The notes under the pieces are model-generated. The model saw nothing but the letters and a program-made list of their open reading frames with translations. It was not told the origin of the DNA and did not search any database. A DNA stretch of 32,000 nucleotides, taken from Bdellovibrionales bacterium (lineage in GTDB: Bacteria; Bdellovibrionota; Bdellovibrionia; Bdellovibrionales; UBA1609). The stretch is from the NCBI GenBank assembly GCA_963692945.1, contig OY843585.1, forward strand, positions 690,001 through 722,000. Reading direction: 5' to 3'. Shown in pieces: positions 1 through 32,000 of this stretch (within the stretch, counting starts at the first letter, position 1; the number at the start of each line of letters is the position of its first letter). A program made the position numbers and the translations under genes.

Positions 1-234
1 AATGGATCTATAGCCTAACCTTATACCTCCAACGATGTTTGAGTATTTTTTTCCATCTATGACATAACTTAAAGAACTTCCAATTTTGCCGATTGTTTCT
101 TTGGCATTTATTTTTTCTGGTAAAAGCTTATCACTAATAATAGTGTATCCATAACCTGCATAAGGTTCTATATGTATCTTTGCTAGAGACGGAAGACTTG
201 CTGTCAAAAGAAAAAGAATTAGAAAATATTTCAT
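1..234 (-). CDS. Outer-membrane beta-barrel-like protein, N-terminal part (partial, runs off the window start)
   Basis: Not in the ORF track. The minus strand has an ATG at 234..232 and stays open to position 1 (78 codons): MKYFLILFLLTASLPSLAKIHIEPYAGYGYTII...GGIRLGYRSI. It has a signal peptide ending in an A-x-A-like site, followed by aromatic/Gly-rich alternating strands typical of small OMP beta-barrels. Confidence 0.5.
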   Translation of the reverse strand, partial: MKYFLILFLLTASLPSLAKIHIEPYAGYGYTIISDKLLPEKINAKETIGKIGSSLSYVIDGKKYSNIVGGIRLGYRSI

Positions 235-288
235 TATCTTACTTATACCAGTTAAATATTAGATGGATTCATTGATATAGTCAATAGT

Positions 289-1197
289 TTATGTAGATGT
301 AGATGTAAAGGTGCTTTTACAAGTCTTAGTTTTTCCATTTGTTGACTTTTCATACTTCGTTTCTAGAATCGATTTTCTTTTTGATAAGTTTTCTAATTGT
401 TTTGTTCTGATTGTTTCAGCTATTTTTTTAAAAAAGACTCTTTTTGCAGGTAGATAAAGAGCAGCCATTGCTAATACACTAGAAACTAAGGTATGAATAT
501 CACTTTCTATTCCTATTGTTGATACAGTATATGCACCAATAGCAGATGCAGCCGCTACAGAAGCCCATAATGATTTTTTTGATGTAGGAAATTTTTGATC
601 TACAGTATTGTCAAAATGTTTGTGTCGAATGAATCCTATCTTTTTTTCAAGATCTAGAAGTTGTTTTAAGATCTTATAGTTTTTTACAGATGTAACTTTT
701 TTAATTTTAGATATATTTTCTTTATTTAGATGCGAAATACTTTTTAGATAATATTGCTCTGTTGAGAGTCTCTCCTTTTTATTCTTTAGATCTATTTCTA
801 ATTGAGGTTTGAAATCATGAAAACTTAGACCTAATAAACCTACACCAGAACTAATGGCCAATATGGCTAAATTATCATGGCTAGTTATTAACATCAAAGT
901 GCTTCCTGCAATAGTTATAAGACCGGCTTGTATTCCATAAAGATTTATAGACTTAAAAAAGAAATCTTTAGAGTTGGGCTTTTCTACGTCCTGAAGACTT
1001 ATTGCAACTTTTCTCATGGCTAAATGTAACTTCCTCTTATCCTTTTTATATTGCTCTTCCTCTAAAGCGAAAAGATCTTTTAGAGGGAGTCCTTCTATTT
1101 CTGAATGTACATTTGTATAGGCAAGATAGTGGTAGTAATCTATAGCATAAACAGATGGGGATAAACTTACACAAATAAAGAGAAAGAAAACTCTCAT
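289..1197 (-). CDS. Hypothetical membrane protein with N-terminal signal peptide
   Basis: 302-aa ORF with an ATG start and signal-like N-terminus (MRVFFLFICVSLSPSVYA). It has hydrophobic segments (GIQAGLITIAGSTLMLI, AILAISSGVGLLGL, LWASVAAASAIGAYTVSTIG, LVSSVLAMAALYL). I recognise no family. Confidence 0.55.
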   Translation of the reverse strand: MRVFFLFICVSLSPSVYAIDYYHYLAYTNVHSEIEGLPLKDLFALEEEQYKKDKRKLHLAMRKVAISLQDVEKPNSKDFFFKSINLYGIQAGLITIAGSTLMLITSHDNLAILAISSGVGLLGLSFHDFKPQLEIDLKNKKERLSTEQYYLKSISHLNKENISKIKKVTSVKNYKILKQLLDLEKKIGFIRHKHFDNTVDQKFPTSKKSLWASVAAASAIGAYTVSTIGIESDIHTLVSSVLAMAALYLPAKRVFFKKIAETIRTKQLENLSKRKSILETKYEKSTNGKTKTCKSTFTSTST

Positions 1198-1387
1198 ATC
1201 AAAAGGTTAGAAATTTTAAATAAAAATGTCAATGCTTTATTTGTGTCCTTTTTTTGTGTTTTATATTTCTGTCTCCATGCTATTTAGAAAAAGAAAATTC
1301 CATTTTAAAAAAATTATTAGAGAGGCTACAAATTTTTTTTAAGAAACATATTTTGACTCCTGATTCTTTTTTATTTAGAATGACACA

Positions 1388-3637
1388 ATGTTAACTCCTC
1401 AAGAAATGTCTCAATTTGTAGAAAGAACCTATCTACAAATGCAAGAAAAACTGAATGTATTTCGTTCTAAAAATTCTCGTCCGCTGACTTTGTCAGAAAA
1501 AGTGCTTTTTTCTCATCTTTCAAAGCCAGATCAATTTAAGGGCGATGAAAATTTTTTATCTTTAGCTCCTGACCGTGTCATTATGCAAGATGCGACGGCT
1601 CAAATGGCTATGCTGCAATTTATGTTAACAGGTAAAAATTCTGTTGCTGTTCCTGCAACCATTCACTGCGATCATTTAATTGTGGCTAAAGAAGGGATTC
1701 AAAAAGATATGAAATCAGCTCTTGTGTCTAATCGGGAAGTGTTTGATTTTTTATCTTCCGTAGCCAGTCGTTACAATATTGGATTTTGGAAACCCGGTTC
1801 AGGAATCATTCATCAAGTTGTTTTAGAAAACTATGCTTTTCCAGGAGGACTCATTATTGGAACTGATTCTCATACTCCCAATGCAGGTGGATTAGGAGTC
1901 TTAGCCATTGGTGTTGGTGGAGCGGATGCTACGGATGTTATGGCTGGATTTCCTTGGGAAGTGAAAAGACCAAAAATCACAGGTGTTCATCTCACAGGAA
2001 CTCTTTCTGGTTGGACATCTCCTAAAGATATTATTTTAAAACTTCTTGGTATTTTAACAGTGAAGGGTGGAACAAATAAAATCATTGAATATTTTGGAGA
2101 AGGTTGTAAAAACATAAGTTGCACAGGGAAAGCAACTATAACCAATATGGGTGCTGAGTTAGGAGCAACCTGTTCGGTTTTTCCTTACGATCAAAAAATG
2201 AAAGATTATCTTGTAGCCACTTATAGAAAAAAGGTTGTTGAATGGGCAGATAAGAATAGAGATATTCTAACTTCTGATGAAGAGGTTTTGAAAAACCCTT
2301 CTTCTTATTATGACGAAGTGATTGAAATCAATCTTTCAGAATTAGAACCTCATGTCTCTGGTCCTCATTCTCCTGATTTAGTTCGTCCTCTAAAAGATTT
2401 TAAAAAAGAAATAAAAGAAAAAAAATGGTCACCCATTTTATCTGCAGCATTGATTGGTTCTTGCACCAACTCTTCTTATGAAGATATTGGTCGTGCTTCT
2501 CATGTAGCACAACAAGCAGCTGATGTAGGTTTTAAAATGCCTCAACCTTTTTTGGTCACACCTGGTTCAGAGTTGGTTAAAAAAACCATTGAACGAGACA
2601 ATTATATGGAGATCTTTAATAAAGTGGGTGCTGTTGTTTTAGCCAATGCTTGTGGTCCCTGTATTGGTCAATGGCAAAGGCCTGTAAAAAAAGGAGAAAC
2701 CAATACAATCATCAATAGTTTTAATCGTAACTTTAGAGGGAGAAACGATGCCAACCCTAACACTCTTTCTTTCATTGCGAGTCCTGAAATTGTTATGGCT
2801 ATGGGTTTGTCTGGACGGTTAGATTTTAATCCTGAAACGGATGAATTAGAAAGAGATGGAAAAAAAATTAAATTTAAAAGTCCTGTTGCTAAAGAACTTC
2901 CTGACAAACCTTTTGTTGTTGATCTAGAGGGTTATGTAAAACCTCAAGGTTCAAAAGTAGATGTTCAAATTAAAGATAACTCTGAAAGATTAGAAGTATT
3001 AAAACCCTTTTCTCCTTGGGATGGAAAGGATTTTGGAGACCTTGTTGTTCTTTGCAAAGCAAGAGGGAAATGCACTACGGATCATATTTCTCCGGCTGGT
3101 TTTTGGTTAAAATATCGCGGTCATTTAAATAAAATTTCAGATAATCTTTTGATAGGAGCAACTAATGATTACACGGAAGAGACAGGAAGAGGGTTGAATG
3201 TATTAACAAATGAAAGGAATGGTTTTGCTACTATTGCTAGGGATTACAAGTCAAAAAAACAAGGTTGGATTATTGTTGGTGAAGAAAACTATGGAGAAGG
3301 AAGCAGTCGTGAACATGCTGCTATGACTCCTCGTTATCTTGGTGCTAAGGCTGTTATTGTAAAAAGTTTTGCTCGCATTCATGAAACAAATTTAAAGAAA
3401 CAAGGAGTTTTACCTCTCACTTTTATTGATAAATCAGATTACAATAAAATCAAACAGGAGGATCGTCTTTTTATAAAAAATCTTTCTCAATTAAAACTTT
3501 CAAGCATGCATTCTGTTGTTATTAAACATAAGGACGGAGGAGAAGAGCAAATCTCAGTGACCCATTCTCTCAACGAAGAACAAATCAAATGGTTTAAAGC
3601 GGGTTCATCTTTAAATACTTTGAGGAATAAGAAATAG
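1388..3637 (+). CDS. acnA: Aconitate hydratase, about 750 aa, mitochondrial-like type
   Basis: 749-aa ORF with an ATG start. It carries aconitase signatures: IHCDHL, GTDSHTPNAGGLG, Fe-S ligand motifs GSCTNSSYEDI and NACGPCIGQW, and the swivel-domain motif NYGEGSSREHAA. Confidence 0.95.
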   Translation: MLTPQEMSQFVERTYLQMQEKLNVFRSKNSRPLTLSEKVLFSHLSKPDQFKGDENFLSLAPDRVIMQDATAQMAMLQFMLTGKNSVAVPATIHCDHLIVAKEGIQKDMKSALVSNREVFDFLSSVASRYNIGFWKPGSGIIHQVVLENYAFPGGLIIGTDSHTPNAGGLGVLAIGVGGADATDVMAGFPWEVKRPKITGVHLTGTLSGWTSPKDIILKLLGILTVKGGTNKIIEYFGEGCKNISCTGKATITNMGAELGATCSVFPYDQKMKDYLVATYRKKVVEWADKNRDILTSDEEVLKNPSSYYDEVIEINLSELEPHVSGPHSPDLVRPLKDFKKEIKEKKWSPILSAALIGSCTNSSYEDIGRASHVAQQAADVGFKMPQPFLVTPGSELVKKTIERDNYMEIFNKVGAVVLANACGPCIGQWQRPVKKGETNTIINSFNRNFRGRNDANPNTLSFIASPEIVMAMGLSGRLDFNPETDELERDGKKIKFKSPVAKELPDKPFVVDLEGYVKPQGSKVDVQIKDNSERLEVLKPFSPWDGKDFGDLVVLCKARGKCTTDHISPAGFWLKYRGHLNKISDNLLIGATNDYTEETGRGLNVLTNERNGFATIARDYKSKKQGWIIVGEENYGEGSSREHAAMTPRYLGAKAVIVKSFARIHETNLKKQGVLPLTFIDKSDYNKIKQEDRLFIKNLSQLKLSSMHSVVIKHKDGGEEQISVTHSLNEEQIKWFKAGSSLNTLRNKK

Positions 3638-3829
3638 TAGAAAAGAATCAAAAATTCCAAAATATAAAGACAAAAGCGGGTTCATCTTTAAATACTTTGA
3701 GGAATAAGAAATAGTAGAAAAGAATCAAAAATTCCAAAATATAAAGACAAAAGCGGGTTCATCTTTAAATACTTTGAGGAATAAGAAATAGTAGAAAAGA
3801 ATCAAAAATTCCAAAATATAAAGACAAAA
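3599..3829. repeat. Three perfect tandem copies of a 77-bp unit; copy 1 contains the last 12 codons and the TAG stop of acn
   Basis: The unit gcgggttcatctttaaatactttgaggaataagaaatagtagaaaagaatcaaaaattccaaaatataaagacaaaa starts at 3599, 3676 and 3753. I see no mismatches. Confidence 0.95.
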
Positions 3830-3931
3830 CCAGACTAAGGGCTGTGAATAGAATCTTATCTTTTTTATATAAAGGTATTTTTTATTGAATATAGAATTTC
3901 ATTTGTTTAAAATAATAAAGAAATCTAAGTT

Positions 3932-5182
3932 ATGCGTTTTTTATTTCTATTTTTAATGTCTTTCTTTTTGTTTGCTTGTCCTAATGTTGATCAAACACCT
4001 CAACCGTCTCAAATTTTAGTGAATCAACCACCACCTCCTACTACTCAGCCAGATGACGGTACTCTTATAGATAAATATGGAAATCCTTATACTGTTGAGG
4101 AACACACTGAAACAAGCCCTAGAGACAGAGGAAGAAGGTCTTGTAGAAACAATGTAGATAATAGGTCAGATCTTAGGGTGGACAGATTGGAATATATTGA
4201 TGCTCATAATTTTAGTGCTTATGAACTTAAAGGTCGTTGTGTCTCTGGTGAAAGAGTCAATATCACTATCAATGATTATCCTATTGATCAGATTATTTAT
4301 TGTAAAAGTAGAAAATGGGAACTCACCGTAGATCTTACACCTTTAACTCAAGAAGAATCTATTTTTTTTAAAATTTCTAGTTTAGATGAATCCTATTGTG
4401 AAGATGTAAAAGTTACTTTTACAGGTCCTAAAAGTTATGTTGCTATTCCTGCTTTAGATGATTTTTATGAAACTGGATTTTTAGTGATGAAATACGAGGC
4501 TAAATTGCATAAGGCTGGTATCAATTCCAGAGCTGTTTCTGAAGCAAAAGGACGACCTCTTTCTTCTATATCTTATAATGATGCTAAACAACTTTGTGAA
4601 AATAATGGGAGTCGTTACAGTTTAATATCAAATAAGCAATGGCAAAATATTGCTCGTGATATAGAGTCTGTTGATGAAAATTGGTCTTTAGGAAAAGCTA
4701 GAGTTATAGAGGGCAATATTTTAAATTGTGGTATTTTTAGAGGAGCGACTAAAGAGGCTTCTAGATCTGATAAAGATGATTGTGGAGCTTCTTCTTGTAA
4801 TAAAGGTTGGGATTACAATAGGAGAACTCATTTGTTATCAAGTGGTGGGCGTATTTGGGATATATGTGGAAATGTTGGAGAGGTTATGAAAGATTCCTAT
4901 AGAGAAGGTCTTTCTTTTAATAAATATGCTTATCGTCTTACAGGCAAATTAAAAGATTTATTTGGTCCTAAAAAGAACTATGAAATTCTTGAAGTGGAAA
5001 GAAGAGACAGTTATTTTTTTGGTTTAGGTTCAACATCTATTGACCGATCATCAAATATTATTATTCGTGGATCTCCAGGTAGATTTGCAGGAGTTTTTTC
5101 TACAGAAGTAGAATCAAGTAGAGAAGGTCGCCGATCTGCATCAGGATATAATGTTGGTTTCCGTTGCGTTTATCTTCCTTAG
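3932..5182 (+). CDS. Lipoprotein with C-terminal FGE-sulfatase (SUMF1/C-type-lectin-like) domain
   Basis: Lipobox in MRFLFLFLMSFFLFAC. The C-terminal half has FGE-sulfatase-family landmarks: FLVMKYEA, ISYNDAKQLCENNG..YSLISNKQWQNIAR, GNVGEVMKD, IIRGSPG and the terminal NVGFRCVY. Confidence 0.75.
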   Translation: MRFLFLFLMSFFLFACPNVDQTPQPSQILVNQPPPPTTQPDDGTLIDKYGNPYTVEEHTETSPRDRGRRSCRNNVDNRSDLRVDRLEYIDAHNFSAYELKGRCVSGERVNITINDYPIDQIIYCKSRKWELTVDLTPLTQEESIFFKISSLDESYCEDVKVTFTGPKSYVAIPALDDFYETGFLVMKYEAKLHKAGINSRAVSEAKGRPLSSISYNDAKQLCENNGSRYSLISNKQWQNIARDIESVDENWSLGKARVIEGNILNCGIFRGATKEASRSDKDDCGASSCNKGWDYNRRTHLLSSGGRIWDICGNVGEVMKDSYREGLSFNKYAYRLTGKLKDLFGPKKNYEILEVERRDSYFFGLGSTSIDRSSNIIIRGSPGRFAGVFSTEVESSREGRRSASGYNVGFRCVYLP

Positions 5183-5201
5183 TTTTTTAAAAGAAACACA
5201 T

Positions 5202-6992
5202 TCAATCTTTTTTTCTTGAAATAGAAATCCCTAAATCCAAAAGATTTTCTAGATGAACTTCAGAAGGTGCAGCAGACATAAGACAAGCACCACTGGCTGA
5301 TTTAGGAAAAGCCATAGTGCTCCTAATGTTTTCGGAGTTGGTTAGAAGCATTACTAATCGTTCAATGCCCCAAGCAATGCCTCCATGAGGAGGAGTTCCA
5401 TATTGGAGAGCTTCCAAAAAAAATCCAAATTGTTCGTCTATCTCTTTATCACTTAAACCCAGTAAGGAAAATATTTTTTTCTGTAAAGAAGAGTCATGAA
5501 TACGAATACTTCCTCCTCCTAGTTCGTGACCATTACAGACAATGTCATAAGAGCAAGCTTTTACTTGAGCAAGGTCTTTAGGATCCACTGTATCTATAGT
5601 TTTTAAATCATTCTCTTGTGGTTTTGTAAAAGGGTGATGGAGAGGAGTCCATTTTTTTTTCTTTGAATCATATTCAAAGAAAGGAAAATCAGTGATCCAA
5701 ACAAAACGAGTTTTTTGAGTATCAATTAAATTTTGTTCTTTGCCTATAATGTTAATAAGTTGAGACAAAACAGTATTTACTATGGAAGATTCTCCTGAGC
5801 AAATCAAACAAAGTCCGTTTTTAGATCTTCCACTGGCTTCATAAAGAGAGTTCAACTGATCTTCCGTTGTCCATTTTTTAGCAGGAGATTTAAGCCCTTC
5901 TTTAGATTTTTGTATCCAAAGTAAACCCCCTCCTCCTAAAGATTTTGTTAAGTCATTGAGTTGATCTAAGCGACTTCTTGAAAGTTGGAGATTTTTTACA
6001 AAAAGAGATTTGGTTTGGTGATTTTCTTTTAAAGAGGTTTGTAAAATTTTTAAGCCAGATTGTTTTATGGTTTCTTCTTTTAAAATTTTTAATTCCAAAG
6101 GATTTCTTAAATCTGGTTTATCTGTTCCAAAACGATCTAAAGCCGTTTGATAACTTAAACTTGGAAAATCTGTGATCGTTTCATTTTTTATTTTTTTCCA
6201 TAGAACTTTTAGGAGATTTTCTGTGATATCTTTTATATCTTTTTCCTCTACAAAACTCATTTCTAAATCAAGTTGTGAAAATTCAGGCTGACGATTTGAT
6301 CTTAGATCTTCATCGCGAAAACATTTAGCGATTTGGAAGTATTTCCCAAAGCCAGAAATCATTAAGAGTTGTTTTAAAGTTTGAGGGCTTTGAGGGAGAG
6401 CGTAAAAAGAACCTTTTTGATTTCTAGATGGAACTAAAAAATCTCTTGCTCCTTCGGGGGTGCTTTTGTAGAGGATAGGAGTTTCTATCTCATAAAATTC
6501 TAAGTTAGATAACTCTTCTCTAATAATTTGAGTGATGCGATGACGAATTTTTAAATTGTTTTTGAGATCTGATCTTCTTCTAAAATCTAGATAACGGTAT
6601 TTGAGAGCTAAATTTTCATTGATAGAATCTCCTTCACGAAAAGGAGGTGCTTTGCAAGAGGAAAGTAGGAGTAAATCTTCAACAGGAATTTCAATCATTC
6701 CTGTTGGTATTTTCTTATTTTGCATTTCTTTTGGACGTTTTTTAACAAGACCTTTGATGGAGATAACAGCATCATAATGTAAATCTTTTACATTAAAAGA
6801 GTGATCTTGATTTGTATCTAAAACAATTTGTACAAGGCCTGATTCATCAGCCATATCAATAAATAAGAGATGGCCGTGATCTCTGATTTTTTTGATCCAG
6901 CCATTAAGAATAACTTCTTTATTTTCGTAAGTTGCATTGAGATCGCCACAATGGTGGTTGCGTTTCCAGTTTTTTTTGAGGTTTAATTTCAT
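5202..6992 (-). CDS. aspS: Aspartate--tRNA ligase
   Basis: Class II AspRS features: N-terminal HHCGDL...VILNGWIKKIRDHGHLLFIDMADESG (OB fold), FRDEDLRSNRQPEF (motif 2 region), GGGSIRIH and GTPPHGGIAWGIERLVM (motif 3). The track ORF starts at a TTG (7028). The ATG at 6992 (MKLNLKKNW..) fits the usual AspRS N-terminus better. Confidence 0.92.
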   Translation of the reverse strand: MKLNLKKNWKRNHHCGDLNATYENKEVILNGWIKKIRDHGHLLFIDMADESGLVQIVLDTNQDHSFNVKDLHYDAVISIKGLVKKRPKEMQNKKIPTGMIEIPVEDLLLLSSCKAPPFREGDSINENLALKYRYLDFRRRSDLKNNLKIRHRITQIIREELSNLEFYEIETPILYKSTPEGARDFLVPSRNQKGSFYALPQSPQTLKQLLMISGFGKYFQIAKCFRDEDLRSNRQPEFSQLDLEMSFVEEKDIKDITENLLKVLWKKIKNETITDFPSLSYQTALDRFGTDKPDLRNPLELKILKEETIKQSGLKILQTSLKENHQTKSLFVKNLQLSRSRLDQLNDLTKSLGGGGLLWIQKSKEGLKSPAKKWTTEDQLNSLYEASGRSKNGLCLICSGESSIVNTVLSQLINIIGKEQNLIDTQKTRFVWITDFPFFEYDSKKKKWTPLHHPFTKPQENDLKTIDTVDPKDLAQVKACSYDIVCNGHELGGGSIRIHDSSLQKKIFSLLGLSDKEIDEQFGFFLEALQYGTPPHGGIAWGIERLVMLLTNSENIRSTMAFPKSASGACLMSAAPSEVHLENLLDLGISISRKKD

Positions 6993-7086
6993 TTTATAGG
7001 AAATATCATAAGAAAGAGAGGTAATCAAGGGTTCCTTATATTATAAAAATATAGAAAGTGATATTTTTTTTTGTTATAAAAGATCT

Positions 7087-8022
7087 GTGGAGTCTTCTAA
7101 AAAATCAAAAATTCAAAAGAGTCGTAGGCTTGTTGTAAAAAAGAAGAAGCCTATTGTGTCACCAGAAGTTGTATCTTCTACTCCTATAGGAGGAGGGAGC
7201 ACTCTCCATAATTATTTACATCAGATTTCAAAGACATCTATCTTGACTAGAGAAGAGGAGTATAAATTAACAGTTCGTTATTATGAAACAAAAGATATAG
7301 AAATTGCTCAAAAGTTGATTCAATCCAATCTAAGATTTGTTGTGAAAATTGCTTTAGAGTACAGTCGGTTTAGTTCTAAAATTATGGATATCATTCAAGA
7401 GGGTAATATTGGATTGATCAAGGCCGTTCAAGAATTTAATCCTTATAAAGGGGCAAGGCTTATAACTTATGCTGTATGGTGGATTAGAGGTTACATTCAA
7501 GAGTATTTGATTAAGCATCACTCTGTTGTTCGTCTGGGAACAAATAAAAAACAGAGGAAATTGTTTTACCGATTGCAAAAAGAAAAACAAGCTCTTGAGC
7601 AATTTGATAGGTTAAAGCTTCTACCTGCTATTGCTGAATCCACTCAATCAACAGAAAAGGAAGTGGAAGAAATGGAGCAATTTATTCTTAAGAAAGATGT
7701 GAGTTTAGATCAGCCTATAAAAAAGGATGTAACAACTACTTTTTTAGATTTGCATCCTGATGATTCCCCTTCTATAGAAGATCAACTTTCTCTTGAAGAG
7801 CAGGGATTGCTTTTAAGAAAACATTTGAAACAGATGGAAAAAGAACTTAATGAAAAGGAAAAAGTAATTATAAAAAATCGGTTATTAAAAGATCCTCCAG
7901 ATACCTTACAAGCCATTGCTAATAAATTTGGAGTGACGAGAGAATCTATCAGACAGGTAGAGGAGCGACTTTTTAGAAAATTAAAAGAAAAATTAATCCC
8001 TATTCTTAAAAAATCTTATTAA
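7087..8022 (+). CDS. rpoH: RNA polymerase sigma-32 (heat-shock sigma factor)
   Basis: Sigma-70 family regions 2-4 are present: NLRFVVKIALEY, DIIQEGNIGLIKAVQEFNP, ITYAVWWIRGYIQEY. It has an RpoH-box-like KKQRKLFYRLQK and a C-terminal HTH (LQAIANKFGVTRESIRQVE). It uses a GTG start and has a lysine-rich N-terminal extension. Confidence 0.85.
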   Translation: MESSKKSKIQKSRRLVVKKKKPIVSPEVVSSTPIGGGSTLHNYLHQISKTSILTREEEYKLTVRYYETKDIEIAQKLIQSNLRFVVKIALEYSRFSSKIMDIIQEGNIGLIKAVQEFNPYKGARLITYAVWWIRGYIQEYLIKHHSVVRLGTNKKQRKLFYRLQKEKQALEQFDRLKLLPAIAESTQSTEKEVEEMEQFILKKDVSLDQPIKKDVTTTFLDLHPDDSPSIEDQLSLEEQGLLLRKHLKQMEKELNEKEKVIIKNRLLKDPPDTLQAIANKFGVTRESIRQVEERLFRKLKEKLIPILKKSY

Positions 8023-8918
8023 GCAGCCTTAAGTTCTTCTTCTTTGACTTGATTGACTAATTTTGTTTTCAGTCTTTCAATGGCTTGAGTACGCAATTGG
8101 GACACTCGGCTTTCTGTTATTTTTAGAATTTGTCCTATTTTTCTGAAATTAAATTCTTCGTAATAGTAAAGAGAAAGCACTATCCTTTGTCTTTCAGGTA
8201 GTTCTTCTATAGCATTTTTGATGATTTTTTGAATGGATTTTCTATTTACAATATTAAAAGAAGAGTTTTTATTTTCTAATATTGTTAAAACAGAAACCTT
8301 ATCTGTTTTACTAAAAAATAGAGATTCATCAATAGAGACCATATTTACTTTGTTCGTTTCCTTTAGAATTTCATGATACTTTTCTATAGTTATATTCATG
8401 GCTTTTGCTATTTCTTTAGATTTAGGGATTCTAGAGTATTTTTGTTCTAATTCTTGTGTGACTTTATTGATTTTTTTAGTTTTATCCCTGATGGAACGAG
8501 GTATCCAGTCCTGAGATCTCAAAGCGTCTAAAATAGCTCCACGAACACGAAATTCAGCATAAGTTTTAAATTTATTATTACGGGTAGAGTCAAATTTCTT
8601 AATAGCATCCATTAAGCCAATGACACCATTAGAAATAAGATCTTCATGGTCAATATGGGCTGGTAATCTTGATGAAATTTTTCTAGCCACACAGCGAATC
8701 ATTGGCATATATTCTACGATGATTTTATTTCTTTGAGAAATAGATATTTTTTTATTTTTACCAAAAGATTCTTCAGGAGTCTTTAGATCTTTTTTATTTT
8801 GAAAAGGGATAATCTTATTATCTGTAGAACATGATATTTTTTTATCCATCTTCTTTAGTTTTGGAGACTTTACCTTTTTTCTTTTATCTTGAAAATTAAT
8901 AATTTTATTTGTTTTCAT
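8019..8918 (-). CDS. fliA: Flagellar sigma-28 factor (FliA/WhiG family)
   Basis: DLISNGVIGLMDAIKKFD...FKTYAEFRVRGAILDALRSQDWIPRSIR is the FliA-type region 2-3. The C-terminal region 4 is LPERQRIVLSLYYYEEFNFRKIGQILKITESRVSQL. The ATG is preceded by AAGGAG. The gene lies directly downstream of the fliL-like gene on the same strand. Confidence 0.85.
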   Translation of the reverse strand: MKTNKIINFQDKRKKVKSPKLKKMDKKISCSTDNKIIPFQNKKDLKTPEESFGKNKKISISQRNKIIVEYMPMIRCVARKISSRLPAHIDHEDLISNGVIGLMDAIKKFDSTRNNKFKTYAEFRVRGAILDALRSQDWIPRSIRDKTKKINKVTQELEQKYSRIPKSKEIAKAMNITIEKYHEILKETNKVNMVSIDESLFFSKTDKVSVLTILENKNSSFNIVNRKSIQKIIKNAIEELPERQRIVLSLYYYEEFNFRKIGQILKITESRVSQLRTQAIERLKTKLVNQVKEEELKAA

Positions 8919-8933
8919 GGGATCTCCTTATGT

Positions 8934-9437
8934 TTAGTTAATTAACTGAGTTTGAATATGAACTTCATTAACGAGGCCTTTTGATAAAAAAGCATTGAGT
9001 TGGGTTTTTATTTTTTCTTCATAAAAATTTCTTTTTTTATGGATATCTTTTGTATTTTGACCAGAAAGAACTAAGAGAAGATGTTTTTCAAAAAATTTAT
9101 TTTCAGATAGTAATTCTTTTTTAACGGATGTTTGGTTTGTTTTGATCTGAACAATCACACGAGTTAAACGAGGTCCTTCTTGACTTTTTAAATTGATAAC
9201 AAGAGGAGGTAGATCTACATTTTTTAATTTTGTAGATGGAATTTTTGAAGACTGGTAAGAAGTAGAGGTTCTGTTTTTAAAAAACAAAATGACTTTTCCT
9301 AAAAAGAAAAAACAGAAGGAAAGGCAAAAAGAAATAATAAAGGTTTTTTTAAACCACGCTTGAGAAAAGACTTCTTTTCTTTTAGTGGGTTGGTAGTGAT
9401 TTTTATTTTTATAAGTAAAATGCATTTTTTTAAACAC
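8934..9437 (-). CDS. fliL: FliL-like flagellar basal-body-associated protein
   Basis: It has a single N-terminal TM helix (FIISFCLSFCFFFLGKVILFF). This is followed by the FliL pattern LPPLVINL...RLTRVIVQI...LLLVLSG....IKTQLNAFL....V.EVHIQTQLI. The track start is a GTG at 9437; an ATG at 9425 is an alternative. Confidence 0.6.
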   Translation of the reverse strand: MFKKMHFTYKNKNHYQPTKRKEVFSQAWFKKTFIISFCLSFCFFFLGKVILFFKNRTSTSYQSSKIPSTKLKNVDLPPLVINLKSQEGPRLTRVIVQIKTNQTSVKKELLSENKFFEKHLLLVLSGQNTKDIHKKRNFYEEKIKTQLNAFLSKGLVNEVHIQTQLIN

Positions 9438-9525
9438 TCATTTGCGACTTGATTGCCTGCTCTATTAATATTCAAGAACCTTGCCATCTAGACTTATGTT
9501 GAGAAAATTATAAAAATCATTGATT

Positions 9526-9560
9526 TTATCGGATTTTAAAAAAAGTAATTAGGGATAGCT
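9526..9560 (-). promoter_or_regulatory. Candidate sigma-28 promoter upstream of fliL-fliA
   Basis: The minus strand reads ...ccCTAAttactttttttaaaatCCGATAAaatc..., a 7/8 match to the sigma-28 -10 consensus GCCGATAA. A partial TAA(A)-like -35 lies about 15 nt upstream, and the site is about 90 nt upstream of the fliL start. CCGATAA stands out in this AT-rich spacer. Confidence 0.3.
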
Positions 9561-9654
9561 GTCAGAATTTTTTTCAATTTTTAAGAATAGAAGACAAAAA
9601 ATTGACGATTTTTAATCTCTCTTGTAAGGTCTTTTTTGGAGAGAGTTTTTGATT

Positions 9655-10284
9655 ATGAAGTTTTATCGGTTCTTTTTAATGGCTATTATTTGTGTGATGG
9701 TTTTTATAGCGGGTTGGACGATGAGAGGAGTTTATTTGCCGACTCAAGATTCAAACTTAAATCTCAGCCCAGTTTTTAAAAAGAAGTCTAGTGATAAAAC
9801 ATTAGATTTATTGGATGTGAGTCATAAAGTTTTAAATTCAGAAGAAAAAAAAGTGATTCATAAAAATTTAGAATCACAAGATGATTTTCAAAATAATGAA
9901 TCTTCCTTAAAAGTATTGCATGAATCAAATATAAGAATGAAAAAATTAGAACAAGATGAAGAGATAGTGAATAAACAAAAAAAACATGATGCTATGAATC
10001 GCAAGCACTTATTGAGTATTCCTAATAATAAAACTTTTATTTTAAAAGGAGAATACAGTTTTTTAGTTAATGTTTTTTCAGAAGAAAAGAAGGCTTTAGC
10101 CTATATAGAAAAATTAAGGAGAAAATATCCTATGTGGAATTTTTTTCTTAAGTTTCATAAAAATGGTGTAAAAATTTATTTAGGTGCTTTTGAAACAAAA
10201 CAAAAAGCTAAAAAATTTATAAATACTGTTTCCAAAAAAAAATTATCCTTTCCAAATTATTTTTTAGAGAAACAATCTTTGTAA
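9655..10284 (+). CDS. Membrane-anchored SPOR-domain-like protein
   Basis: It has an N-terminal TM helix (FFLMAIICVMVFIAGW). The C-terminal roughly 75 aa (YSFLVNVFSEEKKALAYIEKLRRKYP...VKIYLGAFETKQKAKKFINTV) resemble a SPOR peptidoglycan-binding repeat. The ATG at 9655 is preferred over the TTG at 9649, and GGAGAGAG lies about 9 nt upstream. Confidence 0.55.
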   Translation: MKFYRFFLMAIICVMVFIAGWTMRGVYLPTQDSNLNLSPVFKKKSSDKTLDLLDVSHKVLNSEEKKVIHKNLESQDDFQNNESSLKVLHESNIRMKKLEQDEEIVNKQKKHDAMNRKHLLSIPNNKTFILKGEYSFLVNVFSEEKKALAYIEKLRRKYPMWNFFLKFHKNGVKIYLGAFETKQKAKKFINTVSKKKLSFPNYFLEKQSL

Positions 10285-10307
10285 CAACATTTAGGTTTTA
10301 ACTGAAT

Positions 10308-12302
10308 ATGGTAACTTCTCAAGATTTAAATAAGATTTATAATGAACTGAATCCTCAGCAAAAAGAAGCTGTTCAAAGTTTTGAAGGGCCTTTGTTGGTT
10401 TTAGCTGGGGCTGGTTCAGGAAAGACAAGAGTTCTGGTTTATCGTATTGTTGCCCTTGTGTTAGAGAAAAAAGCAAGTATAGAAAATATTCTAGCTGTTA
10501 CATTTACAAACAAAGCAGCTCGTGAAATGAAAGAAAGAACGGAAAATCTATTGAATCAATATGGTTATCCCATGAACTATATGCCTTGGATAGGGACTTT
10601 CCATTCTATATGTGCTCAAATTCTTAGACAGAATATGCATCTTATCCCTGATAGAAAGACAGTGACTATTTATGACCAAACAGATCAGCTTCGTCTTGTT
10701 AAAAAGGTTATCAAAGATTTAAATATTGATGATAAAATGTATCCACCTAAGAACTTTCGTAGTCAAATCAATCTTTGTAAAAGAATGGCAGTGAGCCCCC
10801 ATGAATTGCATCGTATTCCTTATTTATCTAATGATATTCGTTTTGAAAAAATATATAAGGAGTATGAGAAAGCTTTAAAAGCAGCTTCTGCTTTTGATTT
10901 TGAGAGTCTTCTTTTAGAGACTTATCGTCTTTTGGTTAAATATCCTGATTTTTTAGAGAAATTACAAAATCAATTTAAATACATTTGTGTGGATGAATAC
11001 CAAGATACAAACCATATTCAATATCTTCTTATTCAAAAACTTTCAGATAAATATAAAAATATTTGTGTTGTAGGGGATGAAGATCAATCCATTTATGGTT
11101 GGCGAGGTGCTGATATGACAAATATTATGGATTTTGAGAAGGATTTTAAAAATTGTAAAACTTTTTTTCTAGAAGAAAATTATCGTTCCACAAACAATAT
11201 TGTTCAAAGTGCTAGTGCTGTTATTTCTCATAACAAGATTCGTAAAGGAAAAAATTTATTTACAAATAAAAATCTGGGAGAAAAAATTTTGATAAAAGAA
11301 GTTTTGAATGAATATGAAGAGGGGCGATTTATTTCTGAAACCATTCGTTCTCTTTGCTCTCAAGGAGATGGAAGTTGGGATGATTTTGCTATTTTATATA
11401 GGACGAACGCACAATCTCGTTCATTAGAAGATCACTTTCGGGTTTTGAGGATACCTTATAAAATTGTAGGTGGTGTTCGTTTTTATGAAAGAGCAGAAGT
11501 AAAAGATGCCTTATCCTATTTAAAACTTATTTTAAATACTAAAGATGATGTATCTTTTTTAAGAGTAATCAATAGTCCGAAAAGAGGTTTTGGAAAGATG
11601 AGCCTTTCTAAATTGCAAGAAGCGGCTTATCAAAAACAAATCAGTCTCTATGAATCTTTAAAACTATTTGTAGATAACCAAATTTTAAAGGGAAAACTTC
11701 AAATAGAATCTAAAAAATTTATTCATTTTATAGAACAAATGAGAAGTCAGAAAGGCACTTTGCCTCTTTATGAATTGTATATTTTGGTTTTAGAAAAAAG
11801 CACTTACTTAGAGATTCTTAAAAATGAGAATAGTATTGAATCTCAAAGTCGTATTGAAAATCTTCAAGAGTTAGGAAATGTTATTGAGCAAAAAGAAAAA
11901 AAAGTAAATGGTATTTTAAATTTAGAATCTTTCTTAGAGGAAATGAGTCTACTTACAGAGGATGATAAAACAAAAAATGTTAAACAGGCTGTGACTTTAA
12001 TGACTCTTCACAATTCTAAGGGGTTAGAATTTAACACGGTTTTTATTTCAGGTATGGAGGAAGGTTTATTTCCTTCTTTTCAAAGTATGGAAGATAATAA
12101 TATAGAGGAAGAGCGGAGGCTTGCTTATGTAGGTATAACAAGAGCTAAAGAAAGATTAACTTTGTCTTTTGCTCGTAGAAGGAGAGTGTGGGGTAAGGAT
12201 CAATCCAATTCACCTAGCTGTTTTTTAGGAGAGATACCAGAGGAGTTGGTTCGTTATGAGTCTTTTATCAGGGATAGAAAGTTTATAAATGATGATTTTT
12301 AA
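10308..12302 (+). CDS. uvrD: ATP-dependent DNA helicase, UvrD/PcrA/Rep family (SF1)
   Basis: Motifs present: Walker A AGAGSGKT, TFTNKAAREM, CVDEYQDTN, VGDEDQSIYGWRGA, NYRS, TLHNSKGLEFNTVFI and RRLAYVGITRAKERL. Confidence 0.92.
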   Translation: MVTSQDLNKIYNELNPQQKEAVQSFEGPLLVLAGAGSGKTRVLVYRIVALVLEKKASIENILAVTFTNKAAREMKERTENLLNQYGYPMNYMPWIGTFHSICAQILRQNMHLIPDRKTVTIYDQTDQLRLVKKVIKDLNIDDKMYPPKNFRSQINLCKRMAVSPHELHRIPYLSNDIRFEKIYKEYEKALKAASAFDFESLLLETYRLLVKYPDFLEKLQNQFKYICVDEYQDTNHIQYLLIQKLSDKYKNICVVGDEDQSIYGWRGADMTNIMDFEKDFKNCKTFFLEENYRSTNNIVQSASAVISHNKIRKGKNLFTNKNLGEKILIKEVLNEYEEGRFISETIRSLCSQGDGSWDDFAILYRTNAQSRSLEDHFRVLRIPYKIVGGVRFYERAEVKDALSYLKLILNTKDDVSFLRVINSPKRGFGKMSLSKLQEAAYQKQISLYESLKLFVDNQILKGKLQIESKKFIHFIEQMRSQKGTLPLYELYILVLEKSTYLEILKNENSIESQSRIENLQELGNVIEQKEKKVNGILNLESFLEEMSLLTEDDKTKNVKQAVTLMTLHNSKGLEFNTVFISGMEEGLFPSFQSMEDNNIEEERRLAYVGITRAKERLTLSFARRRRVWGKDQSNSPSCFLGEIPEELVRYESFIRDRKFINDDF

Positions 12303-12308
12303 AAATTA

Positions 12309-13496
12309 TTATTTGTAAATAAGGAAGTCTTTTCTTTCTTTTTTCCATTTCAGTTCTTCTGCTACAAGAAAGTCATCCCATTCTTTGATGGAGGTGTTTG
12401 GATTTTCTATCCATTTTTTTAATTCTTCGTCACCACTAATGATATCAATAGGGAGTTTTTCAAATTCATATTCGTAAGGAGGTTTTGATTTCCAAGCCAG
12501 ATCAGGGTGGATATTATGAAAAGCTTTTAAAAATAAGGATATCAAACGGTAAGGACGAAAAGTTCCTTTTTGATGACTCCAAAGAGAGTCCAAATGAATT
12601 TGAAATCCAGAGCAAATTTTGTTTTTAAATTTATCAAAGACAGGTTCAAATTGTTTTTCTCTTAAAAAACAACCTTTTAAAAAATCTTTTCCATAATTTA
12701 TCATAAAATTTTTTATTTCTTTTGTGTTCATATTGGGATGACCAAAAACTTCCAAAGGTTTTGTTGTTCCTCTTCCTTCGGAGATAGTTGTTCCTTCCAA
12801 GAGAACAGTTCCAGGGTAACATTGAGCACAAGTCTGGCTTGTCATATTAGGGCTTGGTTCAATCCAAGGTTGTTGTTTAGGCCATCCTATTTCTGGAGAA
12901 TAGGATTCCATAGGGACAACTTGGACATCTGTTTTTAAATTTTTATAATTTTTAAACCAGAGAGCCGCTTCACCGAGAGTGAGTCCATAACTCATAGGTA
13001 AGGGGGCTTCACCCACAAAACTTTTAAAATTGAGATTTAAAGAATTTCCTTCTATGTATCTTCCTAGAGGATTGGGTCTATCTAGAATAAAAATAGTTTT
13101 TTCGTTTTCACAATCTTCTATAAGATAAAATAAAGTTGTGAGGTAGGTGTAAATACGACAACCCACATCTTGTAAGTCCACAAGTAGAATATCAAAAGTG
13201 CTTTTCATTTCTGAAGTTAAGCGACGAGTTTTTTCAGAATAGAGACTAAAAATAGGTAAATGATTCCATTGACTGTCTTGACTTGTAATCATATTGGCTT
13301 GTTTTACACTCCTAAAGCCATGTTGAGGGCTTAATAGAGAAGAGACTTGTAAGTTTTTATTTTGTAAAAGAAGAGATAATATTAATTCTCCGTTTTGATT
13401 CACAGAGGCTGTATTTCCTAAATAAGAAATTTTTTTAGATGTTACTTTTTGAACCCATTGAGAATTTGCTAAAAAAACTTCAGCACCTAAAAGCAT
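12309..13496 (-). CDS. DUF1343-family protein (NamZ-like exo-beta-N-acetylmuramidase family)
   Basis: The pattern LLSPQHGF....DLQDVGCRIYTYLTTL...DRPNPLG....G.TLGE is characteristic of DUF1343/YzbB-NamZ proteins. The length (395 aa) also fits. Confidence 0.75.
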   Translation of the reverse strand: MLLGAEVFLANSQWVQKVTSKKISYLGNTASVNQNGELILSLLLQNKNLQVSSLLSPQHGFRSVKQANMITSQDSQWNHLPIFSLYSEKTRRLTSEMKSTFDILLVDLQDVGCRIYTYLTTLFYLIEDCENEKTIFILDRPNPLGRYIEGNSLNLNFKSFVGEAPLPMSYGLTLGEAALWFKNYKNLKTDVQVVPMESYSPEIGWPKQQPWIEPSPNMTSQTCAQCYPGTVLLEGTTISEGRGTTKPLEVFGHPNMNTKEIKNFMINYGKDFLKGCFLREKQFEPVFDKFKNKICSGFQIHLDSLWSHQKGTFRPYRLISLFLKAFHNIHPDLAWKSKPPYEYEFEKLPIDIISGDEELKKWIENPNTSIKEWDDFLVAEELKWKKERKDFLIYK

Positions 13497-13643
13497 AACT
13501 TATCTTAACGAATCTAAAAGTTAAAAAGCAAGCGAAGTCTTTTATTTTGTGGAAAGAGTCTTGTTTTAAGGAAGAACAGCCTTAGAGTTTGTGAGGGGGT
13601 CTTTGTTTTGAAGGGTGTCTCTCTTAAAAATAAAAAAAGATAT

Positions 13644-14147
13644 TTATAAAAATTTTGATAAAAGGTTATTGGATTTAATGGATTTATTCTTTTGTTTTGT
13701 TTTGTATTGCTCTAATTTTTTAGTAAGAGTTTTGTCTTGAAGGGCTAGAATTTTCAAAGCTAAAAGAGCTGCATTGTGAGAGTTATCAATGGCAACTGTG
13801 GCAACAGGAACATCTTTTGGCATTTGTACAACAGAAAGCAAAGAGTCTAAGCCTTTTAATTTTGTAGTTTTTATAGGAACACCAATAACAGGTAAGTTTG
13901 TAAAAGAGGCTGTCATTCCTGGGAGATGAGCAGCACCTCCAGCCCCTGCAATAATAACTTTTAACCCTCTTTTTTTTGCTTTTTCAGCATATTCTTTCAT
14001 ATAAATGGGAGTCCTATGGGCAGAGGTGATTTTCACTTCCGTAGGAATCTTCCACTTTTTAAGAAGATCAATCCCAGCCTTCATGACTTTTAGGTCAGAA
14101 GTGCTTCCCATAATTACAGCCACATCCATTTTTTTTGTCCTTGTCAT
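13644..14147 (-). CDS. purE: N5-carboxyaminoimidazole ribonucleotide mutase
   Basis: [32 protein letters not shown] and PVIGVPI are canonical PurE motifs. A purK gene is nearby, which implies class I PurE. Confidence 0.92.
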
Positions 14148-14458
14148 AATAAGTGCCTTTTTTTATATATGTAACTATTTTTTCTATGAAAATCTATAGA
14201 TATTCTATAGGAGTTCTCTTTTGTGTAAATTAGGTGGTTTTTTTAAGTGTTAACTCGTAATTCTCTTATTTTTTAAAAGGATTTTTTCTGGGATTGAGGC
14301 AAATTTTAAGTTGGTTTTTTTTCAAGAATCCATGGAAATGTTTTTAGAAAAAATAGCAAAATTGAGATAGGGATGTGGCTTATATATAAAAAATAGAATT
14401 TTTTCACTTTTTTTTAAAAATCTTTGCAAATTTTCTAGTTTCAGTTAGTATGGCGTAG

Positions 14459-15559
14459 ATGAAAAACTTAGTGATGAGTTTATGTGTGATCTTAGTAGGT
14501 CTATTGTCTGTTTCTGTTTATGGAACAGGAATACGAAAAATATACTTACCTCAGACAAATCTTATTGTTAAGCCTTCTTCAATTCAGGAAGATAAGTTCA
14601 CTCTTAGTGGGGGTATTTTACCAAACCCTTATGACCCTGTAGTATTTAGTTATAATTTACAAGCTTTTCACAGAAACGCAAAAGTCAAAACCGTTAAACA
14701 TATTCTTACTGATATGTTGAGGACAGATACCGTTTTTACTTTATTTCAAACTCGTCATTTTGATGATTCCATGGCTTCTTTAGAATCTAGTGGAGAGGGA
14801 AAAGGAGAATCTTTAGTTATTCCTTATTCTCTAGGTAACTCAATAGATGAGATTAGGGCTTCCGTAGAAAAACAAAATTTTAGTCATGATATGAGATTTC
14901 TTATTTTCACTCACTTTCTTTACGATCAAAAGATTTCTGATGAAGATGTCTTGAAGCTTTTTGATTCTATAAATCTTCCAAAGGATTTTATATTTACAGG
15001 TAAATCTTTAAATATTTTAGAAAATCATTCAGAAAATTTTCTTATAGATTTTTATTTTAAAAATCAATCTGGTTCTTTAAATAAGGAAGAGCAGAAAAAT
15101 TTAAAAATAAACTTAGACATTGTTAGACGTTTTTTGATGGATAAAAAAATGATGGATAAATATTTTTTAACAACACCGTCTCATGAAATATCTGCTAGTT
15201 TTAGAGTGGAATTGATAGAGCAGATGATACAGCAAGGAAAACTAAACTTTAAAGTGAAAGATGATATAGGAAACACTTTTTTACATGTTTTAGGATCTAA
15301 TAAACATTTAAAAAAAGAGAATTGGATAAATATTATAACTCATTTGGCTGAAGATGCCAGTGTAGATTTTGATATGAAAAATGAAGAAGGTTTTACTTTT
15401 TTAACAGTTCTCACAAGTTCTGGTTTCAAGGAGCCTTTAGAGTATCTTGTGAATCTTAGGGGGGGGGGTAGATATTTTTACCAAAGATATCTACAATCGT
15501 TCTCTTTTGCAGATAGCAGCAGAAAGTTTAAAATACAATATAGCTTCTTATCTCTATGA
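14459..15559 (+). CDS. Secreted ankyrin-repeat protein, 5' ORF of a gene interrupted at a G10 tract
   Basis: Signal peptide MKNLVMSLCVILVGLLSVSVYG. ANK-like repeats lie near the C-terminus (GNTFLHVLGSNKH..., EGFTFLTVLTSSGFKEPLEYLVNL). After the G10 tract the frame runs 30 more non-ANK codons to a stop. Confidence 0.7.
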   Translation: MKNLVMSLCVILVGLLSVSVYGTGIRKIYLPQTNLIVKPSSIQEDKFTLSGGILPNPYDPVVFSYNLQAFHRNAKVKTVKHILTDMLRTDTVFTLFQTRHFDDSMASLESSGEGKGESLVIPYSLGNSIDEIRASVEKQNFSHDMRFLIFTHFLYDQKISDEDVLKLFDSINLPKDFIFTGKSLNILENHSENFLIDFYFKNQSGSLNKEEQKNLKINLDIVRRFLMDKKMMDKYFLTTPSHEISASFRVELIEQMIQQGKLNFKVKDDIGNTFLHVLGSNKHLKKENWINIITHLAEDASVDFDMKNEEGFTFLTVLTSSGFKEPLEYLVNLRGGGRYFYQRYLQSFSFADSSRKFKIQYSFLSL

Positions 15560-16481
15560 AAAGGCAGGAGATCAGATCAATGAATTGAGTTATTTAAATG
15601 GTTATGTCACCAGTACATTTCAACCTGTTGTTTTAGAACCTGTTTCTTATTTTGGTTTGAGCTTTTTAACATCTCCTGTTTTAAAAACTATGAAATATAA
15701 ATATGGGAATAATCAACATCTTCTCAATGAAATAAATTCAAATTTTGTTAATTCTATTGGTAATTTGGCTTTATCTTTTACTGCCTATGAGGATAATAGA
15801 GTTGATTCTCTTCGGGAGATTTTTTTACGTCAAACCATTTTAAGTCATTTTTTATTGGCTTTGAGAGAGGGTGATACAGATTCCTTGAAGAACATTATAT
15901 CAAAGACACCAGAAATTGTAGATACTGTCATTTCTAGAGATTTAATTGAACCTAATAGCAGTTCAAAGGTTCGGGTTTATTTAACAGATATGCTTATAGA
16001 GTCCATTCGTTACAATCAACCAGGTAGTGTGAAGTTTATTTTGGAACATATGAAAGGCACAAGCTTGAACATAGGGGATATAATGAATCCTTTAACATCA
16101 GCTATTATGACTTCTTTTCTTATTGAGTACAATAGCGAGAAAGAAAGAGAAAAATCTTTAGAAATTATTAACATGCTTATAGATCAAAAGAGTAAAGAGA
16201 TAGATCTTAGAACCGATTCCATTTTAAATTTAAAACCTATAGATTTAGCTTCTATAGCAGGACTTGTTGATGTTGTAAAAAAACTTCACGAAGAACATAA
16301 TATCCCTCTTCCAATATATGAAAATGGAATTTTAGGAACAGGTGTTGATCATGTTGATCTGGCTTATAGCCAAGGGTTTAAGGTTTTAGCCCAATATTAC
16401 GAGCAAAATATTGAAGGTCAAGAAGAAGCAGACACTAGTGATGAATTGGCTTTAAAGAAGTGTCGTGAAACTTTTCATTGA
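15453..16481 (+). CDS. Ankyrin-repeat protein, 3' ORF (continuation of 14459.. in the +1 frame)
   Basis: The frame is open from 15453; the track starts it at a TTG at 15507. ANK-like repeats run throughout (NRSLLQIAAESLKYNIASYLYEKAGD; LKPIDLASIAGLVDVVKKLHEEHN). No convincing independent start or RBS. Confidence 0.65.
   Translation: MLGGGVDIFTKDIYNRSLLQIAAESLKYNIASYLYEKAGDQINELSYLNGYVTSTFQPVVLEPVSYFGLSFLTSPVLKTMKYKYGNNQHLLNEINSNFVNSIGNLALSFTAYEDNRVDSLREIFLRQTILSHFLLALREGDTDSLKNIISKTPEIVDTVISRDLIEPNSSSKVRVYLTDMLIESIRYNQPGSVKFILEHMKGTSLNIGDIMNPLTSAIMTSFLIEYNSEKEREKSLEIINMLIDQKSKEIDLRTDSILNLKPIDLASIAGLVDVVKKLHEEHNIPLPIYENGILGTGVDHVDLAYSQGFKVLAQYYEQNIEGQEEADTSDELALKKCRETFH
15459..15468. repeat. 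G10 homopolymer at the junction of the two ankyrin ORFs (candidate slipped-strand switch or homopolymer sequencing error)
   Basis: Ten consecutive G at 15459..15468 in an AT-rich genome. The downstream ORF's frame is open from 15453. Removing one G joins ...LEYLVNLRGG to VDIFTKDIYNRSLLQIAAESLKYNIASYLYEKAGD, which is a continuous ANK repeat. Confidence 0.9.
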
Positions 16482-16565
16482 TTTTTTATATTCTTCTCAT
16501 TTTTTTAAACTTAATTCATGAAATGAGGAATGCAATTTTTTTGCCAATATTAAACGAGAATATTT

Positions 16566-17018
16566 TTAATTCCATTTGAAACAAAAATTAATAAATATTT
16601 TTTGATCTTTTTCATCTATTGCAATAGATTCTTCATCTCTAATAGAATATTTTATGAAATCCCATTTTTCATTCTTTGCAAAATAAGATTGTGTATCGCA
16701 GGGTCTTTGTTCATGCCCAACATTTAATATAAATTGGTCTGTTTTGATAGGGTATAAGAGGTCATCTAAAAAGTTATTGCTTTCAGATGATTTTTGATAA
16801 AAGTTTAATAGCTTGTTTTTTGTAGATTTAATTTCTTTTAATGTATGATCAATATTACAGAAGATACAAAATTTAGCTTCTGTTTTTTGAGATAAAGGAT
16901 GTTCTTTAGAATCAATGATTAGTTGATTTAATAGATCGTCCTTGCTCTCTGCCAAGCTACTTATAGAAAACAATAGGTAGTAAAATACAAAAAAAATTTT
17001 TAAAATAGGAACCAACAT
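16566..17018 (-). CDS. Small secreted hypothetical protein
   Basis: 150-aa ORF with an ATG start and signal peptide MLVPILKIFFVFYYLLFSISSLA. It has several Cys residues (FCIFCN, RPCD, NFCF). I recognise no family. Confidence 0.5.
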   Translation of the reverse strand: MLVPILKIFFVFYYLLFSISSLAESKDDLLNQLIIDSKEHPLSQKTEAKFCIFCNIDHTLKEIKSTKNKLLNFYQKSSESNNFLDDLLYPIKTDQFILNVGHEQRPCDTQSYFAKNEKWDFIKYSIRDEESIAIDEKDQKIFINFCFKWN

Positions 17019-17061
17019 CTTGATAGCTTATCGGTGTTTTTGAGTTTAAAAATAAATAAAA

Positions 17062-18249
17062 CTATAATTTAAAGAGTTTTCTTGCTTTCAATAGATGAGA
17101 GAGTGCTTTTGTAGGAGAACTATCCATGCTGTTGAGATGTCCCATTTTTCTTCCCTTAGTGTTTTTAGTTTTTCCATACCACCAAAGAAAGAAATTTTTA
17201 TTTTCATACTCCATGCCTCTAGTTAGTTTTATGATTTTCTTTTTCAATTTGAAATGAGCTAGAGTTTGTGTTCCTTCTCCTAAAAGATTAAGCATAGCAA
17301 ATCCTTTTTTTAAAGGTTTAGGAGTTTTTAAAGGAAGATTAAAAATGGCTTTCAAATGAAGGGTGAATTGATCCTCTGTCAATCCATCAAGAGAGTAGTG
17401 TCCTGAATTATGAACTCTAGGAGCTAGTTCATTGATAAGCAAATCAGAACCTGTGTCAAACAATTCAAAAGCTAAAACACCTTCATAATTTAGAGCCTTT
17501 AAAAAGGTTTTAATTTTTCTTTTTAAAGCATTCAATTTTTTATGAGTTGTTGGTCCTTTCACCCAAAGGCAACGAGAGTTTTCTTGTTTGCTTTCCACCA
17601 GTGGAGAAAAAACAAGAGTTCCTTTTTTATTTCGCACAGCCAATAAAGCCAGTTCTCTTTTAAAATTTATAAATTGTTCTGCGATAAAATGCGCAGAGTT
17701 TAATCTGATTTTTTTTATATCCTTTTTATTTTTTAAAATAAAAGTTCCATAACCGTCATACCCTCCTGTTCTTGTTTTCAAGACAAATGCACCTAATTTT
17801 TTTAAAGTGGCTAAGAGGTCTTTTTCTGTTTGAGGTTTTGAAACTGTTTGAGATTTTGAAGTTGTTTTTTTTGAAAAGCTTATTTTTAAAAAAGGAGATG
17901 TTTTCAATTTGTATTTTTTTAAAAGTTGTTTTTGAGTGTAACGATCTTGTAAAAGTTCTAAAGATTTAAGAGGTGGAGATACGCGAGGATTTTTTTTATT
18001 TAAAACTTTTTGAATTTGTTTGGCAGGAATAAATTCATTTTCAAAAGTGAGAACATCTACAGATCTTATAAATTTTGAAAGAGAATTTGTTTTGTAAGGG
18101 TCTCCTTTGACCCAGTTCACAAATTTGAGTTGAGCGGCAGGGTCTGTTTTAGAAAGGGATAAAATAAAAACTTTAAGGTTTAAATTTTGTGCTTTTAGAG
18201 CTAGCATTCTTGCCAGTTGACCACCACCTAAAATACCAAGAGTTTTCAA
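17062..18249 (-). CDS. purK: N5-carboxyaminoimidazole ribonucleotide synthase (ATP-grasp)
   Basis: GILGGGQLARMLA N-terminus, ATP-grasp core (..GYDGYG..., LAFELF...LLINELAPRVHNSGH) and the C-terminal KMGHL motif. It uses a TTG start with GGAG about 7 nt upstream. Confidence 0.9.
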   Translation of the reverse strand: MKTLGILGGGQLARMLALKAQNLNLKVFILSLSKTDPAAQLKFVNWVKGDPYKTNSLSKFIRSVDVLTFENEFIPAKQIQKVLNKKNPRVSPPLKSLELLQDRYTQKQLLKKYKLKTSPFLKISFSKKTTSKSQTVSKPQTEKDLLATLKKLGAFVLKTRTGGYDGYGTFILKNKKDIKKIRLNSAHFIAEQFINFKRELALLAVRNKKGTLVFSPLVESKQENSRCLWVKGPTTHKKLNALKRKIKTFLKALNYEGVLAFELFDTGSDLLINELAPRVHNSGHYSLDGLTEDQFTLHLKAIFNLPLKTPKPLKKGFAMLNLLGEGTQTLAHFKLKKKIIKLTRGMEYENKNFFLWWYGKTKNTKGRKMGHLNSMDSSPTKALSHLLKARKLFKL

Positions 18250-18396
18250 AAAATTGCTCCGTTGTTTTTTATATTCTAAAAAGGATCTATCTGAAAATTT
18301 TAATCATAAATAACTTGTTTGTGTATAAAGACTTATCTAAAAAGTCCTGTGAAAGTCAATAGGCGATTTATGGTTTTGTAAGATACTTACAAAGGG

Positions 18397-18660
18397 TTAG
18401 ATATCATCGGCTTGAAGAAGAATATCCAATTGATTTTTTTTGTCTAAGTCCATCATATCAGAGCAACCACCAATCAATTGATTATTGATAAAGATTTGAG
18501 GCACTGTTTTCATATTTGTTTTTTCAATCAGAGATTTTAATTCTTCAGGTTTATCATCTAAACTAAACTCCTCATATTGGACACCTTTTTTTGTGAGAAC
18601 TTGCTTTGCTAAATCACAAGCAGGACATGTTGTTTTTGTATAAATTTTTACGATGGCCAT
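18397..18660 (-). CDS. grxC: Glutaredoxin (Grx3-like)
   Basis: 87 aa with a CPAC active site (IYTKTTCPACDLAK), TVPQIFINNQLIGGCSD and the typical glutaredoxin length. Confidence 0.88.
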   Translation of the reverse strand: MAIVKIYTKTTCPACDLAKQVLTKKGVQYEEFSLDDKPEELKSLIEKTNMKTVPQIFINNQLIGGCSDMMDLDKKNQLDILLQADDI

Positions 18661-18845
18661 TACTTCTCCTTTTTAGTAAATATTTTTAATTTCTATATAT
18701 GATAATGACAAATTTTTAAAAATTTGTCTAACTTTTTTTCGCAAAACGGGTTTCAGAAAAATAATGAAGCAAATAACAAACCCGCGAAACCAAACCCGCA
18801 AAAACCAGTAGGTTTTCTCTAGTTCAAACAATAAGCCTATTAAGT

Positions 18846-18913
18846 AACTCTTATTTTAACGAGATTTGAAGAGTGTCCCTCTTTACGATGAAAAGCTCGT
18901 TAAAATAAGAGTT
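18846..18913. repeat. Perfect 18-bp inverted repeat with a 32-nt spacer (long hairpin/cruciform)
   Basis: aactcttattttaacgag (18846..18863) is the exact reverse complement of ctcgttaaaataagagtt (18896..18913). The spacer holds a second small stem (aagag/ctctt). It lies 34 nt downstream of the transporter stop on the minus strand, and no U-tract follows it. Confidence 0.85.
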
Positions 18914-18946
18914 GGAAAATATCTAAGAAATGAACTAGAGTTTTGT

Positions 18947-20794
18947 CTAATAGACACTTGTTATAGATATTTCCAGTTCTTTAGAGATATCTTCTTTTAA
19001 CTTGTAAGTGTGTATAGGGTCATGTCCTAAACCAAAAAAGACTTCATTAAAAGAGGTTGTATTTTTTAAAGTGCTTAAGCCTTCTAATAAATTCCCTGGT
19101 AGAATTTTAACGGTGAGTATAATATCTTGTTCTACAATTGGGGCAATTTGTTGAGATACAACTCTTTGTAAAAGTTCATAAAAAAGTTCACTGTCTTCTA
19201 CATCTTCATTTTCTGCATAAAACAAAATCAGTTCATAAGGTTCCTTTTTTTGAATCCTCCTGATTTTTACTAAGGTGGCCATAATCAATCTTCTTGTATT
19301 GGCTGTTCCTATACATAAAATGTATTTTGGTAAATTGTCAGGGAGTTCAGACATAGATCGGTAAGAGTATTTTCCTAAACCTAAACGAAGATCAGAGTGT
19401 GTCGCTAGTCTTGTTTCTAAAACAGTCCAACGATAGTAGGCCATAAGCAAGGAAGTGATAGATAAGAGAAGAGTTAACATAAATAAAACTTGAGAATTTG
19501 CATTTAAGATAAGGATTAACAATGCAAAACCTAATAGAATAGCTGTTAGTAAGGAGGGTATGGGGAAAATTTTATTTTTCAATGTGAGGTAATATTTAGA
19601 GAGGTATTCTACAGGAGTTGCTTTTCTATAACCTTTGTTTCTCATAAGAATCACTCCTATAGCAAAACTCACCATTACACCTAGAAATGCAATCCCATAA
19701 ACTTTAGCAGCAATATAAACTTCCCCAGCTACAAAAGCAGACATTCCCATAGCAATCACAACAAAAGGTAGGGTGATGTAGGGGTAGCCTTCAAGACTAG
19801 GATATTTGTGTAACCATCGTTTTAAAAAAATTTGAGGGAGGTTTCCATTTTTTGCCATAGTTGTAGCGAGTCCTACAAATCCTACAAGAGCTGTGTTGGT
19901 TGCTGCAAAAAGTGTAAGGCTGGCATTGATAACTAAAATGGTCTTTAAAGAAGGACCTCCTAATTTAAAGGTAACTCCTGAAAGAAGATGATTGATATTA
20001 CTATCCACTTCTTGAGGTGTTAAAAGGGCTAAGCATATAAAAGAAATTAAAGGAGCGGTTAGAGAAACAGCTACAATCACTGTCTTATAAAGTTTTTCAA
20101 GGGTTTTCATATAGGGCTGTTTCATTGATTCAATGATTTGGGCTGCGGATTCAAAACCTGTGATACCTAAAAAAGCAGCCGCAAAACCATAAGCTAAAAG
20201 AGGAAAAGTGATTTTTATTTTTCCTTCTTGATAAAAACGAAAGAACTTTTTCAAATCCAATTCTTCAAAATTGAGACCTAAGTAGATAAGTCCCCAGATT
20301 CCAATAATAAATAAGAAAACAAAATGGAAAGAGGCAATGGCTGTTACAATTTTTGCAGGTTCTTTTAAGCCTCTGATATTCATCAGACCAAAAAAGATAA
20401 TGGGGAAAAAAGCAATAAAAACAACTGTACTTAAAGAGGCTTCAAAAGAAAAAAGAGAGCAGATGTAATAACTTCCAGAAAGAGAACTGACAGCCGCTGT
20501 TGCAAGATAAGATACAAAAGTTAAAGCCCCAGCAACAACGGCTGACCTTCTTCCCGTAGTTCTTAAAATCATGGAGTAGGCTCCTCCATTTCTTGGAGAC
20601 ATAGCCAAACCTTCTTCATAGGTTCTTTTGAAAATCCACATGGCCAAACAAACAGCTAGAACAAAAAGGGGAGCCAGATAACCTACAAGAGGAAAAAGAA
20701 CCCCTGTGCTATATAAGACAGAAGTTCCAATGTCAGAACCGACAATTCCTGCAGAGATAAACCAGTTTAATTGTGTTTTTGATTTTTCTATCAT
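18947..20794 (-). CDS. APC-superfamily amino-acid/polyamine-type transporter with a cytoplasmic C-terminal extension of about 150 aa
   Basis: There are about 12 hydrophobic helices and an APC-like N-terminal region (SAGIVGSDIGTSVLYSTG...NGGAYSMI...). The soluble C-terminal domain (KYILCIGTANTRRLI....ELILFYAENEDVED) may have a USP-like fold; this is an inference. Confidence 0.75.
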   Translation of the reverse strand: MIEKSKTQLNWFISAGIVGSDIGTSVLYSTGVLFPLVGYLAPLFVLAVCLAMWIFKRTYEEGLAMSPRNGGAYSMILRTTGRRSAVVAGALTFVSYLATAAVSSLSGSYYICSLFSFEASLSTVVFIAFFPIIFFGLMNIRGLKEPAKIVTAIASFHFVFLFIIGIWGLIYLGLNFEELDLKKFFRFYQEGKIKITFPLLAYGFAAAFLGITGFESAAQIIESMKQPYMKTLEKLYKTVIVAVSLTAPLISFICLALLTPQEVDSNINHLLSGVTFKLGGPSLKTILVINASLTLFAATNTALVGFVGLATTMAKNGNLPQIFLKRWLHKYPSLEGYPYITLPFVVIAMGMSAFVAGEVYIAAKVYGIAFLGVMVSFAIGVILMRNKGYRKATPVEYLSKYYLTLKNKIFPIPSLLTAILLGFALLILILNANSQVLFMLTLLLSITSLLMAYYRWTVLETRLATHSDLRLGLGKYSYRSMSELPDNLPKYILCIGTANTRRLIMATLVKIRRIQKKEPYELILFYAENEDVEDSELFYELLQRVVSQQIAPIVEQDIILTVKILPGNLLEGLSTLKNTTSFNEVFFGLGHDPIHTYKLKEDISKELEISITSVY

Positions 20795-20796
20795 GC

Positions 20797-21279
20797 TTAA
20801 CTTTTCATAGAGGTTGCTAACTTTATTATGTGCTTAAACTCTGTTTTTGTCACGGGTAGGATAGACAGCCTTTGTCCTTTTTTTAAGAGGAGCATATTTT
20901 TTAAGAGTTTTTCTTTTCTGAGTTGTTCCAAATCTAGAATTTGATTGAATTTTTTCTGAAATTTGACAGTAACGGCAAACCATCTAGGGTTTTCTTTTGT
21001 AGCCTTAGGGTCAAAGTATTTTGATTTTTTATCAATCGCTGTGAGGTCTGGTGTTGCCAATTTGGAGATAATCCCTAAGCCTGTCACCCCTGAAGGTTTG
21101 GCATTGGAGTGGTAAAATAGAATGGAATCTCCCATTTTCATATTATTTATCATAAAGTTGCGAGCTTGATAGTTCCTTACTCCCTCCCAAAAGGTTTCCC
21201 TTTCTTTTTGAAAGTCATCAATAGAATAGCTGGAGGGTTCCGATTTCATAAGCCAAAATTGAGTGGATGTAGGTTTCAT
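20797..21279 (-). CDS. EVE (PUA-like, DUF55) domain protein
   Basis: FWLMKSEPSSYSIDDF....WEGVRNYQARNFM..MKMGDSILFYHSN is the EVE-domain signature. Its stop codon is 2 nt from the transporter start, so the two are probably co-transcribed. Confidence 0.85.
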   Translation of the reverse strand: MKPTSTQFWLMKSEPSSYSIDDFQKERETFWEGVRNYQARNFMINNMKMGDSILFYHSNAKPSGVTGLGIISKLATPDLTAIDKKSKYFDPKATKENPRWFAVTVKFQKKFNQILDLEQLRKEKLLKNMLLLKKGQRLSILPVTKTEFKHIIKLATSMKS

Positions 21280-21393
21280 GAAATCTATGTATCCTTAATA
21301 GTTGGTAAAAATCAAGTTTCACTTTTTTATTCTTTAATGTCGCATCTCATCTTCTTCTTGAATCCCTTTATTTCTTGATAGATACTCTTGGTG

Positions 21394-22794
21394 ATGGGTG
21401 ATCGCATAGAAAAAGACACGCTTGGTAAAATGTCTATTCCAGAAGATAAACTTTGGTCTGTTCAAACTCAAAGGTCTTTGGAGAATTTCAAAATTGGATC
21501 GGATCGGATGCCTTTAGATTTAGTGTATGCTTTGGCTCTTATCAAAGAGTGCTGTGCCAAAGTGAACCAGTCTCTCGGTTTTTTGGATTCTAAAAAATCT
21601 GAAAAAATACAAAAAGCGGCTCAAGAGGTTCAAGAGGGAAAATGGGATGACCACTTCCCCTTGACCGTTTGGCAAACAGGAAGTGGAACCCAAACCAATA
21701 TGAATGTGAATGAAGTTATAGCGAATAGAGCGATACAACTTTCAGGAGGAAATGTAGGGGATAAAACTATTCATCCCAATGATGATGTGAATAAATCTCA
21801 ATCTTCTAATGATACTTTTCCTTCAGCGATGAGAATTTCTGTTGTTCTTGCTATTTGTCAAAAATTACTTCCAGCTCTTGATGATTTTGAAAAAAGTTTA
21901 GACAAAAAGGTTAAAGAGTTTGAGGGTCTTATAAAGATTGGAAGAACTCATCTTATGGATGCTGTTCCTTTAACTTTAGGACAGGAGTTTTCTGCTTTTA
22001 GGGAGCAGATACATCTTTCTAGAGAACGAATAAAAAATAATCTATCTCATTTATTGAGTTTGCCTTTAGGGGGAACCGCTGTGGGGACCGGTCTCAATAC
22101 GACTCCTGATTTTGGGAAAAAAGTTTGTCAATTTATCTCTGAAAAAACCTCTCAAAAGTTTGTCAGTGCAAGTAATAAATTTGAATCTATATCTAGTCAT
22201 GATTCTCTTGTCCAAATTCATGGAAGTTTCAAAACTTTAGCAGTGAGTTTGATGAAAATAGCAAATGATATAAGACTTCTCTCCAGTGGACCCCGATGTG
22301 GTTTTGGAGAAATCCTTTTACCGAACAATGAACCTGGGAGTTCTATCATGCCTGGAAAAGTGAATCCCACACAATGTGAATCTTTAACGATGTTGTGTGC
22401 ACAAGTTATAGGTCAAGATGTAAGTGTTTCTTTGGGAGGTTCTATGGGGCAAATGCAACTCAACACTTTTAAACCTCTTATTGTTTTTAATAGTCTTCGT
22501 TCGGTTCAACTTTTAAGTGATGGATTGAATAATTTTAGAAAAAAATGTTTGGATGGCCTAGCTCCTGATAAGAAAAAAATAAAGTTTTATTTAGAAAATT
22601 CATTGATGTTAGTAACAGCTTTAAACCCTCATATAGGTTATGAGAAGTCGGCTCAAATTGCTAAATCAGCTTATGAAAACGGAACCTCTTTAAAAGAAGA
22701 GTCTATTCGTCTAGGTTTTTTAACAGAAGAAGAGTTTGATCGTCTTATAGTTCCAAAAGAGATGGTTCGCCCTAATTTGAAACCCTCTTCTTAA
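21394..22794 (+). CDS. fumC: Fumarate hydratase, class II
   Basis: WQTGSGTQTNMNVNEV, GRTHLMDAVPLTLGQEF and the signature GSSIMPGKVNPTQCE are present. The ATG at 21394 is preferred over the TTG at 21388. Confidence 0.95.
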   Translation: MGDRIEKDTLGKMSIPEDKLWSVQTQRSLENFKIGSDRMPLDLVYALALIKECCAKVNQSLGFLDSKKSEKIQKAAQEVQEGKWDDHFPLTVWQTGSGTQTNMNVNEVIANRAIQLSGGNVGDKTIHPNDDVNKSQSSNDTFPSAMRISVVLAICQKLLPALDDFEKSLDKKVKEFEGLIKIGRTHLMDAVPLTLGQEFSAFREQIHLSRERIKNNLSHLLSLPLGGTAVGTGLNTTPDFGKKVCQFISEKTSQKFVSASNKFESISSHDSLVQIHGSFKTLAVSLMKIANDIRLLSSGPRCGFGEILLPNNEPGSSIMPGKVNPTQCESLTMLCAQVIGQDVSVSLGGSMGQMQLNTFKPLIVFNSLRSVQLLSDGLNNFRKKCLDGLAPDKKKIKFYLENSLMLVTALNPHIGYEKSAQIAKSAYENGTSLKEESIRLGFLTEEEFDRLIVPKEMVRPNLKPSS

Positions 22795-22796
22795 AA

Positions 22797-23561
22797 ATGT
22801 TATTTTCTTATTTTGTATTGGGTTGCTTGGGGATGCTTTCAGGAATCTCTTCGGCTTATTTAGGGGTGGGTGGAAGTTTATTCCTAGTTCCTCTTTTACC
22901 TTTGTTGGTGGGTTTATCTCCCATTGAGACTCTTCAAATCTCTCTTTCTATTATTTTGGTTATGTCTGTTATAAACACCTTATCTTTTTTATATCAAAAA
23001 CTTATTTTATGGTCTTGGGTTTATCCTATTGTTTTTACAGGATTGATTATTTCTTTTTTATCTAGTTTTGTAGTTAGTTTTATGACAGATGATAGGATTC
23101 GTTTTGTGTTATGGGGATTTTTGGTTTTTATGTTGGTTCTGCCTTTTTTTGTAAAAAAAATAATGTGGCTTAAAACAAGAGAGTGTGTGTATGCTTTTGG
23201 ATCTCTCATGGGACTTTGTGTAGGGCTTACAGGTTTAGGTGGTGGTTTTATAATAAGTCCTTATCTTCATGAGTCTAAACAAATGCCTTCAAAAAATGTT
23301 TCGGCTGTGGTTTGTTGTTCTATGTTTTTTGTGAGTCTATTTGCTCTCTTTGGTCAAATTCAAGGCTCAGAGTTCCCTTTTAAAAATAGTTCTTTCTGGT
23401 GGTCTTGTTATTTCCTACTTTTGATTCCTTCTATTTTTGGTTTATTTATAGGATATTTTTTAAATATAAAAGATAAAAGTCGGAAGAGAAGAGTTGTGTT
23501 ACTAAGGTTGTTAGTGGCTATTATGTTTGTAAAACTGAGTGTAGAGATTTTCTATTCTTGA
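22797..23561 (+). CDS. TauE/SafE (TSUP, DUF81) family membrane transporter
   Basis: 254 aa with about 8 TM helices. The N-terminal SAYLGVGGSLFLVPLL and internal GLTGLGGGFIISP motifs are typical of the family. It starts 2 nt after the fumC stop. Confidence 0.8.
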   Translation: MLFSYFVLGCLGMLSGISSAYLGVGGSLFLVPLLPLLVGLSPIETLQISLSIILVMSVINTLSFLYQKLILWSWVYPIVFTGLIISFLSSFVVSFMTDDRIRFVLWGFLVFMLVLPFFVKKIMWLKTRECVYAFGSLMGLCVGLTGLGGGFIISPYLHESKQMPSKNVSAVVCCSMFFVSLFALFGQIQGSEFPFKNSSFWWSCYFLLLIPSIFGLFIGYFLNIKDKSRKRRVVLLRLLVAIMFVKLSVEIFYS

Positions 23562-23602
23562 AGTGTTTTGTAAAGTTCAGCGAGTAAAAAAGGACATTTA
23601 TA

Positions 23603-23625
23603 GGGAGAATCTCCCCCTTTTTTTT
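23603..23625 (+). terminator. Possible weak intrinsic terminator after the TauE gene
   Basis: GGGAG-AAT-CTCCC (5-bp stem, 3-nt loop) followed by CC and T8. The stem is short, so this is tentative. Confidence 0.4.
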
Positions 23626-23763
23626 ACAGATATTTTTTTATATATAAACCCCCTTTTCAAACTTGCTAAAGAATTAAGTATTAGTTGTTTTACCTAGAGT
23701 ATTTAAAAGTAAAAAGATTTAAGTGAAAAGAAAAATCAGACGATAAGAATCTATAGGTTTCCA

Positions 23764-26700
23764 ATGGATTTCAGAAGTAAATTGTTAGATATATTGTTTA
23801 AAATTTTTATATGGATCATTGTGGCTTTGTCAGCTGGAGTTTTACTCTCTTGTGTTTCTACAAAAAAGAAACTAAATCCTAAGATTATAAAAGTAGAAAA
23901 AAGTCATTTTTTTAAATCTAAATCTGTGGGAAAAGATAAATTAAAAAGAAATACTAAAAAATATGAAAGAAAAGAATCAAAAGCCACAGGAGTCATTCTT
24001 AAATTTTATAATTGGCCTAGTGTTAAAGAAACCCAGTTAATAATAAAGCATTTAAACAAAAAAGGTTTAAAAAAACTAAAGACGGTTGAGAGTTTTAAAA
24101 TCTGGTTGTTTGAATGGCCTGAAGTTGAATTAAAATCGGCTCGGATGGCTTGGAGATCTTGTAAAAATATATCAAAACTATCTGCTCGTTTGAATTACTG
24201 TGAACCAAATTATTTGCTGACTCCAGATTCAAAACTTATGGATACGGAAGCCACTTCTACAGATATTGAATGTAAAACTTGCAATGAAAATAAGATTCAG
24301 CCTATAAAAAATGTGAATACCTGTGAGCTTGTAGCTTCAAAGCTCAAACTAAAAAAAGGTCAACTTTCTGATTACTGGGCACAAGAGTTAATAGGTTCTG
24401 ATCTTTTAAGAAAAGAATTTGAAAAAGTTCCAATTCCTAAAAAAGAAAATTTTATTACAGTTATAGAGTTTGGTGATTCAGAAGATCGTCATATGAATCT
24501 TGTTAAAAACCTTATTTCAGATGAAGGGTCTCATGCTATTTTACCAAGATTAGAAGGTAAATCTTCTAAATGGAATAAGATAAAAAAGACAGATACAAAC
24601 ACAAGTCTAGTTACTCAGTTCATAAATGGAGGTGCGACCTCCTATTTAATAATAGCAGAAAAATTAAAATATAAACCTCCGTCTTTTATCAATAGCAGTA
24701 TAGGTTGGGGTCAGTCAAAAACGGTCTATGAGGCATTTAAATCTCTTTCTTCACATTCTATTCTAGTAGCTTCTGCTGGTAATTATTTTCCTGAAAAGAT
24801 AGACAAAATGCAAGAGAAAGCCTCAAAAGATTTTGATGCTATTTTGGTTGGAAGTTTTAGTCCTAAAGGTTTTGTGAGTGAGTTTTCAAAGGAAGGAGAG
24901 GAAGTTCATATATTAGCTCCTTCCGATCTCTGGCTCACTTCTATGTACAAGAACAAGCCTTATAAAAATTTTGGAGGGACAAGTGGTGCTGCTCCTTTAG
25001 TTACAGGAAGCCTTGCTGGTTTTGAATGGCTTTCTGGTTATCATCCTACTGCAAAAGAAGCAAAAATAATTTTAAAAGAGACAGCTTTACCTACATTGCA
25101 TTCTCGTCAAAATAAAGTGGGTTTATTAAATTCTTATAGGATTGGAATGGTTGCCAAAAGATTAAAAAAGAAATGTGAAGATAAAGAACTCACTTGCTTT
25201 GCGAAAGAGATTAGAGATAAAAAGAATTATCAATTTCAGGTGGATGAAAATAAAATAAAAAAAGATATAGATGAAGTTTTTTCTGCTTGTAGTTTTGGAA
25301 ATAAAAAATCTCAAGCAGTAGAAAACACAACTTGCGAACAAAAGAAAAAAGTTTTTACAAAACTTAGAAAAACAATACTACTTAAGCCCAATCATCGTGA
25401 ACTCTGGGAGTCTTTAAGTTGTATTTATAGGCAGGAAGGATTTTCAGAAAATGCAAAAGCTTTAGATAATATAGCTCTTGCTTTTGATAATAGCAAAGTA
25501 GTGGTTGAAAAATTAATGAAACAGATTCTGAGTTCTGATGAGGGTTTAGAGTATGTGATTAGAAGACTAAATAAAGAAATAGGGTTTGAAATTGCTAAAA
25601 AAATGTTTACAAATAAAAATCTAATTATTAGAAGAGGGGTTATATACGGTTTATCTCAAAATGATGAAGGGCTACCTTTTTTAGAAAAATTTGCAGAAGA
25701 TAAATCTTCAGATGTGAGAAAAACTGTTGCACTGAGTTTATCTGAAATGGGTTACAAGGGGCTGCCTCTTTTAGAAAAATTGGCAGAAGATGAAAATTCA
25801 GATGTGAGAAAAACTGTTATATGGAGTTTATCTAAAATAGGTAACAAGGGGCTGCCACTTTTAGAAAAATTGGCAGAAGATGAAAATTCAGATGTGAGAG
25901 AATCTGTTGCACGGAGTTTATCTAAAATAGGTAACAAGGGGCTGCCTCTTTTAGAAAAGTTGGCAAAAGATGAAAATTCAAATATAAGAAAAACTGTTGC
26001 AGTGAGTTTATATGAAATAGGTGACAAGGGGCTACCTCTTTTAGAAAAGTTAGCAAAAGATAGATCTTCATTTGTGAGACGATCTGCTGTATGGGGTTTA
26101 TCTGAAATAGGTGACAAGGGACTGCCACTTTTAGAAAAATTGGCAAAAGATAAAAATTCAAATGTGAGACGATCTGCTACACTGAGTTTATCTGAAATGG
26201 GTGCCGAGGGACTGCCACTTTTAGAAAAATTGGCAAAAGATAAAAATTCAAATGTGAGACGATCTGCTACACTGAGTTTATATAAAATAGGTGCCGAGGG
26301 ACTGCCTCTTTTAGAAAAGTTGGCAAAAGATAAAAATTCAAATGTGAGACGATCTGCTACACTGAGTTTATCTGAAATGGGTGACAAGGGGCTGTCTCTT
26401 TTAGAAAAATTGGCAAAAGATAAAAGTTCATATGTGAGACAATCTGTTGCACGGAGTTTATTTGGAATGGGTAACAAGGGGCTGTCTCTTTTAGAAAAAT
26501 TGGCAAAAAATAAAAGTTCAGATGTGAGACGATCTGTTGAACTGAGTTTATCTGAAATGGGTGACAAGGGGTTGCCTCTTTTAGAAAAACTGGCAACAAG
26601 TGATGATTCAAATATAAGAAAATCTGCTATACTGAGTTTATATAAAATAGGTGACAAGGGGCTGCCTCTTTTAGAAAAATTGGCAAAAAATAAAAGTTCA

Positions 26701-26973
26701 GATGTGAGACGATCTGTTGTAGTATTGGGTTTATCTAAAATGGATGGCAAGATAGGGCTACCTCTTTTAGAAAAGTTGGCAGCAAGTGATGATCCAAATA
26801 TAAGAGAATCTATTATATGGAGTTTATCTAAACTGGGGGACAAGAAGTGGGTTCCTCTTTATAGAAAATTGGCAACAAGTGATGATCCAAATGTAAGAGA
26901 ACTTGCTGAAAAGATTTTAAGTGACCGACAAAAGGGATTCTTACCACCACTCCAAGAGTCTTTTTATCCTTGA
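23764..26973 (+). CDS. Membrane-anchored subtilase-like (S8) protein fused to about 14 HEAT-like (PBS-lyase-type) repeats
   Basis: 1069 aa. It has an N-terminal TM helix (IFIWIIVALSAGVLLSCV) and an I9-propeptide-like segment (..LNYCEPNYLLTP). S8 landmarks are ITVIEFGDS (Asp-box position), EGSHAI (His box), ILVASAGN (oxyanion Asn) and GGTSGAAPLVTG (Ser box). These are followed by 30-aa repeats GLPLLEKLAKDKNSNVRRSATLSLSEMGDK. Confidence 0.8.
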   Translation: MDFRSKLLDILFKIFIWIIVALSAGVLLSCVSTKKKLNPKIIKVEKSHFFKSKSVGKDKLKRNTKKYERKESKATGVILKFYNWPSVKETQLIIKHLNKKGLKKLKTVESFKIWLFEWPEVELKSARMAWRSCKNISKLSARLNYCEPNYLLTPDSKLMDTEATSTDIECKTCNENKIQPIKNVNTCELVASKLKLKKGQLSDYWAQELIGSDLLRKEFEKVPIPKKENFITVIEFGDSEDRHMNLVKNLISDEGSHAILPRLEGKSSKWNKIKKTDTNTSLVTQFINGGATSYLIIAEKLKYKPPSFINSSIGWGQSKTVYEAFKSLSSHSILVASAGNYFPEKIDKMQEKASKDFDAILVGSFSPKGFVSEFSKEGEEVHILAPSDLWLTSMYKNKPYKNFGGTSGAAPLVTGSLAGFEWLSGYHPTAKEAKIILKETALPTLHSRQNKVGLLNSYRIGMVAKRLKKKCEDKELTCFAKEIRDKKNYQFQVDENKIKKDIDEVFSACSFGNKKSQAVENTTCEQKKKVFTKLRKTILLKPNHRELWESLSCIYRQEGFSENAKALDNIALAFDNSKVVVEKLMKQILSSDEGLEYVIRRLNKEIGFEIAKKMFTNKNLIIRRGVIYGLSQNDEGLPFLEKFAEDKSSDVRKTVALSLSEMGYKGLPLLEKLAEDENSDVRKTVIWSLSKIGNKGLPLLEKLAEDENSDVRESVARSLSKIGNKGLPLLEKLAKDENSNIRKTVAVSLYEIGDKGLPLLEKLAKDRSSFVRRSAVWGLSEIGDKGLPLLEKLAKDKNSNVRRSATLSLSEMGAEGLPLLEKLAKDKNSNVRRSATLSLYKIGAEGLPLLEKLAKDKNSNVRRSATLSLSEMGDKGLSLLEKLAKDKSSYVRQSVARSLFGMGNKGLSLLEKLAKNKSSDVRRSVELSLSEMGDKGLPLLEKLATSDDSNIRKSAILSLYKIGDKGLPLLEKLAKNKSSDVRRSVVVLGLSKMDGKIGLPLLEKLAASDDPNIRESIIWSLSKLGDKKWVPLYRKLATSDDPNVRELAEKILSDRQKGFLPPLQESFYP
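25669..26925 (+). repeat. In-frame 90-bp (30-aa) tandem repeat array, about 14 units, encoding the HEAT-like repeats
   Basis: The period was measured directly; for example, actgccactt recurs at 26121 and 26211. Central units (about 26120-26400) are nearly identical at the DNA level. A degenerate extra unit precedes the array at about 25582. Confidence 0.92.
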
Positions 26974-27152
26974 GTACGAAAAGAATTTCACATTTGAAAA
27001 AAATGAATTCAATAGTGAGTAAACTGGCGTCTCCATTAGGTTCATTAAAGTCAGTATGGAAATTTTTAAATCAACTTAGAAACAATCTTCTTATTAAATA
27101 CTAATAAAACTTAAAGAGACTAGTATTGCCATTGTTAGCTTGGATACTCTTT

Positions 27153-28100
27153 CTAGTTATAGGAGTCATAGGAGTCGTCATAGGAGTTATAGGAGTCATA
27201 GGAGGGTGTACCATCTAAATTGATATCAAAATAATAAGTTTTTCCATCTTTATTTGTGTAAGGGATGCAAGATTTTTTATTGGAATGTATGTCGATTCCG
27301 TTACCCCACCAGCGATGATTTTTTAAACTTCTCACAGTGTTATGTTCTTTGAGAGGGTCTTTTACTTTTACAACTTGTAAGAGACCTGAAAGTTCATTGT
27401 CGCCAATAATATTCCGGTTGAAATATCTATATTTTAGATAAGGATCATCTATCAAAACTATCTTCTTGGATTTAGAAGAACTAGAATCTTCATTATCATT
27501 GTCAATGACTTTTACATTTAATTGTTCCGCTGTGTGATAAAGAGATTTTGTTTTTTCATAGGCCATTATTTTTTCATAAGCAAGATGCATTGGTAGATGG
27601 TTAATATAGGAGTTGTAATAGTTACTAGGAATAAGGAAATGAGAATGCCCCATATCTGAAAGGTTAATATAGTCTGCATAGTTCTTTTTTAAGGCTGCTT
27701 CAATATGTAAAATGGTATTCTTAATGAAATTTTCTGTGACCGTTATACCTTTAGAGATTGTTTTACCAGGGGGGATTTTAAAGGCACCTCTCTCACCATA
27801 AGTAGGATCATAATACATATGATTAATAAGTCGTTTAGGAGTTTCATACAAACGATAAAATCTTGTTTTTATCTCTAGAAGACTGGAGTACCATTTAAAA
27901 TCCTTAAAGTTAACAGACAAATCTTTGGAAGATGATTTTGAGCAACGGATTTTAGCTATTTTTATAGCTTGATTTAAATAGTCTTCTTTAGATTGTTTAG
28001 TAGTTTGTGAAGATGAATTGCGTTTCTCTATTGAGTTTTGAGCCATACCTGACCAACTGAGGAAACAAAAACTTAAGATAAACACAAAATTTAGATACAT
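27153..28100 (-). CDS. Secreted hypothetical protein with a C-terminal (D/N)SY tripeptide-repeat tail
   Basis: The track ORF starts at a TTG (28139). The ATG at 28100 gives a clean signal peptide, MYLNFVFILSFCFLSWSGMA. The C-terminus SYDSYNSYDDSYDSYN is encoded by 9-bp repeats (ataggagtc) at 27156..27203. I recognise no family. Confidence 0.55.
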   Translation of the reverse strand: MYLNFVFILSFCFLSWSGMAQNSIEKRNSSSQTTKQSKEDYLNQAIKIAKIRCSKSSSKDLSVNFKDFKWYSSLLEIKTRFYRLYETPKRLINHMYYDPTYGERGAFKIPPGKTISKGITVTENFIKNTILHIEAALKKNYADYINLSDMGHSHFLIPSNYYNSYINHLPMHLAYEKIMAYEKTKSLYHTAEQLNVKVIDNDNEDSSSSKSKKIVLIDDPYLKYRYFNRNIIGDNELSGLLQVVKVKDPLKEHNTVRSLKNHRWWGNGIDIHSNKKSCIPYTNKDGKTYYFDINLDGTPSYDSYNSYDDSYDSYN

Positions 28101-28282
28101 CGTTAATAGTATCTTTTCAAAAAATAAGACTTTTCTCAAATTGTTTATTTCTAAAAGGTATTTTTTTAAAGATTATTAAAGAGAATAAGCCAATTGTGTT
28201 TCTTAAAATAAGTGCTTTTAATAATAGAGTTAAGCATAAGTAATTCGGATCCTGTTTTATGACAGAGTGTATTGTAAATAGA

Positions 28283-28507
28283 TCTATGGCTGGGGTTTTT
28301 TGTGTATTGTAAGTTATTCCTATTATTGTAAATCCCTATATACGAAAGAATCTATGGCTGGGGTTATTTGTGTATTGTAAGTTATTCCTATTATTGTAAA
28401 TCCATACATACGGAAGAATCTATGGCTGTGGTTATTTGTGTATTGTAAGTTATTCCTATTATTGTAAATCCATACATACGGAAGAATCTATGGCTGTGGT
28501 TTTTTTG
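28283..28507. repeat. 68-bp tandem array, 3.3 copies, in the divergent intergenic region upstream of bolA
   Basis: Units start at 28283, 28351, 28419 and 28487 (partial). The unit is tctatggctg(g/t)ggtt(a/t)tttgtgtattgtaagttattcctattattgtaaatcc(a/c)tacatacggaagaa, with a few substitutions between copies. Confidence 0.93.
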
Positions 28508-28563
28508 CAATTATTGGAGAGGGAATGATTTACCTCTAGGAAAAAAAAGTGTAGTCATAGATT

Positions 28564-28869
28564 ATGACAGTTCAAGAGATTTTAAAACAGAAACTGGAAA
28601 AGCATTTTCAACCTTTAGTATTAAAGGTTATTAATGAAAGCTCTAACCATAATGTTCCTGATGGCAGTGAAAGTCATTTCAGGGTTATTCTAGTATCTGA
28701 GAAGTTTAAAGGTGTCTCTGTTGTGAAAAGACATCAAATGATCTATAAGGTTGTGTCTGAGCAGTTAAAAGATAAAATCCATGCTTTTTCTCAACACACT
28801 CTGACTCCTGAGGAATGGGTTCAAAAAGGAGGAGAACTCCCTTTATCCCCTCCTTGTGCCAAAAAATAG
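28564..28869 (+). CDS. bolA: BolA-family protein
   Basis: 101 aa. The pattern ...LKVINESSNHNVPDGSESHFRVILVSEKFKGVSVVKRHQMIY....IHAFSQHTLTPEEW matches the BolA fold signature. Confidence 0.88.
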   Translation: MTVQEILKQKLEKHFQPLVLKVINESSNHNVPDGSESHFRVILVSEKFKGVSVVKRHQMIYKVVSEQLKDKIHAFSQHTLTPEEWVQKGGELPLSPPCAKK

Positions 28870-29093
28870 CTTCAATATTTTTTTGCAAATCCTTTTTTTA
28901 AGCTCAAAATCTGTGTTTCTTGTCTTCAATATTTTTTTGCAAATCCTTTTTTTAAGCTCAAAATCTGTGTTTCTTGTCTTCAATATTTTTTTGTAAATCC
29001 TTTTTTTAAGCTCAAAATCTGTGTTTCTTGTCTTCAATATTTTTTTGTAAATCCTTTTTTTAAGCTCAAAATCTGCGTTTCTTGTCTTCAATC
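28870..29093. repeat. 54-bp tandem array, 4 copies plus a partial copy, starting at the first base after the bolA stop codon
   Basis: Units start at 28870, 28924, 28978 and 29032, with a partial unit at 29086. The unit is cttcaatatttttttgcaaatcctttttttaagctcaaaatctgtgtttcttgt. Copies 1 and 2 are identical; copy 3 carries one substitution and copy 4 two. Confidence 0.95.
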
Positions 29094-29430
29094 TAGAAAC
29101 AAAATGTCACATTGCACACTAAATTAGGGGTAAGTAGCCTAAGATTCTAAGACTTATATCCTATAGTTGTGAGATATAAAGATAGGTGTTCTTAACTTAT
29201 GTAGTAAGTGATTTTTTTTTATTTTAAATAAGAAAAACACATGAAAAGCCCTTGAGTTTGCTAGTTTTTTTAGAAATAAGACAAAGTCATCTAAGGCAAA
29301 TCTATGGTTCAATGATTAGAAAAAAAGAAGATATTTTAGAAAAATAAAATAAAAAAATAATTTTTAGTTTGATAAACAAAATCATTTTTGCATATTCTTA
29401 TATATATACCAAAAAACAATGGAGGTAATA

Positions 29431-29946
29431 ATGGCTAAGAAAAAAAGAAGAACAGTTAAGAAAAGGGTAGTTAGAAAGAAAAAAGTGACTAAGAAGAAAA
29501 AGGTAGTTAGAAAGAAAAAGGTTGTTAGAAAGAAGAAGGTAGTTAGAAAGAAAAAAGCGACTAAGAAGAAAAAGGTTGTTAGAAAGAAAAAGGTAGTTAG
29601 AAAGAAAAAAACGACTAAGAAGAAAAAGGTTGTTAAGAAGAAAAAGGTAGTTAGAAAGAAAAAAGTTGTTAAGAAGAAAAAAGGGAAATCTAAAAGAAAG
29701 CCCAATTCGGCTTTTATGAAAAGTTTAAAGGTTTCAGCGGCTCTTCAAGCAATTATTAATGTTTCTTCTGTATCTCGTCCTCAGGCTACGAAAAAAATCT
29801 GGATTTACATAAAAAAACACAACTTACAAGATCCAAAGAATCGCCGTATGATTTTTATTGATGAAAAACTGAAACTTGTTTTTCCTGGTAAAAAGGTGAT
29901 CAGTATGTTTGACGTGGCTAAGATGATGGGTAAACACCTCAGCTAG
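29431..29946 (+). CDS. Lysine-rich hexapeptide-repeat protein with C-terminal SWIB/MDM2 domain
   Basis: The ATG at 29431 is preceded by GGAGG (29421-29425); the track start at 29419 overlaps that SD. Residues 3-90 are VV(R/K)KKK-type repeats. The C-terminal roughly 80 aa (LKVSAALQAIINVSSVSRPQATKKIWIYIKKHNLQDPKNRRMIFIDEKLKLVF...MFDVAKMMGKHL) are a clear SWIB domain. Confidence 0.85.
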   Translation: MAKKKRRTVKKRVVRKKKVTKKKKVVRKKKVVRKKKVVRKKKATKKKKVVRKKKVVRKKKTTKKKKVVKKKKVVRKKKVVKKKKGKSKRKPNSAFMKSLKVSAALQAIINVSSVSRPQATKKIWIYIKKHNLQDPKNRRMIFIDEKLKLVFPGKKVISMFDVAKMMGKHLS

Positions 29947-29977
29947 TTGATAGAGTTTTTCAAAAAGAAAAAAAGAG

Positions 29978-30007
29978 AGAGGCTGGGAAACACAGCCTCT
30001 TTTTTTT
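29978..30007 (+). terminator. Rho-independent terminator of the SWIB gene
   Basis: An 8-bp perfect stem, agaggctg (29978-85) with cagcctct (29993-30000), a 7-nt loop, then T7 (30001-07). It lies 32 nt after the stop codon. Confidence 0.8.
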
Positions 30008-30126
30008 ATTTGTTGGGGTTCTTTTAAATATGAGACTACAAGTTTTTTATTTGATGGGGTTTTTTAAATACTAGATTACAAGTTTTTTATTTGATGGGGT
30101 TTTTTAAATACTAGATTACAAGTTTT
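30002..30126. repeat. 40-bp tandem array, about 3 copies, beginning in the terminator T-tract
   Basis: Copies at 30043..30082 and 30083..30122 are identical (ttttttatttgatggggttttttaaatactagattacaag). Copy 1 (30002..30042) is diverged and 1 nt longer. A related fragment, gaggttttttaaatact, lies at about 30153. Confidence 0.9.
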
Positions 30127-30226
30127 AAGGACGTTAATGGTTTGCATTTGTAGAGGTTTTTTAAATACTTGCTAGGAGTGTGGATTTTGACTAACATCCA
30201 GTTCAGGTTTAAATAAAAAAAATTAT

Positions 30227-31000
30227 ATGGCTCAAATTTTATCTCAACAAGAAATACCTTTGATGCGTTCGGCTTGTAAATTAGCGGCTCAGGTTTTGGT
30301 TTTTATTGAACCTCATATTCAACCTGGAATCACTACAGAAAAATTAAACCAGCTTTGTCATGATTTCATTTTATCCCATTCTGCTATACCAGCTCCTTTA
30401 AATTACAACGGCTTTCCTAAATCTATATGCACTTCTGTGAACACTTGCATTTGCCATGGAGTTCCTGATTCTACCGTTTTAAAGGAAGGAGATATTATCA
30501 ATGTAGATGTGACTTGTATAAAGGATGGATTTTTTGGAGATACCTCTAAAACTTTTTTTGTAGGGGAAGTTACAGAAAAGGCCAAAATTCTGACTGATTG
30601 TGCCTTTCAAGCTATGAATAAGGGAATTGAGGCTATAGAGCCTTATGGAACCACAGGTGACATTGGCTTTGCCATAAATAAATATGTGACTAGAAAGGGT
30701 TTTTTTCCAGTTTTAGAGATAGGTGGGCATGGTATAGGTAAAAAATTTCATGATGAGCCTTTTGTTCCCTCTGTGGGGAAAAGGGGAAGGGGGGTTGTGT
30801 TGCAACCTTGGAGTTGTATAACGGTAGAACCCATGGTCAATGAAATATCTCCAGACATAAAAGAATTTCCCATAAATAATTCTAGTGTGAAATACTACCA
30901 CACAATAGATGCAGGTCTATCGGCTCAGTTTGAACATACCATTTTAATTACAGATGGCAGTGATTCTTCCAATTATGAAATTCTAACTCTTCCTGAGTAA
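30227..31000 (+). CDS. map: Methionine aminopeptidase, type I
   Basis: The pattern APLNYNGFPKSICTSVN..ICHGVP....L.EGDIINVDV......GFFGDTSKTF.VG, ...GHGIG..FHEEP and the FEHTILIT metal-ligand pattern are present. Confidence 0.95.
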   Translation: MAQILSQQEIPLMRSACKLAAQVLVFIEPHIQPGITTEKLNQLCHDFILSHSAIPAPLNYNGFPKSICTSVNTCICHGVPDSTVLKEGDIINVDVTCIKDGFFGDTSKTFFVGEVTEKAKILTDCAFQAMNKGIEAIEPYGTTGDIGFAINKYVTRKGFFPVLEIGGHGIGKKFHDEPFVPSVGKRGRGVVLQPWSCITVEPMVNEISPDIKEFPINNSSVKYYHTIDAGLSAQFEHTILITDGSDSSNYEILTLPE

Positions 31001-31203
31001 AAAATGGCAGTGATTCTTCCAATTATGAAATTCTAACTCTTCCTGAATAAAAGATGGCAGTGATTCTTCCTTATCTTAAATTCTAACTCTTCCTGAATAA
31101 AAGATGGCAGTGATTCTTCCAATTATGAAATTCTAACTCTTCCTGAGTAAAAAATGGCAGTGATTCTTCCGATTATGAAATTCTAACTCTTCCTGAATAA
31201 AAG
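30954..31203. repeat. 50-bp tandem array, 5 copies; copy 1 is the last 15 codons and stop of map
   Basis: Units start at 30954, 31004, 31054, 31104 and 31154. The unit is atggcagtgattcttccaattatgaaattctaactcttcctga(g/a)taaaa(a/g). Copy 3 has the variant ccttatctta and copy 5 has a single A-to-G change. Confidence 0.95.
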
Positions 31204-31286
31204 AGAGATTAAAAAAGGAAGCACAAAGTTATTTCTTAAATTCTTCTATTAACTTTCTACATAAAAGAGTTTTCTAGCCATATTAT

Positions 31287-31332
31287 ATCTTCCTTATCTT
31301 AAATTCTAACTCTTCCTGAGTAAAAGAGAGAT
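31287..31332. repeat. Displaced partial copy of the map 3'-end repeat, including its right flank
   Basis: tcttccttatcttaaattctaactcttcctgagtaaaagagagat matches the copy-3 variant plus the agagagat that follows the array at 31201. An unrelated segment separates it from the array. Confidence 0.85.
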
Positions 31333-31465
31333 GTTCTATAACTTAGAAGCAGGGACTTTTATCCTATTATCAACTCTTTTAAATTTATTTCCGTTTCTTT
31401 TGAAAAAAAATAAACTCATAGAGCTTCTCTTGCTTTTTCTTTTTTTCAAAGATATATAAAATTTT

Positions 31466-32000
31466 ATGTCAATCTCTCCATCTAAAAATCTGGATTACAA
31501 AGTTTGTTCTTCTGCAATGAAGGATAAAAAAGTCTTTCAAGAAATGGCTGTCTTTGGGAGAGAAGAAATCCTAATTGCTGAAAGAGAAATGCCTGGTTTG
31601 ATGGCTTTAAGAAAAGAGTATGGAGCTTCAAAGCCTCTTAAGGGAGCTCGTATTACAGGTTGTCTTCATATGACAATACAAACGGCTGTTCTTATAGAAA
31701 CTTTAAAACATTTGGGAGCAGAAATCAGATGGTCTTCTTGTAACATTTACTCTACACAAGATCATGCGGCTGTAGCCATGGCTCAATCAGGTGTTCCTGT
31801 TTTTGCTTGGAAGGGAGAGACAGAAGAAGAGTATCAATGGTGTATTGAGCAAACGGTTTATGGTTGGGGTGAACAAGGTTTTAATCTTATTATAGATGAC
31901 GGAGGAGATTTAACTCACTATATGCACGAAGAAAAACAGTCTTCTTTGATGAAAAAAGTTTTAGGTCTTTCGGAAGAGACCACAACAGGTATTCAAAATT
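31466..32000 (+). CDS. ahcY: Adenosylhomocysteinase, N-terminal part (partial, runs off the window end)
   Basis: Not in the ORF track. The ATG at 31466 is open to the window end: [13 protein letters not shown]...[62 protein letters not shown]...[20 protein letters not shown]...DDGGDLT. This is the canonical SAH hydrolase N-terminus. Confidence 0.93.

Follow-up and report, generated by a model that had tools for sequence, protein, structure and literature searches.

A ten-G run splits an ankyrin-repeat gene in a Bdellovibrio-like bacterium: a candidate site of slipped-strand length change

In a 32,000-nucleotide stretch of a Bdellovibrionales genome (contig OY843585.1 of assembly GCA_963692945.1, positions 690,001 to 722,000; hereafter the window), a run of exactly ten G lies inside coding sequence, where it splits one gene for an ankyrin-repeat protein into two overlapping open reading frames (ORFs). 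This G10 split is a real feature, and a switch, a fresh gene loss and a one-base assembly error are indistinguishable from sequence alone. The explanation that we tentatively place first, and hold to be possible, is genuine slippage in vivo at a hypermutable G run, which would have left the gene OFF, and able to revert, in the majority of the sequenced cells. The protein belongs to a lineage-restricted and previously undescribed family of ankyrin proteins of about 670 aa, whose members known to date all come from metagenome-derived assemblies.

The tract was read directly from the plus strand, and its place between two overlapping ankyrin ORFs, as described in an earlier note on this DNA, is borne out by the sequence (Table 1). 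As assembled, ORF1 reaches its stop codon 91 bases past the end of the run; the downstream frame opens at 15453, directly after a TGA at 15450–15452 and six bases ahead of the run. Tract lengths from G5 to G14 were translated in silico. Runs of six, nine and twelve G give full-length proteins of 672, 673 and 674 aa, respectively, and runs of seven, ten or thirteen give products of 365–367 aa with an out-of-frame tail. With five, eight, eleven or fourteen G the product has 335–338 aa, as a TAG directly after the run ends translation. Loss of one G had been proposed in the earlier note to restore a single ORF of about 673 aa; it yields 673 aa, and the junction, ..LEYLVNLRGGVDIFTKDIYNRSLLQIAAES.., is identical to the one given there. 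Contingency loci carry a mononucleotide tract of about seven to eight bases or more within a reading frame or a promoter, the ten G here lying in coding sequence, and a change in their tract length toggles a full-length and a truncated product, as it does here in silico. In public collections the two halves are stored as separate proteins, P0122 (ORF1) and P0123 (downstream half).

Table 1. Position and properties of the features discussed, in window coordinates
Feature	Position	Strand	Remarks
Whole ankyrin-family gene	14459..16481	+	single ORF of 673 aa (G9) or 674 aa (G12); split as assembled
ORF1 as assembled	14459..15559	+	366 aa, ATG start; family-protein residues 1-336, then out-of-frame tail 15470-15559
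Signal-peptide-like N-terminus, MKNLVMSLCVILVGLLSVSVYG	14459..14524	+	putative, from hydrophobic core (KD 2.96 over 12 residues)
Central ankyrin block, Ank_2 residues 291-374, spanning the tract	15329..15581	+	Pfam; AF2 helices; Foldseek and PDB profile matches
Downstream half, +1 frame	15453..16481	+	first listed start TTG 15507 (324 aa); stop-free for about 340 codons
G10 homopolymer	15459..15468	+	encodes (A)GG GGG GGG G = R334-G335-G336 when read as G9
Perfect 12-bp hairpin (one G.U pair)	15468..15494	+	dG -10.7 kcal/mol, z -5.35; its first base is the tract's last G
Second, divergent ankyrin-like helical block, about residues 460-652	15837..16415	+	weak Ank_5 match 592-622; AF2; Foldseek
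C-terminal motif CRETFH	16461..16478	+	family consensus C-x-x-x-F-[HNL] at the very C-terminus

That the two ORFs are one gene, as had also been claimed, is supported by intact collinear homologues and by a domain match and a predicted fold that both continue across the junction. Pfam Ank_2 matches the repaired protein with 43.9 bits (cut-off 27.3) and crosses the junction at about residue 335, in agreement with the earlier view that an ankyrin repeat is completed there. The syntenic orthologue P0001 (676 aa), 49% identical over 97% of the length, is intact and occupies the same position between purE and purK, on a contig of 45.7 kb in GCA_029782575.1; its alignment is collinear through the site, and the stretch DIFxKDIYNRSLxQIAAE is conserved immediately after it. 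Family members were sought exhaustively by profile among 1.84 billion representatives; this search recovered the two halves from the window together with further full-length proteins of 657–717 aa (P0124, P0125, P0135, P0136, P0157, P0162, P0175, P0176, P0178 and P0189), and all full-length members are single ORFs, continuous through the tract site. On this homology and on the predicted structure described below, the two ORFs are one ancestral ankyrin-repeat gene. Two truly separate genes were considered and rejected, since the junction is bridged both by Ank_2 and by the predicted fold, and none of the homologues starts or ends there.

An AF2 model built from a 15-sequence alignment is a confident single body (pLDDT 80.6, pTM 0.77); an earlier two-sequence alignment had given an unusable model with a pLDDT of 41. 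In the model, the residues encoded by the tract follow directly after helix 324–332, in an inter-repeat loop that leads toward helix 349–355, and this loop (333–348) is flanked by helices 314–321, 324–332, 349–355 and 359–373. At the tract, the family alignment is variable, with insertions and deletions, so an extra glycine, as in G12, should be tolerated. Among the top 50 Foldseek matches of the model in the PDB, nearly all are ankyrin-repeat proteins or DARPins, with E values down to 1e-8 and alignments to ankyrin arrays of 400–560 columns; the family profile likewise matched ankyrin chains among PDB sequences, with E values down to 4e-44. The protein is predicted to adopt the ankyrin fold of stacked helix-turn-helix plus beta-hairpin/loop repeats.

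Ank_2 matches 14 of the 15 family members, and beyond ankyrin there are no Pfam or NCBIfam family matches. The N-terminal region of the family is helical, with an ISD/ISE motif; the second ankyrin-like block contains EAIRxNQPxxVxF, and at the C-terminus C668 and F672 are nearly invariant (alignment A3). In the AF2 model the N-terminus forms a helix (residues 2–15) followed by a linker of low pLDDT. Signal-peptide-like N-termini occur in most full-length members, and from this feature the protein is probably exported. The description 'secreted ankyrin effector', which had been attached to the gene, holds in as far as the signal-peptide-like N-terminus is common to most full-length members, but the word 'effector' is unsupported by any test.

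The run is the sole G/C run longer than six in the window, whose G+C content is 32%, and no run of six or more C was found within these 32 kb. Expected numbers of G/C runs of at least ten in the window range from 0.001 for independent bases to 0.005 under a first-order Markov model. Earlier wording had it that such a run is very unlikely by chance, which stands for the window but not strongly for the whole genome: scaled to the 1,561,448-bp source contig, 0.05–0.25 runs of at least ten are expected. Within the 32 kb covered, which are part of the genome, one such tract was seen; for the genome as a whole, chance predicts 0.3–1.2 runs of at least nine. One such run per genome is by itself no evidence of selection. 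Codon use in the window (GGG, 13.8% of Gly codons; AGG, 12.2% of Arg codons) puts the chance of AGG GGG GGG for R-G-G at about 0.002. We count against a switch that the window has a single tract, that six related loci, about 128 kb in total, contain no G/C run longer than seven, and that chance alone would give about one run of at least nine in such a genome.

At the tract site the orthologue has GTG AAA AAT AAA AAA TCA GAT (VKNKKSD), which is A-rich and without a G run, and the paralogue P0124 has TAC GGT GGA GAT (YGGD), in which Gly-Gly is written in the common codons of the genome. The tract is thus retained neither in the orthologue (49% identity) nor in the paralogue (36%), a weak test as both are distant; on these alignments the G tract is specific to this lineage. 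Downstream of it, the protein is better conserved than upstream, at 56.7% identity to the orthologue vs 45.5% for the upstream half, and no stop codon occurs in about 340 codons of DNA with 29% G+C. Relative to the intact homologues the frame is disrupted, but no further lesion or relaxed constraint was found downstream of the tract. The lack of downstream decay means that the frameshift is very recent, reversible, compensated or not real, and an old pseudogene was rejected on the same ground.

Under the preferred explanation, slipped-strand length change, the inter-repeat loop would have come to be encoded, in this lineage only, by a G run (AGG GGG GGG G..) made of codons uncommon in the genome. 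A length change in the organism would then have given G10, one base out of frame, and most sequenced cells would carry this OFF allele, from which at most a 366-aa truncated exported product could be made. A run of nine to ten G is presumed to be intrinsically hypermutable, which would keep the state reversible: once one G was lost or two were gained, the 673- or 674-aa protein would be made again, with RGG or RGGG in a length-tolerant loop. Mechanistically, the locus would act like a simple-sequence ON/OFF switch, with G9 and G12 as ON and G10 and G11 as OFF lengths. On this reading, G10 would be real in vivo and would switch. Counted against slippage in vivo is that no second assembly of the source organism was found in the collections searched, as are the absence of the tract from the orthologue, the split of another family member at a short A run, and a tract length at which long-read consensus is unreliable.

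The genome of Campylobacter jejuni is similar in size and G+C content to that of the source organism, and it provides the closest parallels to such a locus. As in the polyG/polyC contingency loci of C. jejuni, and also of Helicobacter, Neisseria and Haemophilus, an intragenic run within the range of 8–11 G lies here in a small, AT-rich genome. In-frame lengths would likewise be ON and out-of-frame lengths OFF, and the product would be exported or surface-associated (export being predicted here from the N-terminus). In C. jejuni, runs of G8–G11 switch at high rates, with a modal tract length of nine (PMC3401435), and strain NCTC11168 has 29 tracts of seven or more (PMC4965091). Unlike the C. 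jejuni loci, for which length heterogeneity and conservation across strains are documented, the locus described here is a single known tract, absent from the only orthologue; it also lies in the middle of its gene, not close to the 5' end, and its product is an ankyrin-repeat protein.

In Chlamydia pneumoniae, a host-dependent bacterium that likewise has a reduced genome, the pmp genes carry poly-G tracts and form a paralogous family in which some members are frameshifted. The resemblance lies in a G-run frameshift within a gene for a (here putative) exported protein of a multi-paralogue family with frameshifted members; the Pmp proteins, however, are autotransporters and not ankyrin proteins, and their length variation has been shown experimentally. 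Among bacterial ankyrin proteins are the Ank effectors of Legionella, Coxiella and Wolbachia and the Bdellovibrio protein Bd3460, which serves as a periplasmic self-protection factor. Like them, the protein described here has ankyrin repeats and comes from a bacterium whose life involves interaction with other cells, and its Sec-type N-terminus resembles the periplasmic case of Bd3460; with this precedent, a eukaryotic host is not implied. In contrast, its sequence relationship to all of these proteins is limited to the repeats, and it is set apart by its length of about 670 aa, two ankyrin blocks, a novel N-terminal helical region and the C-terminal CxxxF.

The strongest competing explanation, which we regard as somewhat unlikely, is an error of consensus or base calling at a long homopolymer, such that the true tract is G9, or an under-called G12, and the gene is intact. 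The single contig of 1,561,448 bp suggests a long-read assembly, and ten G is the length at which long-read consensus turns unreliable: with ONT R10.4, the consensus can be trusted only for runs shorter than about 11 bases, and those of at least ten 'will probably still be problematic' (PMC9262707). The G10 run is the only homopolymer of at least ten in the window and also the only frameshift, and the downstream half is undecayed. On the other side, 17 A/T runs of 8–9 lie inside ORFs of the window, all of which stay open, and no other homopolymer-linked frameshift was found there. All 19 other genes that this locus has in common with the orthologous one align over practically their full length, at 49–91% identity, except for offsets at start codons and for one gene that the end of the locus cuts off; a glutaredoxin gene is also present. 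A truly error-prone assembly looks different, as in a related long-read assembly (L083) with several split genes within 22 kb. Moreover, a genuine frameshift in the family is known from a short-read assembly, where it is present on two contigs. The two halves P0122 and P0123 are singleton clusters on the one source contig; profile scans by protein alignment found no other copies of the locus in genome or metagenome contigs, a DNA pattern made of the exact flanks and a gap of variable length found no match, and look-ups of the exact proteins of ORF1, ORF2, purE, UvrD and AspRS gave no record. If the tenth G is an artefact, the case shows that a G/C run of ten in a long-read genome needs read-level confirmation before a pseudogene or two genes are annotated.

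The short-read case just mentioned consists of P0143 (277 aa, the N-terminal part) and P0128 (428 aa, the C-terminal part), which are adjacent ORFs of one split gene in the Logan assembly of SRR1802789. At locus L085, the match to homologues is in frame 3 as far as about 5840, and from about 5786 it is in frame 2; the frame switches at or beside an A6 run (5802–5807), one added A would restore KKKTFDIHSTDIIGDSLVH, and the neighbouring genes are intact. A third split member, P0126 on L087, comes from an error-prone sample and counts for little. The positions of the splits differ among the three members (family positions of about 150, 266 and 335). The splits also show that frameshifts repeatedly strike members of this fast-evolving family, in at least one case at a tract unlikely to switch fast. 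A conserved programmed frameshift was rejected, since homologues are unshifted at the tract site and the split members break elsewhere.

With a second member split at an A run in another organism, ordinary decay is a live alternative for the G10 gene: it would be a young and effectively irreversible pseudogene, a dispensable, fast-evolving accessory gene in which slippage was merely the first lesion. We consider this doubtful. It would fit a reduced genome (1.56-Mb contig, 32% G+C) and a gene with the lowest conservation among 20 syntenic genes (49% identity vs 49–91% for the others), and it would fit the splits at other positions in L085 and L087 as well as the tract-free orthologue, which speaks against long-term conservation of a switch. 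However, the roughly 340 codons downstream carry no second lesion and have diverged less than the upstream half; a run of ten G ought to revert with ease, and 'irreversible' requires a loss of selection. Under AT-biased mutation, a G-rich run would also be expected to erode quickly.

Recoding, by which full-length protein would be made from the G10 allele through a +1 ribosomal slip or through RNA-polymerase slippage in the G run, is very improbable. In the ribosomal version, peptidyl-tRNA-Leu would slip from CUU onto UUA at CUU-AGG-G (15455–15461), giving ..NLGGGVDIF..; a +1 slip at CUU-AGG does restore the open downstream frame, and the hairpin listed in Table 1 begins 7 nt downstream of AGG. 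The yeast Ty1 +1 site has CUU-AGG at its core, and AGG-AGG leads to +1 shifts in Escherichia coli, both of which count in favour of this version. Against it, no homologue is frameshifted at the tract site, which leaves no conserved programmed event, and AGG is not especially rare in the window. The hairpin lies in the codons for the conserved peptide VDIFTKDIY and is a consequence of how palindromic the codons of DIFxKDI are; the intact orthologue keeps a 10-bp version of it (L001, 11008–11030). The 121-nt region overall is not unusually structured (z −0.82), and Rfam finds nothing in the window. For the transcriptional version, Buchnera and Blochmannia offer a parallel, with poly(A) frameshifts of ten or more that are rescued by transcriptional slippage, and Tamas et al. 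are said to have reported such rescue for poly(A)-tract frameshifts of insect endosymbionts in 2008, which we count in its favour. The likeness extends to a reduced, AT-rich genome and to a homopolymer frameshift in a gene that is otherwise intact. The tract here, however, is poly(G), for which slippage of RNA polymerase is less well established; it is best documented for A/U runs, which counts against recoding.

Returning to slipped-strand length change, a stronger form of it would make the tract a contingency locus under selection, by which an uncultivated, Bdellovibrio-like bacterium with a reduced genome stochastically turns an exported ankyrin-repeat protein on and off; we consider this form unlikely. 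Literature searches on phase-variable ankyrin genes and on the assembly and run accessions found nothing relevant, and to our knowledge simple-sequence phase variation has been described neither for an ankyrin protein nor in this bacterial group. The relatives of the source organism in aspartyl-tRNA synthetase (AspRS) are labelled as metagenome-assembled genomes of Bdellovibrionales or Oligoflexia. In an AspRS profile scan of genome contigs, the relatives among the matches listed have at most 50% identity and are labelled Bdellovibrionales, so the organism is placed roughly. Its closest AspRS relative (L002, 84% identity) lies on a contig that ends just before the ankyrin locus. Family members with readable contigs sit on contigs of 1.3–1.56 Mb or shorter.

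If the selected form were true, it would imply bet-hedging in the interaction with a host or with prey. If the tract varies in vivo, homopolymer phase variation would extend to an ankyrin-repeat protein and to a poorly known lineage with small genomes that is related to predatory bacteria. It would also suggest that the protein matters at the cell-cell interface. Independently of the tract, the analysis defines an undescribed family of ankyrin proteins of about 670 aa with a conserved C-terminal CxxxF motif.

The sequence around the ten-G tract has several features of its own. The last G of the tract opens a perfect hairpin, which codes for DIFxKDIY, a conserved peptide with codons that are reverse complements of one another. 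A shorter, 10-bp form is retained in the orthologue of L001, the syntenic locus in which the gene is intact, but not in the paralogue of L083, a locus from a related long-read assembly. Directly before and into the tract the gene reads CTT AGG G; its first six bases agree with the CUU-AGG that opens CUU-AGG-C, the heptamer at which +1 frameshifting occurs in yeast Ty1, and a +1 slip there would put the assembled G10 back in frame.

Ankyrin-family genes are also broken into two ORFs in other organisms, at sites that differ from the split site of the window gene. One is present on two contigs (L085 and L086) of a short-read assembly, and its break lies at or beside an A6 run; the other (L087) comes from an error-prone long-read assembly. 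What error-prone assembly looks like is shown by L083, an ENA long-read assembly, which provides a useful contrast: CarD is split into 67 and 111 aa and a 221-aa gene into 114 and 112 aa, whereas both are unbroken in the syntenic locus L084. The ankyrin paralogue in L083 and L084 is flanked by a Biopterin_H gene and E1-beta rather than by purE and purK. As another family member lies in tandem immediately 3' of the split one in L087, some genomes carry several paralogues.

Locations of the features described in the text
Feature	Location	Strand	Description
CTT AGG G	window 15455-15461		
Hairpin	window 15468-15494		12 bp; dG -10.7 kcal/mol, z -5.35
Hairpin, 10-bp form	L001 11008-11030		
C-terminal motif	window 16461-16478		C-x-x-x-F-[H/N/L]
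150-aa ORF	window 16566-17018	-	signal-peptide-like N-terminus; convergent with ankyrin gene
Subtilase-HEAT protein	window 23764-26973	+	1069 aa; Peptidase_S8 domain, then many HEAT repeats (HEAT_2 E 4e-107)
SWIB/MDM2-domain protein	window 29419-29946	+	E 7e-26
Split family member	L085 5001-7144		
A6 run	L085 5802-5807		
Split family member	L087 4447-6530		
Tandem family member	L087 6639-7850		
Split CarD	L083 5290-5783		
Split 221-aa gene	L083 7441-8107		
Topoisomerase VI subunits A and B	L002 12682-15740		TP6A_N/Toprim, Topo-VIb

Elsewhere in the window, the subtilase-HEAT protein has no counterpart at the same position in L001 and is thus a further lineage-specific repeat protein. The 150-aa ORF is likewise missing from the L001 interval between the ankyrin gene and purK, and it has no matches in Pfam or NCBIfam. 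To our knowledge, the SWIB/MDM2 domain is rare in bacteria except for Chlamydiae and some other host-associated groups. In L002, which AspRS comparison places nearest (84% identity) among the relatives, the genes for both topoisomerase VI subunits stand side by side; this enzyme is, as far as we know, uncommon in bacteria.

Across the members of the ankyrin family protein alignment, a nearly invariant motif marks the extreme C-terminus. This motif is no CaaX box, since the cysteine occupies position -6 or -7. In identity to L001, the ankyrin gene (14459-16481) ranks lowest among 20 shared genes (49%, with 49-91% for the others), and this low value is consistent with fast evolution of the gene.

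Follow-up and report, generated by a model that had tools for sequence, protein, structure and literature searches.

Young, lineage-specific minisatellites of local origin in a Bdellovibrionales-like bacterium

Five non-coding tandem arrays, with periods of 77, 68, 54, 40, and 50 bp, were found by TRF in the 32-kb stretch of DNA analyzed here (hereafter, the window). They are locally derived, young, absent from sister genomes, placed in non-conserved DNA, and distributed in agreement with a model in which tandem duplications persist only where they are tolerated. We consider it likely that they arose in place, as lineage-specific minisatellites, through slippage or unequal exchange, with purifying selection acting afterward as a filter. 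They represent an independent case of repeat proliferation as described for Ehrlichia ruminantium, and no new kind of element.

Tandem arrays of the window and the genes beside them

The five arrays hold 3.0-5.0 copies each, with 91-100% matches and TRF scores of 213-468, while TRF, rerun on the window after each of 100 dinucleotide-preserving shuffles, gave a top score of 94 and an average of 0.01 arrays with a period of at least 30 per shuffle. TRF placed all of them where the initial annotation had located them, and its remarks that the copies are identical or nearly so, that the periods are mostly not multiples of 3 (true for four of the five), and that the units share no common sequence (inter-unit similarity at chance level, all z<1.2) were borne out, as were its identifications of acn, bolA, SWIB, map, and ahcY, with which Pfam agrees. 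When the copies are set in register, they are seen to be contiguous and head-to-tail within each array, without spacers, and every array is shorter than 250 bp.

The 77-bp array (3596-3829, + strand; x3.0, 100% matches) consists of three perfect copies followed by AAA. Its first copy comprises the last 42 bp of the aconitase gene acn (1388-3637, +; Pfam), including the stop codon that ends at 3637, and 35 bp of downstream DNA; the C-terminus of the protein (KAGSSLNTL...) is kept in relatives, and the spacer to the next gene measures 294 bp in the window versus 93-95 bp in relatives. The 68-bp array (28282-28505, no strand assigned; x3.3, 96% matches) lies in the divergent spacer between an ORF on the - strand (27153-28139) and bolA (28564-28869, +; Pfam PF01722, E=2e-26), where it occupies the non-conserved middle and leaves the conserved bolA-proximal block untouched; its central copies are less diverged than those at its edges.

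The 54-bp array (28870-29092, +; x4.1, 98% matches) begins at base 1 past the bolA stop codon and is composed of four copies and then the 7-bp CTTCAAT. Its unit aligns with the variable stretch found directly after bolA in the relatives L161, L167, and L001, and the DNA downstream of bolA is longer in the window than in L161 by 162 bp, exactly three units of 54 bp. This array region also creates a spurious repeat ORF (28843-29091, -). The non-coding DNA that separates bolA from the SWIB gene contains conserved blocks, in which a consensus RNA structure was sought and not found.

The SWIB-domain gene (29419-29946, +; Pfam PF02201) probably starts at the ATG at 29432, and its RBS and promoter are conserved. 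Near its N-terminus it contains a K-rich, in-frame 18/54-bp coding repeat (29458-29681, +), which is found in all relatives with differing periods. As initially annotated, the gene is followed by a terminator and the 40-bp array: the intrinsic terminator predicted by the terminator scan (29971-30007, +) is conserved in the relative L162, other relatives carry hairpins at the equivalent place, and the array (30002-30126, +; x3.1, 94% matches) begins in its T-tail, with a degenerate fourth copy at 30141-30169. Its position is between this terminator and TTTTGACTAACA, the conserved promoter block of map.

The first copy of the 50-bp array (30954-31202, +; x5.0, 91% matches) contains the last 47 bp, stop included, of map, which encodes a type I methionine aminopeptidase of the M24 group (30227-31000, +; Pfam PF00557) with orthologues of 82-89% amino acid identity, and whose C-terminus DGSxSSNYEILTLP is kept in relatives. 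Copies 1 and 4 carry the variant GAGTAAAAA and copies 2, 3, and 5 carry GAATAAAAG, a pattern that suggests a higher-order, multi-unit duplication of 150 bp. Two decayed relics of the unit follow on the + strand (31253-31269 and 31288-31332), the second being the displaced copy already noted in the initial annotation; it is 87% identical, right flank GAGAGAT included. Together, the array and its relics have moved the conserved promoter/5' block of ahcY (CTTGCTTTTTCTTTTTTTCAAAGATATA..., 31430-31465, +) about 426 bp away from map, and the spacer between map and ahcY (AdoHcyase, from 31466, +; Pfam) is 465 bp long in the window versus 42-59 bp in relatives.

The initial annotation had described these arrays as following genes at a hotspot, which holds in part. 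They do occur at the 3' ends of acn, bolA, SWIB, and map, but the 68-bp array is in a divergent 5'-5' spacer, and the 50-bp and 77-bp arrays begin inside map and acn rather than after them. Similarly, four of the five arrays are in four neighboring spacers, with a single non-coding array in positions 1-28 kb, but the clustering is weak (P about 0.05), because those spacers already make up about 34% of the non-coding DNA of the window.

Coding arrays also occur, and their periods are all multiples of 3: 9 bp, in frame, within the ORF 27153-28139 (-); the 18/54 bp of SWIB; 90 bp, in frame, for about 12 HEAT repeats (25669-26901, +; TRF, Pfam) inside a 1069-aa gene (23764-26973) that is missing from all syntenic relatives; 45 bp in purK of L162; and 87 bp in the relative L169.

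Origin and age of the units and their distribution among relatives

Comparison with relatives identified ancestral local sequence as the source of the 50-, 77-, and 54-bp units, and for the 68- and 40-bp units it was the absence of dispersed copies that could be established. A search of the window and of 12 related loci found no copy of any unit outside its own array. The proposal of the initial annotation that a local process, and not a mobile repeat family, is at work is thus upheld, the units being unrelated to one another, not dispersed, and in three cases taken from ancestral sequence at the spot. The arrays are also young, since their copies are 91-100% identical although the divergence of orthologous genes from one species to another is about 15%. 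Turnover is visible in the diverged edge copies and in the decayed relics that flank arrays, and the short terminal partial copies (AAA, CTTCAAT, and GTTTT) fit microhomology junctions.

Single-strand folding found no hairpins in the units (MFE 0 to -2.5 kcal/mol, z +0.28 to +1.62), searches of the units against Rfam and for tRNA or tmRNA gave no match, and a promoter and terminator scan detected nothing inside them apart from the tail of the SWIB terminator. With 11 found vs. 18.5 expected, promoter-like sites show no enrichment. Weak inverted matches of the 68-bp and 54-bp units to the SWIB coding sequence (29791-29840), made of the 9-mer seed TGTAAATCC and A/T runs, were judged to be at chance level. 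The 54-bp unit has, in addition, an A/T-rich match of 17-19 nt to purK in several genomes.

The nearest named relatives of the window are Bdellovibrionales/Pseudobdellovibrionaceae MAGs, and its syntenic relatives have about 85% nucleotide identity to it. A locus of the same species was absent from the genome and metagenome scans; the next-best map match had 89% amino acid identity. None of the close relatives, including L161, has any of the window's arrays at the same loci, and in the long-read contigs L167, L168, and L163 these arrays are missing and the spacers are compact. Repeats may be under-represented in L161 and L001 if these are short-read assemblies, a caveat described for E. ruminantium (PMC7343930), yet neither shows a trace of a second copy.

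A different picture is given by L162, a contig of 2x coverage with frameshifts, which has eight non-coding arrays of the same style as those of the window, all different from them. Three of the eight duplicate gene 3' ends (those of TauE, an amino-acid permease, and a Trypsin_2 gene), and a 70-bp array is located just after the same SWIB terminator that precedes the window's 40-bp array, but no array is common to the window and L162, even within the same spacers. TRF coverage amounts to 7.5% in the window (32 kb), 9.0% in L162, and 0.6-2.9% in the other relatives. The window genome and L162 may both have a heritably raised rate of duplication or retention. It is even possible, although we hold this only tentatively, that a heritable propensity for tandem duplication of 40-110 bp is on in these two genomes and off in L161, L167, and L168. 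Because the array-rich genomes have no array in common, what was inherited or acquired would be the propensity and not the arrays, and its cause might lie in a gene for repair, recombination, or replication that was lost or altered. Among genes of this kind, the window itself has UvrD (10308-12302).

Placement of the arrays and alternative explanations

We envisage that slippage during replication, or a switch of template from one short direct repeat to another, would first duplicate a stretch of 40-110 bp, and that the resulting array would then grow, shrink, and homogenize by slippage or unequal exchange between its copies. Duplications would fall irrespective of gene ends, and the survivors would be those leaving ORFs and 5' control regions intact. 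In this compact genome, a duplication would be tolerated in spacer DNA free of constraint, or across a stop codon, in which case copy 1 retains the complete gene; arrays would therefore appear to lie behind genes because the selective filter tolerates only such sites. We infer slippage or unequal exchange as the mechanism and neutrality of the arrays, which themselves most likely have no function.

This tolerance model, in which duplication is random and survival requires that ORFs and 5' regions stay undisrupted, was compared with the 13 non-coding arrays of the window (32 kb) and L162 (21 kb), from which placement in whole genomes is an extrapolation. About 30% of tolerated random placements are expected to straddle a stop codon, and 5/13 (38%) do so, while start codons are straddled by none of the 13, where tolerance of such placements would predict 30% (0.7^13 = 0.01). 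Arrays are confined to the non-conserved part of each spacer, and the conserved promoter block of the next gene is always spared. Under this model, the 3'-end position of the arrays would not need a termination-linked mechanism, and the link to transcription termination or replication-transcription conflict put forward in the initial annotation is not required. A termination-linked bias may still exist, because in co-directional spacers three of the four fully intergenic arrays are closer to the upstream stop than to the downstream start, and because two lineages have an array after the SWIB terminator.

A mechanism tied to transcription termination or to encounters of replication with transcription, by which duplications are made preferentially at gene 3' ends (for example, template switching by a fork that has stalled at an RNA polymerase that is pausing or terminating), seems improbable to us. 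It would account for the 7/13 non-coding arrays whose start lies within -93 to +11 relative to a stop codon, for the start of the 40-bp array within a T-tail, and for the independent 70-bp array of L162. Furthermore, all four 3'-end arrays of the window follow + strand genes, which are co-directional with the leading strand because GC skew is positive throughout. This strand bias is not significant, however (about 0.08), and the stop-straddling frequency is already that of random placement with selection. Only one array unit touches a terminator; a single clear terminator exists in 27-32 kb; the 68-bp array and two arrays of L162 are in a divergent 5'-5' spacer; and none of the five convergent spacers of the window holds an array.

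Somewhat less probable still is that the arrays are functional, as repeated binding sites, as spacing modules that tune neighboring genes in a manner resembling phase variation, or as 3'-UTR modules of mRNA stability. The location of the 68-bp array in a divergent promoter region would suit such roles, and the arrays that follow bolA, map, and acn probably belong to transcribed 3' UTRs, since they start at or before the stop codon and upstream of any recognizable terminator. Against them stand the lack of arrays at the same loci in all close relatives, units that are unrelated to each other and have neither structure (z at least 0.28) nor an Rfam match, the lack of enrichment of promoter-like sites mentioned above, and the fact that arrays fill exactly the least conserved DNA.

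That repeats were spuriously expanded during long-read assembly is very unlikely. The three perfect 77-bp copies are beyond validation by sequence alone, and the quality of the L162 contig invites the same doubt, but four of the five arrays have ordered copy-specific variants and decayed flanking relics, all are within the span of a single read, and L162 is an independent assembly with the same style of repeats. Least credible of all is an origin from a mobile or dispersed family of the REP/BIME/MITE type: the relative L165 has one, an imperfect palindrome CTACAACCACCGGTGAATGTAG present at three loci in short arrays (nine matches vs. zero expected), but its motif was searched for in the window and is absent there, and the window's units are confined to their own arrays, lack inverted repeats, and in three cases are ancestral local sequence.

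Other classes were rejected directly. Dispersed copies are missing from the window and 12 related loci, and palindromes and hairpins from the units, which argues against REP, BIME, and MITE elements, and copies that abut without spacers rule out a CRISPR array. Iterons or origin repeats (about 17-22 bp, near rep or an origin) do not agree with periods of 40-77 bp and no rep or dnaA nearby, and the cumulative GC skew runs monotonically from one end of the window to the other. Tandem intrinsic terminators are excluded as well, the terminator being single and only its T-tail entering the 40-bp unit.

Relation to known repeats and implications

With contiguous near-identical copies, locus-specific units (whose derivation was established for 50, 77, and 54 bp), and inflated spacers, the arrays are best described as minisatellites. 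E. ruminantium, as its genome is presented in the sources citing Collins et al. 2005 and Frutos et al. 2006 (PMC10710844, PMC3287509, PMC7343930), has a small AT-rich genome in which tandem repeats of long period, unrelated to each other and mostly non-coding, are numerous; they lengthen intergenic regions, are highly identical within arrays, and are put down to slipped-strand mispairing with expansion and contraction. The present case is alike in its small AT-rich genome, its unrelated and mostly non-coding arrays of high internal identity, and its inflated spacers, and TRF coverage with the same parameters is of similar size (7.5% for the window vs. 6.3% for the E. ruminantium genome and 0.38% for E. 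coli). The repeats of E. ruminantium reportedly also duplicate and truncate gene ends. Units are shorter here (40-77 bp vs. a mean of 139 bp in those accounts of E. ruminantium) and copies fewer (3-5); copy-number variability is demonstrated in E. ruminantium according to the same accounts, whereas the arrays described here are known from one assembled sequence. E. ruminantium belongs to the Rickettsiales and the window to a Bdellovibrionales-like lineage, so that the initial suggestion of a case independent of Ehrlichia is well founded. Moreover, the present case, unlike that of E. ruminantium, has close sister genomes for comparison, some of them with arrays and some without.

VNTR-105 and VNTR-141 of Wolbachia wMel are likewise minisatellites of intergenic DNA, with few copies whose periods are nearly identical; slippage and concerted evolution have been proposed for them, and hairpins of 23 bp within their periods are considered to trigger slippage (PMC3287509). 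The arrays of the window resemble these and other bacterial VNTR/MLVA loci in position, in the near-identity of periods, in copy number, and in the proposed mode of evolution, but their units have no hairpin and two of them include the stop and last codons of a gene. With REP, BIME, and MITE elements they share an intergenic position, often directly after genes and sometimes in short clusters, and differ in being single-locus, non-palindromic, and of local sequence.

Literature searches returned no report of minisatellite proliferation in this phylum, and the window offers an independent case of it in a reduced bacterial genome, in which the ancestral state is visible in sisters: arrays were built locally, 3' ends with their stops were tolerated, and conserved promoters were spared. 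The arrays are candidate VNTR markers for strain typing. They also call for care in short-read assembly, in which repeat units can be dropped, and in annotation, where they give rise to pseudo-3'-ends and to spurious repeat ORFs, that at 28843-29091 (-) being one. The contrast of presence and absence between close species could help to find the driver of such repeats and, if the heritable propensity is real, this clade would lend itself, as a set of natural contrasts, to identifying the genetic cause of E. ruminantium-type proliferation.

Tandem arrays and their anatomy

Five non-coding arrays were called by TRF over the window (G+C 32%), all at sites named in the initial annotation: those of the 77-bp (3596-3829, x3.0, 100% matches, score 468), 68-bp (28282-28505, x3.3, 96%, 399), 54-bp (28870-29092, x4.1, 98%, 425), 40-bp (30002-30126, x3.1, 94%, 213), and 50-bp units (30954-31202, x5.0, 91%, 428). 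These arrays are real, as their scores of 213-468 compare with a maximum of 94 across 100 dinucleotide-preserving shuffles, in which arrays with periods of at least 30 were essentially lacking. Outlying copies comprise a fourth, degenerate 40-bp copy (30141-30169), a displaced copy of the 50-bp unit that includes the array's right flank (31288-31332, 87% identity), and a more decayed relic of the same 50-bp unit (31253-31269). Pfam upheld the gene names (BolA, SWIB, M24 methionine aminopeptidase, AdoHcy hydrolase, and aconitase). The cluster had been regarded as a hotspot; the arrays are indeed there, but their clustering is marginal, since its four spacers represent ~34% of the window's collapsed non-coding DNA (P ~0.05 for 4/5 arrays).

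The proposed location at gene 3' ends stood for four arrays. With array copies printed in register, the 77-bp unit opens with the final 42 bp of acn (its last 13 codons and the stop) and continues for 35 bp 3' of the gene; the 50-bp unit opens with the final 47 bp of map, stop included, the first base of the 54-bp array is the one directly 3' of the bolA stop, and the 40-bp array begins within the T-tail of the SWIB terminator (29971-30007), the one clear intrinsic terminator. It did not stand for the 68-bp array, which lies in the divergent spacer between ORF 27153-28139 and bolA. This ORF (-; 328 aa, hydrophobic N-terminus) has no Pfam match and is fast-evolving, with 65% nt identity to L161, a syntenic locus, and is missing in two others (L163 and L165).

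Short partial copies (AAA, CTTCAAT, GTTTT, or 20 bp) terminate the arrays, central copies are identical, with the greatest divergence at the edges, and in the 50-bp array one variant occupies copies 1 and 4 and another copies 2, 3, and 5, as expected from multi-unit duplication. These would be the usual marks of expansion by slippage or unequal exchange with homogenisation and edge decay. Two ORFs crossing the 54-bp array (28843-29091 (-), 82 aa; 28856-28996 (+), 46 aa) owe their open frames solely to an array period divisible by 3, and are liable to be mis-annotated as repeat proteins.

Local origin and distribution among relatives

Among named relatives, those closest in map and acn are MAGs assigned to Bdellovibrionales, Pseudobdellovibrionaceae, and Oligoflexia; proteins identical at 100% lie on a contig of 1,561,448 bp. 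The syntenic loci represent several species (~75-85% nt identity, p-distances 0.146-0.260): L161/L169 (the same single NCBI contig), L162 (HiFi, 2x coverage), L167 (HiFi), L168 (Flye, 90 kb), L163 (Flye, 1.30 Mb), L165 (hifiasm, 1.15 Mb), and L001. Given the 1.1-1.3 Mb contigs and ankyrin-repeat genes of these relatives, the clade looks host-associated.

All relatives share the conserved C-termini of map (DGSxSSNYEILTLP) and acn (KAGSSLNTL...), so that in the 50-bp and 77-bp arrays the first copy is the original end of the gene, from which the remaining copies were duplicated. In L161, L167, and L001, a variable stretch directly 3' of bolA aligns with the beginning of the 54-bp unit, and the window's bolA-downstream region exceeds that of L161 by 162 bp, exactly three units. 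Spacers are likewise longer in the window after acn (294 bp vs 93-95 bp in relatives) and between map and ahcY (465 bp vs 42-59 bp). Non-coding long-period arrays are absent from L161/L169, L167, L168, L001, and L163, three of which are long-read assemblies, so that collapse does not account for this absence. As array copies are 91-100% identical and orthologous genes differ by ~15%, the arrays are younger than speciation.

No pair of the five units is similar above shuffled controls, and neither the rest of the window nor 12 related loci hold dispersed copies, except that the 50-bp unit matches map 3' ends, as expected. Together with the local origin of three units, this upholds the earlier view of a process rather than a mobile family. 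No unit beats shuffles in single-stranded DNA folding, neither Rfam families nor tRNAs were matched, promoter-like sites are not enriched in the arrays, and REP/MITE, CRISPR, iteron, and terminator-array readings were rejected by membership tests.

L162 has eight unrelated arrays within 20.8 kb, none (0/8) homologous to those of the window. Three straddle stop codons: a 107-bp unit spanning the 3' end of TauE (matched at three places in L162 by the TauE end of the window), a 62-bp unit spanning the permease 3' end, and a 51-bp unit whose first 7 bp close a Trypsin_2 gene, stop codon included. The others begin 11 bp 3' of the ahcY stop, follow the SWIB terminator, occupy the divergent spacer upstream of bolA (two arrays), or lie in frame within purK (45 bp). 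A rough NJ tree joins L161 and L167 as sisters, followed by the window, with L162 outside; a sister relationship between the two genomes rich in arrays is not clear. With the settings of PMC3287509, TRF coverage is 7.5% in the window, 9.0% in L162, 7.0% in L165, and 0.6-2.9% in other relatives, compared with published values of 6.3% (E. ruminantium) and 0.38% (E. coli). In L165, CTACAACCACCGGTGAATGTAG, a dispersed imperfect palindrome (9 matches vs 0 expected) forming short arrays directly 3' of genes (2557-2679, 14492-14651, 16265-16286), is a REP-like family absent from the window and another kind of repeat than the window's arrays.

Placement of arrays behind genes

With arrays collapsed to one unit each, all placements in the window of the five observed unit lengths were enumerated; stop codons are straddled by 30% of those sparing every ORF and 5' end, compared with 38% of observed arrays (2/5 in the window and 3/8 in L162). 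Start codons are straddled by 0/13 arrays vs 30% if equally tolerated (0.7^13 = 0.01). In spacer alignments, every array lies within the non-conserved part, leaving intact the conserved block 5' of the next gene: CTTGCTTTTT...CAAAGATATA for ahcY, TTTTGACTAACA for map, and the promoter and RBS for SWIB. Periods of coding arrays are all divisible by 3, and those of 4/5 non-coding arrays are not. Taken together, these observations fit a general tandem-duplication process, upon which purifying selection would then act as a filter. Duplication coupled to transcription termination, as previously suggested, is not required and is the less likely reading. In its favour, of four fully intergenic arrays between co-directional genes, three sit closer to the stop than to the next start, and the post-terminator site acquired an array independently in two lineages.

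Neighbouring features and the parallel with Ehrlichia

In-frame coding arrays also occur in the window, at the C-terminus of ORF 27153-28139 (a 9-bp SYD/SYN repeat), in a 1069-aa gene (23764-26973) with a subtilase-like region and ~12 HEAT repeats of 90 bp, and in the K-rich N-terminus of the SWIB-domain protein (29419-29946; 18/54 bp). The 1069-aa gene is missing from every syntenic relative, where the next gene directly follows TauE, and is a lineage-specific insertion adjoining the cluster. The lysine-rich (KKKVVRKKK)n repeat of SWIB, whose true start is probably ATG 29432, downstream of a conserved GGAGG, is present in all relatives with periods of 15-66 bp, and therefore also grows and shrinks in frame. 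The bolA-SWIB spacer holds the non-coding blocks AAAATGTCACATTGCACACTAAAT and TTCTAAGACTTAYATCCTA (window 29100-29235; L161 9110-9225; L167 7310-7440; L001 9090-9215), strongly conserved and identical or nearly so in four species despite 15-21% divergence of their genes; as they have neither an Rfam match nor a supported consensus RNA fold, they may be a protein-binding regulatory site. Elsewhere, two convergent sigma-70-family genes (7087-8022 (+) and 8019-8918 (-)) overlap by 4 bp and adjoin fliL, in a genome of otherwise reduced appearance. Directly upstream of acn, relatives carry a topoisomerase VI-like pair, unusual for bacteria (Topo-VIb_trans/HATPase and TP6A/Spo11-Toprim; L168 6134-9192, L169 5855-9117), with a recent in-frame 87-bp x2.1 duplication in the L169 A subunit.

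The repeats of E. ruminantium, for which slipped-strand mispairing has been invoked as the origin (PMC3287509), are mostly non-coding and under-assembled by short reads (PMC7343930). The window arrays share this anatomy, with shorter units. In anatomy they represent a known phenomenon, and the proposal of an independent parallel holds, the nearest named relatives being Bdellovibrionales-type MAGs, a lineage unrelated to Ehrlichia. Comparison of sister species that are rich and poor in arrays could reveal which genetic change underlies proliferation of this type.
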